A stretch of DNA of 64,000 nt from assembly GCA_964252035.1 (NCBI GenBank), contig OZ176205.1; one strand, 5' to 3'. Below the pieces are notes generated by a model. That model saw only the letters and a program-made list of their open reading frames with translations. It was not told where the DNA came from and made no database searches. Below, one piece after another: positions 1 through 64,000 of this stretch (the first letter of the stretch is position 1; each line of letters starts with the position of its first letter). This DNA is from Podarcis erhardii (taxonomy: Eukaryota). A program made the translations under genes and the position numbers.

Positions 1-110
1 TTTAAGGCAGCATAGAGAAAGCACTTTAGAACTTTCCTTTTGAACTTGCCTTTGGAATGAAGCAGCACAGATGCAGCTTGTATAAAGCAGCATGATTTAA
101 AGCAGCAGAC

Positions 111-3100
111 ATGACGCAGAAGGCTAATGCCAGAGTCATGATGGCCCTTCAGGATGCTTGTGGAATTCCTAAGCTCAATAAGAATAACTATGCGGACTGG
201 GTTCTCTATGCAGAGGCTATTCTGCGGAAAGAGGGTCTGTTTGAAGTTATTACAGACACCCCCCCAGCTCCAGTCACAGATGCATGGGAAGCTAAAGATT
301 CCAAAGCAAGGGGAACTCTTACATTGATAGTATCCCCAGAAGAGCTCTGTCTATTGCGTGATAAGACCTCAGCCAGACAAATTTGGGACGCTTTGAGAGA
401 GGCTCACTTGAGGACAGAAGCTGGATCCACTATGTTTTACTTTAACAAGCTGCATAATATGGCTCTTGCTGAAGGTGGAGATGTGCGTAAACATCTGATG
501 GAGATGCAGAATCTGAGACATGAGCTGCAACAGAGAGGACTCAACTTTCCAGAGGCTGTGTATTCCTTCATGATACTACAATCTTTGGGTTCAGGTTGGG
601 AGTCTGTTGCGACTCAGATTGCTGTACAGCCTACTGCTCAGCTGACAGTGGACTATGTTACTGCCGTAATTCTCAATGAAGCAGATCGCCGTGGTGCTAG
701 CTGCATGGGCAAGCGGGAGACTTCGCAGACGTCATCCCATAGTGCAGTGGAACCACCAGATGGCGCCAAAGCTTTGAAGGCAGTGAAATGCTACTCGTGT
801 GGACATCTAGGCCATATGAAGAGGGAATGCAAAAATCCCAGGGCCAAGACAGAGCAGCGCAGTGAAAGCTCATCGCGTGGAAAAGGCCGAGGCAAAGGCA
901 AAGGTCCAGTGTCCAGGACAACGCAGCCCAAGGCAATGGTCTCACGCTTCACTCCAAAAGTTGCAGAGGTCCAGAAGACGTCTAGATCTTTCTTCGTGGT
1001 TGATTCAGCAGCGACCCACCACATGTGCAACGATAAGCGACTGTTCGTGTCTTTTACACCGCAGGAAGGTGCGATTCACCAGGCGGATGACCACACAATC
1101 CCAAGTAAAGGCTACGGAACTGTTGTTCTTCACAGTTTGGACTTATCGATACAGAATGTGCTTTATGTGCCGGATGCCAAACATAATCTGCTCAGCGTTG
1201 GACAGCTGAATGAGCGGAATATTGACGTTTCCTTTAAGAACAAAAGGTGCATCATCACAAAGAAAAATGATTATGTATTGTATGCTGAATATGTTGATCG
1301 TTTGTATGTTTTGTATTATGATGATGTTGTGCAGGATGACACTTGTTGCATTGCAGGTACTAACAAAAGTTTGCATGCAGAATGTATTCACGATTTTCAT
1401 CGAAAATTTGGTCATTTGCATTTTGAGGCAGTATCTAAGATGCCTGCCTTGGTTGAAGGTATGACTATTAAACCCTGCAGGTACCACATGAAGTGCAAGG
1501 CATGCGCAGCAAACAAGGTAAAAATGGCTGCGAAAGGTAAGGTGTCTAGTAGGCAAGCTACAGAACCATACCAAATTGTTCATGCTGATTTGGTTGGGCC
1601 ACTAGCGCCCTCTTTGGGAGGAAACAGGTACTTCATGGTTCTCATTGATGCATTTTCCAGGTATATTTATGTGTACAATCTCAAGCAGAAATCAGAGGCT
1701 TTTCCTAGGTTCAAGGAATTCTGTGCTTGGTTGGAAAATGTGCATGGTAAGAAGGTAAAGACTCTTTTCAGTGATCGTGGGGGAGAATTCACTTCTCAGC
1801 AGTTTGAAGCTTTTCTGACTGAGAAAGGAATTCAACACGATTTGTCTAGTCCTCGCTCGCCATGGCAGAATGGACTTGCGGAACGAGCAAATCAGACATT
1901 GCTTCAAGGGTTAAAAACCTTGCTGCATGATGCTAATCTTCCAGAGAGTTATTGGGCCGAAGCTCTCTCATGTTTCACTTACAGTTATAATCGCAGGTTA
2001 TCTTCAGCGATTGGTTGTACCCCGTATGAGAAGATGTTTGGCAAGAAGCCATACATCAAACACATGAAAATTTTTGGTTCTGACATGTGGGTTCACTCAC
2101 CACAAAACTCCAAGTTAGACAAGCGTGGATTGCATGGTATCTTTCTAGGTTATCAGAAAGGGTCTTACAGAATAATGATGACTGACTCAAAGGCAATTAA
2201 GCTCACAAGAAGTGTTGAGTACAATGCCAAGTGGGGGGAGAATGTGGGAATTTTCCAGTGTTATCCTGATGACAGTGATGAGACTGAGGATAGTCAAAAG
2301 CAACCACAACAACCCACACCCACTGATGAAGGTTCTGATTCTGAGTCTGAAACTGAATCGGGTGATTCAGAGGATTTCGAGAGTGCGAAAGCCTCTATGC
2401 GACCCTCTGAAAGCTCTGATCAAGAATTGGAGGAACCATTGTTCACAATAGGTCACTTTTCTCCCAAGAAGGAAGAGGAGAGTGTTGAAGACCTAAGGCT
2501 AATTCGCAGATCACAAAGAGCCACAAAAGGCAGACCTCCAAAGAGATTTGCTGATGAGTTTGCTAAGATAACAGTAACAGCTGTTAAAAGCTCCAAGAAG
2601 GTATTTGAACCTTCAAGTTTCCAAGAAATCCAGGATTTGGATTCAAAGGAAGCTGAGCCATGGTTAAATGCAATGAAGGCTGAGCTTGATTCCTTGGAAA
2701 GGAACAAAACATGGGACCTAGTTCCAGTAGTTCCAGGAATGAAACTGCTTGGAAGCAAATGGGTCTTCAAAGCGAAGACTGATCAAAATGGCAAGATAGT
2801 CAGACACAAAGCCAGATTGGTAGCCAGAGGTTTTGCACAGGTACCAGGTGAAGACTATCACGAGACCTACTCACCCACAGTGAGGTATGAGAGCATTAGG
2901 CTTATGCTCAAGCTAGCTGCAGAGGAGAATCTACACATTAGTCACCATGATGTAAATACAGCTTTTCTGTACGGATCTCTAGATGAATCACTTTATATGC
3001 TTCCACCTGATGGCGTACAGGTAAAACAGGGATTTGTTTGTGCTCTGAAGAAGTCCCTTTATGGTCTCAAACAAAGTGCACGGTGTTGGCACACAAAACT

Positions 3101-4139
3101 CACTGAAGTATTGTTTTCTCTAGGTTTTAAGCAAGGGAAAGCTGATCCATGTGTATTTGTCAAAGAGGAGGGGCAAAAGAAACTGTATTGTTTGTTTTAT
3201 GTTGATGATCTTTTATTCTTTTGGAAAGATGTCACAATGTACAATAACGCCCTAGCTCAACTGAAAGAGCACTTTGACATGAAAGATCTTGGTGAGGTAA
3301 ACAACTACCTATCTCTGGAAATAGAGAGAGATCAAGATGGTAACATACTAGTACACCAGTCACGGAAAATTGCTGATGTGTTAAGCAAACTAAACCTGAT
3401 GGATGCTAACCCTGTAGACACACCGATGACAACAGGTTATCAGGTAGATGACACTGAAGAAGCATTTTCTGACACTACACTGTACAGAAGTGTGCTAGGC
3501 AAGCTAAACTTCATTGCCAGATGTTCAAGACCAGACATTGCTGTTAGCTGTAATTTGCTAAGCAGACAAGTCAACAATCCTACTGTTAAGGATTGGAAAG
3601 CTCTGAAACGCATAGCGCGGTATTTGAAAGGCACTATGCATTACAGACTGAGATTTAACAATCAGAAGTCTGGTGGTCTTGAAATATTTGCAGATGCAAG
3701 TTTTGGAAGTGACACTACAGACAGGAAAAGTACGTCTGGAGTTTGCTATATGTACAATCAGGGTCTATTTGATTGGTCATGCAAGAAGCAAACAACAGTT
3801 AGCTTAAGTACTTGTGAAGCTGAACTGAACGCACTGTCTTATTCACTTAAAGATTGTGAATGGTTGTTACAATTGTGCAAAGACATGAAAATTCCTGTCA
3901 AATGTCCAATCCAGGTTTACCAGGACAACAAAGCATGTTTGGCTTTGCTGAATTCTGAAGGTTGTAAGCAAAGCACAAAGCACTTGCAATTGAAGTTGCA
4001 ACATGCTAGGGAACGTATTCAAAAGGGATTCGTAACGGTGTCCTATATGCCAGGTAATGAAATTCCTGCTGATGTATTGTCCAAGATTGTATCAAGGGAT
4101 CAACACTGTACCTATGTGCAGAAGTTGGGTTTGTACTGA
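111..4139 (+). CDS. Ty1/Copia Gag-Pol polyprotein (Gag, CCHC knuckle, protease, integrase, RT, RNase H), uninterrupted 1342 aa
   Basis: CYSCGHLGHMKREC knuckle (789-830); protease FVVDSAATHHM (D at 1002); HRKFGH...CKAC Zn finger; integrase HADLVG/FSDRGGEF/NGLAERAN; RT WLNAMKAEL, LKKSLYGLKQSAR, FYVDDL (3198-3209); RNase H FADASF/CEAE/QDNKA. Order PR-IN-RT-RH is diagnostic of Copia. Confidence 0.98.
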   Translation: MTQKANARVMMALQDACGIPKLNKNNYADWVLYAEAILRKEGLFEVITDTPPAPVTDAWEAKDSKARGTLTLIVSPEELCLLRDKTSARQIWDALREAHLRTEAGSTMFYFNKLHNMALAEGGDVRKHLMEMQNLRHELQQRGLNFPEAVYSFMILQSLGSGWESVATQIAVQPTAQLTVDYVTAVILNEADRRGASCMGKRETSQTSSHSAVEPPDGAKALKAVKCYSCGHLGHMKRECKNPRAKTEQRSESSSRGKGRGKGKGPVSRTTQPKAMVSRFTPKVAEVQKTSRSFFVVDSAATHHMCNDKRLFVSFTPQEGAIHQADDHTIPSKGYGTVVLHSLDLSIQNVLYVPDAKHNLLSVGQLNERNIDVSFKNKRCIITKKNDYVLYAEYVDRLYVLYYDDVVQDDTCCIAGTNKSLHAECIHDFHRKFGHLHFEAVSKMPALVEGMTIKPCRYHMKCKACAANKVKMAAKGKVSSRQATEPYQIVHADLVGPLAPSLGGNRYFMVLIDAFSRYIYVYNLKQKSEAFPRFKEFCAWLENVHGKKVKTLFSDRGGEFTSQQFEAFLTEKGIQHDLSSPRSPWQNGLAERANQTLLQGLKTLLHDANLPESYWAEALSCFTYSYNRRLSSAIGCTPYEKMFGKKPYIKHMKIFGSDMWVHSPQNSKLDKRGLHGIFLGYQKGSYRIMMTDSKAIKLTRSVEYNAKWGENVGIFQCYPDDSDETEDSQKQPQQPTPTDEGSDSESETESGDSEDFESAKASMRPSESSDQELEEPLFTIGHFSPKKEEESVEDLRLIRRSQRATKGRPPKRFADEFAKITVTAVKSSKKVFEPSSFQEIQDLDSKEAEPWLNAMKAELDSLERNKTWDLVPVVPGMKLLGSKWVFKAKTDQNGKIVRHKARLVARGFAQVPGEDYHETYSPTVRYESIRLMLKLAAEENLHISHHDVNTAFLYGSLDESLYMLPPDGVQVKQGFVCALKKSLYGLKQSARCWHTKLTEVLFSLGFKQGKADPCVFVKEEGQKKLYCLFYVDDLLFFWKDVTMYNNALAQLKEHFDMKDLGEVNNYLSLEIERDQDGNILVHQSRKIADVLSKLNLMDANPVDTPMTTGYQVDDTEEAFSDTTLYRSVLGKLNFIARCSRPDIAVSCNLLSRQVNNPTVKDWKALKRIARYLKGTMHYRLRFNNQKSGGLEIFADASFGSDTTDRKSTSGVCYMYNQGLFDWSCKKQTTVSLSTCEAELNALSYSLKDCEWLLQLCKDMKIPVKCPIQVYQDNKACLALLNSEGCKQSTKHLQLKLQHARERIQKGFVTVSYMPGNEIPADVLSKIVSRDQHCTYVQKLGLY

Positions 4140-4186
4140 TATTGTACGAACACGCTGCCCAGTGATGTTCACAGAAAGGGGGAGGA

Positions 4187-4499
4187 TGTTGGTTTCTGCT
4201 CTCTTCACTGTGCAGCGAAGTGCTTGTCACAAGACAATATTTACATTCCACAGTCTGTACTGTTGGGTTTTCCCATGGGAAAGGGAGACTGGATGTGACG
4301 TACACTGGTTTCCTGTTTTTCACTGTTCTTTGCAGTTCAGTGTGTGCTTTAGAGGAGAGAGGATGCTTTTCTCTGCTCCGGCAGAGGCAAGATGTTTTTT
4401 CTGTAACATACCAGCTTTGAAGTGTAAATAAAGCAATATACAGTATGTAGCACGTACTCCTCATCCTTCCGCTGTGCACGGGACTACTGCTTATCAACA
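4187..4499 (+). repeat. Copia 3' LTR (313 bp)
   Basis: Starts TGTTGG directly after the PPT and ends ATCAACA (terminal inverted repeat); AATAAA at 4427-4432. Confidence 0.88.
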
Positions 4500-4849
4500 C
4501 TCGTCCTCTGTCGTCCCCTTCTCCTTGTGCCCTCCATCTTACCCAACATCAGGGTCTTTTCCAGGGAGTCTTCTCTTCTCATGAGGTGGCCAAAGTATTG
4601 GAGCCTCAGCTTCATGATCTGTCCTTCCAGTGAGCACTCAGGGCTGATTTCCTTAAGAATGGATAGGTTTGATCTTCTTGCAGTCCATGGGCCTCTCAAG
4701 CATCTCTTCCAGCACCATAATTCAAAAGCATCAATTCTTCAGCGATCAGCCTTCTTTATGGTCCAGCTCTCACTTCCATACATCACTACTGGGAAAACCA
4801 TAGCTTTAACTATACAGACCTTTGTTGGCAAGGTGATGTCTCTGCTTTT
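4500..4849 (-). mobile_element. BovB (RTE clade) LINE 3' fragment, interrupted by the Copia insertion
   Basis: Minus frame reads SNLSILKEISPECSLEGQIMKLRLQYFGHLMRREDSLEKTLMLGKMEGTRRRGRQR, a typical BovB RT C-terminus; it stops abruptly at the LTR end. Confidence 0.92.
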
Positions 4850-5014
4850 ACCCTGGACCTCCTCAAACCAGGCAGCCAGTGGGGCATGAAGAAACCCCAA
4901 ACTGACACAACTGCTGAATTAATGTAGACAATACCCCCCCCCACACACACTACACTACAAAAGATACGTTGGCTGGATCCTAAGGCTGAGTTTTAGGAGA
5001 GATACAGTCCCTCA

Positions 5015-5105
5015 GGGGGAGCGTAGCTCAGTGATGACACACACACTTTGCATGTGAGAAGTCCTAGGTTCAATCCTCAGACTCTCCAGGTAGAATTGGG
5101 AAATC
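5015..5105 (+). mobile_element. tRNA-derived SINE head fragment
   Basis: TAGCTCAGTG (A box)...CTTTGCATG...GGTTCAATCC (B box); related copies at 18123, 11998 and 38915. Confidence 0.6.
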
Positions 5106-5509
5106 ATGGGGAGTTGCTGCCTGCCAGTGAATACCCTGGGCAGTGGTTAGAGATCATGGGAGTTGTAGTTCAATAGCAAGTGGAGGGGTCAGAGCTTCTC
5201 ACAGTGGTGTAGGCAAATATTGTGTTGGGTGAACTAGACAAATTCCTCCCTTTATGGAAGTTACCTATGTTCCTTGTTCACAGGAGCGACATATTTTCAC
5301 CAACTGCAACTTGGAGAGTATTCATCCAACAACCAGTAAATACAAATTGCAGTTTAAATGAAAGCATTGAAGGGTTTAATCCCTTGGGAAAAGTGCTTTT
5401 GGTAAACTAATCGCAATACAAGGGAACAAAGTATTCACTACACTTGCTGTTGTACCACAGTGGAAGTCATTCTCCTTTTTTTCTTTCCTTTCTCCCGTTC
5501 TCTGGATAG

Positions 5510-5572
5510 CATTGCCGAGGAAAACTCAAGACACATATAATGGTCCAGGAAATATGTTTGCGGTTACCAACG
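5510..5572 (+). CDS. IL23R: IL23R extracellular stalk exon (xLPRKTQDTYNGPGNMFAVTN)
   Basis: Long polypyrimidine tract + TAG acceptor, G|GTAGG donor, 63 bp, phase 1-1. Confidence 0.7.
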
Positions 5573-6613
5573 GTAGGAAATGTCTCTGTGTCAGGTTTCC
5601 AGAAGAGAGGTTTTCTGTGTTACCAGATTTGGGAGGGTTTTTTGGTTGTTGGGTTGTTGGTGTTTTTACACCAGCCAGTGATAACATCTCAAAGAGGTGG
5701 GAACTGAGTGCAGCATTCACTGACGTGATTATAGGGAAATGAAAGTTCAGGGTGTTTTCACACATAAAAGAGCTAACTCAAATTATTCTCAATCCAGAGA
5801 CATCCTAGGTTGAATATACAATATGAAAATACTCATATGAACTTTTAATGGTTGATTTTTAAAATTGTCAGTCAAGTGGCTAAAGGCACACAGAGGAGAT
5901 TTGGTGTACATAAAACAACAGGGGTGAGCTGACGTGTTTGCTCTTCAGGAAACATAACCTGCTATCACCAATTGCTATCTTGCTCCATACAGTATCTCAC
6001 ATTCTATCAAACTGGCATGGTACCTCTCCCAATTTACTCAAGACTTGATTTGTCAAATGTGGATCTAATTATGCTACTATCTAGTTTGCCAAGGAAACAC
6101 AATTCTCTAGTTAAACATCTTTATCACTCTGCTAAAGATAAGAAAGGCTAACAATGTGTATCTTGCGTAGCAAGTGCCATTGCCATCATATTCATGAGTT
6201 CTATTGAATTTGTCAAGCATGGTCAAACCAAAGCTTCATAATAAGCATAAGGCTCCCAGCCAGTTTCAGTGGCAACTTGTACTGAAATACATTATAAGGA
6301 ACCTTGACAATTTGAAAAGCCCTCCTCGGTGCATCAGCTTAGCCATTCAGTGGTTGATATGGCATCATGTGAACAGCTATGAGTAGAAGCACATGGTTGT
6401 CTATACAGGACACATTTCTAAGATGCAGGCTCAGCAAAAGCAGGAACAAAGCACTGTGATGATATACATCTGAACTTCACAAGCAATTGGTCAAGCATCA
6501 TAAAGTTATGATGAATTGATTTTATTCAGCAAGTGAGGTGTACCCTGAGTTAATTCTGAATACACATATGGTGTAAAATCAAAGTGCTGATCATTTCTCT
6601 CTCTCTTTTTAAG

Positions 6614-6713
6614 GTGATGGTGATGATGGTGGTGGTGTTCTGTGGGGAACTGGCTTTGGAATGTTCTTCTTATTTATAATTATTTTGAGTTTGATTGCTA
6701 CAAACATTAAGAG
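6614..6713 (+). CDS. IL23R: IL23R transmembrane exon (GDGDDGGGVLWGTGFGMFFLFIIILSLIATNIKR)
   Basis: tttttaag acceptor, AG|GTACAA donor, hydrophobic helix followed by KR. Confidence 0.85.
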
Positions 6714-7369
6714 GTACAAGCGTGAAGTGTTTCCCCAGACTTTTCTCCTTAGCCTTCGAGCAAATGTTTCAATCTTGGAAAATGTGTGTGCAGTGCCTGT
6801 TTGCGTTCATATTTTCCCTTATTAAAGCAGGGCAAGGGTGATGGTTTTGTAATTGATTTGTAAAGTTATTTAGGGCTGGTGAAAGATTGGTCCTTAGCTG
6901 TAATACAATATCTGACTGCAGTTAGGCTGAAATTGATGGCAAAGCTGTGTATTTAAGTGTAAAACAACTGAAAAGCAGGATGTGAGGCAACTTCATGCAT
7001 AGATATGACATGACATATTTGACAAAAGATTTTCTCCACTCTCCACTTTCCTCATCAGAGCTATTTTTCTCTCAACGAGAAATGTGCTGGGGGTGGAAGA
7101 GTGATCTGGGAAGGGGCTCTGGAAGAACAGAGAAAGGGTTCAGCGCTGCTCCTAGTCGCTTGCCACTATTGCACCAAAATCATTCCAGACCCCATTTCAC
7201 TTGTGTTTCTTGGTAACTGCATTTGAAGGCAAGGAGCTGCAACCATTACATATAATTCTGCTCTCAACCTTATCTAAACTACATAAGCATTTCCAATCCA
7301 ATAATGAATCTGAACCGTGATCAGTTCTTCCAAAATGCAATTCATGTGTTGTGCTTTTTTTAAAAAAAG

Positions 7370-7460
7370 GGTTAAAACAGCATTTTGGTCGATAACACCG
7401 AAATGGCTTTTTGAAGATTATCCTAGAGTGCAGAACAGCAGTGTGATCAAATCACTTCAG
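7370..7460 (+). CDS. IL23R: IL23R Box1 exon (VKTAFWSITPKWLFEDYPRVQNSSVIKSLQ)
   Basis: Matches recalled human IPKWLYEDIPNMKNSNVVKMLQ; CAG|GTAACT donor; phase 2-0. Confidence 0.9.
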
Positions 7461-8457
7461 GTAACTCCACAAGTCAACATTCTGTTTATTTAATGTGTCT
7501 AAAGAAACTAGAGTGAAGCAAGGTGGCACCTTGCATTTGTAGGAAGAAATGTTTGCATGACTTTAAAAACAGCAACAGCCCTGTATGCTTTATTTTATGA
7601 CCATTACATTCAGCATATGTTGTGGACCTCTTTGGCTATTGCTTCTCATGTTCATCTCTCTACATGGCATGATCAAGACTTTGCACTCCTTCCCCTTGCT
7701 ACAAGTGCAACATAAAATTGCCAGATTAGGAGATCCAAATTTACCTAAATGTGGAATTGCTTAAGATAATATATGACTTGATCTACTATTATCAGCATTC
7801 ATCACCCATTGTTCAACTTAGTTCCATAGCTATTCATTCTTACATTCAAGTGTAACCTTAACTTTAAATCACGTGTGAATACTCTCTTCTCTTTCTATGC
7901 GTAAACAAAGGCTTGCAGTAATTAAAATGGACCAACTCCATTAACTTCTGACTTAAAAGCATAAAGGGGAAATAGTTCAGTATCAAACAACAAGAAAAGC
8001 AACAAAGAAATTCCTGCCCATATACTAGCCTTAACTCTGCAATCCTGAAGAGCTGCTGTCAGCCAGAGTGGACAATAGTGGGCTAGATTATGGACAAGTC
8101 TGACCTAGGATAAGACCTTATCTACAGAACTAGCCAGACATTCACCCTCATGAGATTCCCATCACATGAGAGGAAAGAATGGAACTATAAAGTTAATCAC
8201 AACTTAACTTTAGATAGATTGGTTCAAGTTGCATTGCATAGATTTTGCCTATATCCACATATGCAAACCTTATTTTAACATTTATGTAGTTATCTTTTTA
8301 TTCAGGTTTCCTATCAGTTTTACAGATGCCTCAATTTATTTTATTATAATGTGTCATTTCTGTGTTAATTACCCTAGACTAGATATTGAAACTGAATAGC
8401 TGTTTGCTGCCTCCTCCTGCCTACATTTTATTAATTTTTTCTGCAATTGTTTCTTAG

Positions 8458-9081
8458 GGGGAAAATGGTGGCATAACACACAATTCCACTGGGTTGTTCA
8501 TCGATCATGAGGATGCTGTAGTAACTGAAGTGGAGGAGACACTGGTACACAAGGAGTATAAGGTTGTAGATCATAAAGAGGAAACTAGAGAAGCAGTTCT
8601 GGATAATGTTAACATTCCAGAAGACATACTGTTTGTTGGCAATTCGGACACAACGGAGGAAAATGGCTACAAACCTCAGATTTCCAGCCCAGCAGTCTTA
8701 CAAGACAGTACTTATGAAATACATTCGCAAAGCCCAGATAAAAAACCAAACACCCCAGCTTTGCCTGTGAGTAGTTTAATAAAGGATTTCCCAAGTCCCA
8801 TGGCTACCACATGGCCTATTGTTGGTACCAATGAAAATACATTTTTATTTGATAAAATCAGTCTTGTTTTGAACAACAGTAAAAGTGGACAGAGCAACAT
8901 GGTCAGCTCAACAGATGAAGAGCCACATACACCAACAGAAAACCAATGGAGGCCCCTACTTTCAGATGATGATACTCAAGAACAGACCTTAATACCAGAT
9001 GAACTTCTCTCTTGCTTAAATGCTGTGAATGAAGATTCTTCCGATATAATGTCTTACTTTCCTCAAAACGTTGCAAAGTAA
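8458..9081 (+). CDS. IL23R: IL23R terminal exon, cytoplasmic tail
   Basis: ttcttag acceptor in frame with ORF 8494-9081; GYKPQ and SYFPQN YxxQ STAT motifs as in mammalian IL23R. Confidence 0.93.
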   Translation, partial: GENGGITHNSTGLFIDHEDAVVTEVEETLVHKEYKVVDHKEETREAVLDNVNIPEDILFVGNSDTTEENGYKPQISSPAVLQDSTYEIHSQSPDKKPNTPALPVSSLIKDFPSPMATTWPIVGTNENTFLFDKISLVLNNSKSGQSNMVSSTDEEPHTPTENQWRPLLSDDDTQEQTLIPDELLSCLNAVNEDSSDIMSYFPQNVAK

Positions 9082-9789
9082 CTTTCTTATTAGGACGGAA
9101 TATAAGATTTCTGCAACCATGATAAACAACCTTGTTCTGCATTTTCAAGTAGAATAACTCAAAGTATCCTCAACATTCTCAGTTCTCGTTGTCCAATTTA
9201 AAAAAACAAAAGAAAACAGCTGCAGTTGCAACCATAGCATTAATTTCTCATGCCACTTTCTTACCTTGAGATGAGACCAGAATGCCATCTTGTGAATCCT
9301 CTTCTAAGAGGCAAAATATTTCATCATATGAGCCTATCGTAGTTATCAGCTGCATCGACTGGAAGTGCAGGGTTTCCAGCCAAGCAACTGCACAGCAAGT
9401 AACTACAGATAACCCAAGCAAGTGAGCCAAAGCCAGGTAAAGGCAAAGATATCTCAAGATCCCTATAGTCTTGCTGAAGGAAAAAATATTCACAATTATG
9501 ATGAACAGCAAGATAAGTGTGACCCAAATCAAGACATGGAGAAATTTTTATTTGGTTACAATTCCACCATACCTGACATCTTGTCTCTATAGTTGTATCA
9601 GTTTCCAATGCCACCAAGAAGGGGAAGAATTTAATTATGAGGCTGCCCCCCCCCAGTTTATCCAACTCTTGATCAAATATGTTTCTAATAGGGGTCAATT
9701 CCTTTCCAGCTGCAAGCGCTGTTCTTCTACAGTTGCCCAGTTGGCGCTGACCCATGACGGGGCCTTTTCTTTCTTTTTTAAAAATAGTA

Positions 9790-10080
9790 TTTATTCAAAT
9801 TTTAAAGATTACAAAGAGAAACAATAAAAAATAAAAATAAAAAAGACATAAGAAAACCAATTTTCTTGTCCAAATTGTAAGCCTCCATTATCTGATAATA
9901 ATGAAGCCAATCTCGCACTTTGTTTTTTAGTTTTTCATAACTCTGCAGTTTTAATCTGTCTCCTTCTTGTTCCCATGACAGGGCCTTTTCAATGATGGTT
10001 CCCTGTTTGTGGAATTCCCTCTCTAGTGAGGTGTTTCTGCTTCCATCGTCATTAACTTTCCAGAGGAATTTGAAAAACAT
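9790..10080 (-). mobile_element. Probable L1-clade LINE ORF2 fragment with A/T-rich tail
   Basis: Minus frame KLQSYEKLKNKVRDWLHYYQIMEAYNLDKKIGF resembles recalled lizard L1 ORF2; AATAAA and A-rich end on minus. Confidence 0.45.
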
Positions 10081-11237
10081 TCCTCTTTACCCAGGCATTT
10101 GGTGGCTGCAGAATACTTCCATGAAATAATGGATGAAATAATGTTTTAAATTGTAACTGCTTTTAAAAATAATGTTTTAAATGCTTTTTTTGCTATTAAA
10201 ATGTGGGTGTGTTTGCTGTCTTGAGCTCCTTTGGAAGGGAGGTGGGGATAGAAATTAAATATAGAAATAAGTAATACAGCAGGTGTGGGAAGGCCTTGGC
10301 TCACCAGGTGTTGCTAAACTTACCATTTTGATCAGCCCCACACATTATAACACATTATGGACAGTGGCCAGGAATGACGTGAGTTCCCTACCCCTGTTTT
10401 GCAGACATAGAGTACCTACTGCAGGCTGGCTAAGCCATTGCTTAAAACTGTTCCTTGTGACTCATTCTCATTTTGCCAAGGTAGCATATGAATGTTTCTC
10501 ACAACAGAACCCTCATCACATAGATCCCTCTCTGGCCAACATCAGTGGACTCTGTCAAGGCAGGAGGTGGCACAGGCAGTTTTCCTACATTGCTTTGTGA
10601 GGTAAGAGCCAGCCATGATGAAGCAAATTTGCAGTGGCAACCATGTTGCTGAAATAACACGTATGAGCCAGGACTGGGACAGTCCCCACATAGTTGACTC
10701 ATGGGCCCTTTAAAAGAGAAGTCACATACCTATCAAGAAGCTTTCAAGATGTCTAAAACGTACAACCTTAATTTAGCACTTAGTGAGAGGATATAGCTGA
10801 CTTTAGAAAATTTAACATCTGAAGGCTCTCAGGCGCATGATTTCCTAGAAACTGAAAAATGACACTAAACACAAATAAGTCTCTAGAATGCAAGCTGGTC
10901 TAAAATTAGTAGTTGTTGCTCTTGCAGGAAGGAAATAGTAAAGGAAAGCCACACACATAAGACGTATGATATAGAAAGTTCTTTGGTTGTTGTGTTCAGG
11001 ACATTTTATGCACCTCAAATAGAAATCCACTCAGTTCTTGTTATATAATCGGGTAATATTTCTGTTTTGCCAAGAGCCATAACCTTATATTGCAAATAGC
11101 AATTAAATTTAGGGAACAGAAAATGATCCTTTCATATCCACCTCTTCAACTACCGTATATGCTGTGTTCATTATCATCACTAAATGCAATGATACAAACA
11201 CACACAAAATAGCTTTGAGTTACCCTAAAGACTAAAC

Positions 11238-11323
11238 ACAACGCAGGAATCTTTTTGCCCAACGTGGGGTTCAAACACACAACCCTGGTGTCTCATACTC
11301 TGCAGACTGAGCCATCTTGGGGC
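11238..11323 (-). mobile_element. tRNA-Lys-derived SINE head, internally deleted
   Basis: Revcomp GGCTCAGTC...AGAGTATGAGAC-CAGGGTTGTG...GAACCCCACGTTGGGCAAAAAGATTCCTGC; same family as 58863. Confidence 0.65.
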
Positions 11324-11894
11324 TAAATTATTGATCACAGAGCTGATAGTACTGCAGATTAAGGGATGTTTTCCTGAGCAACCCACAGCTGAGCTCTTGT
11401 GCAGCTTCTAGGAATTTAAATGGAGCTTCTACTAGAAAACATCTTGATGGATTAATGTGAACATAGAAACACAGGAAGCTGCCTGACACTGTACACACTA
11501 TTCCATTTGTATCACAAAAAATACAGTTTTTTCTCAGTCCAGAATCATTTGTGTTAGTCCTCAACAAGCTACTTTTAATGTAGATTGATTCTAGATCCTG
11601 TCATCCAAAAGGGTGGTTGTGGTTACTTGAGACTGTGTGAAAACCCTGCCCTTGATTAGATTATCCACCCTTTTCCTGTCTGCACATGCCCCAGGCGAAT
11701 GAAGAAGGAAGTGGTGATTGCGCTCAAGGCATTCATCCACCCACAGCCTCATTGGGCAGCTGGGGATTCACCACCCGTTGCTGAAACCACCTACATCTCT
11801 TTCCAAATGGACACACTTCAGGTTAATGCAGAATCAATTTGTAATGAGCTTTAGTGAATGAAACTAGTTTCTCAAGAAGCGCTTTTCAGGGGTT

Positions 11895-11917
11895 TGTGTG
11901 TGTGTGTGTGTGTGTGT
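11895..11917. repeat. (GT)n microsatellite
   Basis: Direct read. Confidence 0.9.
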
Positions 11918-12689
11918 ATGCAATAGATCTAGATTGTGTGTAGTCTGCATATATAAAAAATATAGTCTCCATGGATTCTAGAATATAATATGTGTACACA
12001 GCCTTCTACCGAGTCAGTTCACTGGTCCATCTAGTTCAGCATTGTCAACACTGACTAGCAACAGAGCACCAGGTCAGTGTCTCAGAATGTCAAGGATTGA
12101 ACATGAGAACTTCTGCATGCAAACCAGTTATTTTCCTACTTCTCTGCAACTTTCTTTTTTTGTAGAGAAGAGTTGGGAACACTAAGATCAATGGACTCTG
12201 CTATTCACAGATCTCATCTCAAAACCAGTTATAAATAATATCTAGGCAATATGACTTAGGTGTACTTTGAGTAGACTAACTGAAGCCAATGAGACTTCAG
12301 TTAGTCATAACTAACTTGCATTCTGTTGAATTCAGTTGGTTAGCTCTAAGCATCACAAAGTCAGCAACTAACCTAATGTTTCAAACAATTGCAATATATA
12401 TGAATGGTTCACAGGATAGGTTCCATGTCTTCTGCTTCCTTTCTAAACATTTTGACATGGCACTTGCTGCTTCCAAACTAGATTAACCTTAGTTGGTCAA
12501 TGGTTTAACTTCTCAATGAATTGATATCAATAAGACTAGTTCAGTGTACTGTGTGAATGAAATGTCCTCTAAAGAACACTTTGAAAGCACCAGGCATATT
12601 TAATTCAAAGAAGTAACAGTCCAATAATATTATGCTCAATTTTCTATAGCAGGTAATGTTGACAGAATTTAAGACTGCATTACATATTC

Positions 12690-13080
12690 ACAGCTGCAGG
12701 GGGAGCAAAATGGGGTTGAGGGTGAGGTTTAAAGACTGTCTCAAGCCAAATATTTTAAAATGTAGTATAAACACTGACAACTGGGAAACACTGGCCTGCG
12801 AGCGCTCCAGTTGGAAAACAGCCTTTACCAAAGGTGTCATGGGTTTTGAAGACACTCAAACTCAGGACGCAAGGGAGAAACATGCTAAGAGGAAGCCACG
12901 TATGGCAAATCCACACCATGATCAACTCCCACCCGGAAAACAATGTCCCCACTGTGGAAGGAGGTGTGGATCCAGAATTGGCCTCCACAGTCACTTACAG
13001 ACTCATTGTTAAAATCGTGTTTATGGAAGACAATCTTACTTGGCTACGAGTGATCCCCAAAGAAGAAAAGAAGAAGAAGA
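12690..13080 (+). mobile_element. RTE-clade LINE 3' end
   Basis: RFKDCLK...WETLACERSSW and C-terminal CPHCGRRCGSRIGLHSHLQTH zinc finger, then an (AAG)n tail. Confidence 0.88.
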
Positions 13081-14319
13081 TCTGGGCAGTCATGTGAAAG
13101 CTAACTATCAATGGTTGCCAGATAGCTAGCTATCATGTGAAAGCTAACTATCCATGGTTGCCCGATTTACACAGTCGCTGAGATTAGCTGGTTGGACATC
13201 CCAGGGTAATTGTAATAAGTGGTCTTGGACCATTTGATGTTCTCCCATTGCTGAAGTTGAGCCAAACTAGTTATTATCCTGATGTCTGGTTTCTGCTAAA
13301 AACAGTGGATGTGTTGTTAACCATTTAATCCCTAACATTCAGTAGAATTTTATATTGTGTCATGTGGAGCTGAATCCACCCCACATAACTGGCTGCTAGT
13401 GGGGCTCAGGGAGACAGGGGATATACAAAACATAGTGATGTCTAGAGTTCTGCTAGATAGTAAGGGGACTGAAGATCTAGGTGAATATTGGGCAATATCT
13501 CGTTTGGGTGTGGACGTTATTCTGTGTTAAAGCTATTTTGAACATTCTAAAGGAACAGTACAGTATTATAACAATAGGAAAGGAATAATTGCGGAAAGCA
13601 TATTTTATGTGAAAGTGACTAGTCTAGCTAAATGGTTACTAAGAAATCTTTTCAAGTAAATGAAACTGCAAAGCAACACCAACTAGAAGACCCAAGTCTA
13701 ACAATAGAAGAAGAGGAAAAGAAACTGGTGATCCCTGCAGTCTCAGATTCTCAGTCAGTTTTTGCTCATTTTGCTATCTTGAGGTTAATAGCAGTGATGG
13801 TTTGGAAACTGACATTAAAACTGTATCCTTTGTAGATAGTAAGTTATACTTTGTACAGAGAAATAGATTGCTTGTGCTGCTGATTCCCCCCCCCCCCAAG
13901 GTTCACTATTTGTTTTAACATATTGAAAAGAGCAGGTTGGATACATCTTACAAACATCTGTTTCTTTATAAAGGTAAGTAGTAAATTGGAGTTTGTTTTT
14001 TGTTCTCTCTTTCTCTTGCTTTTTTTTTCAATATGTATCTCCTTTTGAAGCTAAGTGGTAAATCAGAGTTTACTATTACTATTTATTAAATTGGTATACC
14101 ACCCTTCATCCAAAGATCACAGGGAGGTTCACAACATAAAAATACAAAAGAAGAACACAAAATACACAATGAAAACAGGAACAAACCAAAACCCCAGCTC
14201 CCACAAACACAATCAAAAGGACATAAAATATTAATCAGCCCAACACCTGGTTTTTCTGGAAAATGGTTTCAAAGTATATGATGAAATTTTACAAAACTTT
14301 TGTAAAACACTTTTTTTCT

Positions 14320-14700
14320 AAAACTACATACAAGAGGCCCTGCTACAGTATCCCTGAATCAGTTGGCCATCCTTAAAACTTGGTTTAAAATCCTGCAATG
14401 AAGGAAAACCTACCACCTTCTGCAACAGTCTTGCCCACTGTTGAGCAGCTTGTATCAACAAGGAGTTCTCCTTGTTGGCCAAAATCCTTTTTTGGCCAAA
14501 ATCCCCTTTCTTGTCATTTGATCCTGTTGGTTCAGGTCCTACCCTCTGGAGCAGAAAAAAAAAGCAAATCGGCTCCAATTTTTCTAGCCTTTGAAGACAA
14601 CTGTCATTTCATATCTCACTCTTATCTTCTCCATGCTAAACATACCCAACTCCTTCAGTTTTTCCATGGTCCCTAACCATCTCTTCCACCCACTGTCTAT
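14320..14700 (-). mobile_element. CR1 LINE fragment
   Basis: Minus frames ELGMFSMEKIRVR.EMTVVFK and QQWARLLQKVVGFPSL, typical of the CR1 ORF2 end. Confidence 0.8.
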
Positions 14701-15849
14701 TCTTCTTATTTTCTTTGTCACTATGTTGTACTCACATTCTAAAATCCCTTTGTTCAAACAACTACAGTAATTACAAATGGAATAAAAGTGGACTTTTTCC
14801 AATCCCACTTAGTAAAAGATGAGGGCTAATTCAGACTTGCATTTGACCTGTGCCTAGAAAGCACAAGACAAGTGGGAAACAATTCAGACAAGGGCTTTCT
14901 AAGCACACCTGGTTTTGCCCTTGTCCTGCTGCTTTCCCTAGGAAAACCAACTCTAGCGATAAATCAGAACAAATGTCAGTCCTAAGAAAATTCAATTGAT
15001 GTTTGCTCCAAATCAGCAAGAAAGATCGGGTTTCCCCAGGGAAAAGTAGTGGGGCAAGGGCAAGTCTGGAAGAGCTCAGAGTTGTCTTTCTGAACTTGAT
15101 TAATCTACTATAAAAAAAATCAATTGGAACAAAAGTTGAGAAAATACCCAGTGACATATGTTTTGAAAAGGATGGAGAGGGTAAATTGCCATTAGACACA
15201 CAAACATACACAAAATGGGTCTATAGGTTCTGAAAGATTCACATGTTTGTTCAAACAATTGTGAGAATGTGACCTGAAATGCAGAATATGGATTATGAGT
15301 TGTGTTAGTTCCCAAACAAAACTTGGGAACATGTATTGTTTTTGGTTGTTTTTAATCAATGAAACAGGAAAGAATCACAATCTTGCTAATGTAGGGTTCA
15401 AGCCCCCCATTAGGCAAAAGATTCCTGCATTGCACCTTTCCAACTCTGCAGTTCTATCATTCTTTGATCCCAACCCAAATGGAAGATAGAGGCACCATGA
15501 AGGAACTTCCTGAATAGCAGGAATTGTGCCAATGAGAAGAAACTAGTGCAATGCTAAACTGCAGCACTGACCTGCTCCTCCCCTTTTTTTAATGAATTAT
15601 TTAAAACCTCACTATCAAGTTGGTTTATAACCTGCTCCTTTCCTTCCCTTTCCTAAAAAGGAATTACTCAACACCTCATGATTAAAGTTGGTTTACGAAA
15701 TATACTAGAACAGCGACCACTCAAGAGGTGGGAGGGGGAGGGAAAGTGCCATGACAGGGTAAAAGAAGCCACAGTTTTAATTTTTATCCTCATTCACCGT
15801 TTTGTAGCCTGAAGCCAATCAAGTCTGACAGAGAAACCTTAATGGGGGG

Positions 15850-16132
15850 AAATAGCCAGCTGGGGCTGAGTGAGACTCAAGGCACCTTTCGTGCAATCCT
15901 TGAAATGTGGCTGTACATGGCACCTTACTGACAAGAAACAGAATTGTCAGGTGGTGAGTGAGGAAGCTAGTATGGGCGGAGAGAGGGAGACTGATGTCTA
16001 AGCAGGCAGGAACTTTGACTGCTTCTTTCACACAGACACACACACACAGCCAGGCGTGCTCTAAGCAGCTTCTGTGCGGCCAGCCCATGAGGTGCCGATG
16101 GGAAGAGGAACTTACATCTGCAGTGAACTGGG
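15850..16132 (+). promoter_or_regulatory. Candidate IL12RB2 promoter / non-coding first exon
   Basis: Non-repeat, CpG-containing segment with GAGGAA ETS/PU.1-like sites (e.g. GAAGAGGAACT near 16102) and consensus donor GG|GTGAGT at 16133. Motif evidence only. Confidence 0.25.
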
Positions 16133-17032
16133 GTGAGTTGCTGCATAAATGCAGATAATAGATATATACAGTGCTTTTTTCTGGGGGGACAACGCAGGGG
16201 TACACATACTCCTAAACATTTTGTTAATCTTTGTACTTTTGTCCATCTACTGGATTTATTTTTCCTGATTTGAACTATAAAATGATGATTTTCTTGAGTC
16301 AAAATGAGAGTACCCCTAAACATTTTTTAAAAGAAAAGATAGCACTGGATATATAACTGAAAAGGAAGGGGAAGAAGGAGCTCATATTTGCTTGGCACCT
16401 GAGGAGAAATCAGGGACATAAGCCTCCTTACTGGGCAAAAGTATAGTGGCTTGCTCCCCCTCATCTTTTTAAAGCAGAAAGAAGCCAAATTGTTTCTTCT
16501 GATTCCATAGTAAGATCTATGGTTTTAAAATAGAGAGTCCTGTTTGGTTCACAGAGCTTACTCTTAGGGTCATTGGGTATGGGTTTAGAGCCCTTCTTGA
16601 ACATAGTGCAGGTAAGGTCCCAGCTGGGCATGGGCAGTGCCCACAGAAATGTTACAGCTCCTGGTGTATCAAAACTTTTGCTAAAGAGAAAAGTTGAGGA
16701 GTGGAGAAGGAGTCGGAGGCATGTACATGAGCGGTGAAGATGAGGTAAGCAGCCATATACCAGTGGAGGAAATGCCTTGCCAAAAAGTCAAACAGGTGAA
16801 CAAGGCATGGAAACGCTCCACTTCATGCCTTGTGTGGAAGCAGCTTTCTTAAAGGAGAACTTGTAGGAGGGAATAGAGGCCCTTTCCAAAAGCTTCCCAA
16901 ACGCTTTTTAATTTAATTTAATTTTTTAATTAAGCTAGTCTTGAGCCAGTACAATAAACCAATCACACGAAATGGATAAGCCAAGTTAAATCTTGTTGCA
17001 GTGGATTCATGTTTCAAAAATCTCTAAATGGG

Positions 17033-17040
<8 letters not shown>

Positions 17041-17078
<38 letters not shown>
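17041..17078. repeat. (AT)n microsatellite
   Basis: Direct read. Confidence 0.95.
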
Positions 17079-17081
<3 letters not shown>

Positions 17082-18122
17082 CACACCCCAAAAAATAAAG
17101 AAATAGATGAAATGCAGAGCCTACAAATAATGCATTGTTTTTAAAATAAAAGGTTTTGTAAACTATCAGGACATTGATGTGATAGATTTGCTGGTGTTTG
17201 CCATTTCACAAATGATTTTGGGGGAGATGGGGGTGCTGAGCCCACTAATTTTGTCTTAAATAAATCTAAGTGGTGCAGGCATGGGGCAGAGAGGAGCTCA
17301 TTATTATAGCATGATCTCTATCCAAAAAGCGTCCAACTAGTCTTCATACAGCTGGGTAACAACTGCAAAATTAATAATAAATCAGTGGAAAAGTCCCTGA
17401 CAATGATGGGGAAGCTGTTCTAGGCAGGTGCTTCATGGCAAAGGACACAGTTGAAAGAGAAAGGGGCCAAGGAGAGATGAGTTTGCTGTGCAAAGCATGG
17501 CTGCAGGAAGAAGCAGGGGATGAGAGATGATCAGCAGAACAAAGTGATGGAGGGATTTCAAAGTGAAGACTAGAACATGAAAGCTGCTATACAAATCAGG
17601 GTATCACTTGCGTGTGTTTGTGTGTAAGACGTAGTCAAAGATTGGGGAATGTGGAAAATTACCAAGCAGATTCCATTTTAAGAAATGTGTAGTACTGAAA
17701 AGGAATGCCTCAAATTCACTGATCCCTTTACGAAGGATTTAAACATTTGAAAACCCCACAGCTGAATGCACATCTTCTTTGTTCCCAACTCTTCCCCTCT
17801 TTATCACAATTTTAAAAATCATTTGTTTTCTCACTTCCTTGTTTAATTCTCCTATTGATGAAATTAGTATAACTGGCACTTGCAAACAATTGTTGTTGCT
17901 CCCACAATTTTTCCTTCCATAATAATCCCATTTGTGAAAAGTACTTTTTCTTTATTTTTAGGTTTCTATATTGTTTAGTGGGTGTGAAGAGAGGGAAAGA
18001 TGTTACAGTCTATGTGTAGATATATTTGAAGATCGAAGGAGCTTCATAAAGCTGCCGCCTTATATTGCCCCACAACTGGTTTCTCACTTTCCCATCCTCA
18101 CTCCCCTCTAATTTTTACATGA

Positions 18123-18460
18123 GGAAAGGACCCTGGTCCAGTGGGACAACATCTGCCTTGCATGCAGAAAGTCCAAGGTTCAAGGTTCTGGGGTCTCCAA
18201 GTAGGGCTTGGAAAAGTGCTTTCCTGAAACCCTGGACAGCAGCTTCCGGTTGATGTAGGCCAGGCATAGGCAAACTCAACCTTCCAGATGTTTTGGGACT
18301 TCAACTTCCACCATCCCTAGCTAACAGGACCATTGGTCAGAGATGATGAGAACTGCAGTCTCGAAACATCTGGAGGGCTGAGTTTGCCTATGCCTGATGT
18401 AGGTAGTACTGAACTAAATGGAGCCATGGTCTGACACGCTTTAAGGTAGCTTCCTATGTT
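18123..18460 (+). mobile_element. tRNA-derived SINE interrupted by a MITE
   Basis: Head TTGCATGCAGAAAGTCCAAGGTTCAA, body GAAACCCTGGA, tail GCTTCCTATGTTC; split at 18261-18396. Confidence 0.7.
18261..18396. mobile_element. hAT-type MITE (136 bp)
   Basis: Perfect 18-bp TIR CAGGCATAGGCAAACTCA; flanks ATGTAGGC / ATGTAGGT (8-bp TSD, 7/8 match). Related cores near 19961, 29240, 29658, 37866, 43644. Confidence 0.85.
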
Positions 18461-19202
18461 CTCATGGCATTGGTGGACTTGGAGACAGTATGGTACCCAG
18501 TAGGCTTCTGGGTATATGGTTTCAGGCAAAGAGAACATATGATTCTAAAGACAGAATTCCATGAATTGGTCCCCACTGGAAGAAAATTCCAAAGAGGGTG
18601 CATTTGATATTTTGCGACTTAAACCTGTGAGGTATTTCCCCCTGCTTCCCTCAACAAACTGCCTACATTAAAAACAATTATTGTAAAAAGGAATCACACT
18701 TCTTTCTTGTAAATGGCCTAGACTGCTCACTCATCCATTTCTGAGCGCTTGACAGAAAAAGAAACCAAAAAGAAAAGCAATTCATCTGGTTTGCTTTGTT
18801 ACCTGACGTATCAACCTGAACAAGCCAGATAGCCATACACCATCTCCCAAAGAGACTGTGGGAACAAGATTCAGTGAAGAAATTTATATTCCTTCCTGAT
18901 GGTGAAAGAAAAGGTTCAAAAAGAAGGTCCAAATTTCCTACAAACAGCAATTTTCTACAGTGACTGTGGAGCTGGAAGCAGTCTGTAGTAATCCCACTAA
19001 GATGATCATTTTATGCTGTTGTAGACAGCAATGTGTAATAGTGGCAGGACCAGTGATATTTGGTGTGGAGACACAAAGGAGAACACAAGACCATCCTTAT
19101 CTTCATTTGGGAAATGCTGGAGGATGTGGAAATATAAAATATAGTACATTATTGAAGTACTGCTATTACAGAATACTTTTGTTGGCAAAATATCCTCCAT
19201 TT

Positions 19203-19339
19203 CAGTGCTATTTTTCTAGAAAAACAGTTGCCGGAACTCACCACAAACGCTCCCCTGTTCTCTTAGAATGACAGTGGCACCCACTTGAGAGATGCCGGAA
19301 CTGAGTTCTGGTGCGTTCCTGCTGGGGAAAAAAGCCCTG
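19203..19339. mobile_element. Short MITE with imperfect TIRs
   Basis: CAGTGCTATTTTTC...GAAAAAAGCCCTG ends; internal GCCGGAACT repeated. Confidence 0.55.
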
Positions 19340-21264
19340 CCCTGTTTGGTTGCTCCTGCCTCCCTTCCCCCCAAAACAGCTGTACTCAGTGACGGTATTG
19401 TCACCCACATGAGATGGCTTAGAAATTCAAAGGTGACATAATTAAACCATTTTTGTTCTTGGCACACAAGCTATTTTCCTTTCTCTCTAGCTGGGTCTTG
19501 TAATTCTGAAACGTTAACAGAAATCTGTTAAACCTGTTTGAGCAGATGTGGGGAGGGAGGGACTGACATTGTACACACACAGACACACAAAGTGTGTGTT
19601 GTTGACTCTCTTGTCATACCAATTCAAAATCTCTGGTGAAACTATCATGTGCGCAGAATGCCAGCATAACTTGAACACAACCGGTGGTGTATGGTTACAT
19701 AAAAAAGAACACACTGCAGTGTAGCCAGAAATGTCATTTAAAGCTTTTTCCAGTCACATAAGGGATGTTTCTGACTTACAGATTAGCACTGTGTGAGAAA
19801 AGGGGAGAATCCAGAAAAGTAGGTTGTTGTTTCCCCCCCTACATTTGCACAAGTTCCAGAGTAAGGCTTCTGAGAAGCCAATTCTTAATATATTCTTTTC
19901 TAAATGGTCACTTTATACTTATATTTTCCTTTCCCACAATTTTTATATTGTAAAACAAAATAGTATGGGGAACCACTGGTTCTCCAGATGTTGCCAAACT
20001 ACCACTATCATCCCTGGTCACTGGTCATACTGGCTGGGGTTGATGCAAACTGTAGCCCAACAACTTCTGGAGGGCCAAATGTTCCCACCCCTATGTTAAA
20101 TAGCTCATTGTCTGAAAACATTAATGGTACACATTTAGCTTTAGATCCATGTGGGTTGACTGAATTTTCCTTCTTGTTGATTCAGGCCAATTATACATTC
20201 ACACTTTCACTGTCAAAAAGAGATCTGTGCAAATGATGATTATAATAAATAAGAAAATCCAATTTGTTACCGTTATCATCATTATTATTTATTAATTTTT
20301 TGAACTGCCTTTTAAATGTGACTCATTTACAAATGTACCATAAAAACAGCTTTGAATCATTAAAAAAAAGTACCAGAAATAATAACTAAAGATAGATTTA
20401 GAAACAAAATGAACACCTCAAGGCAGAGACATTTTCATCCAGCTATAAAGGCTTTTCGAAACAAAAATGTATTCATTTTTTCCAGAAGGTATAGATAATG
20501 AACACCTGTTCTAGTTCAACATTACTAGTTGTTACATTCTTATTGCCAATTATATTACCTATGGCACAAAGCATATGAAAGCAGAAGTAATTTTTGCAGA
20601 CAAAAACAACTTTTGAGGAACTTTTCCATTTGTGCAGATTTCTGCTGATGATACTCCTCAATTAAGTATACATATGATTCCAATTGGATTCATTTGCACT
20701 TGCAATTTCTCTGAAAGATTCAAAGATCAATTCATGTATATTGTACCTTTTCTCGTAATGTGCAATCTAAGTTATTTCAGCACAGCAAACAAAATAGAAT
20801 GGGACTGCTGCTCTTTAACAGCCCTTCACAGTTCTAACCTGTCTCCACTATTCTTGCTCTTCCACCTCATAAGCCTGCAGAGGCCAACAAAACCCTAATT
20901 TTGCCCCTTGGCAGGTAAGGGATGGCAACCATTTCAATGGTTCCACCATACTTGAATATAGACCACAAGTGAGCAAACTACAGCAACTGCATCCAACGCA
21001 GCACTGATACTTCCTTGGTGTATGGCTTAGGGGAAAGGTTTCCCACCCAACTAACTGACAGGATCCAGTTGTGTGTGTATCACACTAAAGTCAAAAAGTA
21101 ATTACTTTTATTTGCTTTTCAGAACAGTGGCTGTAGCTGATCTGCTGTACAAAATGGATCAGTAAATATCATCAGACAGTAACCCCATTAAACCCAGTAG
21201 GGTTTATCACATAGGATTAGGGGGTTATCTGTGGTACCCATGGTGAAAATGGAAGCAAGACAGT

Positions 21265-21599
21265 CTATATCTGAAATATACTCAGAGTCCGGTAATGATT
21301 TCATGCTCTTTATTGTAGCTTGTAAAACAGTGATTGAATTGCCCCCCAAACCTCAGGCTTTTATATACATTATTTGCACAATGAGTCCCGTCTGATTGGC
21401 TGATTCTGCTTCCCTCCTGGACCCTGATTGGTCTTTTCCTGCAGGCCAATCAGTTGTTGCATTTTAGGATTCTACCAGCCTAACAGGCTGATTAACTTCT
21501 TCCTGGAGCCTGATTGGTCTTCTCCTGCAAGCCAATCAGTTGTTGCATTTTAGGATCCTACTTGCCTATTGTTCTAGGATCCAAGGTTAGTACATAACA
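21265..21599 (-). mobile_element. Solo LTR with duplicated CCAAT module
   Basis: Minus strand starts TGTTATGTA, has TATATAAAA (plus 21359-21367) then AATAAA (plus 21309-21314); two ~87-bp tandem units with CCAAT boxes. Left boundary is uncertain. Confidence 0.65.
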
Positions 21600-22690
21600 A
21601 TATCCTGGATTAGTTAATCCAAAACATCTTCATCTCTGGGTCTGCCCGCCACCAGCAATGTGGTTCTTGATAGAAGGAAGGTTGCCCACCGCCCTGACGC
21701 AGGCACCCCCCTTTTTTCAGAGAGGACCTGGCAACTCTAACGCTATGAGCAGCACATTTTGGGGAAAAATCAGCACTAGGATGTTTATCTGAACTGATGC
21801 AACCCAAAGGCTGCTATGACCTTTGGAATGATTCTGTTTCTCTGTTTTTGTTTAAGCACTTGTGCTTCCAGAAAAGACAGAGAAGCAGCAGCATTTGCTC
21901 ATGAACCAGAAAAGAAACCCAAGAAATATTGCTAATGAAAGGCAAAATAAAAAATAAAAAAATTACAAAGAGCTGGGGAATCCCTAAAATTAGGCCCTGC
22001 TCCTAGAATGAGCTTCATGTTTTATTGTAACGGTCTGTTATTTATTGTAAAATCCAGATGCTCAACGTTGCACTGAAAAGTCCCAGGAGCTTGGGATGTG
22101 GTGGTGGAGAAGCTCTGCCTTCCTGTTCTGAGAAGTAGAAAAGATCCCTCAACCCCATTACCTTTGATGAGTAGCTAAAGGGTTATTCCCCCCCCCCCAC
22201 ACAGAGATTTATTTGTTTGTTTTAAAACAGGGCAAGCAAACCCCAGCAAAAACCCGTGCATCAAGATGTTCTTCACAGCACATGTTCCCTTAAAGGTTTG
22301 GCTTTTAGTACACATGGGAATAGGTAAGTATTTATAATCCCAAACAAATGCAGTGGCTTCACTATTTGGGGTTGGGGGGGATCCTTGGCCCAAACACCCT
22401 CAGTTGGATTCCTAAACCTGGAAGTGTTCTGTGCCTGGCAGGCGCAAACCTGAGAATCTTCTCATGAAGATGCTCCTACCAAGTAAGACAATTGGCTCCC
22501 TTTGGCCCAGTACAGTCTACTCTGACCTATTGCAAGTCCCAAAGGCTTTAGGCAGAGGTCACTCTCATCACCTGCTAACGTGCTTTTAAGTTGGAGGTTT
22601 CAGAGGTTAAGCCTAGATCCTCATGAATGCAAATAACATGGCCTGCTATCGTCGTGATGCATAGTACCATCCCCAGTTGGGAGTGATGAG

Positions 22691-22860
22691 CATAACAACA
22701 TAAGGAGTGCCTGCTAGATCAGGCCAGTGGCCCAGTTAGTCCACCATCTTGTTTTCCCAGTGGTCAACTAGACACCTATGGAAAGCCCGCAAGCCAGTCC
22801 TGAGCCTTCTCGCCTCCTGCAGTTTCCAGACACTGGTATTCAAATGCATACTGTCCCCAA
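22691..22860 (-). mobile_element. CR1-like LINE 3' end
   Basis: Revcomp ends GGACTAACTGGGCCACTGGCCTGATCTAGCAGGCACTCCTTATGTTG, similar to CR1 tails. Confidence 0.55.
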
Positions 22861-23108
22861 CCAACCTTTTATCAGGCTGCCACTAAATCCCAGTCGCAAG
22901 ACCCTTTGGGGACTACTGTCTTTGCCACAGTGAGTTTCCATCTGTTAAGAAACCTTGCTCATTTGGGGGGACTGCATGTTCTGGGGAAAACTCCTCCTTT
23001 TATTTGAACTGTTCTATCAGAAAGCATCACATTTTCCTTTCCTTTTCTCAATCTAGGAGTACATTTTGGGAGCTCAGTTGCTTGCAACAGTAAACAGTTG
23101 AGTAGCAT

Positions 23109-23112
<4 letters not shown>

Positions 23113-23151
<39 letters not shown>
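23113..23151. repeat. (CT)n microsatellite
   Basis: Direct read. Confidence 0.95.
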
Positions 23152-23153
<2 letters not shown>

Positions 23154-23505
23154 ACAAATATTCTGTTTATGTATTAGGCTAAAAACATTGTTAAGAACCA
23201 CCCATCAGAGTTCCTAATTGTATAGCACTCTGCAGAGCCAATACATAGATTTACCTACTAGGAACTGCATATTGACTGTGGGGCCTATTGCTGCAGCAAT
23301 TGTAATTGCAGATAAAAGGACAGGCTGAATTATCTCTAAAGAACCTGCATTGATATTGACACAGGAACTACTTAAGCCTTAAGGGATATGGTTATTTCAT
23401 TTTCTGTAATTGTTTCCAGCCATTTTCAGTTGTGTGCGAGAGTGCAGGAATCTGTCCTATGGCCATATATACTTTACAGTTCATCAGAAGTCCTGCTACA
23501 ATAAG

Positions 23506-23533
23506 ATGGCTCATTTGTTGCTTTTGATCGCAA
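23506..23533 (+). CDS. IL12RB2: Candidate IL12RB2 first coding exon segment (MAHLLLLIA)
   Basis: Acceptor tttacag at 23479, ATG GCT CAT (human IL12RB2 also starts MAH), hydrophobic run, AA|GTAGGG donor in phase 1. Junction to the next exon needs +1 nt (see findings). Confidence 0.4.
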
Positions 23534-23569
23534 GTAGGGGCTTATCCAAACTTCTGTTTGTCCCACAGC

Positions 23570-23835
23570 TAGGGTTGCCATATTTTGAAGAAGAAAAAAA
23601 GAGGACACATTTGCCAGAAACTGGGGCAGGGGGGAGGGGATGCAGGACCAGGGCCACGCCATGGTGGGGTGCGCATGGGAATGACATTGGTGGGCACCAG
23701 AGAGTGACACAGGAAAATTTGGTGCAAAAGGAAACTCCCCGGACATTTTGGCAAATTCAAAAGATCTACCCGAACAGAAATTTAACTCTGAAAAAGAGGA
23801 CTTGTCCTGGAAAAGGAGGATGTATGGCAACCCTA
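23570..23835. mobile_element. MITE with 13-bp TIR
   Basis: TAGGGTTGCCATA (23570) / TATGGCAACCCTA (23823-23835), perfect inverted repeat. Confidence 0.8.
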
Positions 23836-24188
23836 CACAACTTTCCCACAGGAAAACCCACTCTTTACCGCTGAATCAAAGCAAATGTCAATCAGGGTTT
23901 CCATGCGTTGACATTTGCTCCGATTCAGTGCTAAAGAACAGGTTTTCCTGGGTGAAGGGGCAATGCAAACAGAAAACTGCTCAGACCCCCTACCTAGAAA
24001 GCACAGGGCAAGCCGAAAAATTAATGGACAAGCCCTAAATTAATTAATTAGGATCAAATCACTGGAAAATATAACTGTTCAAGCAAAAATGAGCACCAAC
24101 TGTATTATTTCTGTATATACACTGAAAGAATTCACTTGCTCCCTACGTTGTAATTATATAATATCAGGCCTGCCAGGCACATACTGTA

Positions 24189-24517
24189 CCATATTTTTCG
24201 GTCTATAAGACACCCCCATGTATAAGGACCCCCCCCCATTTTGGGGGACTCAATTTTTAGAAAAGGAGGGGAGATGGCCCAAAGTTGTTGAGCGTCTCCC
24301 CCCACCCCCTCACGCAGCAGCTGCGTGCAGGAAACACTCCCTAGAGATCGTTTCCCACGCACAGCAGCATTGGAGGAAATTGTGCTCCCGCCAACCGGCT
24401 GGCTGGCAGGCACACTGCTTCCCCCCCCCCCATACCACTATCCGTGTATTGGACGACCCCCGTTTTTTGACATAATTTTTGAGTCAAAAAACCTTGACTA
24501 ATACACAGAAAAATACA
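24189..24517. mobile_element. Tc1/mariner-superfamily (pogo/Tigger-like) MITE
   Basis: TA|CCATATTTTTCGGTCTATAAGAC ... GACTAATACACAGAAAAATACAG|TA; imperfect TIRs and TA TSD. Confidence 0.75.
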
Positions 24518-25158
24518 GTAGTTGTAGAAGGGATCATTTCCCCTTTCTTCACAAGAAGCAAGGCTCAGTCCCCCTCCAAACCCCATGGAATCTGGCTGCC
24601 CTGAGTGACACAGGAATTCATTGCAAGGGAAACAGATACCTGTAGGTGGGGGTTTTCTGTTCGTCTGCCTGAATCTAAACAATGATGGAAGCAAGAGCAG
24701 CAGGCATGCTGGTAGCACAGGGTTTGGGGTGTGCGATTAGTTATGTAAAAGGCTAGACAAGAAGACCTGGAAATCCCAGACCTGTGTCTTGAAAGCACGG
24801 AACAAGTGTGGGCGATGGGGGTCCCCTGTGACGGGGATGAAATCGATCCCACCATTCTGCAGCTGATCAGTCATTTGAGAGAGGGAGTTTTCTTCCCAAT
24901 CACAGCATGGTGGACTGGCAGGTTTAAACCTTAATTCTAAAGTTTAGCAGTATATGGTGACAAAAATATCCTTTCATGGGGGGGGGGGGTAACAGCCATC
25001 AGCATCAGGATGGTTGCTCCAGACACCCTGATTTAGAACACATTTCTCTTACCATATAAAGGCAATATGTGAAGCAATTTTCCATTGCGGTATTCAAAGT
25101 TGATTAAGTTCCCAATAAATTATTGCAGCACATGTCATGTTTGTTTCCTGCATTATAG

Positions 25159-25430
25159 GGGAGGCATGAATGCTAGTGACACAGTCGTGTCAAATGGATC
25201 AACTGTGATTCTGTCCTGCTGGCTAAACAACAGTGGATCATCTAGCAATTTGCAGAACAAGCATACAATAACTATTTTACACAACCACTCAGCAATAAGC
25301 AGCAGCTCTGGCTTTTTGGTCAGTGCTCACATTTCACTGCACACATTTGGGAGGCAGACGTTCAAATGCCATCGGAGTTCTCGGCAGGAAAGGAAAGTGA
25401 TCGTATGTGGAGTTTACGTCGATGTTGGAA
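25159..25430 (+). CDS. IL12RB2: IL12RB2 Ig-like D1 exon (5' end may be 25129)
   Basis: GSTVILSC...TFKC...IVCGVYVDVG matches human GSTVNITC...ICGAEIFVG; A|GTAAGG donor. Confidence 0.85.
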
Positions 25431-26326
25431 GTAAGGAGGTGCTTTTGTCTGTAAATGTTTTGCCGGCGTTCACAGACAATGTGTGTGTGTGCAAACAAAA
25501 AATATATAATATAAGATTGCAGCAGGGATGGCAAAATCAAGAGGCTCTGGTGCCTTTCACTCAATAACTTTCATTTATTGAGGAATGGAATGTTGTGTCA
25601 TAGAAACATGAGGTATTATTCTTCCCATATACTTTTTTTTTTAACTGAGTGGGGCTTTTCACAGAGACATCCCTGGCCTGCGCCCAGCAGCACAATCCGG
25701 CTAGAAGTCAAGCATTTATAAATCCCATTCTCAATCAAAGAGATTTAAGCCAGTGATTTACTTTCCCATTGAAATCAATGGGACATAGCTTGGGGTGGTC
25801 ATTCCATATTTTCAGACCTGTGTAAAGGGGGAGGGGAATCTTATTTTTTGAGCTATTTTATTCTTTAGTGATATTATATTGTGCACCAAACTCTTAGCAT
25901 AAAAAGGGCATCAGACTCAGGGCATTCCTTGCCCCCACTTTCTTTTTCTTTTTGCAATAGATTTACTGTTGCGCAGGCATTTTTTTTGGTGCAGGGAGAG
26001 TGTGTTTTACAAGCACTTTTGCACCAGGCAATATCTGATCATCGCTAGATTTCCATCCCATACACACCCCTCTATGCTTCTATACCATTCATTCATTGAT
26101 GGACTCTGAAGTATGCTTTAGAACTTTGGGTCAGCAGCACAATCCTATTTTGCACTTAACACTTTCTCCTAATAAAAATAATGAAATAAGCAAATATGAA
26201 CTCTTTACAAACATGTAATCTACAGGCCTATTTAATTAAGAATAAATGGATAAATACAAGTCCTAGATGCCAAAGGAAGGATTCATATTAACAGACATTA
26301 AGCCACTTATGTTGTCTCCTTTTAAG

Positions 26327-26441
26327 TTCCTCCAGCCCAGCCCAAAAATATACTCTGCATTCAGCATGGAAAGGATGGAAGTACTATTTGCACTTGGGAT
26401 AAAGGACACTATACCTACCTTGATACTAACTATACATTACA
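26327..26441 (+). CDS. IL12RB2: IL12RB2 D2 exon (PPAQPKNILCIQHGKDGSTICTWDKGHYTYLDTNYTL)
   Basis: Conserved C-x10-CxW; ttttaag / GTAAGT; phase 1-2. Confidence 0.93.
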
Positions 26442-26931
26442 GTAAGTCTCACTTGTGTCTCAGTTTTTACTGTATTCCTATTCACTTGCACCTGCCTGTT
26501 GTCTGAGTTCTTGCTACCTTGACCTCCTAAAGCCCCACCACCTGCAGCATATTGCACTTGTGCTGGAAACATGTCTCCTTGTGAAACCATCTGGGTTAGT
26601 CCTTCACAAATGGACTTGTATGTATTGTTTTGTACTGTTTCCTTCTAGGATTTTCTTGCTACTTTCTGAACTATGGTACTTTGTGGGTTGCTAATTGTGT
26701 CATCTGCTATGGCCCCAACTCCTGGACCTAAGCAGCTCTGGGTTCAGATCATGTAATGTGCTTAACAGAAGTGTCAATTGACTGTATATAATATGGTACT
26801 GAGCAGTATTCCATTAACTGTCACACAATGTTTTATGGGTGTGAAATTATTATAATCTCAGCAACAAAGCAACATTCTTTGAGGGTAGAAAAGGGATGAC
26901 CTTTTCATCCAGGTTTATCTTTCTATTGCAG

Positions 26932-27119
26932 GCTAACAAATGGAACCACCAATGAATCAACAGTATGGAAAGATGAAAGGAATAAAAATAGCTCATATGG
27001 CTCAGTAGAGCTCAGAATGAAGTTGAATTTTCAGTCCACCTATACAGTTGTCATCAATGCCACCAATGGACTGGAAAAGGTTTCTTCCCAACCAATTCAG
27101 TTCAGATTAATTGACATAG
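26932..27119 (+). CDS. IL12RB2: IL12RB2 D2 second exon (LTNGTT...YTVVINATNGL...FRLIDI)
   Basis: ttgcag / GTAAAT; phase 2-1; open frame. Confidence 0.92.
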
Positions 27120-27273
27120 GTAAATGTCAGGAATTTTCCTCAATTTAAATCATATTATTTGGCTGGCACTCCAAAGGATTTCTAGAGAGTATTTGTTTGG
27201 GTGCAATTTCCTTTCACCCACCAAAAAGCCAATGAAACAAAAGAAGCTGTGCCACAATTCACTTGGTCAGTGG

Positions 27274-27462
27274 CAGAGGTGCCAACTTGAATAAAATATT
27301 GGGGGCGGGGCAGATAAGCCCCACCCACATAATCAATTACAAGACATAGCACACACACACTATTTGAATGACAATGCCCATCAACTTTGGGGTGGCCTAG
27401 CCCCCTCAAATATTTTAGGGAGGGCGCGAAAGGACCTTGCCCCCTAGGAGTTGGCTCCTATG
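27274..27462. mobile_element. hAT-type MITE
   Basis: CAGAGGTGCCAACT / AGTTGGCTCCTATG TIR; perfect 8-bp TSD GTCAGTGG (27266-27273 and 27463-27470). Confidence 0.85.
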
Positions 27463-28429
27463 GTCAGTGGTGATTGTTTGCTTTCTTGTCTAAACAGCAG
27501 GCTCCCACTCTATCACAGTATATCAGAAATAGGGGGGTTGTGTGCAGCTTCTGTGGTATAGGACACAATTGTTCAGAAATGAAAGTAAATGCTGTATACA
27601 GAGAATGACGTGTTAAACTTGGGCTACAGTTGAGTAGTTAACTTGTGAGAACGGCAGTACTATTAATCAGCACTGACTCACACACGAAACACTGAATCGC
27701 CTTTTTATTTTTTTAAAAAAGCCTTGATTGCAGAGTTCCCATATGAGTGAGTCATGTGAAGAGGGAGAACTTCACGTAGAGGCCATATTGCTTAGCATGT
27801 TTTTGAAAAAGCACATGGTGGCAAAGTCCTTTGCAGTGGAACCTGCCTGCTTCCATTAAAATCTGACGCCCATAAAGAGAAAAAGAGGTGCTGTTTATCT
27901 TTTAGATTTGTTAGCCACCTGTACTCCTAATTGTCCCAAGTAGAGAGATAGTTAGAATAATAGGTTATCTAGAACAGTGATATATAGCAGTGGAAATAAA
28001 GAACAGTTGAAGGTGAAAATGCAGAGGGGCTAATGCATGCCAGCACATATCGGCATTTTACCAGTCAGTCATTTGTATTTGACTGGGGCATCTGTTATTT
28101 ATTTTTATGAGGGTGTGGTGGGAAGGAGCTGGACTCTGTCCTCTTCTTTAAATGAACATGGTCAAGGCTCCCCATGTAATACAGCTGACCAGGCTGCTCC
28201 TAGTGCAGCAACAGGAATGGACTCATAAAATAGCTTACGTTGCTGGACGCAATATGTTTTCACGAGCAGTTCCTAGTCCAATAGAGGGGTCCGCAGCTCA
28301 TTCCTCAAAAAATAAGGATCACTAGTATAAGCTTTCTGTGTATAGCCACTGGCAATTTCAAGAGTACTAACTTCTGTGTTTTCATTCATTTCATTTCCTT
28401 CAAATGTATTTTTGGTCACCATAAATCAG

Positions 28430-28572
28430 TGAAGCCGCACGCACCCGTGAACCTCTCAGTGGCATTTGATGGTTTTGATGCAAGAAATTGCAGCATTTCG
28501 TGGCAAGATCAACAAGACGCACAACACTTTAGATTAAGATACCAACCAATGAACAGCAACTCTTGGACCACG
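28430..28572 (+). CDS. IL12RB2: IL12RB2 D3 exon (VKPHAPVNL...CSISWQD...RLRYQP...WTT)
   Basis: Phase 1-0; matches human VRPLPP...RLRYRP. Confidence 0.93.
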
Positions 28573-29699
28573 GTAATGTTTTCTAAATGTATTCTTGTAT
28601 TACTAAATGGCAAAACAGCTTGGTTGTTTACAAATTTACAGTAATGTAAATTCCTCTTTCCATACACAACCTAAGCAACCCATACTGAAGGGATTAAGAG
28701 CATGTTATACAGAATTAAGTTTTTGATATTTATCTCAGAATTACTAGACTTGGAATATCTCCCAGGACAACCTGCTCATAGATGATCCTGTGTATACATA
28801 CTTGTTTGAACACTACAAGGATGAAAAAGAAGCAGCATAGAAAAATTTGGTTGGTGTGTACACAACACACACACTTCAAATTCTGCAGTCATCCTAGTTT
28901 CAGATCAGGAACAGGCAACTTTGCATAGACTCACAACCCAGTTACCAACTTAGCTCATACTTCTAAATGGATTTCTACTGATAGAAGCAAGGAACCTAGA
29001 AGTTCCTGGGCGCTAGGCTCCTCTATACATTTCTTCGCCATTTTATAGGCCTACAGATAATATGTAAATCTTGCACTCATAGAGTTCATCATAGTAAAAG
29101 CAGTACTGCATTTAGAGAAGGGCTTTGGGCTGATGTCCAGGGCCCCTGTCAGCAGAAGGAAGAGGAGGGCCCCTAAACACAGAAGGGCTGTCCTAAAACA
29201 CTCTTAAGGAAATGAAGCGAAGTCCATTACCATCTAAAGCAGGGGTGGCTAACCTTGTTTGGACTCCCAACTCCCATCAGCCCAAGCTAGCATGACCAAC
29301 AGCCAGGGACAACGGAAGCTATGTGTCTGAAGTGCCACATTCTAACCACCCCAATGCAAATAGATGCCCCCACCAGGATCATAAGGTCTAAAATTACCTA
29401 AATGCACCACCACCAAGCATAAGGTAAAAAATAATGTGATTCTCCAGGTGACAGTGAAAGAAATGACCTCACAACCTGCCGTTCCATTCAACTTTAATGG
29501 GTTAATGAGGTGCTAATGGCGCCAACACTGTTAATTACTCCTCAGTTACACACATCTCTGAAGAGACAGGATGAGAGCTTGTGGTAAAGGAAATGCACCA
29601 TTTGTTCCATTCAGCAATGAGTAGTATACAGTACTGTGATCCTGTATTGACCTAGCAAAGTGTTTCCCAAACTTAGGGTCTCTAGCTGTTTTTGGACTA

Positions 29700-30530
29700 C
29701 AGTGGTGCCTCGCAAGACGAAATTAATTCGTTCCGCAGTTTTTTCGTCTAGCGAGTTTTTCGTCTTGTGAAGCACGGTTTCCCATAGGAATGCATTGAAA
29801 ATCAATTAATGAGTTCCTATGGAGACCGCTTGCCAGGCTGGCGGTGCGGAGAAGGGCTTTTCTCCCCACCGCAAGCCTTCAGGACAGGTACGGGAACAGA
29901 GGGGAAGGCGCGCAGCGCTTCTCCTCTGTTCCCGGGGCTTGCGGTGGGAGGAGGGTTTTTCCTCCCCACCGCCAACATTCAGAACAGCATTCTGAAAGTT
30001 GGCGGTGGGAAGGAAAACCCTCCCCCCACCGCAAGTCTTCAGGACAGCCATCCGAAGGCTGGCGCAGGGAGAAGGTCTCTCCGCCCCCCGCCAGCCTTCG
30101 GAGCAGCCATCCCAAAGCTGGCGCGGGGCGAAGGTCTCTCCGCCCCACTGCCAGCCTTCGGAGCAGCCATCCCAAGGCTGGTGGCGGGAGGAGGTCTCTC
30201 CGCCCCACCGCCAGCCTTCGGAGCAGCCATCCCAAAGCTGGTGGCGGGAGGAGGTCTCTCCGCCCCACCGCCAGCCTTCGGAGCAGCCATCCCAAAGCTG
30301 GCACGGGGAGAAGGTCTCTCCGCCCCACCGCCAGCCTTCGGAGGAGGTCCGAGGACAGTGGGGAAGACGCACTGCGCTTCCCCGCTGTCCCGGAGATTTC
30401 CCTATGGGCTTTCGTCTTGCGAAGGAAGCCCATAGGGAAATTCGTTTTGCGAAGCGCCTCCAAAACGGAAAACCCTTTCGTCTAGCGGGTTTTTCGTCTT
30501 ACGAGGCGTTCGTCTTGCGGGGCACCACTG
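29700..30530. mobile_element. Tc1/mariner-superfamily (Tigger-like) non-autonomous element, 831 bp
   Basis: TA|CAGTGGTGCCTCGCAAGACGAA ... TTCGTCTTGCGGGGCACCACTG|TA; repeated subterminal TTCGTCTTGCG motifs. Confidence 0.9.
30061..30343. repeat. 60-bp GC-rich minisatellite (~4.7 near-identical copies; degenerate units from ~29836)
   Basis: Consecutive 60-nt lines repeat AGGTCTCTCCGCCCCACCGCCAGCCTTCGGAGCAGCCATCCCAAAGCTG. Confidence 0.95.
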
Positions 30531-30672
30531 TACAACTCCCATCATCCCTAGCTAGCAGGACCAGTGGTCAGGGATGATGGGACAGCTAGAGACCCACGTC
30601 TGGGAAACAGTGTCCCAGCACTTGGTTTAGAAAACAGTTTTGATGCTCACTGTATTTTCCTTTTCATTCAAG

Positions 30673-30811
30673 CTTGAAAATATAAACAGCAGAAGATATT
30701 ATCTACATGACCTGAAGCCAGATACAGCATATGAATTCCAGGTTTCCTGCAGGTTCCTGCCCAACAAAGGATTATGGAGTGACTGGAGTATGTTGTTTCA
30801 AACAGAAGCAG
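30673..30811 (+). CDS. IL12RB2: IL12RB2 WSXWS exon (DLKPDTAYEFQVSCRFLPNKGLWSDWS)
   Basis: WSDWS at 30775-30789; phase 0-1. Confidence 0.96.
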
Positions 30812-32324
30812 GTGATACAATTTTGAAATGCCTAGCATTTATTTTTGTACCTATGTAGAAATCAGATAACACATTCCTGCTTGCAGCCAAACTATCATCT
30901 CATAGGAATTCAGTGAGGAATAGAAATAATATTCATATGGCCTGGAGACCCAAGCAACAAAACAAGACATAAGAAAGAGATATTTTTCTCTGTTCAGTGA
31001 AACAGATGCACAAGACTAGATCAGAAGAATCAAGGGTCTATAGTGAAAAGCTCTCATAGCAGTCATCACAAATCAGCAACAAGGTATACATGCAGAATAC
31101 CCACTAACACAGCAAGGATGCAGAACCAATGTTGTGTGGCCTGCACAACAGAACTTCCCCGCCTTGTCCTCTCCCTGCAGGCTCCAATATCTGCCCTGGA
31201 GGGTCCTCCAAGCCTCTAGAGCAGATTTTGAGGGTATACGGGAGGCTGCAGGAGGGAAGTAAGAGGAGAAGGTTCCACTGCAGGAGTAAGTCTGACGCAT
31301 GAGCACGACAGCCTTTGGCCAGTCTGAAAGGTATTCAGATTCTTAACATGCAAGACCTGCTTCATAATTATAAAAAACATTGTCCACTTTCCTTCAAACT
31401 GGACCATCACACAGAACCATGCCACAAAGTCTTCATTTCCTCTGTGACTTAGAAAACTTTCAGCAACGATTTGTAGCTATGGCAATTTGTAGCTTATGGT
31501 CTTTGATGTCTTTGTGGGTTTCTGTCAAGCACAGAAAGACGTTACTATAAATTGTCACCCTTGCATCACTGACCACTAGTGACATAATCAGTTCCTGTCA
31601 CTGACAGATGCGGCAAGAGGTGTGAACGTCTCCCTCTCACCCCTTTGTGGCAACTGACATTTTATCGTAGTACCTGCAAACCTTTTAAAAGGGCTTGGAA
31701 TAAATGGAGGATAAGGGTATCAATAGCTACAAGCCATGATAGCTATTGCTGCCTTTGGAATCAGAGACAGCATGCATTTGTGTGACAATTCAACAGTGAG
31801 AGAGGGCTGTTGCCCTCATCTCGGTTTAGGGGCTTCCCAGAAAGATCTGGTTGGTTTCTGTGGTAAACAATGCCATAGGTCAGCATGGAGAACTAGCCAA
31901 AAAATTGCTCTGGTTGTAGAGGAAGTAATAATACAGTTACCCAAGAAAACAGAGTAAAGATGGCTAAATAAGGGGAGGAAGCAACAACACATGATGATTA
32001 TGCCATTCAGGCACATCACCTTTCCACTATTTCCCCCCCTGCTTGCTCCAACAGTGACCCAACCACCATGACATATTTTGGATGAAAATATTAGCTCCAA
32101 TCTCATTTGGCTAAGTCATGGTTATGTGAAGTGCAGGGGGGCTTTTATAGTTGCTTGCCAGGCAACTACACCAACCTACCTCATTCTTCAGTGGGGACCC
32201 GCCACTATATAAAACAACTATTCCTTCTCATTTGTTTTCTATGTGCTGTCCAATACTTTGCAAAAACCACACCCAAATCAACTATGCAATGTGTTATAAA
32301 GTTCTTCTTTCTCCTTTCATCCAG

Positions 32325-32404
32325 TACCACTTCAGTCAACTGATGTCTGGTATTTAATGGAAGATGTGTCTTCTGAAACGCAGAATATTACACTTTTTTG
32401 GAAG
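32325..32404 (+). CDS. IL12RB2: IL12RB2 FN3 exon (PLQSTDVWYLMEDVSSETQNITLFWK)
   Basis: DVWY...LFWK as in human; AAG|GTAAGA donor; phase 1-0. Confidence 0.93.
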
Positions 32405-33969
32405 GTAAGAATATCTACGCACATACGCCATTTAGAGGGTGTTGCTGTATGTGTATATAAACCAAAAGCATAATAGTTCCTTACCCTAATTTAGGGGTGG
32501 GAAATCTGTGGCTGCCCAGGTTTTGTTGGGACTACAACTGCCAAGCTGGCTGGAGTTGATGGGATTTGGGTAAGCGACCCCATTACTGCATTAGAAAAGC
32601 AACTCCTCTTCAAAGAGCAAAAGTACATAGCAGAGTTCCCAATTTCTTTGGATCAGCTGACATTCCATAGAATAGTGAGCTGCCAAAGGGTGGTGTAATA
32701 GTTGGCCTGTTAGAACTTGGCTGGAGAGACCTGGGATTGCATCCCTGATCAACCATATGGCATGACTGCAATCCTATGAATAGCTTGCCCATTGAATTCA
32801 GTGGTGCTTTTGGTGGCCTAGGTGTAACTTGTAAAACACATCAGGTTGAATTCAAGGAAGTTGTACCCAGAAGAGACCCATTAAAATTGATGGGCCTAAG
32901 TTAGTCATTTCCATTAATTTCAACAGGTCCACTTTGAGTTTGACTAACATGGCATACAACCCAAAAAAACTTTTCCTAGTGGAAATGCAACCTTTGGCTT
33001 TTAATTGCAAATGCACAGAAGAAAGAAGTACATAGAAGTACAAAATGCAGAGAAGTACAAAGAAGTGCTACCATTTAAACCACTAACATGTAGTAAGAGA
33101 ATGAGGAAAATAACCAAGGGCTCAGGACTGATTTCCTTTGATGAGGTTCCAACTCTAGGTGCCTCCAGATGAGGCGTGTTTAAATACTTAGCATTCATCC
33201 TTACTTACTGTCACAAAGTTTACATGTTAGTTAGACTAGGTCTGATCTCCATGAAACACTCATTCTGATTTCTTTAGAAAGTGTTACACATCATCTTGTT
33301 GATAATTCATTCATCCCACATTTTCAATGCATTTCCCTGTCACTTTCCAAACTGCAAGAAGTCTTTTCGCGTATGTGGTTTTGCACAAGGGTAACAGAGC
33401 ACCTGAATCCACTTTAAATGTGCAAACTTAAAGTTCTGGAACATGCTTAAATCCCCACCTCAAAATACAGGCACCCTTCCTCTAAGCCAATCTCTCCACA
33501 AAGCAAACTTAGAAACCATGCACATGCCAGACCAGTGAAGGTACATCAGTTGCTCTGGCAGGTAACACCATTCCTGCCCTGAGAAAAGGCCATAAGCAAA
33601 GTTTCTCTCCCCACATACCCACTTCCTGTTCCATTATACCACTGCCTTCCCCTCATTCCCCTCTGCTACTCACTTCTTAGTACAGCTTTGCTCAAACAAG
33701 CAGTTTCTTACCTGTTTTTGTTATTCACACTGAAACGAGATTCTCATTCATACTGGCTGCTTCTTAGAAGAGAGGAAAGCCATGCTGCAGTTTCACCTGT
33801 GCTTTCTTCAGCTTGCGGTATTCTTGGTTCCACCCATTTGTCACCTTTGCCTCTGTTTGAGAGTTAAGAATCCTTAATGAGGCACACCCTACAATACTTC
33901 AATGAAATGCACTAGTAGACTATGTCGTCTTTCCCTCACATTCCCTCTGAGTTCAATAATACTAGCATC

Positions 33970-33970
<1 letters not shown>

Positions 33971-34008
<38 letters not shown>
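33971..34008. repeat. (AC)n microsatellite
   Basis: Direct read. Confidence 0.95.
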
Positions 34009-34010
<2 letters not shown>

Positions 34011-34834
34011 CTTCCCCAAATAATCCTGGAATTCTAAGTAGTTTAACAATCAATCCCTCTTCCCATGGAACTCTGGGAATTGTCGCTCTCTGAGGGGAGT
34101 TGGGGTCTCCTAACATCTCTCACTACTCTTCACAAACACCAGCTCCTTGGGTTCTTTAAGGGAAGCCATGATGGTTTCAAGTGGCCTGAAACTGCTTTAA
34201 ATGTGAAGGGACATGGAGCCTCAATATAAGGGGAATTACGGTAATAAGGAGAGTTTGTATTTCATGTGCCCAAGTCTGCTCTTAAATGAAAGAAGCCTGT
34301 GCCAACCTAGTGAAGTATGCTCTTGACTAATGTTTTTTTGTCAAGAGCACTTTGAGAGGGTTTTTTTTGGGGGGGGGGTATACTTGCTACAATTGGACCA
34401 GCCATGGGCCCACTTCACCTTCCATGCAATGCATTGTGGGAGGTGAAGCTTCTTACTCACACACACTCAGCCGCTTCCCTCAAGCCAGCTTCTCATCAAA
34501 TTGTAGTACAGTAATATAAACAATGAAGGGAGTCTGAGTCTCCCCATCTGTCAAATTGGAACAACATCAGAGGGCTTTGGTGAGGGCAGTCTGAAAGAAA
34601 CCTGCATCTTAAAATGCTGCACCGATACTGAGGGACAGCAGCTTGCTTCAATACGGGAAGCTAAGTACCACATCCGCACTCACCCAAAAATACTAACAAG
34701 GATTATTTGAACAAGCCTCCTTCTCTCAGCCTGGCTTCCCTTGGAAGTTTCTTAGACTGACACTTGTGTGTTAGAAAATGCATTAGAAATTACTTTTAAA
34801 ATATAACAAATGGTAACCTCTCAGGAGCTTGTCA

Positions 34835-35025
34835 TTTCTACCCCACCTTTTCTTAAGGCAGCTTACATGACTCCCCTCCGCTCCCATTTTATCCTCACAA
34901 TCCCCCTGCAAGGAAGGCCAGTTATGCTTAGAGGGGGTATATATGGCTGGCCCAAGTTTATCCAGAGAGCTTCATGGCTGAGGGGGGGAAAGGAGAGGGA
35001 ATTTGAACCTGAGTCTCTAATGGCC
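34835..35025 (-). mobile_element. MIR/CORE-like SINE fragment
   Basis: CCCATTTTATCCTCACAA...GGCCCAAG...CTTCATGGCTGAG...GAATTTGAACC. Confidence 0.55.
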
Positions 35026-35133
35026 AACTGAATGAACGCTGGCTTCAAACTGCTGCTAAAACTTGTTTCGTGTGTGGGCGTTGGTGAAACATGCAAAGAA
35101 ACACATACGCTATTTTATTTTATTTTTTAATAG

Positions 35134-35350
35134 ATGAGTGTATTAGAAGTGAGAAGGAAAAGTCTTGAGTATAGAGTGACGTTTTCAGCCTTAAACCAGA
35201 TGCGTCAAAGAGACACGGGAACAAATTCTACAGTGCAGACCACATTCTCACAAATCATTCCTAAGACAGACTATAGCATTACAATTTGTTCTCACAACTC
35301 ACGGGGAATATCCCAACCCATTTATATCACTACTAAACTAGGAATTACAG
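35134..35350 (+). CDS. IL12RB2: IL12RB2 FN3 exon (MSVLEVRRKSLEYRVT...HNSRGISQP)
   Basis: Strong T-rich acceptor; CAG|GTAAGA donor; phase 0-1. Confidence 0.92.
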
Positions 35351-35685
35351 GTAAGACCCTTTCCTCCGATTCATTTGATTTCAGTATGATTCTGTCTATT
35401 ACCAAGCTGCACTGGAATGTTTTATACATGGCAAACCATCATTTTAAGTTTATTAGATTTTTTGACTCCAGACTCCAGTTGTAAGTAATAGGTCAGCATT
35501 GTCCTGAGGGAGGTATACACACAACTTTGTTTAGTTTTGTATTTAGTATTCGATCACAGGTACCCCTCCCATAATTTCCTAGTGGAAAGAGAAAACCCTT
35601 AACTGGCAAGGACTGTGGCATTAACTATGGTAACTATTATGTTCCTATATAGTGCCTAGCAATTTTAGGTGCTTTATAAATACTG

Positions 35686-35983
35686 ACACAGAAAACAAAC
35701 GGAGCACTTTCTATTCTTTTCTCTCTTTTTTGGTTGGGGAAATCTCTCCTTGTTCACTCCCTGCGGTGACGCTATGCCTGCTAGTAAACGCCACAGGGAC
35801 CCAGAGGATGTAGCTCTCTCACCGGTTTCCAAACAATCTAAAATAGAGGACTTTTTAAACAAATCTGCTTTTACAGTTTCAACAAAAAACCGGTTTTCTC
35901 CTCTTGAAGATGATTGTGAGTGTGGGGAGAGTACTCAAGGTGAGAGCGTGGAACTGGATCCAGCAGTTCCACGCTCTCACCAG
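35686..35983 (+). mobile_element. 298-bp insertion resembling the 5' end (leader + ORF1 start) of a non-LTR retrotransposon, ending in an 18-bp hairpin
   Basis: 12-bp TSD TTATAAATACTG (35674-35685, 35984-35995); ATG at 35774, MPASKRHR...KNRFSPLED; terminal inverted repeat 35939-35956 / 35964-35981. Confidence 0.7.
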
Positions 35984-36309
35984 TTATAAATACTGTATTA
36001 TTGTTGTTACTGTATTTGTTATCAATGCTACACAAATGACTTAGAATTACACTTGGGTCCAGGCTAAGCAAGCTCTGATTTAGTCCCACTTGAAATCGAT
36101 GGGACAAGTTAGCCATGATCAACAGAACTAAAGCATGATTATTATAGTCTAGACTTAATCCATATTGCTTAGTTCCAGTTCTTATTCCATCTCAAGTTAC
36201 TTTTACTCTTGGATAATTTTGATTTCTGATGTTGTACTCCTGTGTTCAGCTAAGGATTTAATATTTTTCCTGGTCTCTCTCTCCCTCCCCCCCAAAAACT
36301 TTTCAAAAG

Positions 36310-36507
36310 ATCTGCCACCCCCAAACCATCTTTCTGCTGTATCACTGGGGAATGGAAGAATCTCTGTTGCATGGGAAGCCCCTATTGCACCTTTCCCTTT
36401 TATTAATGGATATGTTCTACAATGGACAGAGCTCCATCACAGCAGTCACTTGAGAACTCCCATAACCTGGCTCAAAATCCCCATCTCCAATCTCACAGCA
36501 ACAACAG
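36310..36507 (+). CDS. IL12RB2: IL12RB2 FN3 exon (DLPPPNHLSA...WEAP...YVLQWTEL...TWLKIP)
   Basis: Phase 1-1; CAG|GTAAGT donor. Confidence 0.93.
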
Positions 36508-37386
36508 GTAAGTTGCACAGGAGGAGAGTAGTGGGCATCCCTGTGGGCTTTATTAGGGGGAAGGCTGGCTCTGTGCACCTGGCAAAGGATGGTCAATTAC
36601 TGTTTTTTGGATAGCACTTCACCCCCACACACATTAGGTTGCAGCTTTGCACTGCACAATAGTTCGTTCTGCCTTCCAATTTTTCCAGATGGCATGAGAT
36701 TATCTCTTTTGAGCTGCAGCTCTCATCATAGTCACTGGAGGCAAAAGAGGAATTTGTGTCCTGTCAGTCTCAATGAGCTGAGCTCGTCTAATAAAAGCAA
36801 GCTGCTCAACACCTTATTACTACCAAACTCAATGCTAGCTTTCGGTTCCCTCCATGTCCTTTTTATTATTATTGCACATTCAGGATGATTTGTGCTAATG
36901 ATGCTCTCAGGGTGGGCATACATGATCCCACATTCAGTACTGTTTGCAACTGGAAAAGTTTTGGGGTTTGGAAAAGCTTCCTTTCCAGTCAGTGCATAGC
37001 CCACTGCATCCACCTGAAATCCCATAACTTTTTATATCACAAAAGTTGTGGTTTATTTTTCTTTCGCTTTTGAAGTTCTGTAGCCCCTCCAGACAGCAAT
37101 AATGTGATAGCATTGGGGAAGTCTCATAGGACTGGCAAAACAGAATAAATCCACCACTAAAGCATTATTATTATTTTCCTTTGTTCCCTGTTTATTTGGG
37201 TGGGTCCATTTGACTCACAGGAATAGCAGCTTTGTAAATGCAGTGCTCTAAAAACCATGTTTTATACCTATGTCCAATCTATGACTAAATATCAGGTGTT
37301 GTCCAGCCCATGCTTTCCCAAACTAGGCTTGGACTCGGTCTCACAATAGACAGATTTGCATCAAATACCATTATTGTCCTTTCTAG

Positions 37387-37488
37387 AGAGCCTAAAGCCT
37401 AACACCTGTTATCAAATCAGTGTGTTTGCCCTCTACCAGAACAGAGCAGGAAGAGCCGCTTCCACAACAGAAGATGTATCAGCAAAAG
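37387..37488 (+). CDS. IL12RB2: IL12RB2 FN3 exon (ESLKPNTCYQISVFALYQ)
   Basis: Matches human NIKSYICYEIRVYAL; phase 1-1. Confidence 0.93.
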
Positions 37489-37577
37489 GTAAGGGCAAAG
37501 GCACTCCAGACCTAAACATACCTTTGAGACCCAACATAGTCAATTCAGATTTCTCAAGATGATTTCATGTTTTGCAG

Positions 37578-37733
37578 CCCCATTAAAAGGACCTCAAATT
37601 AACACAACAGTAAAAGAAAGAAGCATTTTGGTCTCCTGGCAGGAAATTCCGGACGATCATCGATTGGGCTGCATTGTTCACTTCAAGTTATACTTGCAAA
37701 AGCAATTTGTCATGGTGCCCCCTAAAGTCTACG
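37578..37733 (+). CDS. IL12RB2: IL12RB2 FN3 exon (APLKGPQI...SILVSWQEIP...GCIVHFKLY)
   Basis: Matches human APLSGPHI...GCLLHYRIY; follows an 89-bp intron. Confidence 0.94.
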
Positions 37734-37760
37734 GTAGGTATCTGTTAAAAATTAGGGCTT

Positions 37761-38510
37761 GGCAGAAATGGTTGGCAGCAGATGGAGAAGCTCAGAAGTG
37801 CTTGTTGAAGTTGTAGACTACTGCAAATGCTTGGTGAAAGATGGGTGTGGATGGGAGAAAGTACTGGAGGTGGCAAATCTGTGGCCATACGGATGCTGTT
37901 GAAACTTCCAACTCCCATTGGCTCTAGCCATCATGGTCAAAGGTGATAGGTGTGGGGACTTGCAACATCTGGAGCTGTCCCTCTATGGAAAAAAATGGGA
38001 GCAAAGTTTCTCAACAGAGGGGAGGGGTGCCCTGGCTCCCGTCCCACAACATGACAACAGATGCACAAATCACTTTGATACATTGTTGTCATTCTTTGTT
38101 TTAGCTTAGATTTTGTTAATTAATGCTGGGCATTTTACTGTGAAATCACCGTGAAAGCAAATTTTGGCCGAATTGATATTGGGAGACATCCAGTGATGGT
38201 GCCTGCTTGCGTAAGGGGACTTCGTTTCTTTTCCCTTGATGCACCCTCAAAACACGCTCTGGAGAAGATCCCAATCCTCTGGAGCAGATTTCAGGGATGT
38301 GCAAGGAGGAGCTGCAGAGGGGACGGGAGGAAGGACAATCTCTGCTGCACAAGCGGGAGCCACACTGGGTTTCACTTCAGAAACAAATTAACTGCTGAGA
38401 CCCTAGGCAGAAATGGTTGGCAGCAGATGGAGAAGCTCAGAAGTGCTTGTTGAAGTTGTAGACTACTGCAAATGCTTGGTGAAAGATGGGTGTGGATGGG
38501 AGAAAGTACT
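37761..38510. repeat. Perfect 105-bp direct repeat (37761-37865 and 38406-38510) flanking 540 bp
   Basis: Base-by-base comparison shows the two copies are identical. Confidence 0.95.
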
Positions 38511-38584
38511 TGTGACTTGATACTAGCTGATACTCATATTTCCCTCATTCTCTTCCTTTTCAACCCTCTCCCCACTCCCAACAG

Positions 38585-38719
38585 ATATACCTAGCACAGC
38601 CCCACAGCCGTTCTCTGTAAGAAGTGTAGAGCCTGGTGCTGCATATGTTTTATGGATGACAGCTTCCACAAAAGCTGGAGAGAGCCCTGAAGGAAACAAA
38701 CAAGAGGTTTACATAAAAG
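38585..38719 (+). CDS. IL12RB2: IL12RB2 last FN3 exon (DIPSTAPQPF...YVLWMTASTKAGESPEGN)
   Basis: Matches human YVLWMTALTAAGESSHGN; weak donor AG|GTCATA placed by protein alignment. Confidence 0.88.
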
Positions 38720-39278
38720 GTCATAATTGGGGGGGGGGGTAAATGTTTTGGCTCCATAGTAGTACACTGAAGGCACTTCCAACTTTGCACACCACAGGAT
38801 GAGCTACTGGCATTCAAGACAGTTTTGGGGGAAGAGTTTGGTCACCGGTGTGGGTGGATGTATCAGCTTGGCTCAGATGTAGTTCTGCCTATCAAGCATC
38901 ATTAGGAATGCAAAAGCTGGCCTATACTGAATCAAGCCATTTGTCTAGCTCAGTATTGTCTGTAATGACAATGGCTCTCCAGGGTTTCAGGCAAGGGTCT
39001 CTCCCAGCCTTATCTGAAGACTGAATCATCTGCATGCAAATAATTTGTTCTGCCACAAAGTTGTGCCATTTCCTCAACATAGTGAACAGCATCATACATC
39101 TGAAATAATACTAGTTCTGCATAAGAATTGCAAGAATTGCTGAACGCATCAGAGAAGCGCATCTCAGATTTTTAGCAATAGGTTAGAGAATGTTTTAAAG
39201 CTCCCTTCCCATTAGAAGAAGTTGGCATAATTATGATAAAGAAGTCTTTCTAAAGTAACAGATATCTTGCACTTACAG

Positions 39279-39366
39279 ATGCACCCAGCTGGGGTTCTGC
39301 TCTAACAATCTGCATTATTGTGGGTCTTTCCATCTGTCTCTGCTTTGTGCCATCCATTAGGCAAAT
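39279..39366 (+). CDS. IL12RB2: IL12RB2 transmembrane exon (DAPSWGSALTICIIVGLSICLCFVPSIRQM)
   Basis: ttacag / GTAAGT; phase 1-2; hydrophobic helix. Confidence 0.88.
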
Positions 39367-40015
39367 GTAAGTGAATGCTTTCTTTCTAAACATTTAACAG
39401 CATGCAAATGGTATACTGAAGAACAGTAGTGTAATGATAAAAAAATGCATACAGTGTTCAGGTTACATGGTCAGGCCCTATGCTCATTAAACCCAAACTC
39501 CAAATCTCCTGTTGGCTTCTCAATAGGTTTTAAACGGAAAACTCCAAAGAGAATAAAAAACGTTGTGACTTTTACAAGTTAACAACAAATCTGATTTTGA
39601 CAATTTCAGTACTTCAGTGCATCTCTGAGGAACACTCTGGAAATCTATGCAACAGGAGAGTGTTAATGAGCCAATAGTGGCTCATAGGCGGCTTATGTCA
39701 GGAGATTTAAAAGAGGATACACAGCTTCATGATGTGACCCTCCCCCAGCCAAGAGTACTAGGAGGTAGAAGGTCCAACCAAAGGAGCTCCATGGATACAG
39801 CAGTTTCTTGGAATAGGAAGAAACAGCACAGAGAATGGCTTGAGTGTGAAGGAAAGTAAGAAAAAAGGAGAAATAAAAGTGAGCGGCCACAATGTGGTTA
39901 AGGAAGCAGAATTAGTGGCAGGGGTGGTGTATGTTGCACATATAGATAAGGGGGACATTTTGGTGTGAGTTTCTTGGGTTTAGGAGCATCAGTAGTCCTA
40001 AGATAAAGGACCATA

Positions 40016-40366
40016 AAGGTAAAGGGACCCCTGACCATTAGGTCCAGTCGTGGCAGACTCTGGGGTTGTGGCACTCATCTCGCTTTATTGACCGAGGGAG
40101 CCGGCATACAGCTTCCGGGTCATGTGGCCAGCATGACTAGGCCGCTTCTGGCGAACCAGAGGAGCACATGGAAACACCGTTTACCTTCCCACTGGAGAGG
40201 TACCTATTTATCTACTTGCACTTTGAGGTGCTTTCGAACTGCTAGGTTGGCAGAAGCTGGGACCGAGCAACGGGCACTCACCCTGTCGTGGGGATTCGAA
40301 TCGCCGACCTTCTGATCGGCAAGTCCTAGGCTCTGTGGTTTAACCCACAGCACCACCCGTGTCCCA
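40016..40366 (-). mobile_element. Full-length Sauria-type SINE (tRNA head, BovB-related tail)
   Basis: Minus strand GGGACACGGGTGGTGCTGTGGGTTAAACC...GATTCGAATCCCC, ends ACCTT tail; 17-bp TSD TAAGATAAAGGACCATA (39999-40015, 40367-40383). Confidence 0.93.
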
Positions 40367-40630
40367 TAAGATAAAGGACCATAGCTGAATGCTAACCATA
40401 ATTACTACAATTTTTAACTTGAATATGATTATCATAAAACAGAGACATAGAGGCCGAGCCATTTAACTTCATTTGGCCCTGCAGAGACCCCATCAACATA
40501 AGGAAAACAGCATCATGTATAAAATCCCAGCATATTGTGCTAGAAACATGTCTCCTTGCATAACTATCTGGATTAGTAGTTCACAAATAGATTTGCAAGT
40601 ACTGTATTGTTTTGTACTGTTTCCTTCTAG

Positions 40631-40730
40631 GCTTTCCTCACTACTTTCTGTTCTGCTTTGTGGGTGGCATGGAAAAGCTGTTCCAGATCCAGCCAACTCT
40701 TCATGTACTAAAGAGTTTGCATCTGTAGAG
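40631..40730 (+). CDS. IL12RB2: IL12RB2 Box1 exon (LSSLLSVLLCGWHGKAVPDPANSSCTKEF)
   Basis: PDPANS conserved; phase 2-0; GAG|GTAAGC donor. Confidence 0.95.
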
Positions 40731-41071
40731 GTAAGCTTGCCTGTCACTGGTGTCACCTGTAGGAATCTCTTTGCTGATGTGCTAGTTTCTGCAAAGAGCC
40801 AAATAGCTGCCTTAAATAGCTGGCCAGCAGAGAAACAACTGCAGAAGATGCAAATAATTTTGCTACTGCCATTTGCCAGCAGGGAAAAAGAAAGGAAATT
40901 TTGTTCCTGGTAACTTTCTCTCACACAAATTTCATAGCTTGCTAAATGCTGTAGCAAGTTCCCGGCCACTGTGCAGAATCACTGGCTTTTATGGAAAAGC
41001 AGTTTGCTTTTAGGGAAAGGTAGAAAATACTTGTGCGTTAACTGAAATTTCTCCCCTATCTCCTCAAAAAG

Positions 41072-41608
41072 GGTGAACACAGCTTCTATTCTACACAGTT
41101 CCTAAAGAACCAGAACAGCATTGAAGAGCCTGAAACTCTACAAATAGAGGAGGTCCTCATGAAGTGGCAACAGATGCCATCTGTGGATGTGTCCCTCTTC
41201 AAACCCACAGAGGAAGGAGGAGGGAGCCACAACTGGCCAACTGCTGTCAGCTTCCAGGAAGAGGATTCAATTGTGAAAAACTTGGACTATGACCCTTTGA
41301 TCACCAGCAGGACAGATGATGCCAGCCAGCACCAGCTGCTGCCTTTGTACAGAAAGGTTGGACCCGAAGAACCAAGTCAAGGGCAGGGATTTTCAGTGTA
41401 CCTTGCCAGTCCACATGGCAATGTAACAGTGGACTACTTACCGACTATTTCACCTGCCATTATGGACACTGGTGAAGACAACGGCGAATCTGAACTAAAC
41501 CCATTATTTATTTTCCAAAGAACCTCTTTTCTACCACAGACATGCCCCTTTGGTGGAAAGCTTACTCTAGACGCTATACAAATGGACTGTGATTCTTTCA
41601 CAGAGTAA
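41072..41608 (+). CDS. IL12RB2: IL12RB2 terminal exon, cytoplasmic tail
   Basis: EEPETLQIEEVL (Box2-like), LYRKV, DYLPT (human STAT4 site GYLPS), GGKLTLDAIQMDCDS C-terminus. Confidence 0.95.
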   Translation, partial: GEHSFYSTQFLKNQNSIEEPETLQIEEVLMKWQQMPSVDVSLFKPTEEGGGSHNWPTAVSFQEEDSIVKNLDYDPLITSRTDDASQHQLLPLYRKVGPEEPSQGQGFSVYLASPHGNVTVDYLPTISPAIMDTGEDNGESELNPLFIFQRTSFLPQTCPFGGKLTLDAIQMDCDSFTE

Positions 41609-44600
41609 GGCCTCATTCATGTAACATCTTATCCAGGAATGCTTTAAACTTAATGGGAGTAGACAGGATATAGCACAACAGGCCTTCCTTAATCCCCTCA
41701 CCACCTTCATGTGAAACCTAGCATGAGGAAGTTCATGAGGACAAAGTCCCTTATTTAGGTTTCAGCATAAATATGAGGTAGTAATTGCTGCACCAGCTCA
41801 GTCACACAAGAAATGAAAGTTAAAAAGTTGCCATATCTAGAATAAAGTGAGAATGTATATCAAAAGTGGTTTCAGAGAACTGTGGGTTGTAGCCAAGTTA
41901 GCCCATTTAGGAAAGGAATTCTGCCTATGCAGCCAGACTTCTCCCCGTGTGCCCCCATCTGCTCCCAAGGGTTGAGGGAACCCCTAGAACAGATGTGGGG
42001 ACATGTGGAGAGGAAATCCTGTTGTGCAGGTCAAAGTCCTTGTTCTAACAGGATGTCTTCATTGGATACAATCCTGAATGTGTATGAAGCTCCCAGTTAA
42101 AAAACCAAACAGGCTGCAACGCAGAGGAGTGTGAGGGAGATGTTTGATCCCAGTGGGACTTTCTGGCTGTTGGCTCTTCTCAAAGAGAAGCCCCCTTCTC
42201 TTCTACTCCATTGCATAGCAAGCATCCATTGTCCACAGTCCATGAACAATGTGGATGTTATGCGTTGCCCTTGCCTCTCAAGCCTAAAGAGGTAATATTT
42301 TGAGACTGGAAAATCTGAAGTCCAGCACAGGCATTCAGGTCCACCATTTTACAGTTCATTGTCTGAGGATGTATCTAAATCAACATCATGATATTGTGTA
42401 ATAATTTCCCTACACAGCCTAGATTATTGGGTTTAGATGCAGGAAAAATAAGGCCCCAATTCCTAAAAGAGTTGTGGTAAGAATAACACACTACCAGGAT
42501 AGGATACTAAAGTGACAAAAGACACAAATATTAACAGATATCCACTGAATATCCCCAGAAAAGCATCACTTTATAGCCAATTATTATGGTAGTAGCATAA
42601 TACCTCTACCACCATAATACTTGCCTCTCATCTTCTACAGGTTATTAAGACTGCCATCATCTCTTCCTCATCTCACACATGGCAAGGTAGCTCTAGACAC
42701 TAAAGTGTAGTGATTATTTGCAGTTTCCATTGTAGCAATAATAAAAATGTACCCAAAACAATGTTTTCTGTGTAATAAACCCTATTTTCCCCAACAGTAG
42801 CAGAAGTAACAAAGAAACAGGGAGAATGAATCAGCACTGCCAGAAATAAATGAATGAACCAATGCAGATTCAGAGTTCATTGTGTTAATTAAAAAGTAGA
42901 GAAGAGCTAAAAACATAGTTTAATTTTCAAATCCTATGCATGCATTTTCAAGTGATTCCCCATACATTTTCAATGTAGGAAACCTGAAACACAACCCCAT
43001 TCTTTCCAATAGACACCAGCATTGCCTAGCTTATAAGATCTTCCACAGTAAAATGTGTTTACTAAAACAATCTTACCTTTACAGCATGCTCTCTCTCAAT
43101 TTTCTGCCTTCTTTAACATTTGCTATTCCTAATTTGCAATTTCTAAATGCTTGTATGAAATGCCATATGGCTAAGATCTCAATGGAACAACTCAGTCTGT
43201 GATAGTGGAGCAGAAACCTTCATTTTTCTTGCAGACATGAAATGAGTTCTGCAGCTATTTAATCATAGGCACCTGGCAACTTTTGCACAACTTCAGCTGA
43301 CTCCTGTTGACAGAGTATCACTGCTACTAATTCCTTGAAAGAAAATTCCAATTATTGGGTGTCCTCAGGTAAGGCAGGTGAGGCTCTTATAGTAGTAATG
43401 AGTAGTAACTTATGGCAGGTTTGACCTGTTATGGCTGGAAAATTCTGAGATTTCTACTTTGCCTTGTTATAAAAATTGTCATTTTAACAAAGCAGCCATT
43501 CCAGGTTGCCTGCAATGCCTAAACAATATATTTTATTAAAAGAACAAGAACAAGGTTTGGCTTGAAGCTCCACCAGATGTCAGTTTATTGTGCTATTGAT
43601 GCCTACTCCCAAGATATACCTTGGTCACTGTGTTTCTCTAGAGCAGGGCTAGCCAACCTCTCCAGAGGTTTCAGATGAAAACTCACCATCCCTGACCCAT
43701 TGGCCACGCTGCTTTGGGCTGATGGGAGTTTTAAACCACATTACATAAGGATAATAGTTTCATCACCACTTAGCTTGCCTCTTGTTCTTTCTAGGGTAGA
43801 TTAAAGCCAAACTGTGGTTTTCTTTCAGCCTTTAAATCCCTGGTAGTGAGCTCATGGGTTGCTCTCCAAGAATAACTGATCGTAAGAGCAGGTCCTTAAA
43901 ACAAGAGCTTACCAAGTTGAAGGATTTACACTTTTTTTTTTTACACTTTCTTCCATTATCACTCCCTCTATTTCCAAATCACATCTTTCCCAGTTGTCCA
44001 GATGTATCAAAAACTGCATGAACACACACATGCACAGAGAGAGACAGACCCAGAGGTTAGCAGGAATAGGGGGGAAATAACTAGAAAAATCCTAAGAGGG
44101 GGGACCGCAGAAGCAGCCCAATGAGGACTTAAGAGGGCATGGAGTCCTGTGTGTGTGAAAACAGGTTGGAGGGGGAAAGGCATGGAGTGACTGGAAAATG
44201 AAAGCTGAGGAAGAGACTTATCAACAATGAGAAGCTATTTTTAAATGTCCGCAAGGACAAAGTGAGAGCTATTGACATAAATCGGTGGAGAAATTGAACA
44301 TTTTAAGGTAGCTGGGATTGGATATGTGTGCTAACCTCACCCAAAAGCACCGGGGTGTGTGTGTGTTCAAAGCTGCCTAGTGAGAACAGTGCATGCTCGT
44401 TGGGAAAGGGAACTATGGACTATAGAATGGAGTGACTGGAACCTTGAACAAAAGCACTTCATACTGCAACATTTTGTTACAGGGCTCCATGTTTCGACTG
44501 CCAGTCCTTGCATAACCAAACTGACCACCAATGCACAAGGGATAAGTGTAAGCAGACTTGGGGCAACCCAGAATTTGGAAACACTACAAAAGGTCTTTAA

Positions 44601-45804
44601 CGGGGGGGGGGGGAATCCCAAGGGAGGAGTAGAATGCAGCAGCTGGAATCCTGAACAGCAGCACCTCACATTGAAATGTCTTGTTAGAGGCTCCATGGGT
44701 CTCTGCTAGTGCAAGATGACCAGGTTAAAATGGTAGTAAGACGACAAGCTGGGGGACCTTCCAGCACAACAGAAGTGGTATTGGGCGAACCTTCAGAAGG
44801 GGGAATCTGCAAAAATCACACATCGCTCCAGTGGGGAGTTACAACTAGAGTGGAGCCCTTCCGTTCATGGAACTGGGCAGACTGGATCCAATGTTCTGGA
44901 TTTTGTACCACACAATTCCAAGACAGCAAAGATATATTGCAACAGGACACAAACATTTACATCAACAATGTCTTAACCCCTCCATAATTTGCAGTTAACA
45001 GTTGCATCAGAAGTAACAGTAGAAGACTGTTCTTTCTATAGCACTTAAGATGAATTACAACTCTGCCTTTACATGCGCACCTTGTTCATTTAGATACACT
45101 TCTTAGGTAGCCTTGTGAGCTCTTCTCCAGCACCACATACTGCAGTACTTCTGAGCATTGCACACAGAGACCCTTGCTGCTATTGATTTACACAAAGCGT
45201 AAATGCACCTAAAATGCAATTGTGTTATCCCAGAGTGATTGGTCTCACCACTTTCCCAAATAAATTTGTATTGATCCAAGGTTGTATAGACCAAATCTAA
45301 CAACTGCAATTTCCCATGTGTTGGGAGCATTCCACCATGCAGTGCCACACTTGACAGAAGCTAGTCTGAAAACAGCTTAGATTTGCAATGTTTTAACGCT
45401 GATCTAACTTAAGAGGCACCAAATGCCTATTTTTGACATGCAGCATCAATCCCACCCGTATAATGGGAACGGTAGCCTTCTTTGTGGTCAATTTCCCCTA
45501 ACAGAAGGGTTTTGGAGCTGCCACTGACTTGTATGATGTTTTATACACTTTTGAAAAATGAAAGCCTGGTGAAGATTCAAGTTCCAGTTGAAGCTTTCTA
45601 TTGATACGTTAGTAATTCACTCTCTGGCTGGGCACCTACTGTTAAGAGCACCATGGATCAACCCCTTTCCATTACCCTTTGTGTCTCACTAAATCTAGCT
45701 CAGATTATACCTCTTTTTCAGAGGAAGCAATCCCAGCTTCTTTTAAAGTTCACAAGATGGTTCTGTGTCGAGGAAGACTACCAACTCCATCTGGTACTCC
45801 ATCT

Positions 45805-46392
45805 GAGATCCTACCTACCTACGCACTGTCTTGCCAGAGTGGTGCATGCTTTGGTCACTTCCCACTTGGACTACTGCAATGCGCTCAGCATGGGGCCACC
45901 TTTGAAATGATTTGGAAACTACAATTAATCCTGAATGTGGCTGCCAGGATGGTGACTGGGAGCAGCCACTGGGACTGTAGAACACTGGTCCTTAAAAAAC
46001 TGGCTCATAGTACATTTCAGAGAACAATTACTGGTGACCTTTAAAGCGCTAAATGGCCTCTGCCCAGTATACCTGAAGGAGCGTCTCCACTCCCATCATC
46101 CAGCCAGGACATGGAGGTCCAGTTCTGAGGACCTTCTGGTGGTTCCTTCATTTCAAGACGTTACAGGGAACCAGGCAGAGGGCCTTCTTGGGTAGTGGCG
46201 CCCGCTCTGTGGAATGCCCTCCCATCAGATGTAGAAGAGATAAAATGATTATGCAACTTTCCACAGACATCTGAAGGTAGCCCTGTATCAGGAAGCTTTT
46301 AATATCTGTTGTTTCAGTTCTGTTATACTCTACTGGAAGCTACCCAGTGTGGTAGGGCAACCCAGTCAGATGGGCGGAGTATTAAATATATA
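45805..46392 (+). mobile_element. L2 LINE 3' fragment
   Basis: VVHALVTSHLDYCNAL, KLQLILNVAAR and CAGTATACCTGAAGGAGCGTCTC, typical of amniote L2. Confidence 0.8.
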
Positions 46393-48199
46393 AGTGATTT
46401 GCCTGGTGAGTCCTGGTGACGTATGACACAATCAGATGATGTGCAAGTAGCATGTGTTTCTTTTAAAAAAACTCCAATTCTCTCAACCTTGTACAAGATC
46501 ACCTCAAGTAGCATGAAACATGAGAGGAAAGAAGAGCTGGAACATATACTTTCAGTGCTTTTCCAAAGAACTGGCTACATATTCTGAGGATTCCAACAAG
46601 AGCTGTATTTCAGCCTTCTTCATCACTTTTATACCCACAAAGTCCAATATGCTATGATCCTATCCATTCTTGAAGAGATCATCTCTACAGCCCCTAAAGT
46701 ATTCAGAAAAGACGTTTTATATACAGAAACCCATACAATCCACTGCATGTGTGCTTAAAAATAAAGCCAGTGTGAATAAATAAATGAATTAAAATGGTAA
46801 CTAGACACTTTTTTGGCGCCTACAACCCAGGTCCCAGGAGCCACATGGCTCCTACCTTTTCTATCCCAGTTTTGAACACTGCTTCAAAGCCTACAACACT
46901 GAAATCAAGTCATTGTGACCGGCAACCAAAATGACTGTATGACATATGAGAAATGTAGTCTGTAGATTTCCCACACAAAATAAATGGGGATTGTTTTCTG
47001 ATGGCTAATCGTAGCAGGTTGAGGGATCCTAACTTCCAGAGTATTAGGTTCATAGCAAGGAATGTTGAAATGTGAATACATGAATAAAAATATGTGGATA
47101 CAAGCAACCAAAAATCTCTCCTGCAATGTATGCAAATTGCTAACAGCAGAATTTGATCTACACATCCTATTTTTTGTAGAAATACATTGTTCATTAATTT
47201 CCAAACGCTAAGACTTTATGGTGCTCTACAGTCTATATTCTTCTAAAAACTGTTATTTATTTGCTCATAATTGTCTCTCCTCCCATTATTTTAATATGCT
47301 ATAGCTTACTGTACAGCTTTTCTACTTTACTGTGTGCACAAGTGAAAACTATTTCAAAACCTCAGAAGCTTCACCATATGCATTTTCATAGCAGAGGCAG
47401 GCAGACTTCAGGCTTCTGTTTGTTTGTTTTTTACTAGAATTCTGGGTTCTGTCAATTAAGAGCCAAACTGGTGGCTCAGGGGGCAGCGCCAGTGACAATA
47501 TGCTGCATCCTTCAAAGTGTACACTTGCGTGACCACACCTACAGGAATCAATTCACATCTGGAGCTACTTATGGATCAATGATTCCAATTAAAAATATAC
47601 CAGGGGAGCTGCACAACTTGGTCAAAGACAAGTGAGGAAGATAAAAATGAGTGACAAAACTGACAACCCCAAAGCCAGTCATTTTGAGTTCATGGCTGAG
47701 AATAGTGGTGGTGGACATTTGTAACCAACCTCTACTGAACAGAGCTGGAATAGTGTATCCTCCATCACAGAACACATTCCAACACGAGTAGCCACATCCC
47801 AGCCATGGATCATATCCAACACTGTTCAGCTACCACAATGGAACCTGCCCCTCTTCTCCAGGTTCCTCCATAACTCAGCATCTGTTCCAGAGGATTGGAG
47901 GACCCTCCAGGGCAGACTTTGAAGGCACACAGGGAGGACAAATGGAGAAATCCATTGTGCAAGTGCAACTCCCAATGCGGAGTGTTGGATATAAGCCCAT
48001 ATTCACTTGGGCAGAATGTCAATGGGGCCTACCCTCAATGTGGACCACGATCGAAGAAGTCAAAACCAAAATGAACCAACCCAACTAAAGCTGCATGCAA
48101 AGTACTTACACAAAGTCTGATTCAAATCAGTAGGAAAATTGCTTATGAACCTGCAAATTCCAGAAAATGCAGAGTATTTCTGCACACAGCTATTCATTT

Positions 48200-51100
48200 A
48201 AGTCTCGTCCACCCCTGTCAGCCCAGAACATAAAACACTGTCCAAGTACAGAAAAATTTAAAGACAAGCTGAAATATAGTTGATACAACCAAATGTAATA
48301 ATATATAGCAATGCACAATTTACCAAAAAAGAGAGAGAGAGGTCGTCACTGGTTTGTGTTTAATGCATAAGTGCTTTAAGGCTTTAAAAACAAACCAGTT
48401 TGTTTTTTCTCAACCAGGACCCGAGTTCTAAAATATGGGACTAGGGGGAAAAAAATACCTCTCAGCATCTGCGAAGTACTCTTTCCCTCTGCTTGCCAAG
48501 CAACAGAGTCTGTTCCCACACACTTAAGAATCAAACATGTGGTGGCTGCAATACTATTATACTAGCTCCACTTCTGATTTTCAACCAAGGCACTTATTAA
48601 ATTATGAGTTAGCTCGCTTTAAAAAAAAAAGACCTTTAACTGTTATTTGTACCCTCCCAACTTTAGTTTTTTTAACCCAACAAACGAGCTTTGCATATTT
48701 AACAGCTCTCCAGAAGGCAGCAAGAGCTAACAGATTGTATTTCTAAACGGTTCTCATTCACCTCTTCTGCACTGTGTTTCTGTGATGTAAACAGAGCTCA
48801 AAAGTTATCCAGCATTCTTTAACTTGTTTTTGTTTACGCCTTCCTTTATGCATTGCCAAGTCTCAAGACATGCCACCCCCCCAAGCTTACAACAAATTAC
48901 AAAACTGAGCCAAGGCCAAGTGTTTACAGATGCAATTACAAAATAAAAGCCTAAACTGGTGGAAGCAGTGACAAACGCAATGAACCTGAAATCACAGGCA
49001 AGAAGTGAAATAATGCTTATTGTAAGAGTGAAGACAACCAATGCATCCCTTTTAGAGCTGCTGCCCCTCCCCCCATCTACATAGCTCTTAGTGGCTTTTC
49101 TAAAGCTTCAACTGGATTGCGTCAAGAAGTAGTGCAGGACCCCGGGTAGCCAACAGTTCTCTTCAGTGCACCGCAAACCTTGTGAATTAGGATAGATGTT
49201 CTGCCCATGTCTGCTGAAAAGCATCAATAAACCGTCACCATACAGTGATCTGTGCATTTTCCAAGATCACACAAACCTGCAAAAAGGCAGCTGCCTCACT
49301 ACAATTTATTTTCTTATTTCAGTTCACACCCCAACTAGTATTCAGCTGAAGGTGAATGCGTATCTATACTCTGAGCACTCAAGACAGCCAGAAGCATCAG
49401 TCCTGCTTTTATTAAGTCAACAGGTATGGTATGCAAGTGAATCTCATCGGGCAAGATGTAATCAACCATTAGATGTAGCACCCATCCAACAGAAAGACGA
49501 TGTATATTCACAACAGACATAGTTTTGATCCTTAGGGTTACCTTAGAAGGTCTTGTGCTCTTTTTCTTTTTCCCTTTTACTAATTTGGTTAACTTCTCTG
49601 CCTGTCAGTTGACACAAGATGAACTTTCATGCTCAAACATTAAAATAAGTCAATTAATTCATATTCAACGGACCCATATTTTTTAAGAGAGGCATCACCT
49701 CTAAATGCAGTGGTGCAACAGCAGGATAAGCAAGCAGGAGAAAATGAGGTCAAATTTGTTAATAGCTAATACTAGAATTAGAATGTACAGGTAGGTATTT
49801 TGCCAAACCTGCTGCTGATGGATCCACAAGGGCACCATCCTGTGGGAAAAAGATTTAGGGGCTTGTAGGCCGGAAATCAAGTAAGAAGCCCAACATTAGA
49901 GGCATTCATAATGCCTACCTTCCATTACGTTTTTATAAAAGAGCATGAAAATAAACCTGTATTTAACACGCACCAATATTAAAGAGAAAAAAATTCACAG
50001 CTTGACACAAATTAAGAACACAGCTATTAAAAGAACAGCAAATGGGTCGTCTTTAAAAAGCCTTCCTATGCCTGTTCTATATTACATATATGCTATAAGA
50101 TGAAGAAAGCATGTGTCAAGTATCAAATTGGCATGGCATGGGATGTGTGGCTTTCAGGAATAACATGTATAAAAGGGCTATGGTTTGGGGTGGGAAAAGT
50201 CATTATTAGCCTGGAAAGGGGAAAAGGGGGGGGATATAAAGAACAGCAAAAAAACTATTCAGTAAGCATGTCTTTGGGGACCAGAATACTTGCACAGTGG
50301 TTATATGAAAATGCTCTTTAAGGATACAGACAACATCCACTATTTCCCAACATATTCTGAACTATGAGATGAGGAGGGGCAGGGAACAAAGAACTACTGA
50401 AAACCTATGAACCTGTTGACGCAAGAAATTTGACTACCTCCAAAGTGGGATATTTCCATGCTAAACACCAAGAAAACTTTGAAAGAATGCTTAGCATTTT
50501 TAACAACCACCCTCCTAGGGGCAAAATCGATTTCATACAGTTAAAAATGTGATTATTTTTTCTTCTTCTTCCTTCTGGCTGCAATGATGAATTTGAGTGT
50601 ACCAGAAGTCCGATAAAATACAGTAACCTTTGCTTATGTAAACAAATGTTCATTAAGAAATCATTCAGATAACGCAAGCCAACTGAACACTGCAATCGTT
50701 GAGTTTATATTCAGCTGTCCAATACTGTTGCCCATCCTGTGGCTTTAAAAAAAATAGGGCATCACCGTTAAGCTTTCTACCTAAGAAACCCATGAATGCT
50801 ACACACACTCCTCAAAGTGTCGAAACCTTAAATAGATGGGTTATTTCCTGCTCTAGCCTCCTAACAAAAGTTGCAGACAAAAAGCCTAAGTAGTCCTTTT
50901 TATTATTTGCTGTTCAAGTCCTTTTGTGTTTTGAAAGTGGTAACATTCCTGTTCACAGGGATTAAGTTAAACTATTAAGAAAATTCTACAGTGGAAGGAG
51001 AACTTCTTACAATCGCCCTCTGAAAAGAAAACATTCACTTGTCAGCTAGCAGAGACCAGGAGCTGAAGCAGTAAGAGCAAAAATCCACATCTCAATTAGG

Positions 51101-52269
51101 TGGAGAGGTTTTGGTTTCTGTCCCACGGAGACCACAGCCGTCCCACTTTGATGCTCTTTGTTCTCCAACTTACACAAGTCAAGTAATCCTCCTCCCAAGT
51201 AGCACACAGTGCCCTTTGGTTTCTTCTTTAGGCCCAGGGTTGCATCTAACAGAAGTGTTTGAATGCATCCAGCACAGGTGCATTTTTTGTGTAGATATAC
51301 TGCACTGCCAGACAAATATCAAATGTAGTTTAAACGAACTGTATTAGAAATAGATGCCGCTCCCCAACCTCCCATGTTTTGAAAAAAAAAGTTGCTCCAG
51401 TCTACAAAGTATTTTTGGTAGCAACAATATTAACAAGTTTAAACAAAGTTTACCAAACAAACAACTAGTTTTGTTGAAGAAAAAAAGGGAGTAAGATAAA
51501 AGAGGTGTATATGAGAGGTGTAACACCGAGTTTTTTTAAATGGCTTAGACCAATTATCCAAACAGAGCTGTTGGATTCATAAGAAGGTATTTGAGTAAAA
51601 ACCAATGTGCTTTGACTATTTTTCAAGTATCTGATATCAATTTTGTATAAAGACTTTGAATACACAAACTACCAAAGATAGAAGAAAATTGACTTTTCCA
51701 AGTTTGAATTTAAGTATTAAAAACTTAAAATACTTCAGAAGTTAGTATTCCACACAGTACTAACAATTTTCCAAATTATTTTTGTACATATCCCAGCTGA
51801 CTGTGGACTGAAAACAATCTGCTAAGCAGTATTAAAAGAGTGTGCAAGAGTTAAATTGTTTGTAGTTCGGGGGAAAACATCTAAAAACCTAACTTAAAAA
51901 AATAAAAACAAATGAAGTGAAAGCTTTAACTGGTACACACTGTTCACACCTATATTTCAAGTTTGGAAACGCATATTTTCAAGCAGCAATACAAAAAAGT
52001 ATCCATGAAGAATGCATAATTTCTGAAAAAAATTATGAAAACATCCCTGCTACCATTACATTTCTAAATACAAAACTGACTACCATATTGTTGCTTCTGT
52101 GTAGCAAGAGAAGTTCATTTTCAAAACAGGTAAAATTCAGTCTTCAGGTGTGAATGGTATGAATGAGAGTCCCCTTTTTAATTTCTTAAGTTGTTTTTAG
52201 GATCCTTAAGCATGCAAGCCTTGTAGAGGAGGGCCCAACAAGGGGCAGGGTTGGCTTAGGGCATCCAGT
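48200..52269 (-). other. SERBP1: SERBP1 long 3' UTR (distal end uncertain)
   Basis: Follows the stop codon; AT-rich and almost repeat-free; proximal part resembles the recalled mammalian SERBP1 3' UTR. Confidence 0.5.
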
Positions 52270-52326
52270 TTAGGACAGAGCTGGGAAAGCTTCTGGGTCA
52301 TCAACATCAGGAGCAGAAGCACTTGA
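52270..52326 (-). CDS. SERBP1: SERBP1 exon 8 (SSASAPDVDDPEAFPALS*)
   Basis: ttctttcag acceptor; conserved C-terminus; TAA stop. Confidence 0.96.
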   Translation of the reverse strand, partial: SSASAPDVDDPEAFPALS

Positions 52327-52431
52327 CTGAAAGAAAAACAGAATGTACGTTATCTGGAGAGTCCACGTAACCATTTTCGTTTGCGGCATTCCGTAAGGTA
52401 ACAGAACGTTCACACTGAATTAATACACTGA

Positions 52432-53240
52432 ATCAGGGCCTGGCTGTAATGATGAACTGGATGAGGGTCAACAAACTGAAGCTTAATTTAGACAAGGCTC
52501 AGACACTGTTAGTGGGTGGTTGTCTTGTCTGGCTGAGCAGTGTGCAGCCTGCTCTAGATATCCGGTGCCATCACAGGTGGCATGGAGTGCCTTCCATCAG
52601 TTTAGGTTGGTGGCCCAACTATGACCCTATCTGGCCTGGAATAACCCAGCTACGATAATCTATGCTCTGTTAACCTCAGTATATGATCGCTTTACATGGG
52701 GCTGCCTTTGAACACTGTTTGGAAACTACTGCTAGTGCAGAATGTAGCTACAGTGGTGCCCCGCAAGACGAACGCCTCGCAAGACGGAAAACCCGCTAGA
52801 CGAAAGGGTTTTCCGTTTTGGAGGCGCTTCGCAAAACGAATTTCCCTATGGGCTTACATTTTCGTCTTGCGAGTTCCTGCGGGGTTTTTTCCCTCCCCCC
52901 CCCCTTTTCCTAAGCCGCTTATCAGCTGATCCGCTAAAAGCCGCTAAACCGCTAATAGCGCTAATCCGCTAAGCTGTCAATGGGCTTGCTTCGCAAGACG
53001 AAAAAACCGCTATATGAAGAGCCTCACGGAACGGATTAATTTCGTCTTGCGAGGCACCACTGTACTAGATTGCTGAACAGGCTCATGGCAAACTGATCAT
53101 TCAAAGTGCTAGTTTTGACCTATAAATCCTTATATGGCGCAGAACCTTGAAATATTTTGGAACCCCCCTCCCAATATAAACCTACCAGACCCTGATCTTC
53201 TTGGTGCCTTCTCTGAGCTTACGTCAGATACTTTGTAGAC
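52432..53240 (+). mobile_element. L2 LINE fragment split by a Tc1/mariner MITE
   Basis: WMRVNKLKLNLDK RT motif; MGLPLNTVWKLLLVQN. Confidence 0.75.
52751..53062. mobile_element. Tc1/mariner (Tigger-like) MITE, 312 bp, same family as 29700-30530, opposite orientation
   Basis: TA|CAGTGGTGCCCCGCAAGACGAA ... TTCGTCTTGCGAGGCACCACTG|TA. Confidence 0.9.
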
Positions 53241-53362
53241 AATTATGTGCACTCATACACAAGTCCAGTACAAGAAAATATTGAACTGGGATTTTTTATT
53301 CTGTTGTCATGTTTAGTAGTATGGAACCATACGTAATGCAGACTTGGAAGTGTGTGCTCTAG

Positions 53363-53516
53363 TTATTATGTACATTTGTATCACACCTCTCTTCCATCAT
53401 GGTACTCAGCATACTGTAAATAGGATTTCCAGTCAGTCTCCAGCCAGGCACTGACCAGACCCAGACTTGCTTAGCTTCAAGCAAGGGGGTTGCATCATTT
53501 ACCTTCAGACCATGCC
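53363..53516 (-). mobile_element. 5S rRNA-derived SINE-like element with L2-like tail
   Basis: Revcomp GAAGCTAAGCAAGTCTGGGTCTGGTCAGTGCCTGGCTGGAGACTGACTGGAAATCC resembles the 5S box A / box C region; tail GGAAGAGAGGTGTGATACAAATGTACATAATAA. Confidence 0.7.
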
Positions 53517-55489
53517 TGTACACACACAACTTTTCAGTTGTAGAAGGAGAAAGAGGCATGAGCGCAGGTGATTTGGTGTTAAATGGAAAATCCATCACTG
53601 GCAAGAATATTTACACCTGTGTTCATGATACAATTGAATCTATGCTTCTCTCTCAGCACAAACACTGATCTGATAGTAAGGATGCCAAGTCCTGTTTATG
53701 TGGGAGCTGTATACTTTAATTCTACACATGTATCTTTTGTCTTCAGCTCAGTAACATCTTAATATAAACCCCAAATGAAATTTGCAATATGATACAGCTC
53801 ACTTGCTTTGACAATGACTTTCAAGCTTTGATCAGCTTCACATTATAACACTGCAACACTCCATTTATAAAATCCATTTCTGGAGATAGTGTGCAGAAAA
53901 ATGGATTCTTAGAACCCATGTAACTATAGTAAATTATAGTAAATTATGAAGTCTTGCCTACTTCCACATAAGGACAGAGTTTCATCCGGATGTTACTTCT
54001 AATTTAACCTACATATGTAAATGCTATGTTATGTTGTATGCTGATGCTAAACAGGTATCTTCATTTTAGATGACATTAAGAAACCCCAATAGCCTAGATT
54101 CCAAGAACAATTCCCAGAATGGAGGAAAACTGTTACTGTCGGTTTTGTGATCTGTCTAAATTTTAAAAAATATCTTAATAACATCATGGTTACAGTTACA
54201 GTGTTTCTATTTTATACCCAATACAACCTCAAACAGCCCTGACATGCAAGCATTACAGAAACGAAGACATGTCAAAGCTGGGGGGAAAGTCCAGGAGGAT
54301 CAAAAAATGGTTGTCATCTATAAATGCTATGGGCAAGCAAATAAAAATGTGAAAGCAGGTTGCTGTTTTTAACCAAACAACAAACACAAATTAAGAGTAT
54401 CAAAATGCATGCAAATAACACTTTAACCAGAAATTCTGATAAGCGTTACATATGATTTAATTCATCCTTAACACTGACTTTCACCAATGAAAAACGTCTG
54501 ACCAGGAATAAGGCTACAATTGTATACACATCCTGAGAGATTTATAAACAAGTCACCAACCTGGCTGGGTGTGTGGATCACATCAAACTCCTTAACCAAC
54601 TAGAAGGAAACACAGTCAAGATACAAGTATTAGTGTGGATCTGCACATTCATAATGAGCAAAATCACAAAACAGAAATGCTGGATTCTCAATTAGTTCTA
54701 CTGGAAAAGCCTTTCAAAAAGAGAAATCCAGCCACTGAATTCATAGTGAAAATAGACTACTCTCTCTCTCTTTTTAAGCACATTAAAGCCAATAAAGAAA
54801 AATATCTCCGCTTATGATCGAGAAATCACTGGAGTATCAATTGCTGTTTGCAAGCTGTGGTACCCACCCAGCATATTTGGGAACTTCATGTTTTGCATGA
54901 GAAATAGGCATAATTAAGTTGCATTCAAAGTGTGCAAAGACAACACATGCAGTATACATGGTAACATCATGAGCACGTCTACATTTTGTCAAGAAAACAA
55001 TGTCTTAAATCCAAATTTGTATGAGGGTGCTTCTGCTCAGTCTAGAGGGTGTTTCAGTCCCTTCCTTCTAGCTATATCCCTTAGTATTTCACAAAGATAG
55101 AAGATTCCATGAAAGAGTTTTCAGTCATGCACATGTGGGGAAAAGCTTAAGTAACACCCAAAATACTTGCAGAAGTGTCTACTGTTCAGACAGGTGATTT
55201 GGATTCAAGCCTATGTCAACTTTCAAACTCATGGTGGCAAACTAATGTATTCTGCACACGCACACATGGATTCAAGCCACCAATATTAAAATAAGTACCA
55301 CCTCTTAAACTAAATTTTTGCTCCACTACAAAGGACTATTAATTAGGGCACAGGTGTTAAGGGAAAGACTAGAGGATAGATCTATGCGTAATATTATGGT
55401 AACTTGCTTGGCAGCAGCTTAGTCGCTGAAACCTGCTCATGTTGTTTTTAAGTACCATCAACAGGTATACAAAAAACCTCTTTCGTTTA

Positions 55490-55681
<192 letters not shown>

Positions 55682-58600
55682 CTAAAATGAAAATAAGAAA
55701 GTCAGGACCACCACTGAAAAGGTATTTTCACTAAATACCAGATACAACCCAGAATGCAACACTGGGTGTGGGGGAGGGGGGATTACAGCACTCAAACATC
55801 ACTTGTATGAAATGCTGGTCAAAAACTGCCACAAATGGCCCCAGCCCTTTTGACTACAGGAAGGACAGCCAAGAGCAAAAGCAGAATGTAGCACATGTAC
55901 ACCTAAGCACAGTGTGCTTTCATTTATTGTTTGCTTATTTAGCTGAATGCTGGAACTATATCAATATACAGAAAATATTTACCAAATTCCAGGTATTGGT
56001 ACTTATTCATCTCTATTTTAGCATTCAGTAGCTAGTAAGAGATATGATTGTATCCAAAACATACAGAAAAAATTGCAGAGGTGGGATGGTGGAATCCAGT
56101 AGAAGCCGACATATTAGGTAAATCGTACCCAAGCCTGCCTCACCCTCTGCAAACCACCTTGAATTTCAGAAGTGATGCAGAGAAAATTGCTCAGAAGCCT
56201 CAAAAACAAAATATTGCCTGCTACTTAATTAAAATTTCCTATTCAACACATCTCTATTAACTGGAAAGGCTTCTACAAGCTAGAACAGGCTTCTGGGTGC
56301 CAACCATCAGGTGACAGGCAGTATGTACTTTTTAAAGTCACTGTCTCCTGGAGCGCCCCATATCCTGCAAACATCTATGTTTAGCCTCAACCAGACCTAT
56401 ACTGACCTTGCTGCTCTCAGCTTCTGCTTATCAGTTAGGCTTGTGTTACTGAAGTGTCCTCCTATGGCAGAGGTGGAGAATGCTTGGATCTTTTAATTTA
56501 ATCCCTAAAATAAGACTGCATATACCTGCTAGTGTATTACTGCATCCAAACTGCCAGGCAATGAACTTTAGTATACAGATCACAGAACAGAGATCAACTG
56601 AGAGACAAAACTTACTTGACTGGACAGTAAAAGCAGTGAACACAATGGGACTTTCTCCTTTATGTTGGCTCCTCACTTACAACACAGCCAACAGCTGTCT
56701 CAGGCATGGAACCTGTTTCCCATGGCCATGACTGGGGAACGTGTAATAAAAAGGTGCTGCCCTAGACCTACAAAGTGAGGCATAGGCTGGCCTCTTGCCA
56801 CTGTGGAGAGCATCCAGCGCCACTGGCAAGCTGCACCACCTGATTCCCAGGAAGAACTTCATGGCAAGAGGCAGACCAACCTGGCCCCATCCATTAAGCA
56901 GCTGCTCCAAAGCCCTTTCCTCTCCATTCCTTGCTCCTTTCGTAAGACAGCTATTATATAAGGAACCTGTCCACAGGTCCCTGTCCTACCTTTTATTTTA
57001 TTTGTTGGCATTTACAGACTGCTATTCACCATGCAGGAAATATATTCATATATTCACTCACTCACACAACTTAGAAAAATTTAATGCTTTAAAACTGTTT
57101 AAGAACAACATCAACATTACCACATATAGTGTTCGTACCTCATTGGATTCCATCTGACTCCCTTGCATCTCTGTCACCCCCTTTGTCTGATGCAAATTGT
57201 ATATCGATACACAAGGAGAGAAAAAAGTACATGAGAATTTGTATATTAAAATAACACGCTCTATGATTCAAGGTAGGTGAACCCAATAGGATACAAGTGA
57301 CTAAACAAGTGGACAGAGCAAAAGCAGTAAGCAGATTTTAATATGCAACTAGAAAATTTGGGCAAAATCCAACATCACATCAGCAAATGCAACATTTCCC
57401 TTTCCTCTCCTCGTGTACCCCACCAATCTGTTCCAGGGGTCCCCCAACCCTCTGGAGCATATTTTAGGGGTACATAGAAGCCTGTTATTAATTTCAGGCT
57501 TGCACATGACCCTAAGGGTTATGAGCTTTTTATTGTTTTTTGCAACATCAACACCAATTAAGTGTTGAGAAACCATTAGTGAGAGGGGGGAGCTGAACAA
57601 TGGATCACATTAGAATACAATGGGGTGAATAACTGAATCTGGCAAATGGGTCTGATGTTATCTCCTATATGGAACAAGTTTGAAAAGAGGGTGGGGCCAA
57701 TCACCTGACTCAATTGCCAGAATGATGTCGGATGACCTTTTCTGTCCAGTTTGTGCAATCAACCTGTACAGCAGATGCAGCTAACAAAGCACTTTTCAAA
57801 GTGCTTCACAATACCAGACAATCAGCTGATCTGCAGTACCTACAAGCCAGATTTTTACCAGCCTCACACCTGACATCATGTGTGACACAAAGTGTAGGGC
57901 AAGTGGGCGTCGCTTGGCCAAATATGGAGGACTGGCAGGCTTAATCAGGTCCCTACATTGGAGGCTTCTTACCCATGGAATAAAGTAGTAATCTTTAGTT
58001 AGTCTTAACGGAGCTGAACAACTGTAAAATACATTTAAAGGCTGCAATTCCAAGCAAACTTAACCAGGAGTAAGCCTCAACACAGTGGGAATTACCTCCA
58101 AGTAAATATGCAATGGATTTTTCAGTTAGGTGTCCATTATTTCCCACATTTATGTGCCTTAGCCAATATTCCAAAATCAGAGAGAATTGGTGGTAAAAAT
58201 AAGTGTAAACTCCAAATCATTTTGCAAGTATTACCTCATCTGCACAAGCATAAAATTAATCACATTGAAATTTCTGACAGGAAGCTACTACAGTTGAATA
58301 CATTTCACCAGGTACTGAGAGTTGGACAAGCAGAGCCTAGGTCAACTAAAAGCACCTTTTCCCTTGACACTGCGAGCTCTCTGTGGACTTATAAAATGGT
58401 GTCTGTGGTGCATGCTTGAATTACTCATCAGAAGTGGTACCATAATAGAATGAAGTATCCCACACATGAATTCTGCATTTTTGAGTGTGCCCTAGGATTC
58501 AGGTTTCAATAAATTATGGACACAATCAACATCCCAGTGGTAAACCTCCCACCGAATTCAGCAGAGCTGGAATGCGTATTTTCATCTAGACGTTGAATGC

Positions 58601-58862
58601 CCACACACCAATAACTGAAAGGTTTACTAAGCTTGACCTATGCTGGAGACTTAACCAGATAGCAGCTGTGTCTCCATGGTTTTCTCTCAAAGAGAGAAAA
58701 CTTCTAGCCTTTCTAGCAAAGGCTAGAAACATTTGTTTCAAAGTGATTAAAACAGGACTGGTTTCTGCACATGGGAAAGGCAAAACATCTGCTATAGAGA
58801 ATGTAAATATTGATAGGATACCTTAAACTACTTACTCTTAAAGGTGTGAGTAAAATGAAAAC

Positions 58863-59226
<364 letters not shown>

Positions 59227-60980
59227 TTACAATGGTGGAAACTCATTTCATAGTCTTTGTCACACTCAGAATGGTGAAGTCTCAATATCGGAATGCTGGA
59301 AGCAACCAGGAAGGCCACACTTCTAGAATTTATTGTTCACACAAAAAGCTGTACTTTAATGGATGTTCTTTTCAATTCAGACAAAATACTGTGCTATTGG
59401 AAATCACTTGACCACATAAACTCTGGCTTCATGACAAGTTGCTTTAATCCAAGTGTGCAACACATTGTTGATAACTAAAAGCTGGCAGCTAAAGATGGTC
59501 ACCTTATATGTATTTTAGCAGACCACAGAGATAGGACAGTTCTGCTTAATTCCTCCTTACCAGTCCTTCTTCAGCAATTACAAAGCAATTCTTTCTCCCA
59601 ACAGATACAATACCTTAACAGTTTTCAATGGTTTGCCTCCCACCCCCTCCAATCATGTCATGACAGCTTGCCATATGGAGAAAGACAAGTTAAAGCACAG
59701 ACTGTATGTCTTATGTACATCAGCCCTAAGGCATTCCCCCAAAGCAAGCTTTTGCACAACAGCTTCAAATGCTGATTCTCCCAGAGGCATTATGACTTAA
59801 CTGATATATCAGTATATCAATTTCATTGCCATATCTATTTTGGGAGAAAAAAAATAAGGAAAATGGCTTCAAAACTTTACCAGCAACAAAAATGAGCAAC
59901 TTCCTATGTGCAAAACAAAATGGAAACCTGTCTGAAGAGGTTACATCAATGATCAGCTGTGAACCTCCTGACTTAAAAAATGAATCAAGTTGTTTCATTC
60001 ATGACCTCTGGTAAGGGCTCACAATTAAAGTTAGAATGTTAAATGAAATCCCAGTTTATACTTGTAACCAAGAATAAAAGACTGATTCCCAAAGTAAGTA
60101 TTGCCTGAAAGCTCCCAAAGTGCATGCATGGGCCAGGTTCACATGTAGGACTTCCAAATAATGGCATTGCATGATTGTGCTGAGTTATCTACAGCACAAC
60201 AGCCACTTAAACAAGGCATGTGGGATTCCTATGCTGCTGAAAGAGCTTTTCCACTCTAAAAGTTCAAGTATAGTTATCTGCATCAATGCCTATCGGTCTA
60301 TGATAGTCCTGCACCTAAGTACCACCTCCACTCCCCATTTCTCATCCAATTTTACGATTTTACACAGCACTTCTGTGACGTGTCAAAACGAAGCGGCAAA
60401 TGCATGCCAAGCCACTATGCAAGAAAGAAATTTTTAGCTAGCTCAAAATGCCAGCAGGTTATTCAGCATCATCGTGCAAGTACAAAGGCTCAAATAGGAA
60501 GGTTGAAATGCAACACTTTGTGGATTGCATGCACAACAGGGCTCCCTCGCCCTTTCATCATGCAGTTCCACAAACCTGCTCTGGAAGGTCCTTTACTGTC
60601 GTTTATGGACACCATCGGATTCCATCCTACAACCTTATTTACACACACAATCCTGTAGGTTTTGAAGTAGCTACTTTTTAGCTAGTACCAACGTTGGATT
60701 TCACAGTTTATCACTGACAATTCAAGAGCAGAGCTTCTCAACTAGACTCACCATTTCACAAGTTTAGATTTATGAGGATTTTAAGCTAAAATTCCACTTA
60801 AGCATCTCGACCTGAGTCTGCCAATCATGTAACAAAGGAAACTTAAACAAGTAAACAGATTTTCTTGTTTTTAAAAGAAAAACTTTATACAAAAAACAAT
60901 CAACCACCTCCTTTTGACATGAAAGGAGCCTGGCAACCTCATAAATGATCAAACAAGGATTCTGGCAATATAATACTTAC

Positions 60981-61055
60981 TTATTCTCTGAGTCGGCAGG
61001 TGGATGCTCCTCCCCCTCTGGTGTTTCCTCTGTCACATTTGATTGATCCAAATCA
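60981..61055 (-). CDS. SERBP1: SERBP1 exon 5, short form ([25 protein letters not shown])
   Basis: ttccag acceptor; AA|GTAAGT donor; phase 2-2. Confidence 0.94.
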
Positions 61056-61738
61056 CTGGAATTAAAGATAGTTTAAAAATATATGATGCTTCATATGAGC
61101 ACTGCCTACCCACCTGATACCTGATATTCAATGACCTCAAAATTATACCAAAGCTTACAGTGGAACTTCAAAGAATATTCACTCCCCAATATAAACACTG
61201 CTCCACCATCAAACCCCAAGTCTGCTTTACTAGCTGTATTGCTGACAAAAGTATGGGTGATTTTCTATGCCAACAGAGGCAGATTTGGGATCTAGAATTA
61301 TAATTTCAAATTTAGAAAAATGCTTGCTTTATACTATACTGCTGCATTATGATGACCCTTCAGGAAAGCACACAGGCAGGATGTGCACGCACGCGCGCAT
61401 ACACACACACACACTGATAAAGGGAAATGATCCTCCACTAAGCCAGAAAAATGGGTGGTGCATACGTTAAGGATATCAACATTAATCATGCTCACGAGAC
61501 CACCTACTGAAATCAATGGACTGGCATTCCTTAACTCCATTTATTTCAAAAGGCCTATGCAGGCTATGGCTATTACATATCACCAAAAATGTTTGAATCA
61601 AATTTGAATATGTTTTTTGTAAATCTGCTCTTCTTGGGGAACAGTAAAGAGCTACTCAGGACAATGAAATGGGAAATCCTGTTCCTTTTCACTACCTCTC
61701 CTGAATTTTTTCACTCATTATGTGATCTTCCAAACTTA

Positions 61739-61915
<177 letters not shown>

Positions 61916-62014
61916 TTAACATAATAGTGTTGGAATACAGATTTTCAAAAGCAAATTTTCAAAGTATTATTCTGATATGAATGCACTTTAAAAAAGAACG
62001 AGTTTAAGACTTAC

Positions 62015-62161
62015 GATCTGTCGCTTCCACTATGCCTATCAAATTCACGTTTGCCTCGGGAGTCAAAACCATCTCCTCTGCCCAGGCCACGTCCTCTGCC
62101 ACCACGGCCCCCTCTTCCACCTGGTCCACCACGGCCACGCATAGGACGATCAATAATGGGT
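62015..62161 (-). CDS. SERBP1: SERBP1 exon 3 ([12 protein letters not shown]...[12 protein letters not shown])
   Basis: RGG box; TC|GTAAGT donor. Confidence 0.96.
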
Positions 62162-62937
62162 CTATTGTAAAATAAAGCGAAATTAGGAATGACACTAGAA
62201 AGTCTACTTCTACCTTGGCAGTGCTAATAATCATCTTTCTTAATATTATATCAAGTTCTAAAATTATGCTGCAGCTACTTAAGAGCTATTAATGCTATTA
62301 GTATCTTTTTCCATTTCAGTATCCACATACTGCCCAACAACAAACGTTCTCTGGTCAATTTAATAGTAATAATTAAAACCACAGATAAAATACAGCATGA
62401 AAACATGAACCAGTACAAAGCAATGAAATAAAATAAATAAGCAGCAGAGAATGTTTTAAGTACAGCTGATTTAAAAAGCCTAGGAAAGTAACATTTTTAC
62501 CTGATACTGAAAAGACCATAAAGTAGGTGTCAGGCAAGTCTCTCTGCTGAAAGCATCAGATAACTGTGGTATCAACAATAAAAAGGTCCTCTCTCAAGAA
62601 GCCACCCACCCCATCTCACTTGGCAGGGTACACAGAAGGCTTGAGAAGATTTTGTTTTATTTATTTAATAAATTGTATACTAATTTTCAAGTGAAGTCCT
62701 CTAAGACTTGACTTCTGCATAAAGCCAGAAGATGATCTTAGGCTTCATGCAGTGGTGTGTGTATGAAAAGGCAATTCTTCAGGTACCCTGGCCCCAAGTC
62801 ATTTATGGCTTTTATGCTTTATACAGACATTCTGAATTGGCCCCAGAAACAAAATGGAAATCAGTGTAGATGGCAAAGCACAAGTGCAGTATGATTATAT
62901 TCATCAGTTCTTGTCAGTAATCTTCGTCCTAGTTACT

Positions 62938-63138
62938 GCGTTTATTTCCCACCTTTTCTCCAAGCAATACATGGTTCATGCCACTCCTCAGTTAATCCCT
63001 ACAACCACCCTGTGAGGTAGGTTAAGAGGCTGTGACTGGCCCAAGGTCACAGTGTGAGCTTCATGAATGAGTGGGGATTTGAACCCTGATCTCCCAGGTC
63101 CTAGTCAGACACTCTCAACACTATATCACACTGGCTTC
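62938..63138 (-). mobile_element. MIR/CORE-like SINE
   Basis: CAACCACCCTGTGAGGTAGG...GACTGGCCCAAGGTCAC...GATTTGAACCC...CTCCCAGGTCCTAGTC. Confidence 0.7.
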
Positions 63139-63763
63139 CTAGAGGACTTCTGCTATGGGGCAGCTAAAAAAATATTAAGAAGGTAAATAAATTCAGGGAA
63201 AGCGTAGAAAAGGAGCTGAAATATTTTCCATGAAGCTTAATTTGTTTTATTCTGGGTTGCTTCATTTGCTGTTTTAATGTGTTGCAAATTGCTTGGATTT
63301 CTTTTCTTTAAAAGATAAAGTGGTATAGAAATGATGGGGATAACAGTAATAATAATGTTCATTGTTTGGGGAAAAAAATCATGGTGTTTAGACATCCCGT
63401 TGTGGCGACCATAAGCTAGGTTTAAGGTGCCATTTGACAATTAGCTTACATATCTGAGTTTCTAACAATGCTGATAAAATGCATTTTGAGCAACCAAGGC
63501 TATATGTTCCTCCAATGACAGTAGATGATGCAGGAGAACGCTTATACCAAAACTTTGATCCTTTAGGGGGAGCACAATATCCTAAAACAGGTTCATATTA
63601 AAATACAAAAGCATGCCACATTAAGACATATATACCGCACTACCCAATTAAAACCCATTAACAGACCCATTAACAGACTAATCAGAGAACATCTTGCTAT
63701 AACCAGAGGACATCCTGCATACAATTTTCTCTGCCAATCAATCTTAAAATGTTCAGTTCTTAC

Positions 63764-63917
63764 TTATCAACAGAAAATTCTCCTCCTTCACCCTTTTCTT
63801 CAGCAGGTTTGTCAAACCTGCGTTCACGAGGAGGCCGTCTCTCTTGCCTCCTCTCAATAGGCTTGCCTTCTCCCTGAGGCTGCTGTTGATCGGGCCTTCT
63901 GCCAATTCGCCTTATCC
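63764..63917 (-). CDS. SERBP1: SERBP1 exon 2 ([19 protein letters not shown]...EGGEFSVDK)
   Basis: ttttag acceptor; AA|GTAAGA donor; near-identical to human. Confidence 0.96.
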
Positions 63918-64000
63918 CTAAAATAGAAAGCAATCCGCATCAGTAAGTTATTTAGCTACTTCCACAAAGCAACTGTTATTCTTGTACACACAGCAGAGGA

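Follow-up and report, generated by a model that had tools for sequence, protein, structure and literature searches.

Viral defective-interfering RNAs have shorter genomes than their helpers, outnumber them and recombine with them. Among retrotransposons, barley BARE2 is described as an element in which an 8-bp deletion removes the gag start codon, and it is classed as a separate family (PMC3735527). Rice Tos17 is described as having two copies, no gag remnant or zinc knuckle, and 57% identity to its proposed helper Lullaby (PMC3977881). In squamates, a young intact and active Copia is already known from the corn snake (PMC11948899), with 85 copies, a length of 5,832 bp and insertions in OCA2 and CLCN2 (PMC4657000, PMC11948899). 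That mammals and birds lack Copia, as stated in a preliminary description of the locus studied here, is supported by PMC4350176. Vertebrate LTR elements are reported to be under the strongest purifying selection, yet are not known for cis-preference in the account of PMC7070016, which suggests that a single copy is expressed per cell.

The window analysed here is a stretch of 64,000 nucleotides from Podarcis erhardii. It contains a Ty1/Copia element with a total length of 5,124 bp, which starts 624 bases before the window. The features are listed below in window coordinates.

1..110, + strand: 3' part of the element leader (5' LTR, PBS and remaining leader upstream at G000:C6:63859376-63860000)
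111..4139, + strand: single open gag-pol ORF, 1,342 aa
146..590 (right edge approximate), + strand: capsid-coding stretch, present in the window copy and missing in the capsid-less subtype
213..695, + strand: Retrotran_gag_2 (capsid) domain, aa 35-195, E 6e-29
789..830, + strand: CCHC zinc knuckle (nucleocapsid), from Pfam
993..1220, + strand: aspartic protease, Pol_BBD with DSAA motif, from Pfam and motif
1299..2225, + strand: integrase, with zinc-binding region, rve core and SH3-like domain, from Pfam
2703..3431, + strand: reverse transcriptase RVT_2 (YVDD), E 2e-70
3680..4100 (limits approximate), + strand: RNase H region, from motifs
4173..4186, + strand: polypurine tract
4187..4499, + strand: 3' LTR, 313 bp, TG...CA, AATAAA at 4427
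4500..4504, + strand: target-site duplication CTCGT
4500..4849, - strand: older very high-copy repeat, the insertion target, presumably RTE/BovB-like; its reading continues in the left flank
5494..5574, + strand: IL23R exon, directly downstream of the insertion
6634..6720, + strand: IL23R exon with predicted transmembrane helix
7365..7460, + strand: IL23R exon
8458..9081, + strand: IL23R last coding exon, 97% and 95% to Podarcis proteins

The preliminary description had called the element intact and probably young, and both points held. The frame runs from stop to stop over positions 96-4139 of the + strand, with an ATG at 111 and zero internal stops, and the polypurine tract and TG...CA 3' LTR are in place. 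Pfam orders the domains along the ORF as gag_2 (aa 35-195), zf-CCHC, Pol_BBD protease, gag_pre-integrase/rve, SH3 and RVT_2, and lists no RNase H family for the ORF. The motifs DSAA (298), DLVGP (493), DRGGEF (555), NGLAE (587) and YVDD (1030) were seen, as were ADA (1194), EAE (1236) and DN (1272) towards the C-terminus; their catalytic roles are those usually assigned to them. The order protease, integrase, reverse transcriptase and RNase H is that of Ty1/Copia, with rve ahead of the RT domain (RVT_2, E 2e-70) and RNase H placed by its motifs. The direct TG...CA LTRs, the PBS, the polypurine tract and the 5-bp duplication are likewise of this type. No env was found in the single gag-pol arrangement, in which 47 bases separate the ORF stop from the 3' LTR. 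The 5' LTR was retrieved upstream of the window (G000:C6:63859376-63859688) and compared with the 3' LTR. Both are 313 bp long and 312/313 identical without any indel, the sole difference being a C/T substitution at a CpG, and the predicted duplication CTCGT was found on both sides of the element.

All 14 bases of the PBS, which lies three bases from the LTR, are complementary to nt 26-39 of a tRNA-Met of the host (L082 609-680) that we take to be the initiator. The complementarity is to the anticodon arm and not to the 3' end of the tRNA, from which we infer that priming would be by a half tRNA. A second form of the PBS, mismatched at two anticodon positions, is also common, with 160 matches. 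A candidate donor site stands in the leader at -171. The element sits in sense within an intron of IL23R, and such a single insertion is by itself ordinary. In the search for an empty site, the insertion point proved to lie inside a repeat of huge copy number, where contigs break.

The family has more than 200 copies. An RT 20-mer gave 217 matches in the genome, and the 150 RT matches scored were all 99-100% identical in amino acids. Near-identical copies and LTR pairs without substitution (12/52 full-gag and 16/51 capsid-less copies) bear out the earlier claim of recent activity. The accompanying suggestion of a recent horizontal invasion of P. erhardii fared poorly, and we regard it as very improbable. 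An invader would agree with the burst of near-identical copies, with the long stem of 1.1 changes per site that separates the family from all other Copia in the tree, and with two proteins of unstated host that match at 71% and 80%. However, the same genome holds older subfamilies that form a continuum, with LTR identities of 70-84% and Gag identities as low as 67%. The family is also present in runs of three other organisms, and in the farthest of them element divergence is at least that of host DNA; copies from organism E, a congener, differ at 28/445 bases as compared to 27/994 in the host flank. In the RT-RH tree, the window element groups with a protein of another lizard, Elgaria, its nearest named relative (55-59%), far from named invertebrate Copia, and named non-squamate proteins reach at most 43% among the 240 matches listed. 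Thus, neither an element divergence below that of the host, nor a lack of older copies, nor a close relative in a distant taxon was found in this comparison, in which vertebrate Copia are thinly sampled. The tree is a quick one without named fish or amphibian Copia, Drosophila copia or Ty5, and an old transfer is possible because its set holds no named fish or amphibian Copia.

The new element of this study is the family with its capsid-less subtype, whose young members are more often capsid-less than capsid-bearing. Exact junction probes identified 182 capsid-less and 77 full-gag copies genome-wide, as compared to 0 for reversed controls. Since these probes overlook full-gag copies of greater age (the gag matches number at least 150) and one of the 77 full-gag matches, L095, is a chance match, the 2:1 capsid-less excess is valid for young copies only. 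A total of 133 copies were fetched, of which 103 were distinct with two LTRs (52 full-gag and 51 capsid-less). L141, L184, L190 and L194 were dropped before counting as duplicates of another insertion, and the alignment statistics omit 15 full-gag and 13 capsid-less copies without two LTRs matching those of the window. Exact target-site duplications were identified in 36/52 full-gag and 33/51 capsid-less copies, all different within each type and 5 bp long in 67 of the 69 cases. The ORF is open from the ATG in 31/52 and 30/51 copies, respectively. The commonest capsid-less form shows a net in-frame loss of 432 bp (about 144 codons of capsid). The subtype retains the start codon, zinc knuckle, protease, integrase, RT and RNase H, and the CCHC knuckle is kept in 32/32 open capsid-less ORFs together with all main motifs. 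It thereby resembles BARE2 and Tos17 in having no capsid and a kept pol ORF. With 33 distinct duplications and 16 substitution-free LTR pairs among the 51 copies, capsid-less copies have transposed independently after the capsid loss.

An assembly artefact, or a set of deletions that arose repeatedly and independently, is hardly credible as the source of these copies: nothing was found in favour of it, and one common junction stands at 182 places. A contig of run X1 spans L192 1030-1106 over the junction without difference, although its shorter side has 29 bases where the threshold is 31. Organisms A, B and D likewise have runs that cover the junction-specific stretch. In organism E, the capsid-less junction (bins 1077-1139) had no cover, a lack that says nothing on absence.

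As read from the alignments, LTR, leader and pol alleles pass freely between the capsid-less and intact types. Fst between them is -0.01 to 0.05 in LTRs and pol and 0.66-0.88 beside the deletion, the four-gamete test fails for 1,786/1,830 site pairs, and the nearest pol neighbour belongs to the other type in 48/103 copies. With an Fst of about 0, the capsid-less copies do not form a lineage separate from their helper of the kind represented by BARE2 and Tos17. Because the alleles are shared, the capsid-less subtype would appear to use its partner's Gag, a dependence also expected from established LTR-element biology. The exchange may stem from co-packaging of both RNA types followed by template switching. 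Gene conversion could likewise homogenise copies. The gag remnant at the junction matches an older subfamily at 63/70 bases as compared to 55/70 for the window copy; the longest junction form is found on LTRs 82-84% like those of the window and the commonest form on LTRs 90-99.7% like them. By these comparisons, the capsid deletion is of old origin and the subtype has outlived the turnover of LTR types. Taken together, the Ty1/Copia in the window is intact, was inserted recently and belongs to a family long resident in lizards, and we think it probable that the capsid-less subtype of this family spreads packaged in particles built by intact copies like the one described.

The five junction length types imply four further deletions, all multiples of three. 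This in-frame proportion (4/4) exceeds that of private pol indels (12/40, p = 0.013) in a test of four events only, read from the alignment. A frame-breaking insertion lies within the junction of L197. Shared changes at the junction are 10 nonsynonymous and 2 synonymous, the frame being kept and the amino acids not. These patterns suggest that capsid-less copies may gain in cis from translating their own Pol.

Capsid-less copies could instead be pure passengers that receive both Gag and Pol in trans and win by shortness or packaging, their open pol reflecting youth and refilling by recombination. We consider this rather unlikely. It agrees with the Fst of about 0 in pol, and the founding deletion could be in frame by one-in-three chance. 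Among variants common to capsid-less copies only (35 nonsynonymous, 25 synonymous), constraint is not significantly higher than among private ones (210 and 128, p = 0.57), so that they show no significant selection on the copies' own Pol. A one-base frameshift in a gag C-run is common to five full-gag copies, three of which are close there (3-6 differences as compared to about 10). This suggests that an open frame is no precondition for an RNA to be copied. However, recombination with intact copies cannot refill the junction, where all four later deletions are in frame, and stops are found in 0/60 shared capsid-less-only variants as compared to 12/350 private ones, a weak contrast. The pol ORF breaks are 45 private and 3 shared by two copies; L197 aside, no carrier has a partner among its nearest copies. 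A single source for the -2 indel common to L153 and L171 was rejected, as the two show 63 differences against a median of 60.

A division of labour, in which Gag would come mostly from intact copies while capsid-less ones provided a shared particle pool with Pol, the pair acting as a two-part element, is improbable. The long coexistence across LTR turnover, the intact motifs of open capsid-less ORFs and the need of a single-ORF Copia to set its Gag:Pol ratio somehow would all fit, as would the BARE2 RNA reported on polyribosomes (PMC3735527). However, the pol of intact copies is constrained (pN/pS 0.10 among variants carried by at least four copies), and a benefit in trans is hard to select on one copy. 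Moreover, the intact form likely amplifies alone, because organism E has high-depth full-gag contigs.

The sequence comparisons are most consistent with a long-lived capsid parasite like plant BARE2 and Tos17; the parasite recombines with its helper and may gain by translation of its own Pol. Whether the frame is kept since translating its own nucleocapsid-Pol fusion, or evading nonsense-mediated decay, favours the subtype's RNA is, in our estimate, about an even question; in this view, the zinc knuckle would take over from capsid contacts in keeping Pol on the RNA. A further, somewhat doubtful reading sees in the capsid-less type a 'Pol-only allele' of a vertebrate Copia, stably inherited within one recombining family. 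While outnumbering its helper, it would have come through a full replacement of LTR types and several speciations, and would be under selection to translate a nucleocapsid-Pol fusion that acts on its own RNA. If true, this would provide evidence from nature that an LTR element can show cis-preference. Since a capsid-less copy cannot move alone, the family separates cis-preference from the one-copy-per-cell idea: continued selection on the frame of such a copy would have to reflect an advantage in cis. The cis question can be put to the test in this family, which several related organisms carry and whose LTRs date some 180 capsid-less and 77 intact copies.

Like the window family, the corn snake Copia is a young, multi-copy squamate Copia entering introns. 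It is 5,832 bp long as compared to 5,124 bp here, the two being compared by description, and the parts of PMC4657000 and PMC11948899 available mention no capsid-less partner. Like Copia in corn snakes, the family has probably caused recent mutations in wall-lizard introns. Its PBS resembles those of Drosophila copia and yeast Ty5, described as complementary to the tRNA-Met anticodon arm with half-tRNA priming (PMC5371799), whereas here three bases separate the LTR from the PBS and the two-mismatch variant is common. The capsid-less subtype resembles viral defective-interfering RNAs in being shorter and commoner than its helper and in recombining with it, but is inherited in the germ line and keeps its replication enzymes. 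Like BARE2, which as described makes no Gag, keeps pol and relies on its sister element BARE1 (PMC3735527), it lacks capsid; unlike BARE2 as described there, it has an in-frame capsid excision with start and zinc knuckle fused to Pol, and shares one gene pool with its helper. It also resembles Tos17, described as a Copia that is active and has a pol ORF but lacks capsid (PMC3977881). It differs from that account in its copy number of about 180 and in its pol, which typically shares 95-99% identity with that of its helper.

The Copia element is already under way at position 1 of the window, with its 5' LTR upstream, and its open reading frame has the Copia domain order of gag, zinc knuckle, protease, integrase and RVT_2 (Pfam).

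Window 111 (ATG) to 4139 (stop): gag-pol open reading frame, 1,342 aa
C6:63859376-63864499 (C6, the contig holding the window): whole element, 5,124 bp
C6:63860001-63924000: the window

The two LTRs (313 bp each) differ by a single CpG transition, and once the upstream 5' LTR had been retrieved, the target-site duplication (TSD) CTCGT predicted in the preliminary description was found at both ends of the element. The intact frame and the near-identical LTRs bear out the intact, young Copia reported there, and the insertion itself is a real, ordinary young Copia. Compared with the one LTR difference in 313 bases, the host flank showed 21/1,572, 25/1,575 and 27/994 differences to organisms B, D and E, respectively. 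At these rates the Poisson probability of at most one LTR difference is 0.08, 0.04 and 0.002, respectively, and the insertion is thus likely to be younger than the three splits, clearly so only for E. In the empty-site check, the contigs of the related organisms ended within the high-copy repeat flanking the insertion. The LTR end of the window copy (4497-4499; 1287-1295 in the fetched locus L031) lies three bases inward of the usual one, and 47 copies use the outer CA. In copies with a mutated outer CA the end mostly shifts to the next CA, as if the integrase chose the nearest CA.

The element lies in sense orientation in an intron of IL23R, between exons mapped to 6489-6584 of the fetched locus L083 and 5494-5574 of the window, and upstream of the transmembrane exon. 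The exon at 8458-9081 has 97% and 95% identity to Podarcis IL23R proteins. An AATAAA is carried in sense within 1-4499, upstream of the transmembrane exon. The insertion target is an older, very high-copy repeat, presumably RTE/BovB, whose reading runs on across the TSD. It is speculative that premature polyadenylation in the element would yield a soluble IL23R. Downstream of IL23R, exons of a second cytokine receptor, from synteny likely IL12RB2, were observed at 25073-41608, with a weak fibronectin-type match at 36273-36500. A GC-rich tandem repeat at 29788-30577 is open in frames on both strands.

All 150 reverse transcriptase (RT) protein matches scored, out of 2,256 candidates, showed 99-100% identity. 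There were 217 occurrences of an RT 20-mer and 115 of a 20-mer from the LTR type seen in the window; the controls had none. Many RT matches lie in frames of approximately 1,203 aa instead of 1,347 aa. In these copies the capsid region is missing in frame after codon 12, while the start, zinc knuckle and pol are retained; the net loss in the commonest form is 432 bp. Exact junction probes gave 182 capsid-less versus 77 full-gag matches, of which 66 (60 among the 100 matches listed, on contigs C1-C5, and 6 others) and 67 were inspected. After removal of duplicates, two LTRs were present in 52 copies of the full-gag type and 51 of the capsid-less type. Of these, 36/52 and 33/51 had exact TSDs, none repeated within a type, and 12/52 and 16/51 had LTR pairs free of substitutions, with mean LTR divergences of 0.67% and 0.85%; the frame was open from the ATG in 31/52 and 30/51. 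Open capsid-less frames retained the zinc knuckle, protease, first two integrase, RT YVDD and RNase H motifs in 32/32 cases, the RT HDV motif in 31/32 and the third integrase motif in 28/32. Thus, based on the distinct TSDs, near-identical LTR pairs and open frames, the capsid-less subtype has retrotransposed repeatedly and recently. Four pairs of loci (L140/L141, L183/L184, L189/L190 and L193/L194) share a TSD or break and look like segmental or assembly duplicates of one insertion.

Between the types, Fst reached 0.66-0.88 only next to the deletion; it was 0.01-0.15 across the leader and the first codons, and -0.01 to 0.05 both in the LTRs and in everything from position 700 on. Linkage with the deletion had a mean r2 of 0.63 at 600-700 and of 0.01-0.03 further out. 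Of 1,830 pairings of common sites in pol, 1,786 failed the four-gamete test, and for 48/103 copies the closest pol neighbour belongs to the other type. Judged by these sequence comparisons, full-gag and capsid-less copies form one gene pool. Template switching between co-packaged RNAs of both types would be the simplest source of the exchange; gene conversion could also produce the allele sharing.

The capsid deletion is old. The 70-base gag remnant at the junction agrees with copies of the older subfamily at as many as 63/70 positions and with the window copy at 55/70, and backbone age and junction length go together: LTRs are 82-84% like the window's for the 128-base form (3 copies), 84-89% for the 125- and 116-base forms and 90-99.7% for the 119-base form (43 copies, 7 tested). 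For organisms A, B and D, sequencing runs have read cover over junction-specific DNA. Organism E yielded long, high-depth full-gag contigs with 28/445 bases different. Long contigs of its run X11 covered 930-1530 of locus L192 at a depth of about 1,900 versus about 19 on single-copy flank; although depth is no copy number, this suggests a separate, homogeneous young burst of the full-gag form in that organism.

In favour of selection on the frame, the five junction length types (62 junctions) point to four deletions of 3, 9, 12 and 12 bases, all in frame, as compared to 12/40 private pol indels in frame (Fisher p = 0.013); against it, a 63rd junction, in L197, has a frame-breaking insertion. 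Shared changes in the junction region (10 nonsynonymous, 2 synonymous) show drifting amino acids. Pol frame breaks were private in 45 cases versus 3 common to two copies, also in favour; on the opposing side, a C-run frameshift in gag is common to five full-gag copies, three of them closely related there. Pooled over both types, pN/pS in pol was 0.12 for variants in at least 4 copies and 0.48 for singletons, and the sequences clearly indicate purifying selection on pol across the whole family. Variants common only to capsid-less copies, likewise on the opposing side, showed no significant excess of conservatism over private ones (p = 0.57), and the case for a gain in cis to capsid-less copies from keeping the frame is about evenly balanced. 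According to PMC7070016, vertebrate Ka/Ks is lowest in LTR elements, for which cis-preference is not known.

Fourteen bases of the primer binding site (PBS) pair with a tRNA-Met gene of the host (ARAGORN) at nt 26-39, its anticodon arm, and by sequence pairing this arrangement corresponds to the half-tRNA priming of Drosophila copia and Ty5 (outlined in PMC5371799). A variant with two mismatches facing the anticodon (L031 1296-1309) gave 160 matches (control, 5) and occurs in 54/82 typed two-LTR copies, both young and old, which suggests that the PBS is passed on from the element rather than recopied from the tRNA. The core of the window copy's PBS with different adjoining bases gave 330 matches in the genome; most likely represent further half-tRNA-primed Copia families, and four are tRNA-Met genes. 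In the leader (L031 1331-1471) lie an upstream ORF of 46 codons and, at window -171, a site resembling a splice donor; 55/57 copies having the anchor retain the two.

Gag matches within this genome form a gradient from 100% to 67%, and LTRs of older copies are 70-84% like present-day ones. Such copies are mostly located on contig C19 (30 Mb, 2% of the genome), which also carries 23/77 full-gag junction matches (binomial p 1e-20). Judging by lacertid karyotypes, C19 is likely the W chromosome and a store of past subfamilies. The nearest relatives in the database were two unnamed sequences, a protein at 71% over RT-RNase H and a fragment at 80%, together with a protein from Elgaria at 55-59%, the remainder being at most 43% among the matches listed. 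A quickly built tree with 42 rows (L212 and L216 excluded as too short) joins these relatives and the family in one clade (SH-aLRT 100, stem 1.1), with Trichuris and Araneus Copia outside. The Gag gradient, the older LTRs and the clade with Elgaria favour long residence in squamates and speak against the recent horizontal acquisition proposed earlier. Ancient transfer is possible, since the tree is without named Copia from fish, amphibians or Anolis, and scoring was confined to the best-sharing database candidates. The absence of Copia from mammals and birds, as noted in the preliminary description, is stated in PMC4350176. In the corn snake, colour mutants are due to an active Copia with 85 copies (reported in PMC11948899 and PMC4657000).

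A literature search, mostly at record level and without supplements, found neither a vertebrate capsid-less Copia partner nor a Podarcis Copia paper; Repbase or Dfam may already name the family. A pufferfish survey describes non-Copia LTR families often without gag (PMC11117352). The plant Copia elements Tos17 and BARE2 are gag-defective and keep pol (as described in PMC3977881 and PMC3735527, respectively). The capsid-less type is likely a capsid parasite of the same kind, here as an allele inside one recombining vertebrate family.
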